Shown here in pieces: positions 1-64,000 of a stretch of DNA of 64,000 nt (the stretch's first letter is position 1; the number at the start of each line of letters is the position of its first letter). A model generated the notes under the pieces. That model saw only the letters and a list, made by a program, of their open reading frames with translations, was not told the DNA's origin and did not search any database. The DNA comes from Cyanidioschyzon merolae (lineage: Eukaryota). The position numbers and the translations under genes are program-made. The DNA lies in the NCBI GenBank assembly GCA_000091205.1, contig AP006502.2; one strand, written 5' to 3'.

Positions 1-311
1 TGGTTCTTTGCAGCGTCGCCAATGAGTCGCTCCTTGTCCGTAAAGGCGACATACGACGGCGTAATCCTGTTCCCTTGCTCGTTTGCTATTATTTCGACTT
101 TGCCGTTTTTAAAAACACCGACACAGCTGTAGGTTGTGCCCAAGTCTATGCCGATTACAGGACCCTCGATTTTACCGCCACCGCTGCTGGCGTCTTTCGC
201 ACCGACCAACACTGCTCGACCGAACAGACAGCAGCACACGTGCACCAAAACCGCAACGAGTGCCCAGTTCCATATACTTACGCGCCTGTAACTGAACCTG
301 CGTGTTGCCAT
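1..311 (-). CDS. Hsp70-family chaperone, BiP/GRP78-like. Only the N-terminal 103 codons are in the window; the gene continues past the left edge.
   Basis: I translated the minus strand by hand from the ATG at 311-309. It gives [31 protein letters not shown]... (a hydrophobic signal-peptide-like N-terminus), then [51 protein letters not shown]. That is the canonical Hsp70 ATPase N-terminus, and RITPS rather than RTTPS is the BiP-type variant. It is absent from the ORF track because it is truncated by the window edge. Confidence 0.85.
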
Positions 312-484
312 GTCCACCTGGCCTAGTTCCTTTACCCGTCGAGGGACGACGTCGCACACGACGACAACAACCCCAAACGCAGTAGTTGTGTTAGCAGCAC
401 CGCCGTTTCGAGCGATGCTGTCCAGCGGCTGCAGCGATGCCGATTCGGATTGCTTCCTCAAGCGGCGATGGTGCATGCGTGCGA

Positions 485-513
<29 letters not shown>
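485..513. repeat. (GCGT)7 tetranucleotide microsatellite
   Basis: The run gcgtgcgtgcgtgcgtgcgtgcgtgcgcg is visible about 175 bp upstream of the BiP start codon. Confidence 0.9.
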
Positions 514-516
<3 letters not shown>

Positions 517-1961
517 GCCTCTTGCGCATGTTGATTGAACACACACGCAGCGGCATCGCAGCGATGATGCGCCATGCGCCTTCAGCAGCAGGCGATTTCG
601 GATGCACGGCAGGCGCATCGTCTGGGCACTGCAGGCGTGGAGCGCGCGCGCACACACGCATACACACCAAATTTGGCATGCAGATTGGCGGCACGCATCG
701 CTTTGGCCTACGCGTGCCATGCGTTCCAGCGATTGCAGGCAGCGGTGCGACGCTGCGATCAGCGCTGGACACGTATGCAGGCCGATAGGTAGATAAGTTA
801 GTTGGTACGAATGTACCATATAGTCCTTTCATCGGCAGCAGAGCAACACGCAGGATGCGATGATGCACGGCAGTGCCGCCGGGGCACGCACATTGCACCA
901 TCGGGCGGTGGCATTGCACAGCCTGCTCGTAGATTGCGGGGAGGCGCATGCTCGAACATTTCTGAGGGCGTCTACGCTTCAGCGGGGGTCTGGCGGAAAG
1001 CCGTTCAGAGTATCGCTCGTCGCTCGGGCGCTTTATGCTCATTCGCTCGGAAGTACTGCTTTCCCGTACGCTTCTCCTTGATATGTTGTCGGGTGCCCGG
1101 ACGAGTCGATAGACCCCTTGACGCTGCACCGTCTGAGAGGTTGTTGGGCGTGCAGGGCGCCCAGCGCATGCCTCTATAATGAGGACACGTAACAAACGGT
1201 TGATATACAGGTACTGTGTCCGGTATCTTCGCGCAGCGTTCGATATTCGGGACAAAGCGTTGAGCGAGAGCGGCGGTGAGTATCCCGGTGCCATCCAGCA
1301 GTGCTCACACAGCGCATCCGTGTGGCTCGCATACCGGCCAACTGCATCCTCGCCGCAGAGACTCTCACAGCACCAGGTTTCAACAGAAATTTTAGAACGA
1401 TTCTAACGTTCTATGCAATTTCGTTACGTTAGCGGAGGGTTTGTATGCTTGAAGCGGCCGCATGTGATGATGCATAGTTTCATTGCTTGATTATCATTTC
1501 TGCACACAGAGGCTCTGTAGAACGTGCCCAGTGACCGCTAACACGTAGGACGGGGCGACCAGCGCGCTTCATCATGGGTGTTGGTGCAGCTCGGGCATTT
1601 TCGTAAAATCTATGATCGATGGGTCTAAGCAGGGATCCCCTTCGATGCACAATTGGTATCGGTACCCAGGGAAGCGGCCACGACTCAATTCCGGATCCTG
1701 CCAGTTCCACTTTTAACTCCCAGACTTGTTTCCGGACGTATCATGACAAGTCCGTGCGATCCTCCGGGTGTCGCGCACAGCATGCACCCCTGTCTCGGGG
1801 CCTGTAGCACCGCAGCGGGCGTCGCACCCAGCCAGAACGGCTTTTTCGTGGCCATGCGGCGGGAGACGGCTCGTGGGCGGCTCAAGCGCGGATTCCGTGT
1901 TGCAAGTTGGAACTGCGATTCCACCGATACTCCAGTAGCGCCAGAAACGTCCCTGCCCTGA

Positions 1962-3971
1962 CTATGGCTCTTCAGCGGGCGTCTCGCTTGGAACATAGGA
2001 CTGCAGCAGCGAATCGAGTGGCAGCTGCTGCGCGATGATCGCGAATGCGCGCCGAAACTCGTGCCGAAGCAGCCGCACCGAATCCTCGCTGCAGACCCGC
2101 CCCAGGTCATGGGTCATGTCAAAAGGATCCTCGATACAAAAAAAGTGGCGTTGCGTTGCGTGCGTTGCGCGTTCGCGTTGTCGTCGCTGGCGCTGCAGCC
2201 GCAATCGCTCTCGCTGGGCTTGCGACGTGACTGCCGCTCGCGGTCGTGGCGCTGTCAGCTCCTGCAGAGGTGCGTTCGCATGATCACCGGATGGGTCCAC
2301 TGAGGCAGACTGCAGATCTACAGCACGTTCAACCGTCTGATGATTGAGCGGTTGCTCGGGTGAGGTACGTTCCTCATCAGCGCCCGAATGGCTTGAGTCA
2401 GTGCCACTCTCTGTAGCGGACATGCTAGCGACCCGTCGTTGGCGCCTCTCGCTGCCATTGCAGGTGCCGACCTCAGCGTCATCGACGGTAAGCTCTTCGG
2501 CCACGTCCTCATGGTCCGTTTCGTCGTCGCTAGCGTGTGTGTACGGATCACCGATGCCGTCGACAACATCATCTGCTTTGTTCTGATCGGTTTGGACGCG
2601 ATCGGATTGATCCCATCCTCTTCTCTTCTTGCTAATGAGGCGCCCGCAGCGAACACTCACCACCATCTCATCGTAATTGAACTGGTATCCGTAGAAGTAA
2701 AAGAATCCAGCAAGGAGAAGCGTGACAGACATTTCGTTGCAAACTGGCATCTGAATATCCGTACGATCCAAAAAATAGTCATCTACGAGGGTTTCGTCGG
2801 GAACCTCGGGCTCCTGAGGGTGTTCCACTAGTTTTTCTATGTGCTGGACACTGCCGCCATTCGAAACTGGTATTCGTTCAAGACGCAACGCCTGCAGACA
2901 CGGTAACACAGGCGGGTTCACAATCTGCAAATACTGAATAAGAAGCATGAGGTACGCGTAGCTGCTTAGGGTCCCTGCGAAAGGCTCATTCAGATCCCGC
3001 GCCACTGCCCAGCGTTTGATGAAGATCGCGAGTGGTCGAACGCGCGGATCCAGACGCACGTATGCGCGCAGCAAGGCCGTGTTTCGGACCACAAAGTCAT
3101 TGTTCACTTGCACATCGACTTCAATGTCGCTGCGTAAATCATGAAACTTAACAAGGGGCACCCTAGTTTGCGTGATGATCTGGACATTGACAAACTCGTG
3201 ACGTCGACGCCGAAGGAGGCGTCCCAGGTCACCTACGACGTCCCGACGAAAGTCATCGATAGAGTATTCCTCGTCTTGGTATTGGGCGCGCAATACTTCC
3301 AGAGGAGCCATCGGCGCCACAAAGTTGACGTCGAGATCTCCGCCTTTGAGCAGCACGCCCGTCGCGGTGCTGCCGTACACGTCAACCCGGCATCCGCGAA
3401 ACCGAGAGGAAGCCACATTCCGCAAATGCCGAGCCAACCGCGATCTTCGTTCGTATTCGGCTACCCAGTCGGGATAAGACGACTCTGCGACGAGCTCGTG
3501 GAAGCGTCGCACTTGTCTTTTTAAGTGTTCCGCCGAAACGTTCCACGAGTCCGTGAACGTCAGCGCGGAGCGAAGTGCCGCCCCCCGAGCCAGCACTTCG
3601 ACACGTTTTCTTCGCAACCTTTCCAGCGTCGCTCTCTCTGGGGTGGGTCGCTGCAGAGCTCCTGTCTTCCTGGAACTCTTTCCCTGCAGCAGCATTCCGC
3701 GCTCTTTTCGTTCGTAGTAGCGTCGCGAAGAGCTCTCGCGCACCTGCACCCGCGCCAACTGCTCCGTCACAGCGCTCACCTGCTCCGTATCATAGGGTTC
3801 TGAGGTATTAGAGGCCCCGTCAGATCTCAAACCGGATAGTTTGGGAGCATGTACGTCCGCTTGGCTCCTGTTGGCACGCTCATCGCCGTGCCTGGCGTTG
3901 CCGTTCGGAAACGCGCCGCTTCCACCGCTGTCGTGACGCGGACCCCGCGACTCCGTTTCCATGAATGGCAA
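1962..3971 (-). CDS. Non-canonical poly(A)/poly(U) polymerase of the Cid1/Gld2/TUTase family (nucleotidyltransferase domain plus PAP/25A-associated domain)
   Basis: 669-aa ORF. It carries the Pol-beta nucleotidyltransferase signature VYGSTATGVLLKGGDLDVNF (GS motif plus DxD). Downstream, the PAP-associated region includes SSYAYLMLLIQYLQ and LLAGFFYFYGYQFNYDEMVVSVR. The N- and C-terminal extensions are long and low-complexity. Confidence 0.8.
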   Translation of the reverse strand: MPFMETESRGPRHDSGGSGAFPNGNARHGDERANRSQADVHAPKLSGLRSDGASNTSEPYDTEQVSAVTEQLARVQVRESSSRRYYERKERGMLLQGKSSRKTGALQRPTPERATLERLRRKRVEVLARGAALRSALTFTDSWNVSAEHLKRQVRRFHELVAESSYPDWVAEYERRSRLARHLRNVASSRFRGCRVDVYGSTATGVLLKGGDLDVNFVAPMAPLEVLRAQYQDEEYSIDDFRRDVVGDLGRLLRRRRHEFVNVQIITQTRVPLVKFHDLRSDIEVDVQVNNDFVVRNTALLRAYVRLDPRVRPLAIFIKRWAVARDLNEPFAGTLSSYAYLMLLIQYLQIVNPPVLPCLQALRLERIPVSNGGSVQHIEKLVEHPQEPEVPDETLVDDYFLDRTDIQMPVCNEMSVTLLLAGFFYFYGYQFNYDEMVVSVRCGRLISKKRRGWDQSDRVQTDQNKADDVVDGIGDPYTHASDDETDHEDVAEELTVDDAEVGTCNGSERRQRRVASMSATESGTDSSHSGADEERTSPEQPLNHQTVERAVDLQSASVDPSGDHANAPLQELTAPRPRAAVTSQAQRERLRLQRQRRQRERATHATQRHFFCIEDPFDMTHDLGRVCSEDSVRLLRHEFRRAFAIIAQQLPLDSLLQSYVPSETPAEEP

Positions 3972-4276
3972 TTAAGCCCCTGGAAGAGAAACTGATCAGC
4001 CGCTGTAAGCAATCAGCGCTGATTTGGACACCAAAATGCTCTACGCTAGTGGAGTAGGTGTTCAGCTTCCGTGGAAACCTGTAGCTGTTGCTGGTATGCG
4101 CTGCTGTCGACCAGCACGCATTATCGTTCGCTGCGTGCATGCAACAAATCAGCGCGCCGCTACGGCCGGCCTTCTTGCCGCGATCGCCGCTCGAGAGCGT
4201 AGCAGCCGACGTGGCAATCGATCTGCATCCGGGGATGCTGCGTGTCTGCGCGTGCACGCTAGCGCGATTGTGCCCT

Positions 4277-4540
4277 GCGCAGCGGTGCGATAGGCAGGTG
4301 GCATCCTTCCGATCTCTTTCGATCGACAGAACGTTTCCATGGACCAGAGGTGTGTGGACGTCGCTTCGCTGCGCAGCGGTGCGATAGGCAGGTGGCATCC
4401 TTCCGATCTCGTTCGATCGACAGAACGTGTCCATGGACCAGAGGTGTGTGGACGTCGCTTCGCTGCGCAGCGGTGCGATAGGCAGGTGGCATCCTTCCGA
4501 TCTCTTTCGATCGACAGAACGTTTCCATGGACCAGAGGTC
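4277..4540. repeat. 94-bp tandem repeat, about 2.8 copies
   Basis: The unit gcgcagcggtgcgataggcaggtggcatccttccgatctctttcgatcgacagaacgtttccatggaccagaggtgtgtggacgtcgcttcgct starts at 4277, 4371 and 4465, with 2-3 substitutions per copy. The third copy is truncated near 4540. Overlapping ORFs (3880..4434-, 4149..4682-, 4259..4546-) are just translations of this repeat. Confidence 0.9.
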
Positions 4541-6665
4541 TGGCATTGCGCGCGTTGTTATCAGCGATCGGGAAGCGTCCTTCGTTCCATAGATATCCCA
4601 CTTCCCATATGTCGAGTTCCCGTCGGAGATCGTGGTCGTTTCGTAGATAGTATCGAACGCCGAGCCTGCTGTGAGCGTTCACCTTGGTGCCTCCAGTGCC
4701 GGAGAGAACGCAACACGGAAAACGATCCGCTTTTTGAAGTCACTGGGAGCGTTGGCTCGAGGTATGCGCTCCATGATGCGATGCCTTGAGCAGGCGAGCG
4801 TTCTTCAAGGCATCCCGAAGCTGTCCGCCATTTCCGCAGGGACGTCTGGCTCGTGATTCGTGGTCCACGCCGGGTTCCGAGCGGGATGATGGCAGCTTCT
4901 CTGGATGCCGATAACCTGCACGTACTCTCGGAGATTCTGGCTTAGTTGTATCGATTCCAAAGCATAAAACGCAACTACAAAGCTGCTCTCCCTTCGTACG
5001 ACGGCCGCGGTAACCGCGCATTCGGTGTTGCGGCACGCGTCCACGGCAGGTTCCAGAACTCGGAGAGCCGCTGGACCCATCCGGGACTCTGTCTATCTCT
5101 CCCGGGAATACTGGTCTATGATCCATAGACCGCAGTCATTATCGGGAAGGAACGGCGGCCTGTTCGCTGTTTCGCGAGCGCGTTTCTGCATCCAGAGGAC
5201 TCCCGTTCCAAGAATCGATCTTGAACAAAAAATTCCACAGTGGAGATCAGGTCCTTGGTCGGCGACATGCACGAAGGCTACAGTCTGCGGCAGGTACTGC
5301 TTCCATGGCAATAACCGATGATTCTGGACACAGTGTCTACGAATCTGGAGGCACCGCCTCGAACCAGGTCCTCAGCCTACATGCCGCGGTACAGGGTTTT
5401 TCGGGAAACGTTCGAGCCTTGCGTGCCTGGCTGTACACAGCACATAGCAATGCTTCAGCGTCTGGAATGTGCTCAAGTGGTTGCTGTATTTCCTTGCCTT
5501 GGTCGTACCGGGGAGCGTGCGCCGACGCTTCTATTGCGAAACTGCTGGGAAGTTTTCTTTTCCCGCATTTATTCGACGGATGACGGAATTTGGCACGGCT
5601 GTCGTTAACTACACGATTCGACAGCGATTCGAAAGCTATGCAAACTGTGTCTAAGCGCTAATTTCAAGCAACTGCACCATCGTCATGTGTGAATAGCCAA
5701 CCTGGTCGATGACACGGGCCAACACCTTGATTCGGCGCATGTTTGAAACCCCACGCTAACACTCAAGACGTGAGCGCTTCAGAGCGGTGTCCTCTGGGCC
5801 AAAACACGGATCCGCGAGTTGTGGCGGTCGTCCAGGCGCCGCTACCTGCGCCTGAACCTTCAGCGCTGCGCCCGCAACACAAAGCCGCATGTGGATGTGC
5901 ACCTGACGTGGAACTCCGAAACTTTCTCTTCGTTCTTTTTTGTCCAAGTGACGCGGGTCCCTAATAAGCTACCTATACGAACCGCTTGGCTGTCGTGAAC
6001 CGCCTTGCCAAACGTTTGTGAAGCTCCATGCGCCCTCACAAGCGTGCTCGAATGCTCCGGCGCTGCACCATTGTTGAGTGTATAGATCGTGGCCGTTGTA
6101 AAAAGCTTTCACCGACCCAGCGAGCGGCCCAGTATACTTTGCGTCACACTGGCACGCCATTCTCCGGCATGCCGTAACGAACCCCCGAGCAACAAGGACG
6201 CTCAGCACAAACCGTCCCGACAAGCGCCTCGTAAAGAGCGATGTGCAGTTGTGCAGGCTCTGGGGATCCTGGCGTCTACGACAACGACAACGACGACGCC
6301 AGCGGGCGACCTCGATACGCTCAGCCTTGGAAAAGTCCGCGTTTGACATAACGAATATTTACCGTCGACATCATGATCCAGCCGTTGTTGCCGTGTCCAC
6401 CAGGTGTTGCTTCCGAAGCAACCGAGATATCGTATCGCCCGCGGGGTTCGCAACGCGTTCACTTGACGTAGGTTCCGGGTGCCGCGTCTCCGAGTGCGAG
6501 GCAGGTACCGCGCTTCCTGCCTCCGCTAAGACGTGTCGACGTCCAGCGCTCGTCTTCAACAGCTCGCAATCAAGACTCTATCTTGTTTCATGCGCTTTTC
6601 GATCAACTTTGGTATAAAATTTGACCCCTATACGCAGATCACAAGCTTTCACCGTACACCACAAG

Positions 6666-8741
6666 TTAATAAACCCGTTGCGCCGGTGGAAAAGGCGTCT
6701 GCTCGCTCTCGTCGAGGCTCCAGTCGTGGACGGGTCGATAGCCTATCCGCACTGGTGACGCGTTCGCAGGCAGCGCGTCCTGTGCATGTACCCATGCCAG
6801 TGTATGCTTCATCCAGTGCTCATCGTCTCTCTTGGGAAAGTCGTCGCGCGCGTGCGCACCTCGTGACTCCTTGCGTTGCTCTGCGCTGTGCATCGTGGCT
6901 ACGGCATTCTGGAGCAGATTCTGCAGTTCTAATGTTTCGATCAGATCCGTATTCCAGATTAGGGATCGATCGGCAATACGCACCTCATTCAAGTCCGAGT
7001 AGCACTCGTCGATCAGCTTGCATCCTTCTTCCAGTGTGTCTTTCGCCCGGAAGACAGCTGCATGGTTCTGCATGATTTTCTGCATTCTCAGACGCAAGTC
7101 CGCGGTCTTGATGCTCCCGTTCGCGTGGAGAAAGCGATCCAAGTTCGCGATAGCGTCTTCACCGGCATTCGCCGGCAGCGGCTTGTGAGGCATTCCCGGG
7201 CGAACTTGCTCCGCCACAGCATGCGCACAAGCACGTCCAAATACAACAATATCCAGCAGGGAATTTGCGCCAAGGCGATTGGCGCCATGGACAGAAGCGC
7301 AGGCGGCTTCTCCAGCTGCGAGAAGACCCGGCACGACTGCGTCCGGATCCGATGCTGTGGGGCGCAGGACTTCACCTCGCCAGTTGGTCGGGATGCCGCC
7401 CATATTGTAGTGAACCGTCGGAAGGACGGGAATCGGCTCTTTGGTGACGTCGACACCAGCAAAGATGCGTGCGGTCTCCATAATACCAGGAAGACGTTCC
7501 TTCAAAATCTCTGGGGGAATATGATTCAGAAACAGTTGAATATGATCCTTCTGGGGTCCACATCCGCGACCCTCCATGATCTCGAGGGTCATCGCACGCG
7601 AGACGACATCACGACTTGCCAAGTCTTTCGCGCTAGGTGCATAGCGTTCCATGAAACGTTCACCAACGCCATTTCGCAGGATACCGCCTTCACCGCGGCA
7701 GCCTTCCGTTATGAGGCAACCTGCGCCGTAGATTCCTGTCGGGTGGAACTGTACAAACTCCATGTCTTGCAGTGGTATACCAGCACGGACAGCCATGGCG
7801 TTACCATCGCCTGTGCAAGTGTGCGCTGAAGTTGCCGAGAAGTACGCTCTTCCGTAGCCACCAGTGCAGATAATCACCGCATGGGACCGGAAACGGTGAA
7901 TCGTACCGTCCTCTAGACAGAGCGCCATCAGACCGCGGCAGACTCCTTCCTCGTCCATGATCAGATCTAGACCGAAGTACTCCACGAAGAAATCCGCATT
8001 GTGTTTCAGCGCTTGCCCGTAGAGTGTGTGCAAGAGCGCGTGCCCCGTGCGGTCCGCGGCAGCAGCGCAGCGATATGCTTGTCCACCTTTCCCGAACTTC
8101 AAACTTTGGCCACCAAACGCCCGCTGGTAGATACGGCCATCTTCCGTACGCGAAAAAGGCACGCCGTAGTGCTCTAACTCGATGACAACCTTCGGCGCTT
8201 CTCGACACATATAGTGAATCGCGTCCTGATCTCCGAGCCAATCGCTACCTTTCACCGTATCGTACATGTGCCAGCGCCAGTCATCCTCGGTCATGTTCCC
8301 AAGCGCAGCGTTGATACCCCCTTGTGCGGCAACGGTGTGGGAGCGCGTTGGAAACAGTTTCGTGACACAGGCGGTTTTCAAACCGGCCTCAGCACAGCCA
8401 ATAACTGCTCGGAGGCCTGCACCGCCAGCGCCCAGCACAACAGCGTCGTACTCGTGTTCCACCACAGCGTAGGATGGTGTCGCTTGGGTAGCAACGCGTC
8501 GCTTCGCTCGCGCCGGTGACTCGGTGTCTACCGCAGGACGAGCACTTCGCACGAGCTGACCAAGTGCGCGCCTTTGTTGGCCGCACACGAGCGCTATAAT
8601 GCGTTGTTTGGAACGCGCCAGCAGTCGCTCTTCACGCGGAAACGCACCGATGCTGGTGACGTGTCGAGGCAAACGCCTCGCAGCTTCTTTGGTGAAACTG
8701 CGCCTCGACAAGAAAACGCGCAAAGAATGCACGAGTGTCAT
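6666..8741 (-). CDS. SDHA: Succinate dehydrogenase [ubiquinone] flavoprotein subunit, mitochondrial (complex II Fp subunit)
   Basis: 691-aa ORF. FAD-binding Rossmann motif [16 protein letters not shown], then [49 protein letters not shown], the [12 protein letters not shown] motifs, and the C-terminal ...PPAQRVY. It is collinear with SDHA/SdhA throughout. The roughly 95-aa Arg/Ser-rich N-terminal extension is consistent with a mitochondrial presequence. Confidence 0.95.
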
Positions 8742-10096
8742 CTGACCAGAGACACAACGCTGCTGAACAAATCGTCACCTTTGTACTAGACGAGAGGAGA
8801 CGACCGGGTCGTCGAGATACGCACCCTTGACGCCCCGTGAAGCAACCAACACTGGCGCCTGGCGAGTGAACTCGAACGGCTTACGATGTGGACCGTTTTG
8901 TGATAATTGTATCTAAATTGTCGAGTTTTTCGACTCAAGACATCTGCCCGCACGCTGTAAGGCGCTCATCATGACTGGATTTTCGTTCATGACGTCTAAC
9001 CAGGTTCCAGTAGATCTGTCAGGCCTCAAGCAACCAGAGGATTCTGTCGGGAAACGGAATCTTTACATCGGGACGTCCTGCCCGTTCGAGTCGAACAGCA
9101 ACCGCTAAAGCAATGAATCATTGTACACGTTGCCTTATCGATGCTTGTCCTGGTCGGTTTCTGGCCGAACTGCGATGTATCTGGGAAGCGACATCGCCCT
9201 TGAGTGGCTCACGCGTTCTTCGGATACTGCTCAACCATCTCGAGTAGGGCGGCGTGGTGGCGAGCGTGCACCAGCTTGCGACCTGGACGAAAAACAGAAC
9301 GAGGTATCGAGTCATTTTGGGGATTCCGAACCCAAACGCGCTGGGTCTGTTTATGTCCGGATCGACTGGCCGTGCAGCGCTACCAGACGGCGACTTCACC
9401 CACATATTAAAGTTCCCGGTAATGCGTCTAAGAGCTCTTGTTTTCGCGCACATCCTGAAGCACCTGTTTCCGTTCAAAGCCAACCTCTGCTTCGTCTTAC
9501 CGAGAATCTGTGGGTTTCTGTGGGATTCCTGGTCGCTGAATCTCGAGGTCGACAACATGCAGGCACATCGTGAACGAGTCGTGTCAGACTGGTTTTGATT
9601 CACGCTGCAGCTCGCTTGCAGCTTCCTACGCGATACGCTACCCTGCCTAGGGACTGCAACCGCGCATCGAGCGCAAGCTGGCTAGAGGCATCGATCTTAG
9701 GCCATAAAAAGATCGTTTAGCAATACGCTCGCTTGCTCGGTAGGCGATTCACATTCGGCTGGAGCAACTCATGATCCCCTGCTTCAGACAATGAGGCTGG
9801 TGGCAAACGGGTTCATGAAAGGATCCGTGTGCGTGTTCAGGTCCGAGCGTTCCGGGGCAGTTCAACGCTGCCTATTGCTAGCATGCTCCACTGAGATCGG
9901 GTCATGTTCCTCGGATCAGTTCCAACGAAACAGGTAGTCTCGGCTTCCGAATGTACCAACCCGGTAACCACGTCGTTGAACCAATGCCATGGCAACCAAA
10001 CCTCAGCGAAAAGGCTACAACGTCTGGTTCATGGGCTCGCCATTCCGTCGCGACGAGCAGCGGCAGCGTCACGTAAACCTAACAAGGCTCGCACGT

Positions 10097-10507
10097 TCAC
10101 TCAACGAGCGCTGCCAAGTCACGAAGAAGTTGACCCAGCACGTCATCGTCCAACTTTCCCTTCAAACTCGGAATAATGGCCTTCGCTTCTGCAGGTGTCT
10201 CCGGCAGCAGGTTTGCGAGCTGCGCACGCTCGAACGGGTGCAGTTCGGGATGGCGTTCGAGTCGCACCCGCACAACTTTCGCAACCTCTGCAGACCGGAA
10301 CTGGTTAAAACGCTCGACATAGGCTTCCGACTTGACGAAGATGGGACCTAACGAGCTCTGCAGTTCGGCTGGTAGCTCTGCGCGCTTCTGCCGTAGCAGT
10401 TCCGCAACTTCGCAGATCAATAACGGTTGACAGTGTTCATTGTCGCCAAATAGCTCCCCAAACTTGAGGTTTTCAGCGTTCTCTTCTTGATCCACGCCCA
10501 GGTCCAT
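10097..10507 (-). CDS. RPB4: DNA-directed RNA polymerase II subunit Rpb4
   Basis: The ORF 10097..10579 contains ...FGELFGDNEHCQPLLICEVAELL...VRVRLERHPELHPFERAQLANLLPETPAEAKAIIPSLKGKLDDDVLGQLL. This matches the Rpb4 C-terminal helical-bundle signature ([29 protein letters not shown] in human). I set the start at the internal Met (MDLGVDQEEN...), which gives 136 aa, the size of Rpb4. The 24 codons upstream in frame (MLSAGFSPALSAEAVPGTTCWVPS) could be a 5' extension or the tail of an intron. Confidence 0.75.
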   Translation of the reverse strand: MDLGVDQEENAENLKFGELFGDNEHCQPLLICEVAELLRQKRAELPAELQSSLGPIFVKSEAYVERFNQFRSAEVAKVVRVRLERHPELHPFERAQLANLLPETPAEAKAIIPSLKGKLDDDVLGQLLRDLAALVE

Positions 10508-10704
10508 AGACGGAACCCAGCAGGTCGTGCCCGGTACAGCCTCAGCAGATAGCGCTGGAGAAAACCCAGCAGACAGCACTCGTTTTCGTCGACGCCACGG
10601 TGCAGGTAGCTGACACGGCCCGGCACAGCGCCGCAGCCGCCAGGACGCGAGGCTGGGCTTGCGGTTGACGCGGCTTCTGCGACAGCGACGCCAGGCGTTT
10701 GTGT

Positions 10705-10729
10705 TGCTGCTGCTGCTGCTGCTGCTGCT
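10705..10729. repeat. (TGC)8 trinucleotide microsatellite in the divergent RPB4/dihydroorotase intergenic region
   Basis: The run ttgctgctgctgctgctgctgctgctc is visible. It produces a spurious poly-Q ORF (10542..10769-). Confidence 0.9.
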
Positions 10730-10968
10730 CGGCGGTACAGTGCAGACTTGGCGGCAGTTTAGGGACCAAGGACGGCGACCAGAGCCTATTTTGTGTCGTG
10801 TAGACGAGGCGATGCGTTCCTCGCTGTTCTGAAGTAGGGGGAACCTTCAGTCGGCTTTGCGGGTACCTTCACGCCCCAGCGTCAACATCGCTGCATAGCC
10901 TACAGGTAAACAGGGAGTGCAGTGAGTCTGCAAACCGACTGACAGAACGCTTGTCTCGCTTGTAGCTC

Positions 10969-12126
10969 ATGGCCATGAAAGCAACGCTACGGGTGCGTAT
11001 GCGTCGACCGGATGACTGGCATGTCCACTTTCGCGACGATGCTATCTTGCGGGCTGTTGCACCGCTAACTGCGCGCCAGTTTGGGCGAGCACTGGTCATG
11101 CCGAACCTGGTTCCACCTGTTTGCACGGTGGCACAGGCGCGCGCTTATCGCGAACGCATTCTGGCTACCGTGCGAGCAGCAGACCCGGCGAACAGCTTCG
11201 AACCTTACTTGGCGCTCTATCTCACCGAGCGTACGAGCGTGGAAACCGTGCAACAGGCGAAAGAGAGCGGCTTTATTCTCGCTTTTAAATGGTACCCTGC
11301 AGGTGCAACCACGAATGCCGAACAAGGCGTTCGGTCGATAGAGCGACTGAACGCCGTACTGGCGGCTATGGAAACGCTAGGCGTTGTCCTCTGTGTCCAT
11401 GGCGAATCGACAGATCCTGCCGTAGATGTCTACGATCGCGAGGAGCATTTCATTCGCCATGAACTTGAACCCGTTCGAAAGCGCTTCCCTCGTCTCCGAA
11501 TCGTCGTGGAGCATGTTTCCACGGCGTTTGCGGCTAAATGGGTGCTCGACAACGCCAACGGGTACACCGCAGCGACGGTTACAGTGCAGCACTTGCTTTG
11601 TAACCGAAACGATCTGCTTGTCGGAGGACTCAAACCGCATCTCTACTGTCTGCCGGTTCTAAAAAGCGAGCAAGATCGTTTGGCGATAATCGAAGCTATT
11701 CGCCAGGATAACCGAGGTTGTTTTTTCCTTGGCACAGACTCGGCGCCGCACCCGCGCTTCCGCAAGGAGTCAGCGTGTGCCAGTGCGGGTTGCTTCACGG
11801 CGATTGCCGCCATGGAGCTCTACGCGGAAGCGTTCGCCAAAGCCGGTATGCTCGATCGACTGGAACGATTCGCTGCAGAGAATGGTGCGAGATTCTACGG
11901 ACTCCAGCCGAGCACGGAGTATGTTCAAGTTCTGAACTGGCCTGAGGCAGTGCGCACGATTCCCGAGTATGTCCTCGTCGACAGCGTCGCCGAGCGTGAG
12001 CCCCAGCGTACCCCCGAAACCCGCACTGAATCGATGCTAACGTCCACAACGCTGCAACCATTTCAGGCTGGTGCGCGTCTTATGTGGAGCATGGAGAGGC
12101 TGGGTATCTCCGATGCAGATCGCTGA
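10969..12126 (+). CDS. Dihydroorotase, class II (E. coli PyrC-like, monofunctional); pyrimidine biosynthesis step 3
   Basis: 385-aa ORF. It is collinear with E. coli PyrC: the N-terminal RRPDDWHVHFRDD (the HxH metal ligands) corresponds to IRRPDDWHLHLRDG. It also has VMPNLVPP, LCVHGES, VVEHVST, the carboxylated-lysine region AFKWYPAGATTN, LYCLPVLK and FLGTDSAPHPRFRKESACASAGCF. No obvious organellar presequence. Confidence 0.9.
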   Translation: MAMKATLRVRMRRPDDWHVHFRDDAILRAVAPLTARQFGRALVMPNLVPPVCTVAQARAYRERILATVRAADPANSFEPYLALYLTERTSVETVQQAKESGFILAFKWYPAGATTNAEQGVRSIERLNAVLAAMETLGVVLCVHGESTDPAVDVYDREEHFIRHELEPVRKRFPRLRIVVEHVSTAFAAKWVLDNANGYTAATVTVQHLLCNRNDLLVGGLKPHLYCLPVLKSEQDRLAIIEAIRQDNRGCFFLGTDSAPHPRFRKESACASAGCFTAIAAMELYAEAFAKAGMLDRLERFAAENGARFYGLQPSTEYVQVLNWPEAVRTIPEYVLVDSVAEREPQRTPETRTESMLTSTTLQPFQAGARLMWSMERLGISDADR

Positions 12127-15100
12127 GTAAACGAGGAATTTTGAAGCTAGGAAAGTTCGAAATGATGCGTAGGAATATCGATGAATGGAACACAACGATC
12201 GTCAACCAATTGTCGAGGAAACTCGTTACCAGAGGGTGTGCACAGGGCCGTCGCATTCTATCTCCCTTGGCTGCTGATTTGTTTCGCATCGAAAGTCTTC
12301 AGCGTTTCAGTGCAATGTCCAAACAGAGCACGAAACGAGCCAATGGAAATTTCTCTCGATGCAAAGCTGCTGGCCGCTTCGACTGCATAAGGCATTTCCG
12401 AATGCTGACCGCGACATTCAAGTTTCGGTGCAGAAAACGCTTCCACATATCGCTGCTTGTGGCGTGACAGCATTGCGAATCCTGTCGCCTTCGATTCGCG
12501 TGCCGCTTGAATTGCGCTCAGCTTACCGTACACCATCTCATGCTTCCGTCCGTATTTGACGCTCTTTTTCTCTACCTGTCACAACAACGCTCCCCTGCGC
12601 TCGTGATACGTGCATGCCGTCCTGAAGTTGCCGGTAGGAGTCGTGTAGAATCGATTTCTGGACTCGTTGTACGCTCTCGTTGGAGGAGCACGAGTGCAGC
12701 CTGCGCGTTCTGTAGCACCTCCATCGCCATAGGCTACCAATGAGCAAAGCGATGAGTCGGTTATTTCTTTTCCCAAAACTTTGAACAAAAATGATGAGTA
12801 TATATGGTTCTTGCCTCCATTCAGTGGACGTGGTCGGCGCTCGGAACGCGGCCTCACGAACTCCCTCCAATGAAGGTCCGCTTGAGGCGTTTAAAAGCGC
12901 TTGCACTCTCTGCATAATGTGTACAGAGCATGCCGTTCTGCTAATAGCGGAGCCCGTTGCGTCGAACCGGGTCCGAACACCGTCATTCCAATCACTGGTC
13001 TGGCTCCTGGTATCGCTCATGACTGACGCTCGACAACGCCGATCCCGGGGAGACTTGAGCCGCTTCAGACGCTTCTCGTTCACGTCTCTGGCACTGTCGT
13101 TTGATTTAGAGGCATGGCGACTGCCATGATGTACTGGAACACGGGACCCACGCTGCTAACGAGTTCTTTCTTTTCATCTGCCGCGAATGAATGAAAATGA
13201 GTCTCGTTGCTAAACTCAGGCCGATGCTTCGCAAACCGCGTGTAGATTGATATTCGAACAGTCTATATCCTGGTTGTACGCTTGTTAACATTTCCGGTTG
13301 GTGAACAAGTAAACTTGGAAGAATTCTGCTAATGCGCTTTGCGAAGTTGTCCGAGTGCTTCATATTTATGCGCAGAGACCAGCACCTGCATCGCCTGCTG
13401 CTCACCGCGGTTCCATGGATGTGATCGCTATACTCCATATTCGTGTTTTTCTCTAGATCGAGATGTACTGGTGGGCGTTAGGACCGGGACTTGCCTCCTC
13501 TGTGAATGTACATTTGGACTGTTCCCCGGGTACGTTAACGTCACCTTATGCGTCGCGTGCACGCGCTCGAGCCGCAGTCAGCCTTTTTGCTCCTGCTCGC
13601 GCAGCAGGATATCACCAGCAACAGGGCACGTCAGGGCTGGTGCAGGTGAACACAAGTTTCATCTAATGACGGTGATACGAATATGAACGACGTGTTTGTT
13701 GATCCTTGAATGTCGAACTGGCATTAGACGACAGAGAAGACCCATTGGACCGATGGGAACCGCACAGGGTCAGTTGGCACGAACAGCACATGCACCTCAA
13801 TCTCAGCGATGTATTCTTGGACCGCTTTTTATTGATGAGAAGCGACGTTGTCTAAGAGCAAGAGAGAAGAATCTGGCACGGGGAAGGCAGGAAGTGCTTC
13901 GACGACGAATGAGCTCCTGAGCCTGGCTTCCCGTTTCGGGAGTCGCACGCGACCACACAAAGCCATCCCGCTGGTGCTGATGTTTTTGGAACACCCGCTT
14001 GTCTCTTCTTTGCAACCAGCGGAATTTCTTCATTGTAAGTACCTATGTACAAGTCTTCCGTTTCTGCCGCATAGACTCTCATTGAATAAGACGAGAGCCC
14101 ATCGCTCGTTTCATGAGTGTTTGAGATTCGCCACAAAATTTCCAGGACGTTGTTGAATGCACTGCGGTCGCCCGTAAAAGCGTGCATATCCCTATGTCCA
14201 TCCTTCTCTCTTCATCAACGCCCAGATAAACGATACGCAGACTTCAGAGCATGTGGCAACTCTGGTAGAATTCTGTAGAGAACTTATGCTTGGAATCCAT
14301 TGATGTGGAGACGATCGTGTAGGCAGAGTTTCACAAGTTCAGATGTAGGTGTATGACGTCCTCGTTAAGGAGTGCGCGAAGCGTGGTTCTTCCACCCACC
14401 GCTCGTAGATTGGCGAACGCGTGGAATCAAGGTCGTTTTTCGCATATTTGCGGTGATAGCATAAAGTATCTTAACGAGCGCGCTCTCCAATCAACTGGAT
14501 AAATTCCTTTTGCTGAACACCTACGAAAACAATAAACGAAACAACGAAGCGTGTCGCCGCATGTCATCCATTACTGCAATACGCTTTGCGTATAGCGGTA
14601 ATCAAGGTGGCCTCTGGCGGCTTTCGCGTGCGTCCTTAGCGATGGTGAAGAGTCGAGGCTTTGAACCGACCAGCCACGTCGTGGACCGCAACAATGCGGA
14701 TACATCTGCCTTCAACGAGCATCATGTACGGGATCCATTCTTTATTGGATGTTCGGTAGAGCGATCGCACGGCTGGCGTGCAGTCCGGCTGATACCAGCC
14801 ATGCAACCACCAGCGAAACGGCACTGAAAAGCGCACATCTTACTTACACTACGTATCTGGGATGTAGGGTGGTAGTGCGTACCGGACCAGCACGAGGTAA
14901 TGTGCTTTGCGCAAGGACTGGGGCACGTCAACTGTTTTGGCGAATGTATCGAAAGATGCATCGCGTTGATGCCGGAAATGCTCTTCGAAGATTCAGAGCT
15001 TCCAACTGCTAGAGAATGCGCGCTATGAAACCAGCCATATACCCCTGTTCGCTGAAACCGAGGACCTCAGGAACACCGCCACGGCAAGCGGTTACGAGCC

Positions 15101-15259
15101 TGCGTCCGAATGTAACGCCAATGACGCGTCGGACTCGTGCGACCGGTTCATTTTGTACCACGCGAGCGCTCTAACCCAGTCACGCGACGATGCAATCGAG
15201 AAGCCGAATAATCGCTGGATCTTGAGTCACGAATGTAGGGAACACCCGCATGAACGCGC

Positions 15260-15820
15260 TCAGCGACGCGGACGTACGATGCGCGGTCGCACGCCCGGGA
15301 GGCCTCGTCGTTGGTTCGGATTCAGCATGAACAACTCCATTTGCTGTGCGTTTTGAGGCAATGGCAAACCCTCTTGCAGTCGCGCCCGGATCCAGTCGTG
15401 TAAGAACTTAGCTTGCGTTAGTCTATCCACTAGAGTCTCCACAAGGTGTTCCTCCTTGCCGATCGCCTGTGCCAGTGAACGCCGTTCCGCACGTCGCATC
15501 TGCAATAGACGCGCTTTCTGTTCAGCAGTTAGAAGCCGGATGAGCTCTTCCTGCTCATTTACATCTTTTAAAAACGGATCACTCTGGGCGTTCGAAAGTC
15601 GATTCCAGAGACTGCTGCCAAAGCCGGCGGCGTCCCGCAGTTTCCGCAAGAGTGCACCGTACTCGTCCGGTCCGAAACGCTCACACGCCGACAAGTGCTC
15701 CATTTGTGTACGGAACATGTCCTTTTCACGGAGCGCTTGTGTCTTTTCCTGTGTTCGCTCAAGCCACGAGCGCCAGAAACGAGCAGGGCCCGCTAACACG
15801 CCCCGTGTAGGACGCAGCAT
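15260..15820 (-). CDS. Hypothetical protein, coiled-coil/Arg-Gln-rich. Product not recognised.
   Basis: 186-aa ORF with codon usage similar to neighbouring genes. Long predicted helical segments (LIRLLTAEQKARLLQMRRAERRSLAQAIGKEEHLVETLVDRLTQAKFLHDWIRARLQ). I recognise no diagnostic motif. Confidence 0.35.
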   Translation of the reverse strand: MLRPTRGVLAGPARFWRSWLERTQEKTQALREKDMFRTQMEHLSACERFGPDEYGALLRKLRDAAGFGSSLWNRLSNAQSDPFLKDVNEQEELIRLLTAEQKARLLQMRRAERRSLAQAIGKEEHLVETLVDRLTQAKFLHDWIRARLQEGLPLPQNAQQMELFMLNPNQRRGLPGVRPRIVRPRR

Positions 15821-16964
15821 GTCGTGCGAACCAGACGCGGCTTCACGCCTCGTTCCTTAAAAACAACTACGACTCAAGGATACTAGACGGTACAGGCACA
15901 GCGTATAGAAACTCCAACACAGGCATACAAGTCGTTCGAAGCACAAATGCCAACCAACTTTTCGCTTAAGAACGCGAGTTGTACAAAAGCCCGTGCGCGC
16001 CTTCGATGGCGTTCAGTGAGGCGCGTTTGGTAAAGCACCCGCACGCTTCTGCGTGAACGCCTCGCCGCACGTTTCTGTTTCCCAGAACGTTTCCAGGGAC
16101 CATGGATGGCGGCTTTCGGGATGGAATTTGGCATTCATGAAAGCATCCATCATGCTACACCCCATGTTCAAGCTCCATCACTCATACGTTGCCATGGATA
16201 TTCTGGTCGTTTCATACGTTCTATCGTTCGCAGTGTGACTGACTTGCTGCACCCGCCTTGGTGCCTAGACTGCTGATGCGAATGCAGCACGGAGACGGAA
16301 CGGCTTGGCCATACCGCTGAAGGCGTCAGCTTGAGGCATCATTTCTATGGCATGGGGTCGTCGGAACTCATCCTTCTTCTGGGAGCCTGGAAACTGCGCA
16401 GACGGACACACTGCCTGCGATTACGCGAAGCGATACGCTAGGAGTCCACCGCGTCCAGGGCGACGCCGAGACGCAGCCTTACCACTCCGAATCCCAGCGT
16501 GAACTGCGTAATGGACGAGCTGCTCAGATCTCGTTCTATCGTCTGGCACCGCAGAGGCACCTGGAGCACGAACCCGGCAGACTCGTCCGGCTCGCCGGAC
16601 CTGCCGCCTAGAAGGTAAACAATCGAAAAACCGAAAAACGTTTCCCCCTTTCAACGCTCACCTCAGAGGTGCAACGAAATTCTTCTCGAATCGATCGCAA
16701 GTGTTTCGTCTCTGTTCCTCTTTGCCTAGCGGTAATGCCGTCGCATCGACGTGCTGCAATGCTGCACCACCACAACAACGACGAACGCGGACGCTCACGG
16801 CGGACTCGGCGCACAATACAACGTCAGAAACGACCAGTATGTCGACGCGAGCGATGGACCGTACAACTTGGAGGCAGCATGCATCATGATGGACGCGTCT
16901 CCCATCCCGGATGTTCATTGCGTTATCGGTGATCCGGGGCCGCGGCAAACGCACTGCTGCCGCC

Positions 16965-17200
16965 GCACGAAAGCATCCAGCGCCAGTGGCAGGCTGCATC
17001 GGAAAAGCACCCACACCCTGGGCGAGGAAAGCATCCAGCGCCAGTGGCAGGCTGCATCGGAAAAGCACCCGCACCCTGGGCGAGGAAAGCATCCAGCGCC
17101 AGTGGCAGGCTGCATCGGAAAAGCACCCGCACCCTGGGCGAGGAAAGCATCCAGCGCCAGTGGCAGGCTGCATCGGGAAAGCACCCGCACCCTGGGCGAG
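16965..17200. repeat. 58-bp tandem repeat, about 4 copies, ending roughly 115 bp upstream of the eIF2A start codon
   Basis: The unit cgccagtggcaggctgcatcggaaaagcacccgcaccctgggcgaggaaagcatccag starts at 16981, 17039, 17097 and 17155 with 1-2 substitutions. ORFs 16658..17221-, 16751..17299+ and 16911..17270+ are translations of this repeat. Confidence 0.9.
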
Positions 17201-17314
17201 TGCCGACGGCCTCGTTGCCATGCACGCTGCCCAGCGGCAGCGCTTGCAAGCTGTAGCGCGCTACCGGTGATACCACGCTGGGCTAGAGGCGTCCGTTGAG
17301 AGCGTTTTCAAGGC

Positions 17315-19129
17315 ATGGATAGCGTACCTCCAGTCGCGTCGGAGCTGTTCATTAGGAGTCGCGAGTCCGCTCAAATAGTGCGGTTGCGACGACTCGCGTC
17401 TATCGAGGAAGACGCAGCGCGGCTGCAGCTCAGCGCTGACGCGGGGCTCGACACGGCAACGAGCTTACCCGGTGTGCCACCTGGCCTGGCGTCGAGTACG
17501 GTAGCGCAGTTTTCACTACCTGACGGCAACTTGTTGCTCTGGGTCGACCCCGACACCCGAGCCTGTACCGTTTTTCGAGTTGGTGCCCCGGGCGAGCCGC
17601 TCGAGCCGGTGACCCGAGTCGGTGGCACTGCCCAGGACGAGTTTATACAGGATGCCGCCTTTTCCCCGTGCGGGGCCTTCTTGGTGACCTGGTCTCGGCC
17701 GCACGAACGTTTGGCAGACGGAAACTTACGGATCTGGCGGTGCGCAACTGGCGAAGCGGTGCGGGCGTTTCCGCATCGACACCACAGCGCTACTGCGTTT
17801 CCGTACGTCCAGTGGACAGCCGACGAACGGTATGCCTTGCACGCAGTCGCCAACGCACTTGACGTCTACGATGGCTCAAAGCTGGAGCAACCACCCTTGT
17901 TGCGCATCGCGATCCCTGGTCTTGTGCAGTTTGCCGTCGCGCCGGAGGCAGTTGCTGCTGCGGTCGGAGCGTTGGACCTAGCGTACGTCGCTACTTTTGT
18001 TCCCGAAAGTGCGAACGGGGCACCCGCTGTAATTCAGGTCTGGGCGATCGGGTCCAGCAGTGCCATTCGTTCTCGACATGGAGAAGTGGACGGCTTGCCG
18101 GCTAGCGGCAAAGAGGCGCGCTGCGCCGTTCCTGTTGCGAGTCGGCGAGTATACCGAGCACAACATGTAGAATTCTACTGGTCACCGAAAGTTTACGGTT
18201 CTGGTAGCAGCCCGTCACTGGTGATACGCACTAGTCACGATTACGATGTACATGGTCGCTCGTACTACGGCGAATCGAGCGCCCACTTCCTGTACCTGGG
18301 GAATAAATCGGAACAGAGCAGGGAGCCTGCCAGAGATCCGGCATCGATGCCGGAGGGACCCATCCACGACATCGGTTGGTCACCGACTGGACGCGAGTTT
18401 GTGATCGTCCATGGGACAACGCCGGCGCGGGCGACCCTCTTTCACGGGACAGGCACGGCAACCTTTGATTTTGGAACCGGACCTCGGAACCGTGTCTCTT
18501 GGTCACCACACGGGCGCTTCTTAGCACTGGCCGGGTTTGGCAGCATGTCAGGGAACGTGCAGATATGGGATCGGAACAAGAAGAAACTGATCGGTCAGTT
18601 TCAGGCCGAATGCACCACGCACTGGCAGTGGTCTCCGTGTTCGCGCTTTTTCCTCGTGGGCGTTTGTTATCCGCGAATGAAGGTCGACAATGGATTTCGC
18701 ATTTTCAAGTATGATGGCACGCTCGTCTATGAGCGCAAAATGCCCACCACACAGCTCTATCAGGTCGAGTGGCGAGCACGAGTCCCGGAGCAGTTTCCGG
18801 ATCGGCCAGTGTCTCCGCAGGTATTAACGAGTATGCGCAAAATGGCAGAGCAGATGACTGCCAACACGGATGCTTCGCAAAAGGGAAATGGTTCCGTCGC
18901 CAGTGCAGTAGCGGGAAACCAGACGCGTCCGAGTGGCGCCTATATCCCACCGCATCTTCGACGGCAGGTTATTGAGAACGGTGTTTCGATGCCCCCGCTG
19001 AAACTCCACGAACACGAGGCACCTCAGAGTCTCGTGTCTGGGCCGTTCCTGACCAAATCACAACGCAAGAATCGGAAGAAGAAAGAACGGGAAGCTCGGC
19101 AACAGCAGCAGGATATACCGTCGGTTTAG
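17315..19129 (+). CDS. EIF2A: Eukaryotic translation initiation factor 2A (eIF2A; WD-repeat/beta-propeller protein)
   Basis: 604-aa ORF. It contains the eIF2A signature block FDFGTGPRNRVSWSPHGRFLALAGFGSMSGNVQIWDRNKKKLIGQFQAECTTHWQWSPCSRFFLVGVCYPRMKVDNGFRIFKYDGTLVYER, near-identical in pattern to human eIF2A (FDFGTGPRNAAYYSPHGHILVLAGFGNLRGQMEVWDV...APRLRVNNGYKIWHYTGS). It also has SYYGESSAHFLY, AYIPPHLRRQ and a Lys-rich C-terminal tail. Confidence 0.9.
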   Translation: MDSVPPVASELFIRSRESAQIVRLRRLASIEEDAARLQLSADAGLDTATSLPGVPPGLASSTVAQFSLPDGNLLLWVDPDTRACTVFRVGAPGEPLEPVTRVGGTAQDEFIQDAAFSPCGAFLVTWSRPHERLADGNLRIWRCATGEAVRAFPHRHHSATAFPYVQWTADERYALHAVANALDVYDGSKLEQPPLLRIAIPGLVQFAVAPEAVAAAVGALDLAYVATFVPESANGAPAVIQVWAIGSSSAIRSRHGEVDGLPASGKEARCAVPVASRRVYRAQHVEFYWSPKVYGSGSSPSLVIRTSHDYDVHGRSYYGESSAHFLYLGNKSEQSREPARDPASMPEGPIHDIGWSPTGREFVIVHGTTPARATLFHGTGTATFDFGTGPRNRVSWSPHGRFLALAGFGSMSGNVQIWDRNKKKLIGQFQAECTTHWQWSPCSRFFLVGVCYPRMKVDNGFRIFKYDGTLVYERKMPTTQLYQVEWRARVPEQFPDRPVSPQVLTSMRKMAEQMTANTDASQKGNGSVASAVAGNQTRPSGAYIPPHLRRQVIENGVSMPPLKLHEHEAPQSLVSGPFLTKSQRKNRKKKEREARQQQQDIPSV

Positions 19130-20401
19130 TATATATGCAGCATGTGTCGTTGGAAGTTCACCGGGTCGAACGCGAACGCCACCGAAAGACCAAGCGAGCA
19201 GGTTGCGGACGAAAGGGGGCAGGGCTATTGCCGTTGCGCTTATCCTGCATCAAGAGGCCTGCATACAAACACACACAAAAGAATAGATACACACATACAC
19301 ACAGATGTGTTTTTATCTTGCTTCTGTGAGCACATGGAGCGTGGATCTGGTAGCTTGCCTCGTGTCTCGGTCGCGACTCGCGTCTCCAGTGGGAGTTTTT
19401 GCCTTGCTCGCCACCACAGTAGCTCGCTGTTGTCCTTCATGTTCAGCACACGCGACACTGAGGTCGGGCGTTGCAGCGGATACTGAGCTGCTCGATGAAT
19501 ACCCTCGTCCTGTTGTTAAACGCTTTCCAACACGTCAGCAGGCAACTTGCTGATGGGCGTTATGGGCGTCACGCTGCTCCATAAATGCCTGATTCTTTGT
19601 GTGAAACGCGTTCCATCATGTCCATGAGTGAAAAGCGGTGCACTGCGAAAACCCCATGGTCTCCAAGTACGATCCAGTGGCGACCGCTCCGCATGCCGTG
19701 CTTCCAGGATGATTACCCTGGTACGCACCTGCTGCGCTTGTTCGATGCCTCGTCGCGTACAGGCTCTTGCACTCGGTCGTCGGCATCGTCTGAACTCCAA
19801 GCGCACAGTTCGTCTTGTCGAGACGCGGATACATCGGGAGCAGGCTAATGCACCAGGCTACTGAGCCAGGCACGATAGCAGGGCACGCCCTGCCTTCACT
19901 GGATAGTGCCTCAACCAATTCTGTTCGTTTGATTCTAGGTCGCGTGTATAATCACCGGCGGGTGTTTCGCTCAAGATAGAACGGAAACGCTCACGAGATA
20001 GAAAACAAGCCTTGCAGCACGAGCAGCAGCAGCACAAGCAGCTTGCTTTCGAAGTCTATCTTGCAAGCCAAGGCGCTCTTGTTCCGGTTGTGCCTCGACT
20101 CGCAGCGCCTCCTGCTCGTGCTGGTGACGCTCGAGACGCTGTCATGACTGCACGTCTACTATCCAACATCTGCGTCAGTCGAAGCGGTACCCGAACACGA
20201 CAATTCGGTGCTCAATGAGGATCCAGTGCGGGCTCGGGCCGGCCTCGACAACACGTCCCAACACGCGACCACGCTCTCTTCATCGTCGTTGCTATCGCGG
20301 AGGCGTTGTCTCGAGCCGGTGCTGCTCAGAGGCGTCTGCGGAGGATAAGCGGCCTTCGTCGCGTTGGTCAGGTGCCTTCAAGCTGATCCAGTGCCGTTTG
20401 G

Positions 20402-21230
20402 TTCGCTTCGATAGCGTCTGTGTGGAACACGGTATTGTACATAGCGAGCCAAGTACTGGCAGGAAGGTAGGTGAATCTACAGTGGAGATCAAGTCGAGAA
20501 ATGCCGATGTGTCCATACCCATTTGGTGCAACGCTGAGACGCACACCACCCTGGATGTGATCGCTGCTGTGACTCGAGCGCAAGTCCGTATCCCCTGTCT
20601 GTGCAGACGGAAGCTTCTCGGAGCGTCTGGGAGCGTCTGGGAGCTTCTGGGAGCGTCTAGGAGCGTCTAGGAGCGTACCACGTTAGCGGTATCGTGGTGG
20701 TGCTGTCGGATATCGTGACGTCGATGGCCACCAAGAGCGGAGCATTTGCCTTTCGAGCGGAGTCGATTTTTCCACGACAAGTTGAGTGAGCGCTCAGCAG
20801 CAGACGCGTATGAAAGAACGCCCCGTCGAGCAACAATATCGAGTGTGTTTCGTCGCTCGTCTAGGAGCACGAATCGCTGCGCCCCCTAGTTGCGTTGAAA
20901 CACCCGGGCTCAACATTTGAGCCGTGCATGCCCTGAGCATGCTACGCGTACCGGAAAGAGACGCGTGGACGCTTGTACGTATGCACTGGCTACTGGTGTT
21001 GGTTCCCGTACGAGTGCTTGCCCGATGACGCTGCACATGATGGTGATTTCGGTCACATAACAACGTCCCGTTGCAGATAGCTCCAGTAGCCACGCCAAAG
21101 CACCGACCCGGACTGCCGACACCACCCCTGCATCCATCATTGCTGGTTGCTGCTCTCGGAATCCCAATGCTTTACATCTAAACGATTCAGAAAGCATCCA
21201 AACTCGGAATAAGCGCACATCATTCAATAT
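20402..21230. repeat. Dispersed repeat, copy A (about 829 bp), direct orientation relative to copy B
   Basis: It aligns base-for-base with 25898..26707 (ttcgcttcgatagcgtctgtgtggaacacgg ... gcgcacatcattcaatat). There are about 6 substitutions, a 1-bp indel, and 2 extra units of an internal imperfect decamer minisatellite (ggagcgtctg/ggagcttctg/ggagcgtcta) at 20611-20680. It lies between the 3' ends of eIF2A and COQ2. Confidence 0.9.
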
Positions 21231-21255
21231 TCCATTTTACGCCAAACCGCGCGTC

Positions 21256-22554
21256 CTAGCCGGAACTCTGGGTGCCAACGACAGCCTCTGTATCCGTCGA
21301 CACTGGCACTCGCTGACGCCATGCATTGGCGCCTGCGATACCCAGCAACAGCACGAGTCCAGTAAGCGGCATACGACGAAAATGTCGCATACAATCCGCG
21401 GGATCATCGAGACGAACTCGCTGTATTTGATGGAAAAGCTGCGCACCTACCAACGTGACGCCCGCATAAAACGGCCACGGCTGTTCAGAAACTACCCCAA
21501 CGAGCGTCAAGCTTGCAACCATGCCAGCAGCAAAGCCCCGTAACCAGGTCTTGGCATGCACTTCGCCAAAACGCAGCGCAGTGGAGCCTACACCCAGCCG
21601 TCTATCCGTGTACTTGTCCTGGTGTGCGTAGATGGTATCGTAGACCAGGGTCCAGCACCAGCCGGCACCGTACAACGGGAGTACAACGCGCCACGCCATG
21701 GACCCGTCCGTAGCCGCAGACCAACCCAGCAACACACCCCAGTTGAAGGTGAGTCCAAGGACAGCCTGAGGCCACATGGTGACCCGCTTCGCCAGCGGAT
21801 ACAACGTCGCCGGCACCAACGCTGTGACACCCGTCAGAAACGTTGTCGAGTGGAGTAGGTCGCGGATCTGGTGCACCCCGAAGCGTTGAGCCCGCTGCTG
21901 AGCTGGCGTCGATATCCAGAGCAGGATCGGAAACCCCGCAAGCGTCTGTGCAGCCGCGAAACCGAGTCCCTGGCCTAGGTGAAGGCGTCCAGAAGCGAGC
22001 GGTCGTTGGCGAGTTCGGATAGTCTGCTTGTCGATGTCCCGGTCCCACAAGTCGTTTATGGTACAGCCGGCACCCCGTAGTAGGAATGCACCAGCCAAAA
22101 ACGCGCCTTGTAGACGGAGACTGCCCACAGGCGAAGTAGTCGGCTGTACTGGCGGCTCGGTGCCGTGGCCTGCGCTCGTTGTCGACTCGAGTCCAGCGGC
22201 CAGTGCGATGCTCCAGGCTCCTGGCAAGTAGAGCAGCCAGACACCAGTTGGTTTGTCCCAGCGGGCAAGCTGCGCGTAGGGCGCAACCCGTTGCACCAGT
22301 CTTGTCCAGAGTGACGGAGCAACCTGAACCATGACGCCAGCCGGACCGCGGCTACGCTCGTAGGGTAGACGACGAGTCGTCAGCAGAACGCCAGCGTCCG
22401 AGAGGTCGCGCACGTTTCCCCAAGGCTGACGACGTCCAACAACAACAACAACAACAACAAAAACAACAGCAGTGCCTATGGGTGTCGTTTCCCATGGTCT
22501 CGTGTGGAAGCACAGACGATGTTGCCGGAACCTGGCTGACTTCCAGTGAGGCAC
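21256..22554 (-). CDS. COQ2: 4-hydroxybenzoate polyprenyltransferase, mitochondrial (ubiquinone biosynthesis; UbiA superfamily)
   Basis: 432-aa ORF. UbiA motifs NDLWDRDIDKQTIRTRQRPLASGRL and WLLYLPGAWSIALAA are present, with multiple predicted TM helices. The N-terminal roughly 75 aa are Arg-rich and include a poly-Val run encoded by (GTT)n, consistent with a presequence. An internal Met (MVQVAPS...) is an alternative start. Confidence 0.85.
   Translation of the reverse strand: MPHWKSARFRQHRLCFHTRPWETTPIGTAVVFVVVVVVVGRRQPWGNVRDLSDAGVLLTTRRLPYERSRGPAGVMVQVAPSLWTRLVQRVAPYAQLARWDKPTGVWLLYLPGAWSIALAAGLESTTSAGHGTEPPVQPTTSPVGSLRLQGAFLAGAFLLRGAGCTINDLWDRDIDKQTIRTRQRPLASGRLHLGQGLGFAAAQTLAGFPILLWISTPAQQRAQRFGVHQIRDLLHSTTFLTGVTALVPATLYPLAKRVTMWPQAVLGLTFNWGVLLGWSAATDGSMAWRVVLPLYGAGWCWTLVYDTIYAHQDKYTDRRLGVGSTALRFGEVHAKTWLRGFAAGMVASLTLVGVVSEQPWPFYAGVTLVGAQLFHQIQRVRLDDPADCMRHFRRMPLTGLVLLLGIAGANAWRQRVPVSTDTEAVVGTQSSG
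22438..22469. repeat. (CAA)8 / (GTT)8 microsatellite inside the COQ2 N-terminal region
   Basis: The run caacaacaacaacaacaacaacaaaaacaacag is visible. On the minus strand it encodes VVFVVVVVVVV. Confidence 0.9.
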
Positions 22555-22693
22555 TTATCGTTGCGGGAGAAAGCGTCCGAATAGCGAGAACGTTGACCCG
22601 GTACTCGAGTCGTCAACGACACCCTTGACGGAGCACAGCGCTTTTTGCGGTATATGAGCGCAACTTGCGCGACGCTCGCGAGCCAGCCGCGCC

Positions 22694-25093
22694 CTACGGG
22701 TCATCACACGAGAGACTAGCGTGCTCCACGAGCCAGGTTTCGCAAGCGAGGGCAACCTCTGCTGCAGTTGGTCGCTCCTGTACACTCGGCTGCACACAGC
22801 GCCGTATCCAGTCGATAAGAAACGACAGCACCAGGTTCGCATCGGTCGAGGTCTCCCCAGGCGCTGCAGTGAGTGCGTCCAGGCGGTCAAGTCTGCCTGC
22901 ACGCAGTGCCTGCCACTCGTCTCCCTTTGTTGGTAACGGCTGCTCGGTAAGCAGCTCGTATATTGAGATGCCAAGTGCAAAGACGTCGACGGGGACGAGC
23001 GAGCCTAGCGGCGCCTCGCTCAGAACACTTTGACAGAGATAGCGTGAATCGCCTTCGCTACCGGTAAAGTCCGCGCCATCTAGACGACATGCAAGCCCAA
23101 AGTCCGCGAGCTTGAATACTTCCTGTTTCGTGGGCTGCTTCCGGAGCTGGAGTTGCTGATGCGGCTTCCGTACGCTGCCGATGAGCATGTTCTCTGGCTT
23201 GACGTCCATATGGGCAATGCCGTGCGCATGGCAGTGTGCCAGCGCAGCGGCTACATGCCCCAGCAGACGGACGAGTCGCAAATAATGCGGTAGCTTGGAT
23301 GCTGTGGTGAGACGCGTTCTGCCGGACAGCTGCATGCTGCCACCAGCACAGTACTCGAGCTGCAAGTAGAGACGCGTATCGTGCTCCTCGAACCAGGCCG
23401 TGTGATAGCGAACGATATTCTCATGGGCACCAACGGCAGCCAAGGCGTGTACTTCGCGCAACGCGTCGAGGCGATCGGTGCGACTCAACAGCGGTCTGGT
23501 GGTGCGTTTCACGGCGTACAGGCATCCGTCTGTACGATGGCGTGCCAACAGTACCTGGCCTTTGACACCGGACCCGAGGATCTGTACTTCCTCGAACTGT
23601 TGAAGGAAACGCGAAGGCGAAGAGGCTACCTCTGGGAGAAGCTGATTCGGGCGCAGCTGCGCGGACGACATCTCCGCTTTCGATGGCGTCTCGGGTTCAT
23701 CCGTACAAACCAGAAACGGATTGATAATGGGCGCACTCGTTGGCTGTGCTTCGCGATGACGCCCATTTTCTGTGCACTGGATCACATCACCCATGGCAAG
23801 AAAGGAATCCCTGAGCTCAGCAGCAGTAGCAGTAGCAGGTGCACGCCTTGATCCCCACAGGCTGCGGTGGATGCGCTCCGCCGCTAGTCCGTTTCCTGGA
23901 CCTGCTTCCGTCTGCGACTGGGTGCGCGCATCCGTATTCGCCCAGAGCGGGTTCTCAGTCGGACGTCGGGCTGATCGCGCCGGCACCTGGGATGTAATCA
24001 TCATCGCGTGATCGCGAACAAGTGTTGGGATTCCTGCTGTCACGGGACGTAGCTCGCTGAGCGACCCACCTGGTGCGCTATTGCCGTTCGCTACGGCCTC
24101 ATCGTCGCCAGCCTGGCTAAAGGTAATTCTTCCGACCACATCGGTCGATGTTCGTGCTGCCTGAACTGCCCTGCGACGTGCCAGTAGCATCCCGAGTGTA
24201 TCCTGAGACAAGACGGACGTCTGTGTATGCATCTGGGATGAGAAGGTGCTGCTCTCGGGAGCGTCCATATCAGCGGTGGCTACGGCTTGCGTTTGGTACT
24301 CGTGTCGCTGACTCTGTAGAGGCGGTCTTGGTGCAGAGAAATTGCTCTCTCGAGCTGGACACCAACGGCCGTTTGCACTGCCGTTTAATAGGTGCAGCCG
24401 TTTGAGCGCAGGCGATGGCGATGGTGGAGGTTGGCTCGCGCCCGCGCCCTGCTCCGGCGCGAGTGTACTCGACGCGTTCGAGTCCTCGTCTGCTGCTGAC
24501 GCCGCCTGCGAGTTCATCCAATTCGCATTGACCGCTGTTGCAATCGTGAACGTTGGTGTGCGATATATTCCAGCATCTAGTCCCATGGCTGCGTCCCGGG
24601 AGGCGCCCTCGCCGAGGAATGGAGTCGCCACAAACTCGGCACTGTTGACCGGGGTTTCGATGTCGGCAGCCTCGGGCGTGAGTCGCCGTGCCCCATGCGG
24701 TGTCGTGCCCCAGCTTATCAAGTCCAATCGAGGGAGCTCAAGTTTCGGTGTACTGACCACGAGTCCGGCTTTACGCTCGAGAACTTCTGGAATCGTGCGC
24801 TGGCGGCTGGGTCCGGCGCTCTCGGTCGTCGACCCCAAGGCTCCGAGGCGTGGTCGCTCCTCAGTCCGAGACAAGCGTCGTTTGCGTCCAACAGACGCTT
24901 CCGCAATGCTGTCCGTGTCCAATTGTTGACCAGGCGCCGCACTGGAGGTCACCAGCGCTGCTGGAAGGCGGGGCGTACCCAACCGGGAGGCACGTCGCAT
25001 CTTGAGCACTGCCGTAGGCGGCGGGCCCTGCTGGGCCTGCGTCTTCGACCTCACACCGACTCTACCCATATGAAGTGCAGGCCTCACCGTCAA
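22694..25093 (-). CDS. WEE1: Wee1-like protein kinase (Wee1/Myt1 family)
   Basis: 799-aa ORF. The C-terminal kinase domain is collinear with Wee1: FEEVQILGSGVKGQVLLARHRTDGCLYAVKRT (Wee1: FxExxxIGxGxFGxVFKxxxRxDGCxYAIKRS). The ATP-lysine comes before the glycine loop, which is Wee1-specific. It also has LREVHALAAVGAHENIVRY, HMDVKPENMLI, LADFG, and EGDSRYLCQSVLSE (Wee1: EGDSRFLANEVLQE). The N-terminal roughly 450 aa are a low-complexity regulatory region. Confidence 0.85.
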   Translation of the reverse strand: MTVRPALHMGRVGVRSKTQAQQGPPPTAVLKMRRASRLGTPRLPAALVTSSAAPGQQLDTDSIAEASVGRKRRLSRTEERPRLGALGSTTESAGPSRQRTIPEVLERKAGLVVSTPKLELPRLDLISWGTTPHGARRLTPEAADIETPVNSAEFVATPFLGEGASRDAAMGLDAGIYRTPTFTIATAVNANWMNSQAASAADEDSNASSTLAPEQGAGASQPPPSPSPALKRLHLLNGSANGRWCPARESNFSAPRPPLQSQRHEYQTQAVATADMDAPESSTFSSQMHTQTSVLSQDTLGMLLARRRAVQAARTSTDVVGRITFSQAGDDEAVANGNSAPGGSLSELRPVTAGIPTLVRDHAMMITSQVPARSARRPTENPLWANTDARTQSQTEAGPGNGLAAERIHRSLWGSRRAPATATAAELRDSFLAMGDVIQCTENGRHREAQPTSAPIINPFLVCTDEPETPSKAEMSSAQLRPNQLLPEVASSPSRFLQQFEEVQILGSGVKGQVLLARHRTDGCLYAVKRTTRPLLSRTDRLDALREVHALAAVGAHENIVRYHTAWFEEHDTRLYLQLEYCAGGSMQLSGRTRLTTASKLPHYLRLVRLLGHVAAALAHCHAHGIAHMDVKPENMLIGSVRKPHQQLQLRKQPTKQEVFKLADFGLACRLDGADFTGSEGDSRYLCQSVLSEAPLGSLVPVDVFALGISIYELLTEQPLPTKGDEWQALRAGRLDRLDALTAAPGETSTDANLVLSFLIDWIRRCVQPSVQERPTAAEVALACETWLVEHASLSCDDP

Positions 25094-25897
25094 CAGACTC
25101 GTTCAGGGACAGAATATGCGCCTTTCAAGTGCGTTCCGCGAAGAGGTAGACGCTGCTCGGCAAGCAAGCGCCAGAGCAGCGCTCAGAGAAAGCAGGCACA
25201 GCGCCGCACACGCCGTCCGGTCATTGGATTTTCGCGCGCGCCTCCAGACACGCGCAGGCGGCGATACGAAAAGCGCTGGCGGAGCGCGTCATGAGCCTAT
25301 GGATCGTTTTTTTGGATAAAGCAGGTAGGTACAGGTATCCTGGAGCATACTTACTCGTACAAGTCTAGGCCCGTTGTTATCAGAGCAAGATTTTGCTGGT
25401 TGTATCTGCAACTGCTCTCTGTTTCTCGCTTTTGGATCAGGTTTTACATACGATCGTCGCTTTGTTCTCTCGAGCTCTCGTATGAGCAGTGGGGGCATGG
25501 TGGTGGTGGCAGCAGCAGCAGCGCAAGTCCCGCTTCCGCTGCCTCCGGACGCTGGTTATGCGTTTGATATAGAGACCAAAGTCGCGATCGATGCTTCATT
25601 TGCAGCGTTCATCTGCATTGCTCGCAGTCTGGGTACGCCATTCGGTGCGGTGAGGCTTGCCAGCGATCCAGTACGCTGGTATGTCCATCACAGCTTTTGC
25701 ACTGGGGGCTGGCGCGCCTCTGCGGCGTGAACGCTTGCTTCATCGCTCGATATATGCAATTGATGTGTATAGGAGGTGGCGTCATATACAAGCTGCCTCC
25801 TTTCGGCACCTTGTGCCGTACGCTCTGATGACCAGCGTCTTCTAGGTGACGTCACCGACGAGTTCTCTGGATGTTGGGCGTGCAAGTGCACGCCCTA

Positions 25898-26707
25898 TTC
25901 GCTTCGATAGCGTCTGTGTGGAACACGGTATTGTACATAGCGAGCCAAGTACTGGCAGGAAGGTAGGTGAATCTACAGTGGAGATCAAGTCGAGAAATGC
26001 CGATGTGTCCATACCCATTTGGTGCAAAGCTGAGACGCACACCACCCTGGATGTGATCGCTGCTGTGACTCGAGCGCAAGTCCGTATCCCCTGTCTGTGC
26101 AGACGGAAGCTTCTCGGAGCTTCTGGGAGCGTCTAGGAGCGTCTAGGAGCGTACCACGTTAGCGGTATCGTGGTGGTGCTGTCGGATATCGTGACGTCGA
26201 TGGCCACCAAGAGCGGAGCATTTGCCTTTCGAGCGGAGTCGATTTTTTCCACGACAAGTTGAGTGAGCGCTCAGCAGCATACGCGTATGAAAGAACGCCC
26301 CGTCGAGCAACAATATCGAGTGTGTTTCGTCGCTCGTCTAGGAGCACGAATCGCTGCGCCCCCTAGTTGCGTTGAAACACCCGGGCTCAACATTTGAGCC
26401 GTGCATGCCCTGAGCATGCTACGCGTACCGAAAAGAGACGCGTGGACGCTTGTACGTATGCACTGGCTACTGGTGTTGGTTCCCGTACGAGTGCTTGCCC
26501 GATGACGCTGCACATGATGGTGATTTCGGTCACATAACAACGTCCCGTTGCAGATAGCTCCAGTAGCCACGCCAAAGCACCGACCCGGACTGCCGACACC
26601 ACCCCTGCACCCATCATTGCTGGTTGCTGCTCTCGGAATCCCAATGCTTTACATCTAAACGATTCAGAAAGCATCCAAACTCGGGATAAGCGCACATCAT
26701 TCAATAT
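25898..26707. repeat. Dispersed repeat, copy B (about 810 bp), same orientation as copy A
   Basis: See copy A. It is more than 99% identical to 20402..21230, and the decamer minisatellite has 3 units here versus 5 in copy A. It sits upstream of the WEE1 start. Similarity ends abruptly at both borders. Confidence 0.9.
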
Positions 26708-26887
26708 GCTGTACGCATTGGACTCGAGGGTTCAGTGCACTGCGCCTGACGCGCGCGTTACGCACAAACGCCAGCATGGATTCGATTCGGAATCCACCGC
26801 TCATCTACCTATGAAACTGCGCATCTTTCAAAGCATGTAAATCCACTTGCTGACACGGAACGAGATCAAGAGCTTCACGGGTAAGTA

Positions 26888-27508
26888 ATGGCTTGTTCGG
26901 CCTATACCCGCGCTTTAACCTATGTTGCTGGTGCCGCTGCTCAGCGTCCCTGGCGGGCTGCGCGCACGCACCGCGGCTCGTGGCGAACGCGTCGACAGCC
27001 GCGAGCGCACCCTCGTACATCGACCTGCTTCGCACAGCGAACTCGGTACAGGAGCGTTCGTCTGCAGGCCCCGTCTCCCGAAAATAACAAGAGCAACCGC
27101 GCGAACTCGCGACCTTCGACGAACCAAAAAGCGTCGTTGACGCCCAGCTTCCTGAGAGACGTCACTGATAGCAGCTTCTTCGCGGATGTGCCGTACCGGG
27201 AGTTCCAACAGATAGGACGGCTCTACCGCACGGTGGACGAATTTCTTGGCCGAAAGGAGAATCTCTTATTCTGGGGCTCGTGTGCGCTGCTGTTCGGAGC
27301 GTTTTCGGCTACGTCGATCTCAACGATCGTCGGTGCACTCGCCGAATGGGATCCCATAGCTGGCGCCGTCATCGTCTTTATCATGGAATGGATTGCTACA
27401 CAGTACTATCGCCGTCCTCGACCAAGCAATATCATTCGAATTTTGAATGCATACCAGGTCGGTCTGACTTTTGGGTTTATATTAGATGCGCTCAAGCTCG
27501 CTGGCTAG
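26888..27508 (+). CDS. Ycf20/DUF565-like small membrane protein with an N-terminal transit-peptide-like extension (plastid-type protein family)
   Basis: 206-aa ORF. The C-terminal roughly 90 aa are LLFWGSCALLFGAFSATSISTIVGALAEWDPIAGAVIVFIMEWIATQYYRRPRPSNIIRILNAYQVGLTFGFILDALKLAG. This fits the Ycf20 pattern as I recall it: two TM helices, a conserved WD, then a C-terminal ...LN.FK.GL..G.FIDAFKLGS. The N-terminal roughly 100 aa are rich in R/S/T/A and lack acidic residues, as in a plastid transit peptide. The family assignment is from memory, not from a search. Confidence 0.6.
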   Translation: MACSAYTRALTYVAGAAAQRPWRAARTHRGSWRTRRQPRAHPRTSTCFAQRTRYRSVRLQAPSPENNKSNRANSRPSTNQKASLTPSFLRDVTDSSFFADVPYREFQQIGRLYRTVDEFLGRKENLLFWGSCALLFGAFSATSISTIVGALAEWDPIAGAVIVFIMEWIATQYYRRPRPSNIIRILNAYQVGLTFGFILDALKLAG

Positions 27509-28100
27509 CTGTTCTTCTCGGAACGATGCTTCGTCTCGTGGCGCAGTTGACGCTCTCGTGGCGGAGCCCGGCACCTCGATACGCATCAAATGCCGATCAT
27601 TCATGTCGCGTATAGCAGCGTCCAAGCATGTGCAGCATTCAATCAGAGTACGTGTGGAAGCGCATGGGTGTAGGCCCGTTCGATGGACCGAGTCGAAAAC
27701 GACAACGCGGAGATAAGGTACAGGCATAGAGCGCCCAGGCGCTGCCGCGTTACCAGACATGTGTTGCCCCATGTGGAACAAGGAGCGGCAAAGGCGCTGT
27801 ATGCGCTCGATAACTACCGCGGGGAACACATTGATTCGTTGGCCAGGAGCGAGGCACAGGTACGAGTGCCGTGGCGATGCACCCAGGTATCCTGCTTTAG
27901 ACAGCCGCGGCCGCTGCGATTACGATGGATAGCATGTCTTGGGGGTTCAAAACCAGCGCGCCTTTTACCGTGTAGTCATCTCAGACTGCATCCCTGGTTT
28001 TCTGGATATGCCTTCATTCAGCAAAGATCCCAGAGCATCCTGGCAGAAAGGCGTGCGACAGCGACTGCTTTACGCGCGCAACTTTCGATTGCCGCCACGC

Positions 28101-31100
28101 TCAGCGAGAGTCGAAAGCACCTTGCGCGGCCGCTGTGGGCTTCAACCCTGACGCCGGTGCATAGACGCTGTCAAGCATCTGCGACAGCGGCTTGCGAAGC
28201 ATCTCGTATGCATAGAACGATACGGCCACGGTAGGCCATGCTTTGAGAATATTCGGAACGAGGCCGCGATAGAGGCCACGAATACCCTCCTCCTTGAGCA
28301 CGGTTCGAAACACCTGCCGAAAGCGTCCGCCGCTGCCCTCATCTACCTGCATGCGAACACGGCACGTATCGAACGGGTAGGCAGCCATCTGGCCCAGCGT
28401 CGAGGCGATGAATCCCGACAGAATCAGGCCGCCAGCAGTCGGACGCCCGCTGCCGTCGTTGCGGCGGGGCATAATCGGACGCAGCGTCTCATAAACTGCA
28501 AAGTTAATTCCCACGTAGGGAAAGACACCAAGGGTGCTTGACAGGAGACCTCGGTACAGGCCAGGCACGCCTTGTTGCTTGCGCACTTCTCGCAGGCATT
28601 GCAGTACGCCATGGTAGCGCTCGGCAATGCCCCGATGCTGAACGGTTAAACGAGCTCGCGCCGTGTCCAGTGGATACGTTATCGTTGCTGCAACGATACC
28701 ACCGAGGCCAGCAATCACGACCGTGTCCCAGGCGGCAAAGCCAAGGGATCGTCGTGCATTCTCCGGGCGGTGTGCTTCGATATACTCCTTCGCTAGGGCA
28801 ATCGTTGCACTCTGGATGATCGTCGCCGGGAGAATTCGGAGAGCATTGGCCCCGTTGCCTCGATACATGCCCAGGATACCGTCTTGAGCAATCATGTTTC
28901 GAAATCCTCGCCATACGCTTGAATAAATGCGTTTCGATCGCGGATTCGGAGCTATGCGCTCATCCTTCAACAGCTCCGGCCGTACCTTGACCACGATACT
29001 TTCGGTTTGCATGAGCACTTTCAGACGATCGAGTGGTGCAACCAGGGTTCTCGCCAGTACACCAGCAACGGCAACACCGGCCACATGACCAATCAGGACG
29101 CCGCGGTGTGTGGGCGCTATTCCAGAAAACTGTGGCGTTCCGGCGAGCAGCGAGCTCGTCGAAAGCAGGATCTCGTCGTCGAGGGCGTTCGACGACGGCG
29201 CACGCGCAGCCTGCTGTTGCATATGTGCTTTCAGGCGATGAATATCGGCTAGGAACTTTGCTGGAAGCTTTCCCTCGCTTGCTGCGGTAAAGTCCCGAAA
29301 GTTCAGCTTTCGATCACCGCGCTTTCCAAAGAGTTGACGCAGCAGCGGTGATCCATCCTCAACCATGGCTTCAATCTCGCGATCGCCATTGGCGTACTCC
29401 AGGAACATCTCCTGGAACTCTTGCATGCCGACTTGTCCGGTGTTATCGCGATCGCATAACCGGAATATGAGCTGGCTTTCGGCATCTGGCTGATTCAGTA
29501 GTAGATCGAATCGGACGAATTCCCAAAAGTCGATCAGCGGTGCGCTTTGTTGCGAGGTCTTCCGCTGTGGCGCCGTCAGTGAGCCGCTGTTGTTGTTGCT
29601 CACCAGACGCAGCAGCAGATTGGATAGCCGACGGTAGTCCTCTGGTGATTCCTTAAAGGCATCCGCTCGCGCGAATCGCAGAAAGTCTTCGGGGGTCATA
29701 AAGTACTCATAGGGGTCGCCATCATCCGTACGCTGTGATTTTTCGCGCTTCACAGACGCGTATTCTTTGAAGATGCGCTCTAGATAGCAGGCTCCGCCTC
29801 CTAAATGAAGTCGATGGAAGGATTCGGCGCTGATGGCCCAGAGCTCTACGTCAGTGCGTGCGCGTACGGTCGCTCCACGTGGTGCATTGTACATGAGCGA
29901 GAGTTCACCGAAACTGTCGCCAGGTTGGAGCGTACCAGCAAGTTTCGGCTGGTGTCCTGGTTTGGAGATCCAACGTTCCAGCACGCCGCTTTTCACGATA
30001 TAGAAGTTATCACCCTTTTCTCCTTGTTCGAAGACGGTCTCACCGGGTCTGAAATTCACCGTGAAGAAACTCTCGAGTTCCTTCGGGCCAATACGATCGA
30101 GTCGCGAGAAGAGGAAATGCTTCTTCAATAGGGCGCGGAGCTGGCGACTCTCCGCGGCATTCTCGATGACGGATGTTTCGCCAAAGTCCAAGGCGAAACG
30201 TTCGAACGTGGCGCGATCGAGTCTCCAGAGCAAGGAGCGCTCGCGGGCTCGGATTGTGCTCGAACGCCCGGCTGCGTTGAAGAAAAGCGCAGTAAGGCCA
30301 AACGAGTTGCGCGGACCCAGTGTAGATACTTGAATGGGCTCCTGGCCGTCCTTGGCGATATAGCGATCAAGTGATCCGCTTTCGACCACGTAGAAGGCAT
30401 CGCCATAGTCTCCCTGGTGGAAGACGTAGTCTCCGGCTTCGACGATGACTGGCCGGAAGCTCTTCACGAGGTGATTGCGCGTGTACTCATCAGGCAAGGC
30501 AGCGAATATCGGGGTCCTTTTGAGGGCGTCACGGATCAGTTCACGCGATTCTCCTCGGGGATATGCGGGTTGACCGCTTGCATCCGACACGGGGCTTGCT
30601 CCTGCGGCATTCGCGTCGGTTCCGGGTACAGCCTCGTCTGCGGGATTGGTGCCAGTGGCCTCGGTTGTAGTCCTGTCTTGATTGGAGTCGGAGCCCAGCA
30701 AGCTGGCAAACCACCCTTGTTTCTGTGTTGGCAGTCGCCGAATGAATTCCTCATTCCCGAGACGAGCATTTTTCAAAAGGTGTACTCCCGGTGGGTTCGC
30801 CTGCTCTGTACTGAAATCTTTTGGTACGTAGCTATCCGCCGGCGGAAAGGAGCTCAACAGTCCTAGCCGCTGATACGCCGCCGCCACCAGTTCCGAGCAA
30901 AATACACGACTGAGATCGTTCGAGCCTTCGAAGAAGCCGCCTTTCGTAGCGGCAAGCTCGCGACGGAGAACCTCTTCAATCTTCTCCTCCGATTGCAGGA
31001 GAATGCGACGTTGCTCGAGAAGCGAGTTGCGCTGGAATGCAGTGAGTGCAGCTTCGCGCAGCTCGCGCTCTACTTCCATGCGCTGCGCACGACGACTCAC

Positions 31101-31802
31101 GAGCAAGGCATGAAGTCGCTCGCGTTCCTGCATATCGGCGGGGTGGATCACGCTTACCAGCATAGCGCCAAGATCATTCTTGTATGGCGTCTCGAGTACC
31201 TGTTCCGCAAAGTGCAGCAGCTCGGTGCGAAAGCGCTCCGTGCGAATAATAGAGAGTCTTCGGAACGCGATCTCGTTCGAGCGCGAGCGCCGTATTCTCT
31301 CGTCAAGCGGTCGCAATGTTACGCCAGAAAGGTTCGCCTCGAGAAGGTGCAACGAGCCGTCCTCTTTGCGAACAACGATGCCGACGTGGTCCCACCGAGA
31401 ATTGGACATGGCTTTCGCCACCGCACAGATTAGCGCTCCGAGCGGCGCCATGGCCAGGCAGCGCCGGTTAAAAAGCACAATGTCTCCGGCATCCAACCCT
31501 GGTGGCAGCGTCACTCGACGTTCACGTTTCAATTCCGTTCCACCAGTGGAAGAGCGCACCTGGGACTGCACCGTTTCTCCCTGGTGCTTCCGGTCCGGTG
31601 GGGCCGGCGGCACCGGCCGCTGGGGTTGCTGCTGCTGTAGCGCCGCCTCCCCTGAGACCCGTTTTTCCGACAGCGCAGCTTCCGGCTTTTCTATTGCCCT
31701 GCCATTCTCTTTCACTGTGGAAGAGTCCGTAGAAACCTTCCGAGTCTCGGCTGACTGCCCGTTACCCATAGAGTCCGCGAAAGACGGTCGCTTGCGGAAC
31801 AA
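28101..31802 (-). CDS. Large multi-domain protein: permuted-papain (YiiX/C92, NlpC-P60 superfamily) domain, two cyclic-nucleotide-binding domains, EF-hand region, and a mitochondrial carrier (SLC25) domain
   Basis: Uninterrupted 1233-aa ORF. Domains from the N-terminus: (1) GDIVLFNRRCLAM...RWDHVGIVVRKEDGSLHLLEANLSGVTL ... FCSELVAAAYQRLG, i.e. His-then-Cys permuted papain fold; (2) CNB domain 1, FHQGDYGDAFYVVESG...FGLTALF...RSSTIRA (degenerate, no Glu); (3) CNB domain 2, FEQGEKGDNFYIVKSG...FGELSLMYNAPRGATVRA (canonical FGELAL...RxATVxA); (4) EF-hand loops DRDNTGQVGMQEF and KRGDRKLNFRDF; (5) three mitochondrial-carrier repeats (LVAPLDRLKVLMQ, YPLDTARARLTV, YPFDTCRVRMQV), ending ...GAFDSR. An N-terminal MGNGQS, if it is the true start, fits an N-myristoylation consensus. 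Confidence 0.85.
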   Translation of the reverse strand: MFRKRPSFADSMGNGQSAETRKVSTDSSTVKENGRAIEKPEAALSEKRVSGEAALQQQQPQRPVPPAPPDRKHQGETVQSQVRSSTGGTELKRERRVTLPPGLDAGDIVLFNRRCLAMAPLGALICAVAKAMSNSRWDHVGIVVRKEDGSLHLLEANLSGVTLRPLDERIRRSRSNEIAFRRLSIIRTERFRTELLHFAEQVLETPYKNDLGAMLVSVIHPADMQERERLHALLVSRRAQRMEVERELREAALTAFQRNSLLEQRRILLQSEEKIEEVLRRELAATKGGFFEGSNDLSRVFCSELVAAAYQRLGLLSSFPPADSYVPKDFSTEQANPPGVHLLKNARLGNEEFIRRLPTQKQGWFASLLGSDSNQDRTTTEATGTNPADEAVPGTDANAAGASPVSDASGQPAYPRGESRELIRDALKRTPIFAALPDEYTRNHLVKSFRPVIVEAGDYVFHQGDYGDAFYVVESGSLDRYIAKDGQEPIQVSTLGPRNSFGLTALFFNAAGRSSTIRARERSLLWRLDRATFERFALDFGETSVIENAAESRQLRALLKKHFLFSRLDRIGPKELESFFTVNFRPGETVFEQGEKGDNFYIVKSGVLERWISKPGHQPKLAGTLQPGDSFGELSLMYNAPRGATVRARTDVELWAISAESFHRLHLGGGACYLERIFKEYASVKREKSQRTDDGDPYEYFMTPEDFLRFARADAFKESPEDYRRLSNLLLRLVSNNNSGSLTAPQRKTSQQSAPLIDFWEFVRFDLLLNQPDAESQLIFRLCDRDNTGQVGMQEFQEMFLEYANGDREIEAMVEDGSPLLRQLFGKRGDRKLNFRDFTAASEGKLPAKFLADIHRLKAHMQQQAARAPSSNALDDEILLSTSSLLAGTPQFSGIAPTHRGVLIGHVAGVAVAGVLARTLVAPLDRLKVLMQTESIVVKVRPELLKDERIAPNPRSKRIYSSVWRGFRNMIAQDGILGMYRGNGANALRILPATIIQSATIALAKEYIEAHRPENARRSLGFAAWDTVVIAGLGGIVAATITYPLDTARARLTVQHRGIAERYHGVLQCLREVRKQQGVPGLYRGLLSSTLGVFPYVGINFAVYETLRPIMPRRNDGSGRPTAGGLILSGFIASTLGQMAAYPFDTCRVRMQVDEGSGGRFRQVFRTVLKEEGIRGLYRGLVPNILKAWPTVAVSFYAYEMLRKPLSQMLDSVYAPASGLKPTAAAQGAFDSR

Positions 31803-32543
31803 TACCGAGTACGAGACGTCCGGTGCGAACGCTGTAGCGCTTCGCTTGTTCTCGGCTGCGGAATGCCGCGGCGGCGGTGAGCCAGTGTCCGCGGACGCTA
31901 CGCTTGGTTGTAGCTGGGAGGCGGCCTACGTACCGTTCAGGAGGACAGTCCTGGAGTTGGATTCTCGTTCAGGACAGAGGACGTCGGGGCGAAGTGTTTG
32001 CAAGCTGTCGTCCGAGGCTCAGAGCGCTGCCGTCGAGGTTGTGCAGGAGCGTGCACCCGTTGGCTTGCGCGGCCTAGACAGTCCTCGTCTCGGAGCTAGT
32101 GGAGCGCTTCCTCAGCTGCGGCCGCGTGCGGTACGGTATCCGCAGCGCTTGCTCACAAGCGTCTTACACCGGTGCAGCGGATCCGGGAACTGAAGTTCAA
32201 CCAAAACACTCTCTGATAAACTGCTGGGAAGCGTGTTGGACGGATAGAGGGCTGCGGTGAGCTCGAGCTCTATCGACGTGTTTGTGCGAACGCTTTGCGA
32301 CGTTCGCGCACGTCCACGAGACTCTCTGCTGCAGCCGGGTACCTGTGTCTTTGAGCGTGTGTCGAAAAGAAGACCAGTTCGACAGGGCCTGGTTTGTGTG
32401 TGTGCGTGCTTTTAGAGCACTTGTCGACTCGTGACAGTGTGGTGCCTCGTACTGGCGGCTCGCTCGCTTACATTCTGTTCTCGGTAACGGGAGCGCGTTG
32501 TTTTCTACCGCCGTGCCTGGAACTCGTCAACTTTTAATTTCAT

Positions 32544-33281
32544 TTGTTTCCCGCTAAGACTGCAGACACCTGGACGTCTCTTGCTTCGGTTTCCAACATG
32601 GATGGCCCTGCACCCTCTGCAGGGGCGGAGCCTATGTTCCGCCTACCTCAACCACCTCCTCACTTGCAACGATTTTTTGATCCATCGTTCTACACACGGA
32701 CTTTCTTCTGTATAGGCCCAGTGTGTCTCTGCTCTGGAGCTGGGCTTGGTCTGGGCGTCGGCTGTGGTGCCGGTATCGGTAAGGGATGGATGCCCATCAC
32801 AGCTTCCACATCGGCAGCGGGCGGCGGCCTGGGTGGCTCCGGCGCGTTTGCGTCCCTGCCGCTGGGCTCGATGTTAGGCGGCATTCCCGGAGGCTACTTT
32901 GTCCTTGACCTGTTACGCAATGTATTGCGAAAATTCCCCGGTGCACAACCGGGCGTTGGATGCGGTGTTGGTTTCGGATACGGGATCGGTATTGGGCTGC
33001 ATTACGGGAGAGCGGGCGCAGCGACGTTTCGGCGGACTTCCTACTCGGTGCCTAGCTCGGGTGCGTACAGGGCAGGCGGCGAGTACGTTGCACCGCCGCA
33101 GCCAGCAGCACCCGCACCCGCTCCAAGTCCTGATGTTCTGCGTCGCGTGAACGAACTGGAAAAACGGTTACAAAATCTAGAGGAGCGGCTCAATACCCAG
33201 ATTCGGCTATTTGAGCTCGAGCAGCGACTGAATCGTCTCGAACGAGACACAGGCGCGACCGGAAAGAAAAAGGGCCACTGA
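32544..33281 (+). CDS. Hypothetical glycine-zipper protein with a C-terminal coiled coil
   Basis: 245-aa ORF. It has repeated small-xxx-small glycine-zipper tracts (GAGLGLGVGCGAGIGKG; GVGCGVGFGYGIGIGL) typical of membrane-embedded glycine zippers, a Pro/Ala-rich linker, and a heptad-repeat tail LRRVNELEKRLQNLEERLNTQIRLFELEQRLNRLERD. No homolog is recognised, so coding status is uncertain. Confidence 0.4.
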   Translation: MFPAKTADTWTSLASVSNMDGPAPSAGAEPMFRLPQPPPHLQRFFDPSFYTRTFFCIGPVCLCSGAGLGLGVGCGAGIGKGWMPITASTSAAGGGLGGSGAFASLPLGSMLGGIPGGYFVLDLLRNVLRKFPGAQPGVGCGVGFGYGIGIGLHYGRAGAATFRRTSYSVPSSGAYRAGGEYVAPPQPAAPAPAPSPDVLRRVNELEKRLQNLEERLNTQIRLFELEQRLNRLERDTGATGKKKGH

Positions 33282-33301
33282 GGTGAGCAAGTGCTCTCAG
33301 T

Positions 33302-33331
33302 CGACACCGACACCGACACCGACACCGAGAC
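33302..33331. repeat. (CGACAC)5 hexanucleotide microsatellite
   Basis: The run cgacaccgacaccgacaccgacaccgagac lies just 3' of the glycine-zipper ORF. Confidence 0.9.
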
Positions 33332-34184
33332 CTGTGCCGCTCGTGTTGATTTACATTTGGTGGATTCGCAGCACCGGATCGGTTGCTTGATTTGCATCAA
33401 CTGAGCCAGAGAATGGCAGCGCTCCAAGTAGGTGACATGCATACACATGCGCTGTTTGGAAATGTCGTGAGCGGATAATACGGACGATAGACATGACGCC
33501 ACATATAGGCTGAAACAGAGCGCTTCATCAGGTATCTAAAATAGGCACTTAAAGCGTTTACCAGTCACTCGAAGTACTATTTGAGAATATGGGATAGATG
33601 AAACGAAGCAGAGGTTTCTTGATGTGCGAACGCTACCAGTCGCCAACTTAGGGGCCCGAGCTCTCCCGCACACGCTCGCACGTGCGACTGGCCAAGAGCA
33701 CTGTTTTCCCCAGGAACAGAGGTTAGATGCAGGGAGTCCAAGCGTGTCCAGGCGACTGCACACGCTTGCCGCAACCCTGTATCGCTACGGAACCGGAAAC
33801 GTTCGCTGCTCGTCACCGATGGTTGCTGTTCGGGTGTAGTCGCTACCGGGACCCCTCAGAAACGCCATGTTTCAGCTTATTACAAGAAATCGCCCCTAAT
33901 TGTCCAAGCTTGTTGGCTCCTCATCGAAACCAAAAACAACAACCGATGCATCTAGCCGCACTTTCCTACGCTCCTTGGTTCATCTCCTCGTTTGTCCTGC
34001 TGCTCGCATGCCCGCAAATGCAGGCATGCGAGCACTTCCTACGAGCGTGTCTGTTCCAGGTCGTATGGCCGCGGGTATCCATATGCGCGTGCACGTGCAC
34101 ATACGAGCCTTTGTGTGCATATCCCGGTGCATATGCGTCTACATATACGAATGCGTGTTCGCGCGCACGGTGGACGTGCATCCC

Positions 34185-35138
34185 CTAACGAAACGACCTC
34201 GATTCATGCGACAGAAACTCAACCATGGGTGCCCATAGAAATTCCCGCTTTTCCAAGAACTCAGACAGCAACCGGTCGAGATCCTGGCAGATTTCTTCAG
34301 GTAAACAACACCGACGGTCGCCAATCTCAGAGAACGACAGCGTCTCGCGCTCATAGTTCGCATGAAGCCTCTTGATCTGGTCTTCATTCATGATCGATGT
34401 GCGGCGGTACAGATCTCTCGGCAGGAGTGCTGCGATCGTACTCTCAAACCGAGATGGATTCTGAACGAACTCATCGTAGTTGATAATATCCCATATATCG
34501 CTTGGCATTTGTTCCAACTGCTTGCTGAGATACAGCAGACTCTCTTCCGCAACTCGCGCCAGATAGAGCGGATCCAGTGACTTGCTTCGAGAGGATGTGT
34601 ATTGAATACAGCGCAGTGGATCGCGCCATAGAACCAGGATTCGCAGGTCAAGCACACCTCGTTGGTGCAAGTCGAGCAAGACCTCGAGATCCGGGCGCCT
34701 AGCTGGCTCCCGCTCCGGCCCAATGGGAAACGTACTCACTGCATCAAGGATGCACGGGGTGCGTCGGCTGGCAGACACCAAGTGCTGGTCTTGCAGGGCC
34801 AGCTCCAGCGACTCGGAGAAGAACTTGGCATATCGGTGCTTCGGGTCGTCGCCGCCATCCAGGTGCAAATTCGGATCCAGTACCTCGGTTGTTGCGCAGG
34901 GTTTCAAGACTTCGCGGAGAGTGCCGTGCCCGGCGCCCTCGATGCCAGCAATGAAGAAGTACAGGGGGCGACGTGTCTGGCCTCCGATGAAGATCTCTTC
35001 GACACGGAAGTCGTCGGAGGACCGCCTTGATCGAATTACTAGTACCAAGAGCAGACCAAGTGCGCAGAGGCAGAGTAGTAACGCTTTTCTCTGGCGCTGA
35101 GTCCAACCCCGCATGAAAGTTGAATAAAGTTCGAGCAC
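34185..35138 (-). CDS. Sulfotransferase-like type II membrane protein (putative Golgi carbohydrate/lipid sulfotransferase fold)
   Basis: 317-aa ORF. N-terminal signal-anchor (LLLCLCALGLLLVLVI), then YFFIAGIEGAGHGTL (5'-PSB-loop-like) and LVLWRDPLRCIQYTSSRS. The latter matches the sulfotransferase 3'-phosphate-binding motif RDPxxRxxS. Assignment is by motif only. Confidence 0.5.
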   Translation of the reverse strand: MLELYSTFMRGWTQRQRKALLLCLCALGLLLVLVIRSRRSSDDFRVEEIFIGGQTRRPLYFFIAGIEGAGHGTLREVLKPCATTEVLDPNLHLDGGDDPKHRYAKFFSESLELALQDQHLVSASRRTPCILDAVSTFPIGPEREPARRPDLEVLLDLHQRGVLDLRILVLWRDPLRCIQYTSSRSKSLDPLYLARVAEESLLYLSKQLEQMPSDIWDIINYDEFVQNPSRFESTIAALLPRDLYRRTSIMNEDQIKRLHANYERETLSFSEIGDRRCCLPEEICQDLDRLLSEFLEKREFLWAPMVEFLSHESRSFR

Positions 35139-35524
35139 GGTGTCCGTTGTGAACGTTTTAGGGAAAACGGCTTTTCGACAATATGCCGCGTGCGATGCAG
35201 CAGTGCGCGCGCCGCGCTGTTTGGCGTTCGGCGCGATGCCTCCGCGCCCAGCACATTACGGACGTTTTGGTACGCTCATGCACAAGTGCAGCGCGATCAG
35301 GTACACTGCCTTGTCGCACGCTTCCGTGCTACTTTACATGGAGAGATCCGAGCTTCCTGCAGTCAAATAGATTCCCGACGAACGTACGTTTTCACTAACC
35401 AATCTCAGAGATCCATGCATCCTATCCATACCGCATGTGTAGCTTGCCCGTACGCGAAACGCTTCACAGATGGCACTCGCAGCATATCCTCGTGGATCGG
35501 GTTTGCTCGCACTCACATGATGCG

Positions 35525-36166
35525 TCAATCATCGGGCAGCGCTTCGTGCGTTGTTTCCTCGGAACGTGAGAATGACTCTTCGAGTTCGAATACTTCCGCA
35601 GAAACACGTTCCACTTGGGCAAAGTCATCGATGTGGTACCCCGCGCGCCCCGGTGACCGCGGCACGTCCTTGAACCAACCGATATTATCCGCAATGAGGT
35701 GCCGGACTTGGCAACCCGGACAAGTTATGATCACGATTCCATGGCAGTACGCTTGTCGGCTAAAACGTTTGCGAATTCGGGTTTCACAGCGCGCACACGT
35801 AAAGGCAATGGCCATTTTCCGAGAACCCACTTGCTCAGCGAAGCGGACACGCTGTTCTGTCACCACCTCTTCGACGACATCCGGTGGGAGTTTCCGCGCC
35901 GCTGGGGGCAGGGCACCCGCAGTGCCGGTCTCAGGCCGTGAGGCCTTCTTCGGCTCTTCTGCACGGGCGTACAAGAGCCCTGCAGAGGAGCAATGTTTCC
36001 TGCACTGTGCCCGGGCTCTCGGCAGATGAGCCAAACTTTCCCTATGGACAGTTGAGGCAAACGTGTTCCCTGCAACATACCCACGAGGCTTCGTCAAGTG
36101 CCTCAGAGGAGTCGCGCGTCCAACGCGAACACAGCAACAAGTGCGGCTCAGCGGAAGCGCAAACAT
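35525..36166 (-). CDS. DNL-type zinc-finger protein, mitochondrial Hsp70 escort protein (Hep1/Zim17/Tim15 family)
   Basis: 213-aa ORF. zf-DNL signature MAIAFTCARCETRIRKRFSRQAYCHGIVIITCPGCQVRHLIADNIGWF (CxxC...CxxC plus HLIADNLGWF). The Arg-rich N-terminal roughly 100 aa are presequence-like. The antisense ORF 35190..36029+ is rejected. Confidence 0.8.
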   Translation of the reverse strand: MFALPLSRTCCCVRVGRATPLRHLTKPRGYVAGNTFASTVHRESLAHLPRARAQCRKHCSSAGLLYARAEEPKKASRPETGTAGALPPAARKLPPDVVEEVVTEQRVRFAEQVGSRKMAIAFTCARCETRIRKRFSRQAYCHGIVIITCPGCQVRHLIADNIGWFKDVPRSPGRAGYHIDDFAQVERVSAEVFELEESFSRSEETTHEALPDD

Positions 36167-36253
36167 GCGTTTTGCACGCGCGCTCTCAGGCGTTTGAGGA
36201 GCTTATTTCGTAACCAAGACTCCGGGAGAGGCTCCAAGGGGCTGACGTTCTCC

Positions 36254-36288
36254 GCAGTGCAGTGCAGTGCAGTGCAGTGCAGCGCAGC
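36254..36288. repeat. (GCAGY)7 pentanucleotide microsatellite
   Basis: The run gcagtgcagtgcagtgcagtgcagcgcagcgc lies about 90 bp upstream of the Hep1-like start codon. Confidence 0.9.
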
Positions 36289-39243
36289 GCTGCGTCGGGC
36301 GACGTCACCGCACCTCGGGGCTCGGTGTCGGGCCGAACGCGGCGGATTCCGGTGTGCAGCGCCGAGTGCGAAAGCGCTGCCCGCACTGAGCCGAGGAATG
36401 AGGCCGCCGACTGGTGAACGGTGTTGCAACACCAGTGCTGCTCGCCGGTTCATGCGTCTTCTCGAGGTGAGCGGTTGACGACCATTGGCCTCGTCCGTGT
36501 CTATACCCGTGCTAGATGAACATGGAACGCTCAAGTGCTTGCTCTGATCCTGGTCTGCGCATTGTTTCCGAGCTTTCTTGGATGTACATTCTCGAGCGTT
36601 GAAGTGCATCAGGAGAGGCTGGAGGATTCATCCGTAATTTTGGGATTCTCGGTCGTTGCTCCCGAGTGGTGCCTTCGACGCGTTTGTCGCTGGCACTTGT
36701 TGCGTTACCGGAATCAAGACGGTTATCGACGATCTTGAGCAAGTGGTTGCAACATATACCATACACTGATTCCATCTATACATGCAAGCTTCCGCTCTTC
36801 TCCTTGACCTGCGCGTGACTGGCTGGCTTCCGGCCTGCTTCAAGTATTCGAGCTTGCGCTTTCAAGACGACTCGCGGGCGCAGGAATCCGCTTAGCTGGA
36901 TTGGTGTGAAAAGACATTCGGTGTCGAATTTTGCGCATTATTCACCAGCTGATACCGAATATTTTATTTCACTTTCCACGTCAAATAATCGATTCCGTTC
37001 CGAAGAAAAATCTTCCTCTGTTTGTGGCGAGCAACGAATTGGCATTCCACCGCAGCACGATGCCTCTTCCGTGGTATGCTCTCGGGCGCTCCGGTCTCTT
37101 CTGTTAGCATGCAGAAGGGTAGTGGGCTCGGACTTGGTCATCGCAGCGCTCGCTTCCTATCGCGAGTATATCATCGCTTCGCGTGGAAGAAGTGTAGATG
37201 GATCGAAATTTTTCGACGCCCCGCCTAGCCTAGGTTCCTTTCTGGTCCTTGATTCATCACGGGTAGCATCACGTTCCGCAAATCCTCAAACGAATGGAAG
37301 AGCGTGCCCTCGCGCATGGAGTGTACAGCGTATGCACCGAGGAGATACCCAGAAGAAGCCCATGATATCAGGGTACAGCTTGGGTCAAGAGGCACGAAGA
37401 AGGGCATCGAGGGGAACCTGCTGTACGCTTCAAGCGCTTCTACCGAGCGATGAAGCAAGCGTTCGTGCGCGACAGAGTCACGCTCGGAGGAGTTGGTATG
37501 GTAGCCATGTTGGAACACCTGACCACGATCAGGTGTCATCGCTGCGAAGAGCATACTCAGGCTGTATACAAAAAGATGGAAATGACAAGTAAAGCATAGC
37601 CTGCAACTACTGCCTGTGCATGCAATGTGTCGACACCGGCCCAAAGCGGCGAAATCGGGATTTAATTGCTGCCATGGAAATCATTCGGATGATGACAGCT
37701 GAGCTGGCGATAAAAGACAGACCAGCGCATCCAAAGCCGCGGGTAGGAGAGACAAAGGAAGCAGTCGCAGAACAAGTCCGCAAGGGCTTGTACTGATGGC
37801 AGCGAAAACAGACCCAGGCATTCGCGTGTACGCCCGAGTTAGAGGATACGTTCCATTCTATACTGATACGGGTGTAGAACGCACGAGCGCGTGCGACTAC
37901 TGCCCGTGAATAGAGCATAGCAGGGCGCGCGCAGGCACCAGAGCGTGTGCTCGGGAACTTTATGGTCAGTGGCTTGGCGGTCTCGCGGAGCAGGAAAGCC
38001 TCCATGGGCTCCTGCTGCCGTGCGCAAGGACCCGCCGATTTCTCTGGGCTTTTCGCCGTCTTGAGAAATGCGCATGCCTGCGCAGCGTAACTGCGTCTGT
38101 TGCTACAACAGCCTATCAGTAAACAGGAGGATGATGCATCATAATCACCAAATCGACTTGGTTTCATTCAGGGAATGATGGTATCGGTGCTTTCGAGTTA
38201 CACTTTCGACTAGAGAGCGTACCGGAACGAGCGACAGATACAGTGAAGTATCGCCGCGAACTACAAAACCGCCTGTGTATAGCGACGGCATTCAACAGTT
38301 TTTTTTGAAGTAGAATCGACGATGCAAACCAGAGATTCCCGGATGCGTGACGGTTACTGGCAACCGCAGAGCCCGTCGCAGCGCCGACCCCGACCCGCTC
38401 AGGTCCATTGGCCCCAGAACGAACATTTCTCCCGAAATAATGCATCGTTCAAACGATCTCCTGGGCACCGAGCATACCATGTGCGCCATTTGTGGCGTTC
38501 CAGACATCCTCCCGACACCGAACGACATTGCCATCCTTTTGCGGGCGTCGAACGACGGCTTCCGTGGGTGCGAGGTCGCTGCTCCTCGTGCACAGCATCC
38601 TTCACTCGTGTTTCCATGGCGTACGGCCCATACGTCGTATCAGATTCGCTTACAAAACGGTAAAGATGCCGCGACTTTGGTGTCTTCAGGGCCAGGCACC
38701 CACGCGTCTCTATATGGATTCGTCTGGGTGCAGAATCTTGTGAGCGAACCAGCGATCGCCGAGTGCCTCTGCTTCATGGCAGGCGTCGAATCGAGTGCCG
38801 ACTCCTGCACGGGCGATGGTGAGCCAGCCGCCACCGGACCATCTTGTCCAAGTTTGGCGATCTCGATTGGGTGCCATGTCTGATTTATACATTAAAATAC
38901 ATACTTGATCTTCATTGTCTAGGTACGTGTCCTGCGCAGAGCCCGCTACACTTCCAGTGGATCGCTGCGCTGCGGCGAAAGCTTCGCGAAGGCATCTAGA
39001 ATCTCAGGCCGTTTCTCGAGAAGCGCGCACCGAATAAGATTCTGTGGCCAGGATGCAGCGATCGATGCACACTGGTATGACTTGTACAGACTTGTACAGA
39101 ATAGGTCGACTTGGAACGCTGCTGGTCGATATCGGCGAATGGAAGTTTCGAAGCGCGCCGCATAGCGCTGAGCTCCGGTTACTCGAACTGGGAAGCTACG
39201 CAACGTTGACTGTTTTCAGAAGGCTTCCCGGGTCAAATAAGAG

Positions 39244-40596
39244 ATGGACTTATTGGCAAAAGCGGCGGAAACGAGCACTGCTGGAGAAGACTCGGAGAGC
39301 TCCCCGAGAAAGTCGACTGGTGACCGTCCAAAACGCTCGGAGCCAACGCCGTTTATCCTGAAGCTGTACGAGCTGGTCTCGGACCCGAGCACAGACGACC
39401 TCTGCACCTGGACGGAAAACGGTGACTCGTTTGTTGTCTTGGAACCGGGTCGGTTTACGAGTGAGATTCTCCCACGTTATTTCAAACATCACAACTTTTC
39501 GAGCTTCGTTAGACAGTTGAATCAGTACGCGTTCAACAAGTGCTCGTGCGTTCGCCTCGAGTACCGGAATCCGAACTTTCTTCGCGGTCGCTTTGACCTT
39601 TTGGCTCAAATAGAACGCAGGCCGAATAGAAAGCCGACACCTCCGAGCCTCCCTACTGTGAGCCCTGACACTGGTCCACCGACAACGGCTGGGTCCGGTG
39701 CCATCAAGGCCCAGCTACCGTCACCGTCTGCGGCACCGTCGAACCAGGAGGCCGCGTCGTCGTGGCCAGGACCGGGGTTTGCAGCGTGGCGACCACCGCA
39801 GGCGAACTGGCAACCCAGCCAGGGCAAGTCTCCGGATATTTTCAACCCGCAAGCAGGTGCTTGCTGGCCCGCGGCTGTGTACGGCCCAGGTGGGTATGTC
39901 GGCTCATCGCTCGGACCCGTGCCTGCGCGGCCGGACGTGTTTCCAGGGCGTGACTCAAACTATGAGGCCTTCCGCCTGCGACGTCATTTCTCACCGGAGC
40001 TCGCCTCGCGAATCTCTCAGTGGTCGCGTTCCGAGGATGCCCCAGCGAGCGGCCGAATGGAATCCCATCGTGAGACCGCGGAAAGCCCCGCCTGGGGAGC
40101 GTGCGGAGCTCGCGATACACGACAAGCAGAGCAGGCCACAGCATCCACTGCCTCACAGTCGACGCAGAGCCTGCGCGTGGCGAGGTATCCGGCGAGCACG
40201 CTGGTCAGTGTCCTACGCGAACGACTGCTGGCCGTGGGATCCGAGTACGTACACGTGGACACCGCTCTGAACCTGGTCGCGGAGCTTGAAGCGCAACAGG
40301 AACGCGAACTTTTGTCGATATGTACAGAAACCATCCATGCTGTCGACAGGTTTCGCAGCTGCCTCTGGACGCTGTGTGCGCGTCGCGCCAGCAGAGCGTA
40401 CGAAAGTGCGGTCGGCGAGCCATTCACGTTCGCCGGTCGCTCGACATCGACCAGCAACCCGACATCCGGACAGACGGACTCGCCTATGGAGCAAGCGCAG
40501 AGCTCGGCGACAACGGATGCCCCAGCAGGGTCCTCAAGTGTGCTCGGATCGATGGACATGGGACCGCAGCCTGATGTACCGCTACCAGGCAAGTGA
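39244..40596 (+). CDS. Heat shock factor-type transcription factor (HSF DNA-binding domain)
   Basis: 450-aa ORF. N-terminal winged-helix HSF DBD PFILKLYELVSDPSTDDLCTWTENGDSFVVLEPGRFTSEILPRYFKHHNFSSFVRQLNQYAFNK (consensus FLxKLxxLVxDPxTDxxIxWSxxGxSFVVxDxxxFxxxLLPxYFKHxNFxSFVRQLNxYGFxKV). The C-terminal half is low-complexity (S/P/A/Q-rich). Confidence 0.85.
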   Translation: MDLLAKAAETSTAGEDSESSPRKSTGDRPKRSEPTPFILKLYELVSDPSTDDLCTWTENGDSFVVLEPGRFTSEILPRYFKHHNFSSFVRQLNQYAFNKCSCVRLEYRNPNFLRGRFDLLAQIERRPNRKPTPPSLPTVSPDTGPPTTAGSGAIKAQLPSPSAAPSNQEAASSWPGPGFAAWRPPQANWQPSQGKSPDIFNPQAGACWPAAVYGPGGYVGSSLGPVPARPDVFPGRDSNYEAFRLRRHFSPELASRISQWSRSEDAPASGRMESHRETAESPAWGACGARDTRQAEQATASTASQSTQSLRVARYPASTLVSVLRERLLAVGSEYVHVDTALNLVAELEAQQERELLSICTETIHAVDRFRSCLWTLCARRASRAYESAVGEPFTFAGRSTSTSNPTSGQTDSPMEQAQSSATTDAPAGSSSVLGSMDMGPQPDVPLPGK

Positions 40597-41348
40597 ATCG
40601 ATGGCGCACCTGCCTCCAGGAGGCATATGCGCTGTGTGCTTGTTTGCTGACGCACGTCGATGTACAGTGTTATGATGTGACGAGTAGGTGACTGGTTCGC
40701 ATCTGTCATGGACGGCTGCTGCCAGAGAGCCACCCATCTCGTTCAGTGGGATCGTTTCATGACGTTTTGCTCCTCTGCACGGGCGGAGCGTGTAGTATAG
40801 GATGAAGCGTGGTTCAAAGCTTCACACGAAGAGCGAGGTCTCGTCCACTGGCACGCTACGGGAACGCGCTGACAGTTCAGGTATCAGACGAAATTTTGAA
40901 CTAGGCCTGATAAGACTCGCGCTTTAAGCGTCTTCATCCAGTATCTTTTGGACGATTTAGGGGATCTATGTTTGTGGATACTTGTTGGAGAAACGGCTCT
41001 CCCCTGGGTGCTTCGCATGACAGGCCAACGAGGGGCACTGGCTGCACCAGTGCTACGCTGAAGCGCGGAACCGGCGACCCTGGTGCATTCCTGTCCGAGG
41101 GTCACCGATTGCGTTCCAGGTATTGCAATTGACGTTGGTTGTTTTGCCCCCGGGAGCTATTCGAGCAGCGCGCAGCGTTGTGGTGCGTGTCCACCGCCGA
41201 TTTCGCCTCTTCATGAAGAGGATGGAGCACGATCACAAAACAAAAAAATGGACAGGATCAAAGCTGGAATCTGCACAAATTTAGAGGTGCTTTTTGCGTG
41301 AATTCGCCTTTGCACATATTTAGGGAGCGCCGACAATACAAGTCCATG

Positions 41349-42641
41349 TCAACAGGGTCGATCCACTAATAGATCCGGTAGAGTGGCCGGGCAGCCAATG
41401 TAAATGACATGGGAATCATGAGGAATGCGTCCATTCTGACGCAGCCTCCAGTCCTCCAGAGCCATGCCATAGGCAAGAAGAAACTCGGTGGAGACTTTGC
41501 AATGATGACACCATACCTGTCTCGTTGAGATGGTCCGAACTTTGCGCATCGAATGAAGTGCGGCATGGATGCCTCGCCACGAGGCCTCGAAAATCACATA
41601 GGCCACCTGTCGGGACGGCACAGTGAGCACGGCTTGGATCGGAGCCCCGAAAGCATCGAAATGCGGCCTTATGAGCGCATCGGGAGGCATCCAGCCATCA
41701 CCGAATTGTAACTCGACACCGTTGCGGCATATGGAGTACGGCTGAGCAGCGTGCACTGGCGAACGGACGCCAGGCGACCACTCGATCCATCCCGCTTGGA
41801 CGATAAGGTCCGCGACCCACGACTGCCGAAACCGAATCCGCACCACTCGCTCCGCGCCGTACCACAACGGGCCAAGGCGTTCAGGTTCAACCACAAACGT
41901 GCCATGTGGATCGAAAACGTCATCATCAAAGCGCTGCGCCAGAAAATCGTGTAGGCGCTCGTTGGTCATATCTCGAGGTGCTTCGTATGCGACGACTTCG
42001 TAGCCGTTACGGCGATGGTACGCGGGCCCCAGCCGAATGCGTCGCGAGCAGATGCGTAGACGATGCGCGAGCAATCTGGCACGCTCAGCGTCGCGGCTGT
42101 GCTGAAACTCGACGAACCCAAATCCGACACATTTGCCGGTAACCGGATCTCTCTTGATGTAGGCACTTCGAACCGCACCGTAGTTTGAGAAGCAATCCAC
42201 CAGATCTCGCTCGGAAACGTTCCCACTCAGGTCGCCAACGAAGACCTGCGCCCGCCTGGACGAGGTCGGGCCAGGACCTGCGTTCGGCATCGCCGACACA
42301 TTCCAGGTCGTGTGGTCCTCGGTTGACAGTATCCGCGGTGGCGCAGAAAACGCCCAGGCTACCATTTCATCAAGACTATGGAATCGCACCACCACCGGAG
42401 CAACAGAAACAGGAGACACGCTGTGCGGGCAGTGTGCAGCGCCCCGATTTTCAGATGCGACACCCGTGGGACACGGTTCAGAGTCGCGCTTGTCCGCTGG
42501 TGGGTGCGTTTTCGAGAACCCAGCAAGCACCTTCCTCCAATCGAAAAAGCCTCCCTGCTCGGGCAGCAGATCCCGGATATCTGTGTGCTGGTCCAGCGGT
42601 CCCGCGAGCGTCGGGCGGAGAGCGCCTACCAGCGCCTGCAT
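41349..42641 (-). CDS. RNA-binding protein with a single RRM domain and an uncharacterised C-terminal region
   Basis: 430-aa ORF. RRM with RNP2 VFVGDL and RNP1 KCVGFGFVEF (QVFVGDLSGNVSERDLVDCFSNYGAVRSAYIKRDPVTGKCVGFGFVEFQHSRDAERA). The remaining roughly 280 aa are not recognised. Confidence 0.6.
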   Translation of the reverse strand: MQALVGALRPTLAGPLDQHTDIRDLLPEQGGFFDWRKVLAGFSKTHPPADKRDSEPCPTGVASENRGAAHCPHSVSPVSVAPVVVRFHSLDEMVAWAFSAPPRILSTEDHTTWNVSAMPNAGPGPTSSRRAQVFVGDLSGNVSERDLVDCFSNYGAVRSAYIKRDPVTGKCVGFGFVEFQHSRDAERARLLAHRLRICSRRIRLGPAYHRRNGYEVVAYEAPRDMTNERLHDFLAQRFDDDVFDPHGTFVVEPERLGPLWYGAERVVRIRFRQSWVADLIVQAGWIEWSPGVRSPVHAAQPYSICRNGVELQFGDGWMPPDALIRPHFDAFGAPIQAVLTVPSRQVAYVIFEASWRGIHAALHSMRKVRTISTRQVWCHHCKVSTEFLLAYGMALEDWRLRQNGRIPHDSHVIYIGCPATLPDLLVDRPC

Positions 42642-42756
42642 CGATCCGCCGCTCTGGTGTTCTTGATTCGGAGTTCGCGACCGTGCTTGTGTGGAAAAAG
42701 GCCAACAAGCACAGCAGAACGCATTTCACAGCCTCTAGAGCGCTACGTCACCCATC

Positions 42757-42840
42757 GAACACGCATGCAATTCTTGCCATGCATGCACGCCAGACACGCA
42801 TGCCTGCATACACGCATGCATATATGCATGCATGTGATCC
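42757..42840. repeat. GCATGC-rich tract containing a 30-nt perfectly alternating purine-pyrimidine run
   Basis: Five or more GCATGC palindromes sit within about 80 bp (catgcaattcttgccatgcatgcacgcc...cacgcatgcctgcatacacgcatgcatatatgcatgcatgtg). Positions 42806-42835 alternate Y/R without interruption. The tract lies about 120-200 bp upstream of the RRM gene start codon. Confidence 0.8.
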
Positions 42841-43847
42841 CGGAGGCCGCGTTGAACGCGCATCGCCCTCATGCAGTCATGGTGATGCATGATGCGTTTC
42901 GCGCGAGCGTTTACGCATTCCGGCCATCGCCGTGCACATTGTTGCGTATTCGATTGATGCGCACATTCCGTGACGAAGCGTGTGTGCGTTTGCATCAGCT
43001 GCACCCGGGATCGCAACAGCGGCGCAGGAGCGGGTGCTGAACGGGTGTGAATCTGAAGTGTCCAATGATCTAGCGAGGGCGCACACTGCGCTTCACAGGG
43101 CCGCAGCTGACGCGCTCAGGGAGGTCTAGAGAACGCTGCCGTCACGGGTCTCGTCTTTCGTATGCGCCTGTGCAGTGCTGGGTAGCCGACGAGCCCAAAT
43201 TACCCGTGAGCGCGACCTGAGGCCTTGGGTTGCTCGCTCCGCATAGCCATTGCTCGCTCGCATGATGCAGAAGCAGGGCCCAACCGGACGTACGGTAGCT
43301 TGCGGGACAGGAATCAAAGCATTGCCCAGGGACTGTCGATGTTGTTTGGCAGTCCGTATGCGACTGAGGTTGACAGTGCTGCATGGCCACTGTTTTCAGG
43401 GCTTTTGGCATTGGCGATTACCGCTGTGTACCCGACACAGAATCCAAGGTGCTTGTATCCGGAGATCTGGCCGTTGGACACCTTCGTCCGATGCCTGCTC
43501 AGAGCGTCGGGCGCAAGCCGGGCGATTCTCACATGATTGTCCGGCAGTGCAGCAAAACTGCAGATGGGCGCTGGTGCACAGCGCCCATCTGCGACAAGCG
43601 CCGAAGCTCCAGTGCAGAGCACATATGGACAGTAGTCCTTATACCAGAAAAGCATGTTCGAAAGCATCAACCAGCCTGATACGACCTACGATCGCAGTAT
43701 GTGCGCAGAATTTCAGACATCTCATGGAGCGCGATACCAATGCGTACAACGCTGAGGATTCTCGCGCAGCCACTTGCTCATATGCGGTGCATCGCGCTCA
43801 AACCTGGACCCAGCGTCGGTGCATGTCATGAAATCAAAGACGAAAGC

Positions 43848-45203
43848 TCACTGAAATCCATTCCAAGTCGCACCTGATTCGGGATTTTGCGACATGTCAT
43901 CGGCTTGCAGTCGATGTCCGGCTCCGTCGGGGTCGAGTCGTGCACCCGGAAACACATAGCGACTTGGCAGTTGAAAGTACTGTTCTGGGTCGCCAGCCAG
44001 CGAACATCGCTCCGTATCACCTATTTTGTCCGACCAGCCCAGAAGCTCTGCTATTAATCGAACGATAAAGTCACAGTCACCAAGGAGCTCCACATCAAAC
44101 TGGATTCTTGCTCGTGCGACTACTTCCCTGTTCACCAGAATCTGCGGGACGCTTGCGTCGAGGCTGCGCGGCATATCGGCAACGGGCGCCACCTGCAACG
44201 ATGTTCCAATGACGAGGAGCATATCAGCTCGTCGAAGATCATCTTCGATTGAATCGAAAAACTCCTGCGGCAACGGCTCGCCGAAAAACACTATACCCGG
44301 CTTCATGACTGGCTCAGGGTCGAAACCGTCGGATCCGCACGAGTCTTCGCTGTCAGATGCAAGGCCATCATCCAAGCTTGAGCGCTTGTCATTAGCATGC
44401 AACGCTTCCTCTCCGGTACATCGCTCACAATAGATCACGTTGCCTCTTCGAATCTGATGTCGATCCTGTTCACATATCGCACGTGACCGGTTGCACTTGA
44501 CGCAGCGAAGCGTATCGAAGCTACCGTGGCAGAATATCGTTCGGCTAATTCCCGCTGCACGCTCGAGCCCGTCAATGTTCTGTGTATAACATCGAAGCAA
44601 CTTGCCGGATCGCTCAAGCTGTGCAATAAACCGATGACAGAAAGATGGTTTTCGAAGCGCCTCTTCTGGTGGGAAAATTTCAGCCGCAAACTCATAGAAA
44701 GGCCGCGGGTCAACCAGAAACTGGTCCAGATCGAAAAGCATCTGAGGGTCGTCAAGGAAAGGGTATCGCGCCTGAACCCGTTCGTAGATGCCGCCCTCGC
44801 TCCGAAAGTCTGGTATGCCGAGTGAAGTTGATATCCCTGCACCACACAAGACGAGGATGTTCTCGGAATTTCGAAGCAGCGACACCACATCAGATAGGGT
44901 GTTGATTTCAGGGAGTTTTGGACGCACGTAGCCTCGTTCGAGGATAGAAGCCAAAACTGTAGCTAGGATAGTTTCCTCGTCCAGCTTTGTTTCCTCTACC
45001 AGCTCTTTCAGCCTCTCAGGTCCTATCTCGTCAGCTAGGAGCTTTCGGAGCTCGGTTTCGCTAGCGCCAACCCGTACGTGCCGCTCGCCTCGAAGAAGAG
45101 CAAGCGCAGAAGAGTATATCGTCGATCCAGAGGGCGACGAAGCCTCCGTTCCCTCACTTAGTTCCTCGAGGCTTTCACTGGACGGAGATTCACCGGTTTC
45201 CAT
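43848..45203 (-). CDS. NAD-dependent protein deacetylase, Sir2 family (class I sirtuin)
   Basis: 451-aa ORF. Sirtuin Rossmann and zinc-ribbon motifs: GAGISTSLGIPDFRSEGGIY, QNIDGLE, CHGSFDTLRCVKCNRSR...CERCTG (zinc tetrad), and VIGTSLQVAPVA. There is an acidic N-terminal extension of roughly 110 aa. Confidence 0.85.
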   Translation of the reverse strand: METGESPSSESLEELSEGTEASSPSGSTIYSSALALLRGERHVRVGASETELRKLLADEIGPERLKELVEETKLDEETILATVLASILERGYVRPKLPEINTLSDVVSLLRNSENILVLCGAGISTSLGIPDFRSEGGIYERVQARYPFLDDPQMLFDLDQFLVDPRPFYEFAAEIFPPEEALRKPSFCHRFIAQLERSGKLLRCYTQNIDGLERAAGISRTIFCHGSFDTLRCVKCNRSRAICEQDRHQIRRGNVIYCERCTGEEALHANDKRSSLDDGLASDSEDSCGSDGFDPEPVMKPGIVFFGEPLPQEFFDSIEDDLRRADMLLVIGTSLQVAPVADMPRSLDASVPQILVNREVVARARIQFDVELLGDCDFIVRLIAELLGWSDKIGDTERCSLAGDPEQYFQLPSRYVFPGARLDPDGAGHRLQADDMSQNPESGATWNGFQ

Positions 45204-48200
45204 ATAAGTAGAGGGAGCTAGGCACGTCAGCGATCTCGCTCAACGCGTGTGCTCAGTTGTTTACCGAGCCGCATGCACAGGTCGGTTGTTCGCTCGAAGC
45301 GCGGGTACCTGGCGGCGGCGACGCGGTGTGTATACCCGGTTGCGTCGGAGGCATCACCGCGGCCGTTGGCGCACTGCGCCGCTCTGCAGCTTGCCGGGTG
45401 AGTGCGGTGGCGCGCCGGCGCTCGGCACAGAAAGCGGAAGAAACAGGATCTCATCGCCGGCGATAGCGAAACGCGTATGCAGGCGACTTTCGCCCATGAT
45501 ACATGATATGCTGTGACCTGGAGGTTTGGATGCAGCACAGTGCATGAATGCAAGAAGCATCGCAAGCTGCGTATCTACTGTTGGAAACGGAGCAAGAGAC
45601 TGCCATGCTCTGCACAAGACTCGATATTCCATGAACGCTTGATGAATGCGTCTGTTTGGGATTGAAGCTTGAACAAGAGAGCCATGCAGGGGATGTTGTG
45701 CCCTGCCATAGGCGCTACCTGCTACACACTGGCTGTTCTGCGGTGCTCGTCGTTCCGAAATAGTACGGTTATTCGTTGTTTTGTGGGCTTGAGTTCGAGG
45801 CTATGATCCGGAGAGGGCCTGCCTTGGCGACGATGCCCTACATGTCGTAAGGGCGTGTTTCTGAAAGTAGTCCTTGACGTACCGTGCATTCGACAGGAAG
45901 AGGTCGTGCATTGGCCTCGTGGTTTGTCTGTACAGGCGCTCCGGAAGGCGATGATACATATCGGAAGCTCATCTGCGGGATTTCAACGGGCGACTGGAGT
46001 GCGCGACCATTGATACAACCAATGCATCGAAAGAACCACTTACAAATGGATAACACTCGCGGCAACTGACTATTGACTGCTCCCAAGACTACCCGAAGCT
46101 GTAAGGATGCCGTCCCGCTAGTGAATCACTTCAGAAGCACAGCGTTCGACCACTAGACGCCGCCAGGAAACACTGCCGAATGTCGCTGGAATGCGCCATC
46201 CACTTCATTACAAAAGCGAGTTGTCGATGTGGGATCCTACCGGAGTTTCCTATGTATTCATGAACGAGATATCCATGTTCTATGTCGAGAGTTTGCAAAC
46301 GTATATCAAAGTCTGTGCCCGTTCTGCCCTCCGGAGACTGAATACAGTTCTGCATCCAAGTCAGAATAGAATAGAGGAACAAAGTGTGCTGTCTGGACCC
46401 GGCTTTCCATGTTTTCCTCCATTTTATCAAATGTATAGCCTCGGCATTGGAAACGCGTCATTTGGGGTCTCGGCATTCATACGAATTTCTATGATTCTCG
46501 TGGGTTGTAATGGAGGAGCTTCTTGCCGTCTTCGCCACTGGAGCCTGTTTAATCACAGAAATCGAGATGATTCGCCCCGCCCTCGAACAGGGCATCGAAG
46601 AACGGCCGATATTCTTATTCAATGCACGTGCTCGCGCCCCGACTTGTTTCCTTTCGCGTCACATGTTCAAATCAGGTGCTCGCGAGTTTTTCGATGTTCT
46701 GGTTCAAGGCAATTTGTGGGTAGAGCGATTCGCGCCACAACCTAAACAAGAAATGAGTTTCCAAAAAAGCCTGTAGAATGCCGTTATACAATTTCATGCC
46801 TAGCTTTCACTGATTTTGTCATATGAAACAATCCGCCGCGTTAGAAGGACAAGTCCTTCTCTGGATATAACCATCGGAGAAACGGCCTTTGATGCCATCA
46901 TAATGTCTGTTAGCAGGTATGCTCTGAAAACCTCACCTCTCTTGTGTTCGCATTGCACAATGACTGGGACCCGTGCTCCCGTCATTGCATTCACTGCTCT
47001 GAGAGGAGAGTGCGTCAACGTTTCAGATGCAGTGTACCTATCCATTCCGAAATTTCCGAATTGTTCTCCGTTCAGGATACTCCTAGAGGTACTTGGTCCA
47101 TCACAGACGATATCGCGCCCCATAAATCCTCTAAGGAATGAAACAGTGCGCGCTTTCGTGTTCCGCGGATAGCCTGCGCGCCCCAGGGGCCCGCCCAGAA
47201 GTTATCCTTGACCGTAGCGTGCGGCACAGGGCGCGGGGACGGAAGAGTGCAACCAGAATGGACTCCTCTACTCGGCAGGGGCGTACACCGAGCGATGAAT
47301 CAGGCGTTCGGGCGCACCAGGCCAGCGCTCGAAGCAGCGCTGTGGTGCACTTATTGAATTGCTCGGGCATAGCCATATACCACCACTTCGAAGGACGTTT
47401 TGTGGCTGAACTTAAAGAAGATGATAATGGCGAAGGAAACGCAGATTGCAACATCTGCCCGTTTACGAAATTTCTGGCCAACAATCGGAAGCGATACATT
47501 CTTGATTTGAAGACTGCGATCAATATTCTTCGACAATTGACAACGGAGCTACAGCGAGAAGAGAGACCGCCGTACAGAATGCGGGAGATAAGAGAGAGGA
47601 AAGGGAAGCAGTTGCAGAAAGGACCCGCAAGGGATCGTTTTCATGACAGTGCGCAGAGACCTGATGTTTCGCGCGTGCATACGAGTCAAAGTGCATGGTC
47701 TGCGGTAATCTTCGCTGGGTACGATGTCCGCAGATTGCCGAACCTGACACGTGTCTTTCGGACAGCGCGCACCATGCTCATGGACGCACGCTGACCTTTT
47801 TGATAAACAATGTACAGTTAGGGCCGATGTCCAAGTCCGTGCCCCAGCCGCCTCTGATCCAGTCCGTGCAGGCGCGCGCTGCACATCCGTGGTGCCGGGC
47901 ACACGCGGCACCCATTCGGGCACACGTCTCATCCGCCGCCGCTTTCGACGACTGCGCGGGAAGCGCAATCCAGTCCGAGGCGTCGCGTGCCGATGCGCGC
48001 TCTCAGCGATGATCAGGGAATATCTGCGAACACGCGCCTGTGATGGCGCTTGTAGCGGGTGTTTCCATCTACGGGCAAGGGAAGGGTCGGCGACACCTGG
48101 CGTTCCGTTGATCAACTGCTGAGCACAGAACGGGGAACAAGACGTTTATTGAGGTGAGTGTGCTGCAGCGCGCGAGACAATTCCATCAGGCGTGCACCTT

Positions 48201-48419
48201 GGTGACGCCGCCTGTGTGCAGCAGTCTCGTCACGGAAGTGAGCACGACTTCGAGTACCGCCTGACAACGTACCGGAATTTGCAGACACTCTGCATCAAGT
48301 TTGTGGAACGAGAACTCCGCAGTTCCCAGCATCGGTAGTTTGCGCTATTCCAGCTGGACCTGGAGAGTCGAGGACTATCGGCCTGCTGCAACTGACGAGG
48401 ACAGCGCACGTGGTCACCG

Positions 48420-49418
48420 GTGACCTCGCGCAAGGTTGCACCTACCGAGGACCCCGCACCAGACGCAACACGCTGTCCAGACTTCAGGATCCAGTATCGA
48501 GCTCGGGTCTTTGAGTCGACACTAGCGAACGTGAACCCGCACATCACGCGGGTGACGGGACGACAAACGAGTGCACAACGCTCCCGGTGTCAAGGCAGCG
48601 TTCGTGGTCTGTGTGTCGACCAATTTTTTTTTGGGCGCGCTGAATACTGTGCTCCCGAGTTCAGCTCTTGGATGAGATCCGGGCGGCCCCGTGAGGAAAA
48701 AGGCCTCCGTCACTTTGCCGTTCGTATTTGCCACAAAGTCGAGCAGAAAGGCGAGACCACCTACAATGAGGTCGCGGATGAGCTGGTCGCCGAACTGCTG
48801 CAGGGAAACAATGGCGTAGCGCCGCGTGATCCGGCGAGTGAAGAGAAGAATGTGCGCCGTCGAGTCTACGATGCGCTGAATGTGCTGTGTGCTATCGGCG
48901 TGGTGCACAAAGATCGTCGCGCTGTCCGCTGGCATGGTCTACCTCGCGCCAGCGTACGAGAGCAGTCTCTCCTCGAGAACGAACTGAGCCGTCTGAGTTC
49001 GAGTGTGCGGGACAAGGACGGCCGGATCCAGCGATACCGCACAATTGTACGAGCGCTCGAGCGCCTTGTCCAACGCAATATGCGCGGTGCGGCGGTGGCG
49101 AGCAGCGGGCGCCCGCGCTCCGCGTCGCTACAAGGCGATTCGGCTGTTCGGCTGCCGTTCCTGCTGATCGCCACCGATCCGGATGCAGCAGTCGATATCG
49201 ACGGAGACGAACCAGGTTCAGATCGCTGCAGCTTCACCTTCAATCGCCCGTTCCAGGTGTATGACGCGGACGGCGTCTTACTGGAGCTGGACGCGATGAT
49301 CTGCAACTCGGGTGCCAGACAGGATAGCGCGTCGGTGCCCGCGACTACCAACTGTGCCTTGGGTTCGAATGAGGCATCGGCATCGGCGACAGCAGCAGCC
49401 AGCGAGCCTCCGCTATGA
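48420..49418 (+). CDS. DP: Transcription factor DP (E2F dimerisation partner; E2F/DP winged-helix plus DP dimerisation domain)
   Basis: 332-aa ORF. [34 protein letters not shown]...[32 protein letters not shown] matches DP1 ([34 protein letters not shown]...[32 protein letters not shown]). A dimerisation domain follows ([30 protein letters not shown]...[19 protein letters not shown]). The true start may be an internal Met. Confidence 0.8.
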   Translation: [332 protein letters not shown]

Positions 49419-49674
49419 CCCACGCGCAGCGGGATCGAGGCATCGCCTGCTGCTGTGCGGATGCCGATGCCTCATTCGTGATCGTTACAGGCCGCCGACG
49501 CTGCCGCATCCGTACTGCGCACCGTTGCGACATGGGCCATCATTGCAATCCATGCGTGTCTGCGTGTCTGCGACACGTTGCCAGCCAAAGTGCCGCTTCG
49601 AGCAACACGCGATCGCAGCTGATGCTGTCGCTGAGCGCTTCGATCTAGACACACATATCAACAGGGACGCACGT

Positions 49675-49697
49675 ATGCATGCATGCATGCATGCATC
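49675..49697. repeat. (ATGC)5-6 tetranucleotide repeat (GCATGC-type)
   Basis: The run gtatgcatgcatgcatgcatgcatcc lies about 260 bp downstream of the DP stop codon. Confidence 0.9.
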
Positions 49698-52600
49698 CAC
49701 ACACGCATCCAGTTCTACTTCATCGGCGGCAACGTCGGCTGCGTTCGACGATCCATCGTGCGCGCTGCAGCGAGCGTCGGCATCCGAAGTAGCACCGCGA
49801 ACTGCGTTGTAGGCGTTCCAGGCTCTGCTTTGTATGCCGTCGTCTCATCGCTTAAAGGCGGGAACCGTTTACGTGCTTGACTAGTGGAAGCGCACGCGAT
49901 CGAATCTGTCACCCAAGCGCTGGGAAGCGTACGCGTGGATGCCAATGCCCGTAACGATGCGCTGATGCCTCGAGCGCCATGCCTGATGCGCTGCCAATGT
50001 CGGTGGCGGGTCAGAACCAATACGAACCGTCCAATGGACGACGCTATGCACAAAATGGAACGCCACGGCATCCGCTGCGCTCCGGCGGCGCCGTTATCGC
50101 TGCATCTATCTGCATGATCGATATGAACGAATCGAGTGCGTTCCACTCCGAGCAGCGAATTCTAGAACACGTGCACCAACACGCCTTTTTGATTTTGTTT
50201 GTTTTCCTCGCATGTACGCAATAAGAGCATCATATCTTGTGCCTAAGAGAATTGTCGCGGAAAGACTCGATGCTGTCGCTGCTATCGTACGAAAATCGGC
50301 CTTAGTTACGCAAGTCAGTGCTTCCACGTTGAGCAAGTAGATCGACGACCCGCGACTAGTCCCTGTGCTGGATGTCGCGCACCCAAAACAGAACGTTTTA
50401 AACGCTTTCTACGAGACTGCATCCAAGTCAATCCAGTTCACCCCGAAGTTCTCGTACAAGTACCACGAAAGAATCTATAGGACATGAAGTTTCTTTACGG
50501 AGCATACGAACGATAATAAGGAGACACGATGCTCAACGAGAAGCGCCCGCCATTACATGAGACCATGGCACCTTGAACAAAATTTCTATGTCTTTCTTAC
50601 TAAACAAGAACGCTGATTACAGGAGAGATGCGTCTTCAGCTCACTCGATGAAATATCGTTGAGCAAATATAGTAGATATGTACATTGATTCTCCAAGAGC
50701 CTTCATGTGCTGTTGGTAAAGAAGAGCTATGCGGGCACGCGGACAACATCATCCCTATCGGGAATTCAATCGCGTGGTCGCCTACAGACTGTTACGCGGT
50801 TAGGATTCTTCAATACCTCAATCTTCCTCGAGGAGCCTCCTGCCTTATTTCTGACCTGCTCACAGACAACGTGGTTTTCCATCACTCAAAAGCGGTAAAG
50901 CAGCTCGCGGTTGAGAAGAAGGCGGAGCTCGACCTCATGGGAGCGAGTCCTCCCTGGTTCAATCCCGTACAAGGCGATTTCTCTGCTGCGAAACGCCGTT
51001 TTTGCGCTTACGGATTCGTAGACGATTCGTTCGCATCGGTGACACGGAAGCGCAAACGGCGCTTCTGTGACAATTCATTCTCTACACTCGCCTTGATGGA
51101 CCTCATCGCGCAGCGGATGTTAGGAGTTCCCCACGCAGGGCTATCCGCAGTACACATTCCGCTGTAGGTTATGGAGCAAAGCTGCGTGCACGGCCATAAT
51201 TGCTCCTCGGCAAACAAGAAGCAGTACTGCTTGACTGGGGCATCACAGCGTTGCCTATACGCTTCCAAGAATCCCTTGGAATGTCGCCGTGCCACCTCGG
51301 CAATCGGCACATAGACAGCGCAGGTTCCAGCAAGTATTCAACGAACCTGAAATACCAGAATCTTTCGCAGGTCGGTCTCGAGCACTTCATGAGGTGCAGC
51401 ATTTGGACACGCCACCTTCATATTGCTGGCAAAGAAAAATCGGGACTGACAGAGCGATGCTCGGGGTGTTCATGGGCGCAAATAACGAGCTGATGGCGAA
51501 TGGGCTCGACGTGCTATCGAGTTCGGAAGCGGAGCCACAGCGAGAGCGAGAGAGTCGCTTTGGATCGTCCAAGCGCTTCGCGCAGCTGTGAACCCCGAAG
51601 CTACCAACGAAGTATGCAAGGCGTAATTGGAATGCCATATCTGCTTTCCTCTGATCTTGATCGACTATGTTATCGCGATGATGGCGCTACAGAGCATGGG
51701 ACACGCCCGACCCGGATCCGTGCGCCCAAGTCTCCACATGCGTCCATTTGATGTGGTCCAGATATGGCCAATCCACACATATGGTACTATTACGAGTGAT
51801 TCTGTGCTGTATATGCTCTTTAATGGCTAACCATGGTCTCCACAAGCAACTATGAAGCATTAGAAAACTCTGTGAAGAATGTTCGCGTAGCTCGTTCAAG
51901 GGATCCCTTTTGCAGCGAATTACATGGAAAGAAATTCTCATGGACGATAGCGATCGATAGAATATCGATTTGCGTTCATGCGGCAAAGATCTGGGCCTGT
52001 ATCGAGCACCGGGACGCATGCTCATTCATTCAAGGTTGACGAATATGGAGACAATGTGGCGGGCGTGAATCCCGAGTCCAAGGGCTCTCGGGCGTCGCCG
52101 TCCCTCCAAGTCAAGAGGACGGTGCCAGAGACCTGAACGGAAAGCAGATGAAGTCGCTCAAATTTTCCAGGACTCGCGATGATTGCGAGTCGGGCGCTTC
52201 AGACTCTGGGAGGCACACAAACAATACAAAGTGCCTGTCCATGGATCCATCTCGACGCTTTGAGCACCACATCGAGCGGAGAAGCACGTTTGTTTAGGCT
52301 TCATTCATGCAGTAGATCAGCGTCCAGATGTCTCACACGAACGATCTTTGGAGAAAGCAGATGAGACTGCGCTGCGCTGCGCTCGCCAATGCTCTCTGTT
52401 CCACGAAGGCAAGAATCGTGCATTCGTAACTCGGTCTGTGAATTGGAAAAGCATGCGAACGCAAAATCGCGTTGTTCCGTAATAGCATGTGGCGTTCTAT
52501 GTGCTGTGATACCCGAGAGCAGCACTCTCACTCGTTCAAGCCGAGCGTTTAACGAGTGCAGGAATCGGTTCCGCACGATTCCCATCCAAGAGTTCCAGAT

Positions 52601-53780
52601 GGCATCCACGCATACCGAACACTTGTGCATGATGAAAAAAGTTGAGAAGAGGAGCGTCTGACAGAGCCGAATGCATGAGATAGTACACGGTAAAATGAAC
52701 GAACTTCAGATGGCGAGGCGATCGAAAACGAGCGGCTTGGTGTATTGTGATTCCACCAGAGATTCTGTGCGCAAGCACTTGTTTTACACCGAATGTTTAA
52801 CGCCTCGATCAAGAGTCCGAAATATGTTTTACTCCAGTAGCGTCCAGTGGGTGTATAGCAGGCAAATTTTAGAGAGAAGCATCTAGAATTGAGAGTGTGC
52901 CAATTGTCGAGGCGATGAAGACTTGCATTAAAAAACTTCGAGGCCACGGGAGAGGCAATTGCATTCTCGTATGGAGCAAGGCAGCGGTATGGTAGGGGTC
53001 GAAATTCCAGAAAGACCGGGACGCTGCGTACACGCACCGTAAAACGCTTCCACGTCCAGTTGGTAAACGATAATCATGTTCCACCTTTACGTATTACCGA
53101 ATATAAACATTCATTGCCCTTACCCGCCGGAAAAACGCGTATCGTATGGTACCGTCGAGAGCGATGCCAAGTCGAGTTTTGTGCAACAGTCTCTGGGCAG
53201 CTTGCGTGACCTGGGCTTGATGTCTTCGATGCGATCGCTTCTGGCCGGTACGCTGTACACCGAATAGTCGAGGCGAGTCGCAGGTGTAGTACGCGGGCTG
53301 CGATTCAGGCTCGGAATCACCAGCGGCGAGAGCAGCGCGTTCTCGTGCCGCCACGCAGCTTCCGTGTCCGGCGGGATGCTGACGTCGCACGGCAAAAGCA
53401 CAGGCGACGTGGCGTCCAGTGGCATGATGCCCGAGAACCGGAAGCATTTATGCCCTCAAAGCTGGTGCAGTTGCCGGGAATCTTCTCCGGAGCAGCAGAT
53501 CATCGCCTATGCTGTAGGCGTGTTAACGAATGCTCACAAATGCCGTCCAGAATATCTCGATGGGCAAGCAATCCACATCATCCTCTGAAAGCGCGGGTCA
53601 CTGCGCAGGATCGTCTCCCAGCAGGATGTCGGCAGCGCACTGCTGTCCTCGCCTCGCTCGAAGCGAGCATTCACCCAGAACCAGGGTATGCAAGGACGTC
53701 GTGACGGACACTGGGCGTTGCGCTGAAGCCTCCGCTGCCGATTGCATCGCGCCCAGCGATGCAATCGGTACCGAACCGCT

Positions 53781-55277
53781 TTAACATGGCGGCATGCGCG
53801 CTTCTCGCGGCAATAAAAGATCGACCAGCAGGCATCCGAAACCAGCAATGCCCTCATATAAACTGTATGGGTTATCCGGGATTCGGGTGCCTTCAACGTA
53901 TAGCAGCCAAGGCACTCGATCAATGGCGCTTGCCATGCCGGCATCAGGCACAGCTTTCGAGCGGGATACCTGAAAGTCCGCAAACGCAAGCGCCCGTTGC
54001 AAATATTCGATAGCGTTCGGGTCAGATGACCTCGCGATCTGATAACAACAGAGCAGGGCATAGGCATTGCCGCCGATGCCGTGGCACAGCCCCGGACCCT
54101 TTCGCAGCAATCCCTCTTGCCAGGTCACGCGCGCCGCAAGCGAAGCTTCTTCCGACAGATTCGGAAAGTGCGGGTATCGGCGCTGTGTAGCAGCACAGAG
54201 AAAAAGCGCACCGGGCGATCCATGACACCATTGCACGAGGCGTTTGCTATCAGTGCTACGTAGCTCTTGAAAACGACTTCGTTCCTGAAGCTTGACCCGA
54301 GTGTCGTAAAAGCCATCGGGCTCACGATGACTAAAAATGAACCCTAGCGTGTTCTTTAAAAGTGCGTCGCTCTGCGTGGGGCGCGCCTTCTCCGGCAGTG
54401 CCGCACAGGCCTCCAAGAGCGCTGCAGTCACACCCATGAGTCCATGGGCGAAACCCATGTACATATTGTCGTGCCACTGGTAGAGCAAGATATTCGCACC
54501 GGGCTGGCAATTGTCCGCCAGAATGGAACCTCGCATCATCAGATACTCAACAACATCCTCTGCAATATCTTGCCCGAGCCACTGCGCATTCGGCCCGAGC
54601 TCCCTTTGCAGGTAGAGCCAGCCGAGGAGATACCCGGCACTCCCGTAGAGTACCTCGTCGGCACAAGACGGCGCCTGATGTTGCGTGTCAGGTACAGCAT
54701 ATTGTCCCATACGTATAAATTGCTCCATGTACGCCTTGCAGGCTTCCGTGTTCGCCCTCGCATTCTCCACGAGCACGCTTGCGAGATAGACCCCAGCTTG
54801 TCCACAGAACACACTTGGACCTCGTTCGGCAACAACCTGATCCCAACGGAACGTGCCGCGCTGGTGACTCTGTGAAAGACCCTGCAAACTGAACGATGCG
54901 TACTCTGCAGCGCTGGCAAGCGCCGACTCTGCGAGCTCCTGCATGGCCTGCCGCAGAGACTCGTCCATACTCGGCTCTTGCGAGATCCTTTTCAGGTTTC
55001 GCCAAACGTGATAGAAGAATATACAGATACCGGCACCGCCGGTGTACAATGTTGGGTCACGTAGCGCGAAACGCGGCGGGTACCGCGTCTGGATCGCCCG
55101 GGCTGTACACCGCAAGTTGTCCAGCGTCTTCAGAGCAAAGGTCGTAAAGACCTCAGAATCATAGCGACCTTGATCTAGCACTTGTGCAAGCTCGCTAAAC
55201 TGGGAAGGGTTCAGGTCGTTCTCGAAGAACCGAGCCCCCTTGCGAAAGCGCACCGTCCCCCTGCGTGGTGTTGCCAT
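53781..55277 (-). CDS. LanC-like protein (eukaryotic LANCL / GCR2-like)
   Basis: 498-aa ORF. LanC fold motifs YGSAGYLLGWLYL, GFAHGLMGV, WCHGSPGALFL and LCHGIGGNAYALL (the three zinc-ligand C/H positions), and the C-terminal PYSLYEGIAGFGCLLVDLL, comparable to human LANCL1 (HWCHGAPGVIYML, GLCHGSAGNAYAFL, FSLFEGMAGTIYFLADLL). Confidence 0.85.
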   Translation of the reverse strand: MATPRRGTVRFRKGARFFENDLNPSQFSELAQVLDQGRYDSEVFTTFALKTLDNLRCTARAIQTRYPPRFALRDPTLYTGGAGICIFFYHVWRNLKRISQEPSMDESLRQAMQELAESALASAAEYASFSLQGLSQSHQRGTFRWDQVVAERGPSVFCGQAGVYLASVLVENARANTEACKAYMEQFIRMGQYAVPDTQHQAPSCADEVLYGSAGYLLGWLYLQRELGPNAQWLGQDIAEDVVEYLMMRGSILADNCQPGANILLYQWHDNMYMGFAHGLMGVTAALLEACAALPEKARPTQSDALLKNTLGFIFSHREPDGFYDTRVKLQERSRFQELRSTDSKRLVQWCHGSPGALFLCAATQRRYPHFPNLSEEASLAARVTWQEGLLRKGPGLCHGIGGNAYALLCCYQIARSSDPNAIEYLQRALAFADFQVSRSKAVPDAGMASAIDRVPWLLYVEGTRIPDNPYSLYEGIAGFGCLLVDLLLPREARMPPC

Positions 55278-56640
55278 TTCGCCCGGAAAGCGCCTGCAGC
55301 GCTACGCAGCTCTTGTATGACCAATGCTCAGCAAGCCGCTCGCGCGTGCTGTGCAGAGGAACACCACAACTGCTAGACTAGACTTTTGCACGTAAACGTG
55401 TCTGGACCTTCAAGGATTATGCGCTATGCTCCAGAAGGGCCTGCCACGCACGCGAACGCTTATCGTTGGCGCTGGAGTGTGCACTGGAGCGCAACGCGAC
55501 CGCCGCGCGCCAGCCCCAAGTCCAGTGCTGTCCAGTCAGGTCGATATAGAGGGCCTTGTCGATGCACCTGGTCGACAGCGATATCCTTGGAACGTCTGCG
55601 GACGCACTCGATCGTGAAGCGATTACATGCGACCGAGTGACAGTGCAGCTTCGGAGGCGCTAAGTATGCAGCGGTATCGTCGTTGAGGTCGCTGGGCTAG
55701 TCTTGCACTCGAGCCTTGTCTTCTGAACGTTGTTCGAGCGTCTGGGCCTCGGGCGTCGCAGGTCAAGACGTGAGCGTGTGTCCACGGAAAGGACTAGGTA
55801 CCGGGGATGACACCTCGCACACGCGCCAGTTCATAAGCGGCGATTCCGCAAATCTTTCTGCATAGCGCTCATCTCTTATCACTAGCAAGTCTGATCTCGG
55901 AAACAACTCCGGTATAAAGGATTCGATCGGTTCCGACTTTAAGGGTGACGCGGAAGACCTTCCTTGGCGGAAGCAGCATCCCGAGCTGTGAACTAGATGC
56001 ATGCGGCAATCAATCGGTACCGGAAGCTCCCACATGAACGGGTTTTACCTGCTCAATGATAGATGGTGTTGACACCGGCTCTGCAGTGCTCCCCTTCGAC
56101 TGGATGACGGACGAGGAATGAAGCACGGACCCGTGGCATAACAAGGCCGCCACGACGTCAATCTGCTGCGTCGCATATGCGAATCACTCAAGATGGTGTG
56201 GGTACAGCCTTGCACACGTCCGGGCTTCATCAATACCATCGCCGCTCTGATTGAACACCATGAAAAACTGCCCGAGATTCTTCCGCTGCTTGTGAAATGC
56301 AGAGATTTGTGTAGGGGCGCACTGTTCTCGGCCCTGGCTGCTGACAGCACGCGCCCATCATAGGGCAAACGGCCCGATTCATGCATTCATTCGACTCGCT
56401 GCAGAAAAGCGCTGCTGACGCATTCCATTGGGCACGATTCTCTGCGAAAGTTGGCAGCCCGACGCGTTTGGCGTCGCGGATGTCACCCTCGTGCCTATGA
56501 CCCAATCCATATCTGTGACTCGTGGATCAGGTTGCATGCTTGATCTTGTCAGGTGCGAAGACGCGCCCGCGTCGCGGGATGCCACGGGCGCTCATTCGTG
56601 AATCGGAAAACTCCCCATCGTACCAAAGAGCGTCGTTTCC

Positions 56641-59214
56641 TCAGGGCATGGGAAGCGCCCTCCGGCACGTGGGACATTCCAGCTTGATCTCCATCCATTT
56701 CAGGAGACACTCGCTGTGAAAGGCGTGGTCGCAGGGCGTCACCATAACCGCACTTGTTTCCTCATCCTCGAGGCTTTGCATGCAGATTACACAGTCGCCT
56801 TGCGAATGCACCGCGAACGGCCGACTGTATTCGTACTTTTGCGGCCGCAAACGCCTGGGAATGAACCAGCGACCACCCCAGCGTGCTTGGCTCTCCATCC
56901 AAACAATCTGCAGCAAGCTCCAGCATACGAGTCCAATACAGAGTCGCGGCCGCGGTCGCAAATGTAAAAAGTTGGATGGGCATCCCAAAAAGTACAGAGG
57001 CGCCAGCAGCCGCGCACTACTCGAAAGAAGTGCATAGGGCAGCAGAAACGAGCGGCGTGCATCCAGGTACGCAGTTCGAAGGATCTGCGGCAGCCAGTAT
57101 GAATACATTCCGAAAATGATGATATTCAGGTGATTCTGCATGTGATAAATGGCAAGAACACCGATCAGTAGTGCCGCGTAGAAGCGCGAATAGAGTAGCG
57201 AAAGCTCTCGGCGAACGGTGTCCCAGCCAGTATTGTTCACCCGCCAGTTTCGAGCCTTCCAGATCATCAGCAAATACCTCATCTCGAATACGCTAAATAT
57301 CACAAAGTAGAAGAAGGACGCAGTTGCAAAAGCGTTGAAGAGAGCCTGCACGACTACCCCAAAGACGAGATGCATCAGGCACATGTACGCATCCATAATC
57401 GCCTGCATGCCGACGGAGAGCATGCTAATTTTTGCGGCTGACGCCTGCGTATTCGTTGATTCCATCTGCTTCAGAATGACAGCTATCTGCATGATAGCGA
57501 AAAGAATCGACACAAGCGAGTATTTCTGCGCTGCGGAGAGGATTCTCATGGTGTTTGCCGTCGAGAGGCGCAGCTGGAAGCGCGCGCGACCCCGGCACGC
57601 ATCGCTGGTGTCCAGGTCACCGATCATGGACAACTGGGGTAGAACTGCCTCGGCGAGACCGGCCGAGTTCAAGGGCCGCTGTTCGTGATTGCGGCCATTG
57701 TGCTCATTCGAGTACTTGTCCACATGCAGAACAGCTCGGATTGGGCACAAGATGGCCGGGTTGTACCACTGACTTTGAGCTGATTCGTTAGCACTTTTTG
57801 TACGCTCTCGATTCGTGAGCACGGCGGCACGTGTGTTCGCGGCGTTCAGGCGCAACCTCGCCGCGTCCAGCGACACGGACTCCGAGTTGCACGCCTCTCT
57901 TGAACGAAGGGCGTCCTTCGTGCGGCTCAACGTCTCCAGTGTTCCATTTTCGGAGACGCGGGGCCCGCCCGCTGCCTCGGAAGCGGGCGATTGCAGCGCC
58001 TCCACTATTGTTCGTTCGAACGTAGCCAGATCTAGCGGGGTTCGCTCGTCCTTCATTTGAGGCAGGTCTAGGTACGCTTCATAGAGTTGCTTGATGGCGC
58101 CTCGAGGCCGGACTCGGGTATCGCCAGCGAGCAGTAGCGTGCCGTCCGGAAAGCTGTACAGACCCAGCACATTCATCCACACATCGCCTTTGCTACGATA
58201 TCGCCCGTCTCGCAGTAATATGTCACCAAGGACGACATCAATTGCTGCTCGAGGAGAGGCGCCCGCGTCCTGACCACCTCTAGTGCCCGAATTCGAGTCA
58301 TCGAGAAGTTTCGGTGCCAATCGTTGGATGAGCGACAAAGACGCAAAGCCGGAGCTCTCATGCAACCCTAGCTGGTAGACGTCGCGACGTGGAACCGTAA
58401 TTGTGTGCTTGGTGTTCTCCACGACAAGCGACGCATTCCCCGACGGTGCACTTGGCTCGTTTGCACCAGACTGAGAAACTGTCGTCGGGAGCATCCATTT
58501 CCCAGTGATCGTACCGTATATTTCCCGCGGCACTTTGCGTGACGCGCCACGATTCTGTGCGCTCTGCGCGGACACGCCGGTGACGACAGCGAGTTGCCGC
58601 TGGATGCTCCAGCGGCTCAAGTGCGTGCTCTCCAGCGCAATATGACCACTAGGCCTCGATGCAAACGTCTGCTTGTGCCAGACCGGATTCGGACTTTTCA
58701 CCGGTAATGCTGCAGTCATGCGTGCTTGTACCATGAACAGCACAATCACCATGAGCGGAACCAGTGCAAGAGAAAGCAGCCTTTTCCTTACACTGCCATG
58801 CGCCGGCTGCTGGAGCATTTCAGGTCTATTTCGCTCCTGGGGTCGCCGTACTCGCGGCATTCTCGACGTTGGTCGTCGCGCGGCACGTACGGAACCGCCC
58901 AATCTCGCAAGCTCACGCGTGGTCGGCTTGCGGCTTCTCGGATGAGCCACGATCTCTGGTGTCGCGTCAAAAGAAGCGGTTCGTGATTCCAGAATCATCG
59001 CATGAAGACGATATGTTGGTATCGAGGAATTACCCGAAAAATCAACGGCGATGAACGTGCGCGACGCGCCAGAGACGTGGCGAGTCTGGCGCGAAACCCC
59101 GTCTTCCCCCGGTACGTCGTTCGTCTGGAGCGCTGTTGTGCTTCCTATTTCGATCCAGCAGGCAGCCAAGGACTCACAATGCACTGTGATAGTAAACTCG
59201 GAAACGATTGGCAC
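56641..59214 (-). CDS. Polytopic transmembrane RING-H2 E3 ubiquitin ligase (Tul1/Dsc1-like)
   Basis: 857-aa ORF. C-terminal RING-H2 CVICMQSLEDEETSAVMVTPCDHAFHSECLLKWMEIKLECPTCRRALP (C3H2C3). It is preceded by about 7 hydrophobic helices (e.g. LVSILFAIMQIAVILKQM, VVVQALFNAFATASFFYFVIFSVF, LLIGVLAIYHM) and a large luminal domain. A signal-peptide-like segment (LLSLALVPLMVIVLFMV) lies around residue 150, so the true start may be the internal Met (MLQQPAH...). This architecture matches Tul1. Confidence 0.75.
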   Translation of the reverse strand: MPIVSEFTITVHCESLAACWIEIGSTTALQTNDVPGEDGVSRQTRHVSGASRTFIAVDFSGNSSIPTYRLHAMILESRTASFDATPEIVAHPRSRKPTTRELARLGGSVRAARRPTSRMPRVRRPQERNRPEMLQQPAHGSVRKRLLSLALVPLMVIVLFMVQARMTAALPVKSPNPVWHKQTFASRPSGHIALESTHLSRWSIQRQLAVVTGVSAQSAQNRGASRKVPREIYGTITGKWMLPTTVSQSGANEPSAPSGNASLVVENTKHTITVPRRDVYQLGLHESSGFASLSLIQRLAPKLLDDSNSGTRGGQDAGASPRAAIDVVLGDILLRDGRYRSKGDVWMNVLGLYSFPDGTLLLAGDTRVRPRGAIKQLYEAYLDLPQMKDERTPLDLATFERTIVEALQSPASEAAGGPRVSENGTLETLSRTKDALRSREACNSESVSLDAARLRLNAANTRAAVLTNRERTKSANESAQSQWYNPAILCPIRAVLHVDKYSNEHNGRNHEQRPLNSAGLAEAVLPQLSMIGDLDTSDACRGRARFQLRLSTANTMRILSAAQKYSLVSILFAIMQIAVILKQMESTNTQASAAKISMLSVGMQAIMDAYMCLMHLVFGVVVQALFNAFATASFFYFVIFSVFEMRYLLMIWKARNWRVNNTGWDTVRRELSLLYSRFYAALLIGVLAIYHMQNHLNIIIFGMYSYWLPQILRTAYLDARRSFLLPYALLSSSARLLAPLYFLGCPSNFLHLRPRPRLCIGLVCWSLLQIVWMESQARWGGRWFIPRRLRPQKYEYSRPFAVHSQGDCVICMQSLEDEETSAVMVTPCDHAFHSECLLKWMEIKLECPTCRRALPMP

Positions 59215-60082
59215 GAGAACCCGCTGGAGTCCTTCGGGAGCACAGGTTGCAGCTCTCTGTCCACGTCAAGCTTCTCAGCAAAGCCTTCTTCAGAACAGTC
59301 GCTGATCGACTGATGCTTCTAATGGCTGCTATATTGCGCGTTCCACAAGGCCAGCCGCCGGGAGAAGCAATCCTAAAAGTGCTGCGTTCGCGCTCTGAGC
59401 TCTAAAATATCTGTTAGAGAGTTCGGTGGCTCGGCTCTTACCCAGAAGTAACCACGGCTCCACAGCTACGCAGCTCCAGTCCAGCGCTAGATGTTTCCTC
59501 ACTCAAAAAATACCTAATCAGGATCCGCTTTGCTCAATTCGTCGGCCACGCGGAGCGTGTGAGCCTCGACGTCGACGCTTGCGCACGTCGCGAAGGTTTG
59601 AGGTGTGGACTCCCGCTGTTTTCGGTGCAGCGACGCAGCCTGTTCCGCAGCAACAGTATACAAGTCGCTACACGGGAAAGCGTCCTTCACAAACGCCACA
59701 CTTGTTTACCAACGCTCCCGCCGACGATAGCAAGATACACGGAAGGGTGTACAACTTCCAGTTGATCGCTGTTGCACCAAAGCCGCGAATCGCCATCATT
59801 CGCGTGGCCAGGACGATATTAGTCATTGTGTATGATCTCCTCTAGATATGAAACATATATGTAATTATACGTTCATATCTCCATAAATATGAATCATTCA
59901 GACTCGCCGCATGCTGGGACGGCAGCGACGCTGCCAGCGCCACCGGTACTTCTTGCCGTGGGCGCGTTTCCCCAGCCAGTGCTCGTAACTACGGTTGGTT
60001 CCAGTGTCAACAACAAGTGGCTGGCACTTGCGTGACGGCGAGAGAACTACTATCGCTGCTCTTCCGTTTGGAGGTAGCACCA

Positions 60083-61630
60083 ATGTTGGTTCTGCTTGAG
60101 ACGTCCACAGGCTTTGCCCTGTTCAAGCTTCGCCACGAGTCACGCCTGCGGGCGGCGACCGAAGAAGATCTCGGCGCCATTTTCGAGTCAGATCCGGAGC
60201 GCCTCGGAAAGTTCCTTAAACTGAAAGCTTTTCAAAAGTTCAAGGATCTCTCTGAAGCTTTGACCGCGGCGGCTGCGCTCTCGGAGGGCAAGTTGTCAAA
60301 GAGTTTGAAAAAGTTCTTAAAACGGAATGTGGAGCAGAGCGATGCCGTGGCGGTTTGCGAACCGAAACTCGCCGGCATAGTGAAAGAAAAGCTCGATCTG
60401 GAGTGCGTTTATGATCCGGGTTTGAACGAGGTTATGCGAGGTTTACGTGCGCGGTACTCGGATCTGCTCCGATCGGAGCTGGAACTGGAAACGGAGCGTC
60501 CCATGGTGCTCGGTTTGGCGCACTCGCTTTCTCGATACAAGCTTAAGTTCTCACCCGACAAGATCGATACCATGATTGTACAAGCAATTGCGCTCCTTGA
60601 TGACCTAGACAAGGAAATCAACACATACGCCATGCGATTGCGAGAATGGTTCGGCTGGCACTTCCCGGAACTTTCCAAACTGGTCCCTGACAATGCCCTC
60701 TATGCAAAACTGATCGCCCAGATGGGCACTCGACGAGGTGTCAGCCGCATCGACTGGGAGCAGTTTGGGGACCAAGTGCATAGGGAAGCTGTAGAGTCCG
60801 CAGCACGCGTGAGCATGGGCACGGAAATAAGCGACGAAGATGAGCGGAACATCGAGGAGCTTGCGTTGCAGGTGGTGAGTTTGTCTGAATATCGCGCAGA
60901 GCTCTTTGCGTACCTCTGTAATCGAATGCGGGCGATCGCTCCGAACCTCACAGCCATGGTCGGTGAAATCGTCGGTGCTCGCCTGATTGCACACGCGGGT
61001 AGCCTGCTGAACCTGGCCAAGTTCCCAGCGTCGACGATCCAGATTTTGGGCGCTGAGAAAGCCCTCTTTCGTGCATTGAAGACCAAGCACCCTACACCAA
61101 AGTACGGCTTAATTTACCATGCGAGTTTGGTTGGTCAAGCGCCACCTCGAATCAAAGGCAAAATCTCCAGAGTCCTTGCAGCGAAGACGGCGCTCGCGGT
61201 ACGCCTAGATGCGCTTACCGAACGAGATGAAAATGTCGAGCAAATCACAGCCGTAGATGATGAGTCCGCGGCACGTGTAGCGCTTGGAATGGAGAACCGA
61301 GCAAAGGTTGAACGCCGTCTCCGGCAACTGGAGAGCGCAGCGTCGAGCCGTGCGCCTGGTCGACGTCAAGCGCAATCGTATCCAGCGACGGTACACGCTG
61401 ACAGCACCCGTTCACGGCCGTCACGGTATGATCCGCCGGTGGAAAAACGCAGTTATCGAGTTGGCGATGATGCGTTGCCATCCGACGGCTACTCTTTCCG
61501 ACCTGCGGCCGCGAATAAGGCCCACACCTCTGCGGACCAGGCGGACGATAAGAAGCGCCACAGAAATGGACCCTCTGGTACCGGAAGCCGTGAGAGCAAG
61601 CGTCCCAAGGAGGCAGATGAACGTCCCTAA
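60083..61630 (+). CDS. NOP58: Nucleolar protein 58 (box C/D snoRNP core protein; Nop5 N-terminal, NOSIC and Nop domains)
   Basis: I placed the start at the internal ATG (60083) because MLVLLETSTGFALFKL matches the Nop58 N-terminus (MLVLFETSxGYAIFK). The ORF track begins 22 codons earlier. NOSIC (GLAHSLSRYKLKFSPDKIDTMIVQAIALLDDLDKEINTYAMRLREWFGWHFPEL) and the Nop domain (MVGEIVGARLIAHAGSLLNLAKFPASTIQILGAEKALFRALKTKHPTPKYGLIYHASLVGQAPPRIKGKISRVLAAKTALAVRLDAL) are present, followed by a basic/Lys-rich tail. Confidence 0.9.
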   Translation: MLVLLETSTGFALFKLRHESRLRAATEEDLGAIFESDPERLGKFLKLKAFQKFKDLSEALTAAAALSEGKLSKSLKKFLKRNVEQSDAVAVCEPKLAGIVKEKLDLECVYDPGLNEVMRGLRARYSDLLRSELELETERPMVLGLAHSLSRYKLKFSPDKIDTMIVQAIALLDDLDKEINTYAMRLREWFGWHFPELSKLVPDNALYAKLIAQMGTRRGVSRIDWEQFGDQVHREAVESAARVSMGTEISDEDERNIEELALQVVSLSEYRAELFAYLCNRMRAIAPNLTAMVGEIVGARLIAHAGSLLNLAKFPASTIQILGAEKALFRALKTKHPTPKYGLIYHASLVGQAPPRIKGKISRVLAAKTALAVRLDALTERDENVEQITAVDDESAARVALGMENRAKVERRLRQLESAASSRAPGRRQAQSYPATVHADSTRSRPSRYDPPVEKRSYRVGDDALPSDGYSFRPAAANKAHTSADQADDKKRHRNGPSGTGSRESKRPKEADERP

Positions 61631-62957
61631 GCCACTGGTAGTGCTGGAGGTGGCCTCTTTGATAGCATGCTCACGTGCGCTGGAACGCAACCTGCGCATT
61701 TTAAAATGAAGCGGGACGCGCCTGTCGCTCCATCATCTCTTCGCGTTTTCGCAGCGTCACTGCGGGATGATATGCCCAGCCTACGCAAAAGAGCATGCCC
61801 ATTGATGCCCTGTGCCTGCTCATTTCATATGATACCGAAACAGGCACCAGCGAGTGCTTGTGAATCTCTTCGCGGAGCTTTCCCATTCAGGGTAAAGGAA
61901 AATGGTATTCAGGCCCATGTACGCCGCGACCAATTTCCTATAGTCTTTCACCCCAGTGGTGTTGTGCACCCCCAGGTGCGGTCATCAAATGCGTTTTAGC
62001 GGCTTATAGCAAATGCATTCAAAGTGCGTTCGTTTGAAGAATTAAAAAATTCGAGGGAAAGCCATGGAGATGTAAGTCGGGGATCCCGGAAGGCCGTCAT
62101 CGCCGGCAACCCGGAAAACAACAACCGAAAAATCCCCATCTCGTCGACCACTGAGCGAAAAAGAGCGAAAGGCGAGGAAAAAGTAGGGAGATAGTCCAGA
62201 AAAGGGGTTTGCCCCACGGAACGACGCTGAGTCTGTAGTGGCACACAGGGCACGCATTCGAGGAATCCTTGCACTGGTGAATTCAGCCAGCGGCACTGCA
62301 CGCAACGAGTTCATCAACCGAGACTTTGACGCTGCCATCGATATCAGACGATGTGCGGTGCTACAGACGAGACACGAGGACCCGTCATAATCCAGGTTTG
62401 TGCAGCAGCCTCTCAGGCTCGAAGTGTGCCTTGATAAACTGAAACCGACAGCAGGCGGCTGGTCACAAAAGACTCGGAGGCGTCTGCGCGTGCGTACATA
62501 CAATTACCCTCCATGGTCTTGGGTCATTTTTGGTATCATGGACGCTGCATTTATAATCCGGTTATCTTTGATGGCGCCCAACACGACCACGAACATGAAC
62601 TGAGCACGCATTGCTCAATCAGAACGTTTCGTGGCTTGGTCAGGACAAAAGCCCCCCCCTAAAACCCTCGTGTGCGTTCCTCTTGGCAGCATCGTGCCGC
62701 GAAGCGATCGCTCTCAGGGGGTCCGCATTCAGCGCTGGGGTACCGCTTCCGCTCGCTCTCTGTCTCGCCTCGCCATGGACGCACGCAGGCATGAACGCCG
62801 TACGCTGCACGAGAGTTCGCTCCCTGTGAATGCATATATCCTTTCTGCATTAAACGCTCACATTTCCAGAGCGATTTGGAGCATCCAATGGTGCTCACGA
62901 AAGCGCCGACGACGCCGTAGACGTTCGGCTTCTGATGTATGCGCAAAAAGAAACGTC

Positions 62958-63959
62958 TTACGGGGGATCTTTCGTGCCGGCCTTGAATTCGTCTGGCTGC
63001 GCTGTGTTTGCATCGATGTTCGGGGCCGGCGCATCTGGGGGTTGTGCAAAAAACTTGATCGCTAGAATCGTCACCCAATCGTAAAGGGAATGCGTGATAG
63101 ACGGTGCTGCTAGATTGTGATGTGCCAGTTCAAACTGAATCGCAAAGAAAGCACCAGCCATACTGCTGAGCACGAAGTAAGCGACGTTGGCGGAGTGCGC
63201 GGCGCCAAATGCTAGCGCGCTGACCGCCACCGAGACCGGCAGCACCCCGAAATATCGATCTAGTAGGCCTTGAATCGCTCCACGAAAAAGCGCTTCTTCT
63301 CCGAAGCCGGCAGCCATGCAAAACAGGAGCGTCTCGAGAACACTGCGTTCGCCGAACACCTTTCTGACGGTTAGCTCGGTTAAACGCTTCAGCCGCTTTA
63401 TGGCCGGAATCGGCAATATGTCGAGACTGAAAAAAATCGCTGAGAATGGGACAGTGTAGAGGACGCCATCTCGAACAGCCTCCACATCCGTCCAGTTCGT
63501 GTGCTGAAGAACATCGAAGGAAAAGAGCGCACCCAGTCCGAGTCCTAGGGGAAAGAGGGCGAGTTCGCTCAGCAGACCAATCCAAAACAAGTCTACGGTA
63601 ATTCTTGTGCCAAAGGTGCACACAAAACCTAGTTTCGGTGGTTGTACAGCTGGTACCGGACCGCTTTCGCCAGACGCGCTCCTCGAAGCACGACAGCATC
63701 TTCCGCTGGGCACTGCGGAAACTGTTTCAAACCGAGGAACTGTCACCGAAGCAGATTGCTGCTTGCGAACTTGATAGCGATGAACAAGTTCGCTTTCGCG
63801 ACCTTGACAGCAGTTTACAGACCAGCGCTTGGTGAAAAAGTGGCGCGACCCAGCACAGTACACGAACGCAGTCGCTTGACGTGAAACGAGGCGCTGGTGC
63901 TGCAGGCGTCCCGACGCTGTCATTGGTGCCCGAGCCAGTGCCGCTGCGTACCGCTGCAC
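62958..63959 (-). CDS. CPBP-family (CAAX protease/bacteriocin-processing, Abi) intramembrane metalloprotease-like protein
   Basis: 333-aa ORF. It has the CPBP motifs EExxFR (GFGEEALFRGAIQ), FxxxH (FGAAHSAN) and a third His motif (ITHSLYDW) within a multi-TM region. The Ser/Arg-rich N-terminal roughly 100 aa suggest an organellar targeting peptide. Confidence 0.7.
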   Translation of the reverse strand: MQRYAAALARAPMTASGRLQHQRLVSRQATAFVYCAGSRHFFTKRWSVNCCQGRESELVHRYQVRKQQSASVTVPRFETVSAVPSGRCCRASRSASGESGPVPAVQPPKLGFVCTFGTRITVDLFWIGLLSELALFPLGLGLGALFSFDVLQHTNWTDVEAVRDGVLYTVPFSAIFFSLDILPIPAIKRLKRLTELTVRKVFGERSVLETLLFCMAAGFGEEALFRGAIQGLLDRYFGVLPVSVAVSALAFGAAHSANVAYFVLSSMAGAFFAIQFELAHHNLAAPSITHSLYDWVTILAIKFFAQPPDAPAPNIDANTAQPDEFKAGTKDPP

Positions 63960-64000
63960 TCTCTAAACCAGTTGCACGGTATGCACTGCCTACTCGACGA

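Follow-up and report, generated by a model that had tools for sequence, protein, structure and literature searches.

Two nearly identical direct repeats of about 0.8 kb lie on either side of the COQ2-WEE1 gene pair on chromosome 20 of the red alga Cyanidioschyzon merolae 10D, in a 64-kb stretch of DNA (the window; positions are counted from its first letter). This arrangement raises the question of what the repeats are, and of why two stretches of non-coding DNA 4.7 kb apart should have remained so similar. A sequence-only reading of the window proposed that the duplication is very recent or that gene conversion is ongoing, and also considered mobile elements and an assembly error. We addressed these possibilities by comparing the locus with the same region in wild populations and in sister genera.

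Two direct repeats around COQ2 and WEE1

The order of genes and repeats at the locus was eIF2A (CMT586C), copy A, COQ2 (CMT588C), WEE1 (CMT590C), copy B and ycf20 (CMT591C). The left neighbor eIF2A (17315..19129, plus strand) carried the Pfam eIF2A domain and matched BAM83495.1 of C. merolae 10D exactly, and the right neighbor ycf20 (26888..27508, plus strand) carried Pfam DUF565 and was an exact match to BAM83498.1. The COQ2 and WEE1 gene calls made from the sequence also held, as their UbiA prenyltransferase and protein kinase domains matched the annotation. COQ2 (21256..22332, minus strand; BAM83496.1) encodes a 4-hydroxybenzoate polyprenyltransferase of 358 amino acids (Pfam UbiA, E 3e-48), with its start and stop codons checked, and WEE1 (22694..25069, minus strand) encodes a kinase of 791 amino acids from the first ATG (Pfam Pkinase, E 4e-39), with its codons checked likewise. 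CMT590C (XP_005539533.1) has been identified as WEE1 (PMC11231608).

Repeat finding, MAFFT alignment and blastn (1377 bits, E = 0) all gave two direct repeats, and the coordinates first read from the sequence proved exact: copy A, of 829 nt, occupies 20402..21230, and copy B, of 810 nt, occupies 25898..26707, both on the plus strand and 5496 nt apart from start to start. Between them lies a unique segment of 4667 nt (21231..25897), which would be lost or duplicated if the copies recombined. A blastn search of the 64-kb window yielded no further copy of the unit, and we did not find an earlier description of this repeat in the literature. The repeats had been said to bracket COQ2 and WEE1 precisely. 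This holds with a qualification. Copy A sits in the spacer between the convergent genes eIF2A and COQ2, at distances of 1272 nt from the eIF2A stop codon and 25 nt from that of COQ2. Copy B sits between the divergent genes WEE1 and ycf20, starting 828 nt upstream of the WEE1 start codon and ending just 180 nt short of the ycf20 ATG, so that the upstream region of ycf20 is mostly copy B (positions -181 to -990).

Both copies begin with TTCGCTTCG, preceded by gtttgg in copy A and by gcccta in copy B, and both end with TTCAATAT, followed by tccatt in copy A and by gctgta in copy B. Between these ends they differed by five substitutions (20532, 20803, 20954, 21133 and 21208) and two indels, one of 1 nt within a run of T and one of 20 nt that corresponds to two units of a 10-nt minisatellite, GGAGCGTCTR; the indels were thus as first described, while the substitutions numbered five and not about six. 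The minisatellite has approximately 6.5 units in copy A (20612..20676, plus strand) and 4.5 in copy B (26108..26152, plus strand), and its length was hypervariable among wild copies, with a range of five 10-nt units (region of 65-115 nt).

Wild populations were represented in our comparison by about 45 independent contigs, approximately 99% identical to 10D and from unphased metagenome assemblies; the Logan contigs encoding the 10D COQ2 protein likewise came from strains about 99% identical to 10D, and not from 10D itself. Across the set of about 45, the repeat unit had constant ends and only four flanks. Fifteen wild contigs spanned copy A, and two (L006 and L017) spanned copy B, with the flanks unchanged in each case. 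The full order from eIF2A to ycf20, with both copies in place, was present in a 114.6-kb contig from JGI metagenome 3300005573 that was 99.3% identical to the window. Short-read contigs broke off 30-141 nt inside the unit, as is expected at a repeat, and in many short-read assemblies the enclosed 4667-nt segment formed a separate contig with short stubs of the repeat at both ends (L010-L015, L048-L050).

Similarity of the copies within and between lineages

Within a lineage, copies A and B differed at 5 of 748 sites in 10D, at 2 of 749 in the wild contig L006, and at 1 of 666 in a second haplotype group (0.15-0.67%), and in L006 a 7-unit minisatellite was identical in the two copies. When a given copy was compared between haplotype groups, however, there were 7-11 differences per 666-749 sites (1.0-1.5%). 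Two haplotype groups were seen, copies A and B each followed their own group, and the variants that define a lineage were common to both copies, although the metagenome assemblies are unphased inside the 0.8-kb repeat and path mixing could mimic some of this sharing; the reasoning is most secure for sites close to the right edge of the unit, which are linked to the flank within a single read length. In several assemblies, the contigs anchored in the A and B flanks ended 127 nt beyond the last distinguishing site, which means that the copies are identical further in. Copy A of 10D had three private substitutions and a private indel, which implies either that 10D has undergone no very recent conversion or that the old reference contains errors at these sites.

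This pattern points to gene conversion and not to recent duplication. We consider it likely that the unit is a locus-specific, two-copy, non-coding duplication that is kept alike by conversion. According to this model, the duplication would have arisen in the Cyanidioschyzon lineage, after the split from Cyanidiococcus and before the sampled wild populations diverged, and non-reciprocal homologous recombination (gene conversion) across 4.7 kb would keep overwriting one copy with the other. Repeated conversion would account for an identity of more than 99% between A and B despite the ordinary drift of non-coding DNA between lineages. If a crossover between the copies were reciprocal, the COQ2-WEE1 segment would instead be looped out or duplicated. 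A haploid cell is presumed not to survive without this segment, assuming that both genes are essential, so that only the products of conversion would persist.

Selection on a functional module (a terminator, promoter, insulator or unannotated transcript) might also keep the copies alike, instead of or beside conversion, and we judged this to be unlikely. In favor of this reading, the COQ2 3' end must lie within copy A, given that the COQ2 stop codon is only 25 nt away, most of the ycf20 upstream region is occupied by copy B, and the protein-coding series skips the numbers CMT587 and CMT589, such that non-coding features may be annotated nearby. However, one copy lies in a spacer between two 3' ends and the other in a spacer between two 5' ends, for which a common role is hard to name. 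The divergence of the unit between lineages was comparable to that of the flanking spacers (97-99.5% identical), its minisatellite is hypervariable, and it had no similarity in the sister genera and no unusual fold (z-scores of 0.19 and 0.01). The ORFs of the unit had no Pfam match, and the unit itself had no Rfam or tRNA match. A 76-aa ORF in copy A returned no record in an exact-protein look-up, and six of its seven variable sites fell at codon position 1 or 2, which is not a coding signal. The 2026 reannotation added no new genes between CMT563C and CMT592C. Furthermore, selection alone would not put lineage-specific variants into both copies.

A very recent duplication, after which the copies would be alike simply because they are young, was one half of the original proposal. 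It would be compatible with the difference of merely 0.67% between the 10D copies and with the absence of the repeat from the outgroups, but both copies, with identical ends, were present in every sampled wild lineage, including those that differ from 10D by 1.0-1.5% in the unit. If the duplication is older than the split of these lineages, its copies should differ at least as much as the lineages do; they differed less, and the variants that define each lineage occurred in both. We therefore regard a recent duplication in the absence of conversion as improbable, and retained the other half of the proposal, gene conversion.

Skipped cassettes, mobile elements and assembly

Three contigs from independent assemblies (L001, L004 and L034) ran from eIF2A through a single unit into ycf20, joining the left flank of copy A to the right flank of copy B and omitting COQ2 and WEE1. 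The reciprocal junction (left flank of copy B, complete unit, right flank of copy A) occurred in none of the contigs examined. In C. merolae 10D, experiments have shown that cassettes pop out by recombination between direct repeats (PMC8504449, PMC13353863), which bears out, in principle, the suggestion that direct repeats can mediate loop-out, and wild strains are diploid (PMC13353863). The three contigs could in that case represent deletion alleles tolerated in heterozygous diploids, or genomes in which the cassette exists as a 5.5-kb circle, and a short-read graph cannot separate two chromosomal copies from one copy and a circle. Nevertheless, contig L017, from the JGI24721 project that also yielded L034, contained the left-flank junction of copy B, and contigs L048 and L049, from assemblies with accession numbers near that of L001, carried the cassette with stubs of the repeat, which is the picture expected when an assembler skips a loop. 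As the 0.8-kb unit also exceeds any read span, the joins in the three contigs have no direct support. We consider real deletions or circles to be quite improbable, and the skipping contigs are most simply explained by assemblers that skipped a loop.

It had also been suggested that the repeats belong to a dispersed family, as solo LTRs, a SINE-like element or a MITE, and we additionally considered LTRs of a gene-capturing element. The size and direct orientation of the copies resemble those of an LTR pair, and interspersed repeats do exist in the C. merolae genome, although LTR retrotransposons were not found in it (PMC1955436). The unit, however, has the termini TTCG...ATAT and not TG...CA, and no terminal inverted repeats; no inverted repeats were found between 18 and 29 kb. 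There was no target-site duplication at copy A (gtttgg and tccatt) or at copy B (gcccta and gctgta), and the outer flanks of the pair (gtttgg and gctgta) did not match either. The interior contains no gag/pol region and consists of COQ2 and WEE1, two host genes whose order is ancestral across three genera. Signs of a SINE were lacking as well, as the unit has no tRNA or Rfam match and ends in CAATAT. A scan of metagenome contigs with 30-mers gave matches at this locus only, and a homologue search with a 105-aa ORF of the unit returned one tight cluster, with all of its contigs in the same contexts and no diverged relatives, in agreement with the four flanks of the wild contigs. Judged by the 64-kb window and the metagenome contigs, a dispersed family is highly improbable and the repeat is a locus-specific low-copy repeat, although 10D may carry more diverged copies elsewhere.

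Finally, an assembly artefact, in which one true copy was duplicated or mis-joined in the reference, is scarcely credible: short-read assemblers do mishandle the locus, with three contigs that skip the cassette and many that break at the unit, but the 10D genome was finished telomere to telomere (PMC1955436), the copies differ at five sites and two indels that are linked to their flanks, all four flank junctions were seen in many independent samples, and the 114.6-kb contig repeats the whole layout.

Origin of the duplication and comparison with known systems

The order and orientation eIF2A-COQ2-WEE1 is ancestral and was kept in both Cyanidiococcus and Cyanidium. We found no flanking repeats analogous to copies A and B at the loci of these genera, and no similarity to the unit, as sensitive blastn searches aligned coding regions only. 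The presence of the ancestral order in genera that lack the repeats indicates that the COQ2-WEE1 cassette is not an insertion.

Cyanidiococcus NIES-4659 Ha1 was collinear with C. merolae, with the addition of a second copy of the DP gene between ycf20 and WEE1 (supplement gene tables; L018). The block between the two DP copies was flipped in another Cyanidiococcus assembly (L059, GCA_013995675.1). From this latter assembly we had derived a candidate inversion of approximately 22 kb between C. merolae and Cyanidiococcus, with copy B at one of its breakpoints; the candidate was rejected, as Ha1, with its two DP copies, is collinear and L059 represents the flipped isomer (2026 Plant Cell gene tables). 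In the window, a tblastn search with the Cyanidiococcus DP protein matched 48672-49316 only, and thus no DP pseudogene was found. The Cyanidiococcus inverted repeat was not marked by a clear, sharp drop in identity; the last 283 nt showed only tandem-repeat indels and a mildly higher mismatch rate.

With less certainty, we infer that copy B is the derived copy and that it may have arisen when a break in the WEE1-ycf20 spacer was repaired from an ectopic template. The sister genus has independently gained a different duplicate in this spacer. The eIF2A-COQ2 spacer without copy A is 1297 nt long, relative to 1327 nt in Cyanidiococcus, which would fit copy A as the inserted copy instead. A more far-reaching proposal is that the WEE1-ycf20 spacer is a conserved, break-prone site of Cyanidioschyzon-like algae and repeatedly captures nearby DNA, that the C. 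merolae cassette is excisable and is occasionally looped out as a circle or tandemly duplicated in wild diploids, and that the three skipping contigs are real alleles; we view this proposal as improbable. The inverted DP duplication, as a parallel case, hints at a spacer subject to recurrent ectopic repair, which, if confirmed, would bear on how rearrangements originate in compact genomes.

C. merolae serves as a minimal model eukaryote on account of its nearly repeat-free genome and its very efficient homologous recombination. With a 0.8-kb direct repeat occurring naturally on both sides of two single-copy genes, rates of conversion and crossover could be measured without engineering. The repeat also has practical consequences, as homology arms that contain the unit can hit the wrong copy or provoke pop-out when CMT588C, CMT590C or CMT591C is edited, and the unit misleads short-read assemblers, with COQ2 and WEE1 missing here from three public metagenome contigs.

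The A/B pair is an ordinary but tidy case of a known phenomenon, being a low-copy repeat and a substrate for recombination. The human CMT1A-REP pair, with repeats of 24 kb around 1.4 Mb, flanks PMP22. The C. merolae pair resembles low-copy repeats of this type in having two direct non-coding copies around unique genes, a very high identity maintained by conversion, and the potential for deletion and duplication. It differs in its scale (0.8 kb around 4.7 kb) and in its setting in a haploid-phase, highly streamlined genome, with no verified rearrangement product known and with loss of the enclosed genes being probably lethal. An LTR pair or solo LTRs would likewise give sub-kilobase direct repeats a few kb apart, but the C. 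merolae unit lacks TG...CA ends, a target-site duplication and gag/pol, and encloses ancestral host genes. The DP duplication around the SIR2...ycf20 block of Cyanidiococcus yangmingshanensis involves the same WEE1-ycf20 spacer. Like the A/B pair, it is an ectopic duplicate of local origin that acts as a recombination substrate, with the block flipped between assemblies. Unlike the C. merolae unit, to which it has no sequence similarity, it is inverted and contains a gene, its source is about 20 kb away, and it drives inversion and not deletion or duplication. The engineered pop-out cassettes of C. merolae, in which a URA or CAT-HSVtk marker is placed between two terminator copies (PMC8504449, PMC13353863), match the A/B pair in organism and geometry, as a few kb are enclosed by direct repeats each a few hundred bp long, and intrachromosomal recombination between these repeats has been shown to remove the insert. 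In contrast to these cassettes, the A/B repeats are natural and enclose a housekeeping gene and a cell-cycle gene, so that excision would be selected against rather than for.

Structure and gene setting of the repeat pair

Repeat finding, pairwise MAFFT alignment and blastn were concordant in identifying two direct repeats, copy A (829 nt, 20402-21230) and copy B (810 nt, 25898-26707), reproducing the coordinates and ends of the near-identical pair described in the sequence-only reading. In 10D, the copies differ by a 1-nt indel within a T run and by a 20-nt indel consisting of two units of the 10-nt minisatellite GGAGCGTCTR, as had been described, and by five substitutions (positions 20532, 20803, 20954, 21133 and 21208) rather than about six. 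Homology stops abruptly at both edges of this unit, and the sequence past each edge is unrelated between the copies: the left end TTCGCTTCG is preceded by gtttgg in copy A vs gcccta in copy B, and the right end TTCAATAT is followed by tccatt vs gctgta, respectively. No third copy was found by blastn in the 64-kb window; a weak 112-nt similarity to unit positions 259-370, at 36984-37092 on the minus strand (67% identity, E 0.004), probably reflects chance. Copy A of 10D carries three substitutions (20803, 20954 and 21208) and a 1-nt deletion in the T run near 20766 that are absent from wild copies of either context, and copy B resembles the wild consensus; these private variants either arose as mutations after the most recent conversion or are errors in the old reference.

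The ORFs adjoining the repeats exactly match the C. merolae 10D proteins eIF2A (BAM83495.1), COQ2 (BAM83496.1) and ycf20 (BAM83498.1), and locus tags of neighbouring genes were taken from published tables. The order is eIF2A (CMT586C, 17315-19129, plus strand), COQ2 (CMT588C, 21256-22332, minus), WEE1 (CMT590C, 22694-25069, minus) and ycf20 (CMT591C, 26888-27508, plus). Copy A occupies the convergent (3'-3') spacer between eIF2A and COQ2, its end 25 nt past the COQ2 stop. The spacer that holds copy B is divergent (5'-5'), with 828 nt separating the copy from the WEE1 ATG but just 180 nt from that of ycf20; the settings of the two copies are therefore functionally opposite, and we found no evidence that they share a function. 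Because the COQ2 3' end necessarily falls inside copy A, and most of the ycf20 upstream region is copy B, each copy is probably transcribed or used in part. Two tandem repeats also occur in the window: a 58-bp repeat at 16969-17200 (4 copies, 98% identity), 115 nt upstream of the eIF2A ATG, whose unit number varies between wild contigs (L001, an ENA contig, has two fewer), and a 94-bp repeat at 4275-4539 (2.8 copies, 97% identity).

Copy number and contigs that skip the cassette

Comparison contigs, about 99% identical to the window, were obtained by exact-protein look-ups in public metagenomes and sequencing runs. A 114.6-kb contig (JGI 3300005573) holds the full order eIF2A-A-COQ2-WEE1-B-ycf20. 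As this contig repeats the layout of the 10D reference, which is finished telomere to telomere (PMC1955436), we rejected the earlier suggestion that the pair could be an assembly artefact. With every contig counted once, copy A was spanned with both its flanks in 15 contigs and copy B in 2, and 3 contigs ran from the A left flank through a single unit to the B right flank; the reciprocal junction, joining the B left flank to the A right flank via one unit, occurred in none of those recovered. Many other contigs broke off within the unit or 30-141 nt beyond its edge, and several (L010-L015, L048-L050) comprised only the 4.67-kb COQ2-WEE1 cassette and a short stub of repeat on either side; both patterns are normal where a repeat exceeds the read length. 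Throughout the recovered contigs the two ends of the unit were constant and just four different flanks occurred, a 30-mer from it had no match outside this locus among the metagenome contigs searched, and a homologue search with its 105-aa ORF returned one tight cluster of 16 sequences, the most common of which was in copy A context in every contig carrying it. So far as can be judged from wild populations, the unit is therefore restricted to this locus and present in two copies.

The three contigs with the order eIF2A, one unit, ycf20 are L001 (ENA ERZ27249350), L004 (JGI 3300025503) and L034 (JGI24721J44947). A real loop-out of the cassette is mechanistically possible, as 10D excises cassettes placed between two terminator copies (PMC8504449, PMC13353863), and wild strains are diploid, so that a heterozygous deletion could be carried (PMC13353863). 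However, L017, from the same JGI24721 project as L034, holds the B left-flank junction, and L048 and L049, from ENA assemblies with accession numbers near that of L001, carry the cassette as a separate 4936-bp contig; the lack of the reciprocal junction likewise argues against loop-out. An assembly graph shows this locus as a looped repeat node, and such loops are commonly skipped; no read at the skip joins could span 0.8 kb. Given the sibling contigs and the unspannable unit, we therefore regard these three contigs as most simply assembly paths, not alleles. The proposal that the repeats form a recombination substrate is upheld, pop-out between direct repeats being established in 10D.

Probable sequence exchange between the copies

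Two haplotype groups can be distinguished among the wild copies by about six differences located in the unit's right half, and in both groups the group-specific variants are present in A-context and B-context copies alike. This sharing argues that the duplication is older than the lineage split and was followed by sequence exchange. Copies A and B differ at 5 of 748 sites in 10D, 2 of 749 in the 114.6-kb contig (where both carry an identical, idiosyncratic 7-unit minisatellite) and 1 of 666 in the second haplotype group. Comparison of the same copy with the second group gave 11 of 748 and 9 of 666 for 10D, and 4 of 749 and 7 of 666 for the 114.6-kb contig. Furthermore, A-anchored and B-anchored contigs in several assemblies stop 127 nt beyond the last distinguishing site, indicating that the copies are identical further in. 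Purifying selection does not account for the A/B similarity, because the unit diverges between lineages by 1.0-1.5%, a level similar to that of the spacers on either side (97-99.5% identical).

The similarity thus appears to be concerted evolution by gene conversion, a reading that is firmest near the right edge, since short-read metagenomes cannot phase the unit interior. It is consistent with the highly efficient homologous recombination for which C. merolae is noted (PMC8504449), and the lineage variants common to both copies bear out the 'ongoing gene conversion' proposed in the sequence-only reading. Frequent conversion would homogenise the copies, crossovers deleting COQ2 and WEE1 would be purged by selection in the haploid phase, and reciprocal duplication of the cassette, if it occurs, would be unstable.

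A gene or structured RNA was rejected as an explanation of the unit: its ORFs had no Pfam match, in a 76-aa ORF called by metagenome pipelines 6 of 7 variable sites affect the first or second codon position, Rfam and tRNA searches gave no match, and neither strand folded better than shuffled sequence (z-scores 0.19 and 0.01). The RNA-seq-based 2026 reannotation added no new gene at the unit, the nearest by number being CMX226C, next to CMT562C/563C, and CMX227C, which falls between CMT592C and CMT594C. The mobile element previously offered as an alternative is rejected, since the unit has no TG...CA ends or terminal inverted repeats, no target-site duplication surrounds copy A, copy B or the pair, the repeat is confined to one locus in the contigs recovered, and the DNA between the copies consists of conserved host genes. 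[quoted passage not shown] Elsewhere in the window, a 3.2-kb low-GC stretch (45-54%) with few ORFs lies immediately beyond DP at 50000-53200, and a degenerate ORF within it has a counterpart at 12474-12780 (tblastn 37-38% identity, E 9e-9). Both regions probably represent copies of an interspersed element (253 copies, 3.2 kb) reported for the C. merolae genome (PMC1955436).

The pair is thus a real low-copy repeat whose members evolve in concert, within a genome that has almost no others of the sort, and a fresh instance of a well-known phenomenon, with practical bearing on genome editing at CMT588C-CMT591C and on metagenome assembly across the locus.

Origin of the duplicate and the Cyanidiococcus parallel

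In the telomere-to-telomere Cyanidiococcus assembly NIES-4659 Ha1, the order is CMT602 - DP - SIR2 - ... - CMT592 - ycf20 - DP - WEE1 - COQ2 - eIF2A (PMC13353863 supplementary tables), which is collinear with C. merolae except that the WEE1-ycf20 spacer holds an additional DP copy. Of two C. yangmingshanensis loci, L018 has the same arrangement as Ha1; L059 has DP beside WEE1 and then SIR2 in place of ycf20, its homology to L018 ending 1.47 kb upstream of DP. The DP copies (L018:18482-20776, L059:8592-10822) flank the SIR2...ycf20 block, which is in opposite orientations in GCA_026122185.1 vs GCA_013995675.1. This looks like an inverted-repeat flip, as expected from recombination between inverted DP copies; a few inversions have been noted between Cyanidiococcus strains (PMC13353863). 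In C. merolae, about 23 kb separates WEE1 from DP, the E2F partner (CMT601C, 48420-49418), and one DP copy directly adjoins WEE1 in Cyanidiococcus, an adjacency that might be relevant to regulation there; WEE1 expression reportedly peaks at G1-S (PMC11231608).

By analogy with Cyanidiococcus, we think that copy B is the derived copy, and that a break in the WEE1-ycf20 spacer may have been followed by templated repair that produced it. One fact points in the opposite direction and would fit copy A being the derived copy: the eIF2A-COQ2 spacer minus copy A is 1297 nt, near the 1327 nt of Cyanidiococcus. Neither sequence similar to the unit nor an analogous flanking repeat was found in the sister genera.

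As C. merolae has one DP, at about 48.4-49.4 kb beside SIR2, and Cyanidium likewise, the WEE1-ycf20 spacer gained local ectopic duplicates independently in two genera, which makes it a modest lead as a recurrently rearranged site. The duplicate in this spacer is inverted and gene-bearing in Cyanidiococcus, whereas that in C. merolae is direct and non-coding.

What the first reader, a model, noticed from the sequence alone, without database searches (positions are those of the whole stretch)
28101..31802. Unusual 1233-aa fusion: permuted-papain domain, two cNMP-binding domains, EF hands and a mitochondrial SLC25 carrier in one ORF
Ca2+-regulated mitochondrial carriers (Aralar/citrin, SCaMC/APC) are known to pair N-terminal EF hands with an SLC25 domain. 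This ORF additionally places two cyclic-nucleotide-binding domains and a YiiX/C92-type permuted papain-fold domain upstream of the EF hands, in one continuous reading frame. CNB domain 2 is canonical (FGELSL...RGATVRA); CNB domain 1 lacks the conserved Glu and may not bind nucleotide. I do not recognise this architecture from any characterised protein. A carrier gated jointly by cAMP/cGMP and Ca2+ would link second-messenger signalling directly to mitochondrial (or plastid-envelope) solute transport. The C92-like domain (His in WDHVGIVV, Cys in FCSELV) could be an amidase/acyltransferase or a lipid-binding module. An in-frame MGNGQS near the N-terminus fits an N-myristoylation consensus, which would imply membrane tethering of the regulatory half.
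Basis: partly seen in the sequence, partly recalled or inferred. Interest (0 to 1): 0.8.

Follow-up and report, generated by a model that had tools for sequence, protein, structure and literature searches.

The report
Multi-sensor mitochondrial carrier of red algae
This is a real single gene of the red alga Cyanidioschyzon merolae that joins a lipid-amidase-like enzyme domain, two cyclic-nucleotide sensors and a calcium sensor to a nucleotide-type mitochondrial carrier; the same fusion occurs in other algae and in oomycetes, and I found no study of it.

Summary
ORF 28101..31802 (-) exists. The database protein starts at the ATG at 31769 (MGNGQS, 1222 aa) and is 100% identical to C. merolae 10D BAM83499.1/XP_005539535.1, "similar to mitochondrial calcium-dependent solute carrier".

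All five modules are confirmed, in the stated order:
- Two PKA-R-like cNMP-binding domains. The second site is canonical; the first lacks the Glu but keeps the Arg.
- An Aralar/MICU-type EF-hand module with a single canonical Ca2+ loop.
- A three-repeat SLC25 carrier, closest to ADNT1, SLC25A16 and ATP-Mg/Pi carriers.

It is not a read-through artefact. The same architecture occurs in about 50 proteins from red algae, Chlorokybus, Mesostigma and oomycetes, including complete ORFs from transcriptome assemblies. Shorter variants exist, and the C92-carrier pairing persists in all of them.

The MGNGQS myristoylation motif occurs only in Cyanidioschyzon and Cyanidiococcus.

Full-text searches found no paper on this architecture.

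Best reading: an adenine-nucleotide-type carrier gated by Ca2+ and cNMP through an N-terminal region facing the intermembrane space, with a lipid-directed enzyme domain attached. The anatomy is shown; the mechanism is inferred. I classify it as a new variant of a known kind.

The parts
28101..31769 (-). Complete coding sequence: ATG at 31769 to stop at 28101-28103, 1222 aa, no intron. The mechanical ORF extends 11 codons further upstream, to a TTG at 31802.
   Evidence: 100% identical to BAM83499.1 / XP_005539535.1 of C. merolae 10D.
31515..31769 (-). Variable N-terminal region, aa 1-85. It begins MGNGQS (31752-31769), which fits an N-myristoylation consensus.
   Evidence: Mean pairwise identity 0.14, with no invariant column. 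MGN.QS is present only in the three Cyanidioschyzon/Cyanidiococcus sequences.
31155..31514 (-). C92/YiiX permuted papain domain, N-terminal half (aa 86-205). It carries the GD motif (G95, D96), His128, Glu144 and Tyr196.
30930..31154 (-). Helical hairpin of about 75 aa (aa 206-280), inserted between the catalytic Tyr and the catalytic Cys of the C92 domain.
   Evidence: Two long helices, at model residues 130-159 and 164-195, with pLDDT 91-98. Bacterial 3KW0 and 2IF6 lack the hairpin: only 158 and 142 residues align. Stand-alone eukaryotic relatives have it.
30735..30929 (-). C92 domain, C-terminal half (aa 281-345), with the catalytic Cys291 in VFCSELVAAAYQ.
   Evidence: C291 is invariant in 49 sequences. 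Mean pairwise identity 0.65.
30150..30524 (-). Cyclic-nucleotide-binding domain 1 (aa 416-540). Its phosphate-binding cassette is SFGLTALFFNAAGRSSTIRA: the Glu is replaced and the Arg is kept.
   Evidence: Pfam cNMP_binding. PDB hits to PKG and PKA-R tandem domains at E 1e-35. No family member has a Glu at this position; the Lagenidium sequence has Asp (FGD) instead. The Arg is kept in all 49.
29760..30149 (-). Cyclic-nucleotide-binding domain 2 (aa 541-670). Its phosphate-binding cassette, SFGELSLMYNAPRGATVRA, is canonical.
   Evidence: Best Pfam stretch. FGE...R..T is present in all 49 sequences. Mean pairwise identity 0.67, equal to the C92 N-terminal half and the highest of any segment.
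29190..29759 (-). Aralar/MICU-type EF-hand module (aa 671-860). It has one canonical Ca2+ loop, DRDNTGQVGMQE (29418-29453), and a non-canonical partner, FGKRGDRKLNFRDF. A conserved amphipathic helix, LPAKFLADIHRLKAHM (within 29202-29267), follows.
   Evidence: phmmer: MICU3 2.5e-06, a Dictyostelium MICU 1.4e-05, Aralar1 2.8e-05, citrin 4.8e-05. Model pLDDT 83. Top Foldseek hits are 4P5X and 4P5W.
28185..29084 (-). SLC25 carrier domain (aa 896-1195). Three repeats carry PLDRLK, PLDTAR and PFDTCR. The contact-point residues are R978, G1081-V1082 and K1176. A family-specific loop, LRPIMPRRNDGSGRPT, lies between H4 and H5.
   Evidence: Pfam Mito_carr, three stretches, E 1.1e-62. Yeast AAC2, E 2e-30. 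Closest named stand-alone relatives are ADNT1, SLC25A16 and SCaMC at 32-37% identity.

Best explanation
**What it is.** An intronless nuclear gene of Cyanidioschyzon merolae. It encodes one polypeptide in which a carrier of the adenine-nucleotide/CoA clade of SLC25 sits behind a regulatory region of about 890 residues.

**Topology (inferred).** SLC25 topology puts both termini on the intermembrane-space side of the inner membrane. The whole N-terminal region would therefore face the intermembrane space and see cytosolic Ca2+ and cNMP levels.

**Proposed mechanism, by analogy with ATP-Mg/Pi and aspartate/glutamate carriers.**
- Ca2+ binds the single canonical EF loop of the Aralar/MICU-type module.
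- cAMP or cGMP binds the canonical second CNB site, and possibly the Glu-less first site.
- Binding changes how the regulatory region and the conserved amphipathic helix after the EF module dock on the cytoplasmic face of the carrier.
- This opens or blocks exchange of an adenine-nucleotide-like substrate.

**The C92 domain.** It keeps a complete Cys-His-Glu-Tyr active site and is as conserved as CNB2, more than any other part of the protein. It most likely acts as a thiol hydrolase or acyltransferase on an acyl-amide or acyl-lipid at the membrane surface. It is the partner that stays with the carrier in the reduced variants.

**Status of each step.**
- Shown: gene integrity, domain identities, conserved functional residues, phylogenetic spread.
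- Inferred: location, substrate, ligand binding, gating logic, enzyme activity.
For: **Gene and domains**
- ORF and 100% database match.
- Five domains found by Pfam.

**C92 domain**
- H128, E144, Y196 and C291 correspond to His49, Glu64, Tyr127 and Cys154 of BcPPNE. All four are invariant in 49 homologues.
- The closest non-carrier relatives carry PH, C2 or PX lipid-binding domains.

**CNB domains**
- The pair resembles PKA-R and PKG tandems, E about 1e-35.
- The second site is canonical in all 49 sequences.

**EF module**
- Matches MICU and Aralar by sequence and by fold.
- The canonical loop is conserved.
- The helix that follows is modelled with pLDDT 94-96.

**Carrier**
- Three PX[DE]XX[KR] motifs are present. 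Contact-point residues R / G-V / K are invariant or nearly so.
- Nearest named relatives are ADNT1, SLC25A16 and SCaMC.

**Family and precedent**
- The full architecture recurs in red algae, Chlorokybus, Mesostigma and oomycetes, including complete ORFs from transcriptome assemblies.
- The variants C92-CNB-carrier and C92-carrier also exist.
- The APC mechanism with an amphipathic helix is described in PMC12410006.
Against: - No experiment on any member was found.
- Localisation is untested. Some SLC25 members sit in plastid, peroxisomal or other membranes.
- An 890-residue folded extension is about three times longer than that of Aralar, and it would have to cross the outer membrane.
- I could not check whether C. 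merolae makes cAMP or cGMP.
- The cytoplasmic salt-bridge motif [FY][DE]XX[KR] is lost on H2 in this family. Transport kinetics may therefore be unusual, or the carrier may be partly degenerate.
- The EF loop of C. merolae itself has Thr at position 5 and falls below the Pfam cut-off.
- No full-length model was made, so no contact between domains has been shown.
Confidence: 0.55

Rival explanations
1. Enzyme-centred reading. The protein is mainly a second-messenger-regulated lipid amidase or acyltransferase. The carrier domain serves chiefly to anchor and target it to the inner membrane, and little or no transport remains.
For: - The C92 core is more conserved than the carrier: 0.65-0.67 against 0.52 mean pairwise identity.
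- C92 is the module that always accompanies the carrier, including in direct C92-carrier fusions.
- Stand-alone C92+hairpin proteins often begin with a basic, moderately hydrophobic segment that looks like a membrane anchor.
- The H2 cytoplasmic network motif is lost.
Against: - All three PX[DE]XX[KR] motifs are conserved across the family, as are the Gln residues that follow two of them and the substrate contact residues R978, G1081 and K1176.
- A mere anchor would not need these.
Confidence: 0.2
2. The CNB domains do not sense cAMP or cGMP. They bind another small ligand, or they serve only as a structural or dimerisation scaffold. The protein would then be a Ca2+-regulated carrier with extra, non-signalling domains.
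For: - CNB1 lacks the ribose-contacting Glu in every family member.
- CNB folds in the CRP/FNR superfamily bind varied ligands (my own knowledge).
- I found no evidence for cyclases or cNMP signalling in C. merolae in the searchable literature.
Against: - CNB2 keeps the full FGE...R[AGS]AT cassette in all 49 sequences, and is as conserved as the C92 N-terminal half, more than any other segment.
- Its closest solved relatives are true cNMP sensors, PKG and PKA-R.
Confidence: 0.2
3. Artefact. Two or more neighbouring genes are read through as one ORF because of an assembly or sequencing error.
For: None found, beyond the unusual length and domain combination.
Against: - The same order of domains occurs in about 50 independent sequences from several eukaryotic lineages.
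- These include complete ORFs from transcriptome assemblies (P0012, P0041, P0249) and several independent C. merolae-like assemblies with identical 1222-aa products.
- The linkers are short, and the frame is open throughout.
Confidence: 0.02

Closest known systems
Mitochondrial ATP-Mg/Pi carriers (APC / SCaMC; SLC25A23/24/25; yeast Sal1)
   Same: - An N-terminal Ca2+-sensing EF-hand region, then an amphipathic helix, then an adenine-nucleotide-type SLC25 domain.
- The carrier domains are 32-35% identical.
- K at contact point III and G-[VI] at contact point II.
- JGI assigns this protein the 'SLC25 member 23/24/25/41' label.
   Different: - APC has four canonical calmodulin-like EF hands. Here the EF region matches Aralar and MICU and has one canonical loop.
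- Contact point I is R here, as in ADNT1 and SLC25A16, against K in SCaMC.
- APC has no CNB or C92 domain.
Aspartate/glutamate carriers Aralar and citrin (SLC25A12/13), and MICU1-3
   Same: - The EF module shares the ...LI[SD]F.EF..F...L..PDA...AF...D...G.....E... and ...FG+.G.+.L...EF pattern with both.
- It gives them as its best sequence and fold hits.
- As in Aralar, most EF motifs are non-binding (my own knowledge of Thangaratnarajah et al. 2014).
   Different: - The canonical loop here aligns with MICU EF1 and with the non-binding third EF motif of Aralar, not with Aralar's Ca2+-binding EF2.
- The carrier domain is not of the aspartate/glutamate type: no Aralar-type carrier appears among the best 120 hits.
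- There is no conserved C-terminal helix: the tail has 0.16 identity.
ADNT1 (plant AMP/ADP/ATP carrier) and SLC25A16/42-type CoA carriers
   Same: - They are the closest named stand-alone carriers, with E about 1e-43 to 1e-42 and 35-37% identity.
- Motifs are shared: APLERLKILMQ, YPLD..R.RL.VQ and YP.D..RRRMQ.
- R at contact point I.
   Different: - They have no N-terminal regulatory region.
- They keep the YE..K cytoplasmic network motif on H2, which this family has lost.
YaeF/YiiX-like permuted NlpC/P60 enzymes (MEROPS C92; B. cereus BcPPNE 3KW0, E. coli YiiX 2IF6)
   Same: - The same GD motif and the same His, Glu, Tyr and Cys active-site residues.
   Different: - A conserved helical hairpin of about 75 residues is inserted between the Tyr and the Cys.
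- The domain is fused to signalling domains and a membrane transporter.
- Sequence identity is only 21-23%.
- The substrate is unknown in both.
Tandem CNB domains of PKA regulatory subunits and PKG
   Same: - Two consecutive CNB domains, with E about 1e-35 to PKG and PKA RI-alpha.
- The second cassette is canonical.
   Different: - There is no kinase, inhibitor sequence or dimerisation/docking domain. The output is a transporter and an enzyme domain.
- The first cassette has Leu, Met or Thr in place of Glu.

Membership tests
Mitochondrial carrier family (SLC25 / Pfam PF00153) | Three tandem repeats of about 100 residues | tested here: met
   Pfam Mito_carr, three stretches, E 1.1e-62. Full-length alignment to yeast AAC2, E 2e-30.
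Mitochondrial carrier family (SLC25 / Pfam PF00153) | PX[DE]XX[KR] matrix-gate motif on H1, H3 and H5 | tested here: met
   PLDRLK, PLDTAR and PFDTCR. The P and the basic residues are invariant or nearly so in the family.
Mitochondrial carrier family (SLC25 / Pfam PF00153) | [FY][DE]XX[KR] cytoplasmic-gate motif on H2, H4 and H6 | tested here: inconclusive
   Present on H4 (YETLR) and H6 (YEMLR). Lost on H2 (IALAK) here and in most family members.
Mitochondrial carrier family (SLC25 / Pfam PF00153) | Location in the mitochondrial inner membrane | not testable with these tools
   I found no localisation data.
ATP-Mg/Pi carriers (APC/SCaMC) | N-terminal calmodulin-like domain with four Ca2+-binding EF hands | tested here: not met
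   One canonical loop only. The best sequence and fold matches are MICU and Aralar/citrin; no APC/SCaMC regulatory-domain entry appears among the listed hits.
ATP-Mg/Pi carriers (APC/SCaMC) | Amphipathic helix between the regulatory and carrier domains | tested here: inconclusive
   A conserved amphipathic helix (aa 835-850; L835, P836 and F839 nearly invariant) is modelled with pLDDT 94-96. Its docking was not examined.
ATP-Mg/Pi carriers (APC/SCaMC) | Carrier domain orthologous to SLC25A23/24/25 | tested here: inconclusive
   SCaMC, ADNT1 and SLC25A16 score about equally, E 1e-41 to 1e-43. Contact point I is R rather than the K of SCaMC. No phylogeny was made.
Aspartate/glutamate carriers (Aralar/citrin) | Eight-EF-hand N-terminal domain, an aspartate/glutamate-type carrier and a C-terminal helix | tested here: not met
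   Only the first roughly 150 residues of the Aralar N-domain align. The carrier is of the nucleotide type. The C-terminal tail is not conserved.
Cyclic-nucleotide-binding domain (PF00027) | Beta-barrel with the phosphate-binding cassette FGE[LI]AL...R[AST]A | tested here: met
   CNB2 is fully canonical in 49 of 49 sequences. CNB1 keeps FG and R..T..A but lacks the Glu.
Cyclic-nucleotide-binding domain (PF00027) | Binding of cAMP or cGMP | not testable with these tools
   This needs a binding assay.
Peptidase C92 (YaeF/YiiX permuted NlpC/P60; PF05708) | Circularly permuted papain fold, with the His N-terminal to the Cys | tested here: met
   [not shown]
Peptidase C92 (YaeF/YiiX permuted NlpC/P60; PF05708) | Catalytic Cys, His, Glu and Tyr, plus the GD motif | tested here: met
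   C291, H128, E144 and Y196 are invariant in 49 sequences. G95 and D96 are invariant wherever that region is present. The reference residues come from PMC3142127.
Peptidase C92 (YaeF/YiiX permuted NlpC/P60; PF05708) | Hydrolase or acyltransferase activity on a lipid-linked substrate | not testable with these tools
   This is only proposed even for the bacterial reference structures.

The most novel reading that the evidence does not exclude
This family would be the first SLC25 carrier controlled directly by cyclic nucleotides. One polypeptide would combine cAMP/cGMP and Ca2+ signals at the outer face of the inner mitochondrial membrane to set adenine-nucleotide (or CoA-type) exchange. Its invariant C92 active site would process a lipid-amide or acyl-lipid at the same membrane surface; N-acyl amino acids are one speculative candidate. 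That would tie a lipid signal to carrier activity. The module would be old, because it is shared by red algae, early-branching streptophyte algae and stramenopiles.
Probability: 0.3. Interest if true: 0.85.

Novelty: new variant of a known kind. Interest (0 to 1): 0.62.

Why it matters
- **Regulation of carriers.** As far as I know, only two kinds of regulated mitochondrial carrier are recognised, ATP-Mg/Pi and aspartate/glutamate, and both sense Ca2+ alone. A conserved family that adds a canonical cNMP site and an intact enzyme domain would extend the known ways of controlling carriers. It would also provide a direct, kinase-independent route from cNMP signalling to mitochondrial metabolite exchange.
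- **An experimental system.** C. merolae is genetically tractable, as I recall from the field rather than from a check here. It has almost no introns, and it carries one copy of this gene in the window examined. The protein could therefore be tagged, deleted and mutated domain by domain.
- **The C92 family.** The persistent C92-carrier pairing gives a functional handle on the YiiX/C92 family, whose substrates are unknown.
- **Oomycete homologues.** Phytophthora species, which are plant pathogens, carry homologues. Among organisms outside these algal and oomycete lineages, the searches recovered only stand-alone carriers and unrelated CNB proteins, never this fusion.

Tried and rejected
**Read-through of two genes.** Rejected: the architecture is conserved in about 50 sequences, including transcript-derived complete ORFs.

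**N-myristoylation as a family feature.** Rejected: 3 of 49 sequences have the motif.

**SCaMC-type EF domain.** Rejected in favour of the Aralar/MICU type.

**phmmer of the C92 region against PDB sequences.** It found nothing at E up to 1. The relationship needed the Pfam profile and a structural comparison.

**The catalytic Tyr.**
- I first took Y299, which follows the Cys, as the catalytic Tyr, on the strength of a secondary citation.
- The primary paper gives Tyr127, upstream of Cys154.
- The equivalent residue here is Y196. Y299 is also invariant, but its role is unknown.

**Literature searches.** Searches for the accession numbers, for CNB plus mitochondrial carrier, and for cAMP or cyclases in Cyanidioschyzon gave nothing relevant.

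**Analyses not done.**
- Foldseek against the AlphaFold database was unavailable.
- A full-length model was not made.
- The carrier-only protein search did not return the protein's own family members. This is probably an effect of the word-index candidate cap, so that list was used only to name the nearest stand-alone carriers.

Full report
**1. The observation**

The window carries an uninterrupted ORF on the minus strand from 31802 (TTG) to the stop at 28101-28103, 1233 codons long. The first ATG is at 31769 and opens with MGNGQS.

From that ATG the product is 1222 aa. It is 100% identical to the deposited protein BAM83499.1 / XP_005539535.1 / UniProt M1VD17 of Cyanidioschyzon merolae 10D, named "similar to mitochondrial calcium-dependent solute carrier", on a contig of 1,621,617 bp.

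The window is therefore nuclear DNA of this red alga. Its other long ORFs are ordinary eukaryotic genes. They include:
- the flavoprotein subunit of succinate dehydrogenase;
- eIF2A;
- a UbiA prenyltransferase;
- a protein kinase;
- HSF, Sir2 and DP;
- a LanC-like protein;
- a RING E3 ligase;
- Nop56/58.

All residue numbers below refer to the 1222-aa protein.

**2. Domains**

Pfam gives:
- Mito_carr, three stretches, E 1.1e-62.
- cNMP_binding, two stretches, E 4.6e-44.
- Peptidase_C92, E 3.3e-08, above its cut-off.
- EF-hand_1, 19.8 bits, below its cut-off of 25.4.

NCBIfam adds weak YebB/YiiX hits and CRP-like hits.

**3. The C92 domain**

*Fold.* phmmer of aa 81-400 against PDB sequences found nothing. 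An AlphaFold2 model built on 49 homologues reached pLDDT 82. Its best matches were:
- Foldseek E 1.6e-05 to 3KW0.

*Active site.* The primary paper on 3KW0 names Cys154, His49, Glu64 and Tyr127 as the catalytic residues. [quoted passage not shown] The equivalents here are C291, H128, E144 and Y196. All four are invariant in 49 family members, and the GD motif is invariant wherever that region is present.

*Hairpin.* Between Y196 and C291 lies a helical hairpin of about 75 residues, modelled with pLDDT 91-98. The bacterial structures lack it.

*Conservation.* The two halves of the C92 core show 0.65-0.67 mean pairwise identity, as high as CNB2 and higher than any other segment of the protein.

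**4. The CNB pair**

Residues 400-690 match apicomplexan PKG and PKA RI-alpha tandem CNB domains at E about 1e-35.

- CNB2 keeps FGE[LA]...R[GAS][AST]T in all 49 sequences.
- CNB1 reads FG[LMT..]T...R..T[IV]RA. The Glu that contacts the ribose 2'-OH is absent in every sequence; the Lagenidium sequence has Asp at that position. The phosphate-binding Arg is invariant.

From my own knowledge, Epac CNB domains also lack this Glu and still bind cAMP. CNB1 therefore cannot be written off on that ground. The residue after the Arg is Gly, Ala or Ser rather than the Thr typical of PKG. From my own knowledge, that leans towards cAMP but does not settle it.

**5. The EF-hand region**

*Sequence and fold matches.* Residues 655-900 hit the following:

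| Target | E-value |
|---|---|
| MICU3 | 2.5e-06 |
| Dictyostelium MICU | 1.4e-05 |
| Aralar1 | 2.8e-05 |
| citrin | 4.8e-05 |

A model with pLDDT 83 gives the Aralar/citrin N-terminal domains as its best Foldseek matches, at about 1e-06. MICU and generic four-EF-hand proteins follow.

*Which motif aligns with which.*
- LIDFWEFVRFDLLLNQPDAE corresponds to the helix that leaves Aralar EF2.
- The one canonical loop, D773-E784, corresponds to MICU EF1 and to Aralar EF3. It reads DRDNTGQVGMQE here and D.N.SGFIS..E in most homologues.
- FGKRGDRKLNFRDF corresponds to the non-canonical FG..G...L...EF motif found in both.

*The helix that follows.* A conserved amphipathic helix (aa 835-850) comes next and is modelled with high confidence.

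The domain is therefore of the Aralar/MICU kind, not the calmodulin-like four-EF-hand domain of ATP-Mg/Pi carriers.

**6. The carrier**

*Solved and named relatives.* Residues 880-1222 align over their whole length with yeast AAC2, E 2e-30. The nearest named stand-alone carriers are green-algal ADNT1, SLC25A16 and SCaMC/SLC25A25, at 32-37% identity and E 1e-41 to 1e-43.

*Conserved transport features.*
- All three PX[DE]XX[KR] motifs are present.
- The residues at the three substrate contact points are conserved across the family: R978, G1081-V1082 and K1176.
- G-[IVLM] at contact point II is the nucleotide signature. That rule is my own knowledge of Robinson and Kunji 2006; the general logic of contact points is in PMC12410006.

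*Deviations.*
- The cytoplasmic network motif is kept on H4 and H6 but lost on H2.
- A loop specific to this family, LRP.LPRRNDGSG.PT, joins H4 and H5 on the cytoplasmic side.

**7. One gene, and a family**

The full-length query found about 50 proteins with the same architecture at 38-80% identity. Named sources:
- Red algae: Cyanidiococcus, Galdieria partita, Porphyridium purpureum, Rhodosorus marinus, Gracilariopsis chorda.
- Streptophyte algae: Chlorokybus atmophyticus and Mesostigma viride.
- Oomycetes: Lagenidium, three Phytophthora species and Achlya.

Several are complete ORFs from transcriptome assemblies (P0012, P0041, P0249). In those species one mRNA therefore spans all the domains.

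I then searched the C92+hairpin segment exhaustively against 1.84 billion representative proteins. It gave 925 hits at E up to 0.001, and 33 at E up to 1e-30. Scanning the best 150 with family-derived HMMs and with Pfam showed these variants:
- C92-CNB-EF-carrier.
- C92-CNB-carrier.
- C92-carrier directly, for example in Chrysoparadoxa australica.
- Stand-alone C92+hairpin proteins of about 260-300 aa.

Many of the stand-alone proteins start with a basic, moderately hydrophobic segment that looks like a mitochondrial membrane anchor (inference). More distant relatives lack the hairpin and carry PH, C2 or PX lipid-binding domains. The pairing that persists is C92 with the carrier. The sensor domains are added between the two.

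**8. Myristoylation**

MGN.QS occurs only in C. merolae and the two Cyanidiococcus-like sequences. The N-terminal 85 residues are otherwise not conserved. The motif may be used in this lineage, but it is not part of the conserved design.

**9. How it most likely works**

*Established.* SLC25 carriers have both termini on the intermembrane-space side. The N-terminal domains of ATP-Mg/Pi and aspartate/glutamate carriers sit there and sense cytosolic Ca2+. In ATP-Mg/Pi carriers, an amphipathic helix binds the regulatory domain when Ca2+ is present, and binds and blocks the carrier when it is absent (PMC12410006).

*Inferred for this protein.*
- The N-terminal region of about 890 residues faces the intermembrane space.
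- Ca2+ at the single EF loop and cNMP at CNB2 (perhaps also CNB1) change how that region and the helix at 835-850 dock on the cytoplasmic face of the carrier.
- The conserved H4-H5 loop may take part in that docking.
- The result gates exchange of an adenine-nucleotide-like substrate.
- The C92 domain has an intact active site and lipid-associated relatives. It probably acts on an acyl-amide or acyl-lipid at the membrane surface.

None of this has been tested. I give it 0.55.

*Main rivals.*
- An enzyme-centred reading, in which the carrier is mostly an anchor (0.2).
- CNB domains that do not sense cNMP (0.2). I treat this as partly overlapping the other readings rather than as a fully separate outcome, which is why the figures sum to about 1.
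- The read-through artefact is effectively excluded (0.02).

**10. Novelty**

The gene is deposited, and its domains are auto-annotated, so the sequence itself is not new.

I found no paper that describes or discusses the architecture. A 2018 study of how ATP-Mg/Pi carriers evolved does not mention red algae, oomycetes or cyclic nucleotides. A 2025 review of SLC25 carriers contains no occurrence of "cyclic".

I class it as a new variant of a known kind: Ca2+-regulated mitochondrial carriers, here with added cNMP sensors and an enzyme domain. Interest is 0.62. The architecture is solid, conserved and surprising to a carrier specialist, and it can be tested in a tractable alga. Everything about its function is still inference.

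Noticed in passing
window 31180..32193 (+), 30417..30866 (+), 30993..31433 (+), 28504..28914 (-): Several ORFs of 130-340 aa overlap the carrier gene, either antisense or in other frames. With about 57% G+C, such ORFs are expected by chance. None was examined further, and I treat them as spurious.
   Followed up: no
window 26888..27508 (+): The downstream neighbour encodes a 206-aa protein with a DUF565 domain (E 1.7e-12) behind an Arg-rich N-terminal extension. From memory, DUF565 is the Ycf20-like plastid family, so this may be a plastid-targeted protein.
   Followed up: partly
window 32544..33281 (+): The upstream neighbour is a 245-aa ORF with a Gly-rich central region (GLGLGVGCGAGIGKG...) and a C-terminal coiled-coil-like tail. 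It has no Pfam match.
   Followed up: partly
P0021 (Porphyridium purpureum, 1989 aa; not in the window): The Porphyridium homologue is deposited as 'Uracil catabolism protein 4'. It continues after the carrier into GTP cyclohydrolase II and DUF1688 domains. This looks like a gene model that merges two neighbouring genes, but a real further fusion was not excluded.
   Followed up: partly
P0209, P0218, P0222, P0227, P0276, P0286 (stand-alone C92+hairpin proteins; not in the window): These proteins of about 260-320 aa start with a basic segment followed by a moderately hydrophobic stretch, for example MSTRLQARFIFGTGLALSLGGCGYLLIRDQQKK. That resembles mitochondrial signal-anchor or bipartite targeting sequences. 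It suggests the C92+hairpin module works at a mitochondrial membrane even when it is not fused to a carrier.
   Followed up: partly
P0257, P0285, P0292, P0294, P0303, P0305, P0331, P0332 (not in the window): A second eukaryotic group of C92 proteins lacks the hairpin and combines the domain with PH, C2 or PX lipid-binding domains, and in one case with an F-box. I found no characterised member.
   Followed up: partly
window 6666..8741 (-), 17315..19129 (+), 21256..22554 (-), 22694..25093 (-), 39244..40596 (+), 43848..45203 (-), 53781..55277 (-), 56641..59214 (-), 60017..61630 (+): The rest of the window holds compact, apparently intronless nuclear genes. They include SDHA, eIF2A, a UbiA prenyltransferase, a protein kinase, HSF, Sir2, a LanC-like protein, a DUF2921-RING E3 ligase and Nop56/58. 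Nothing links them functionally to the carrier gene.
   Followed up: partly
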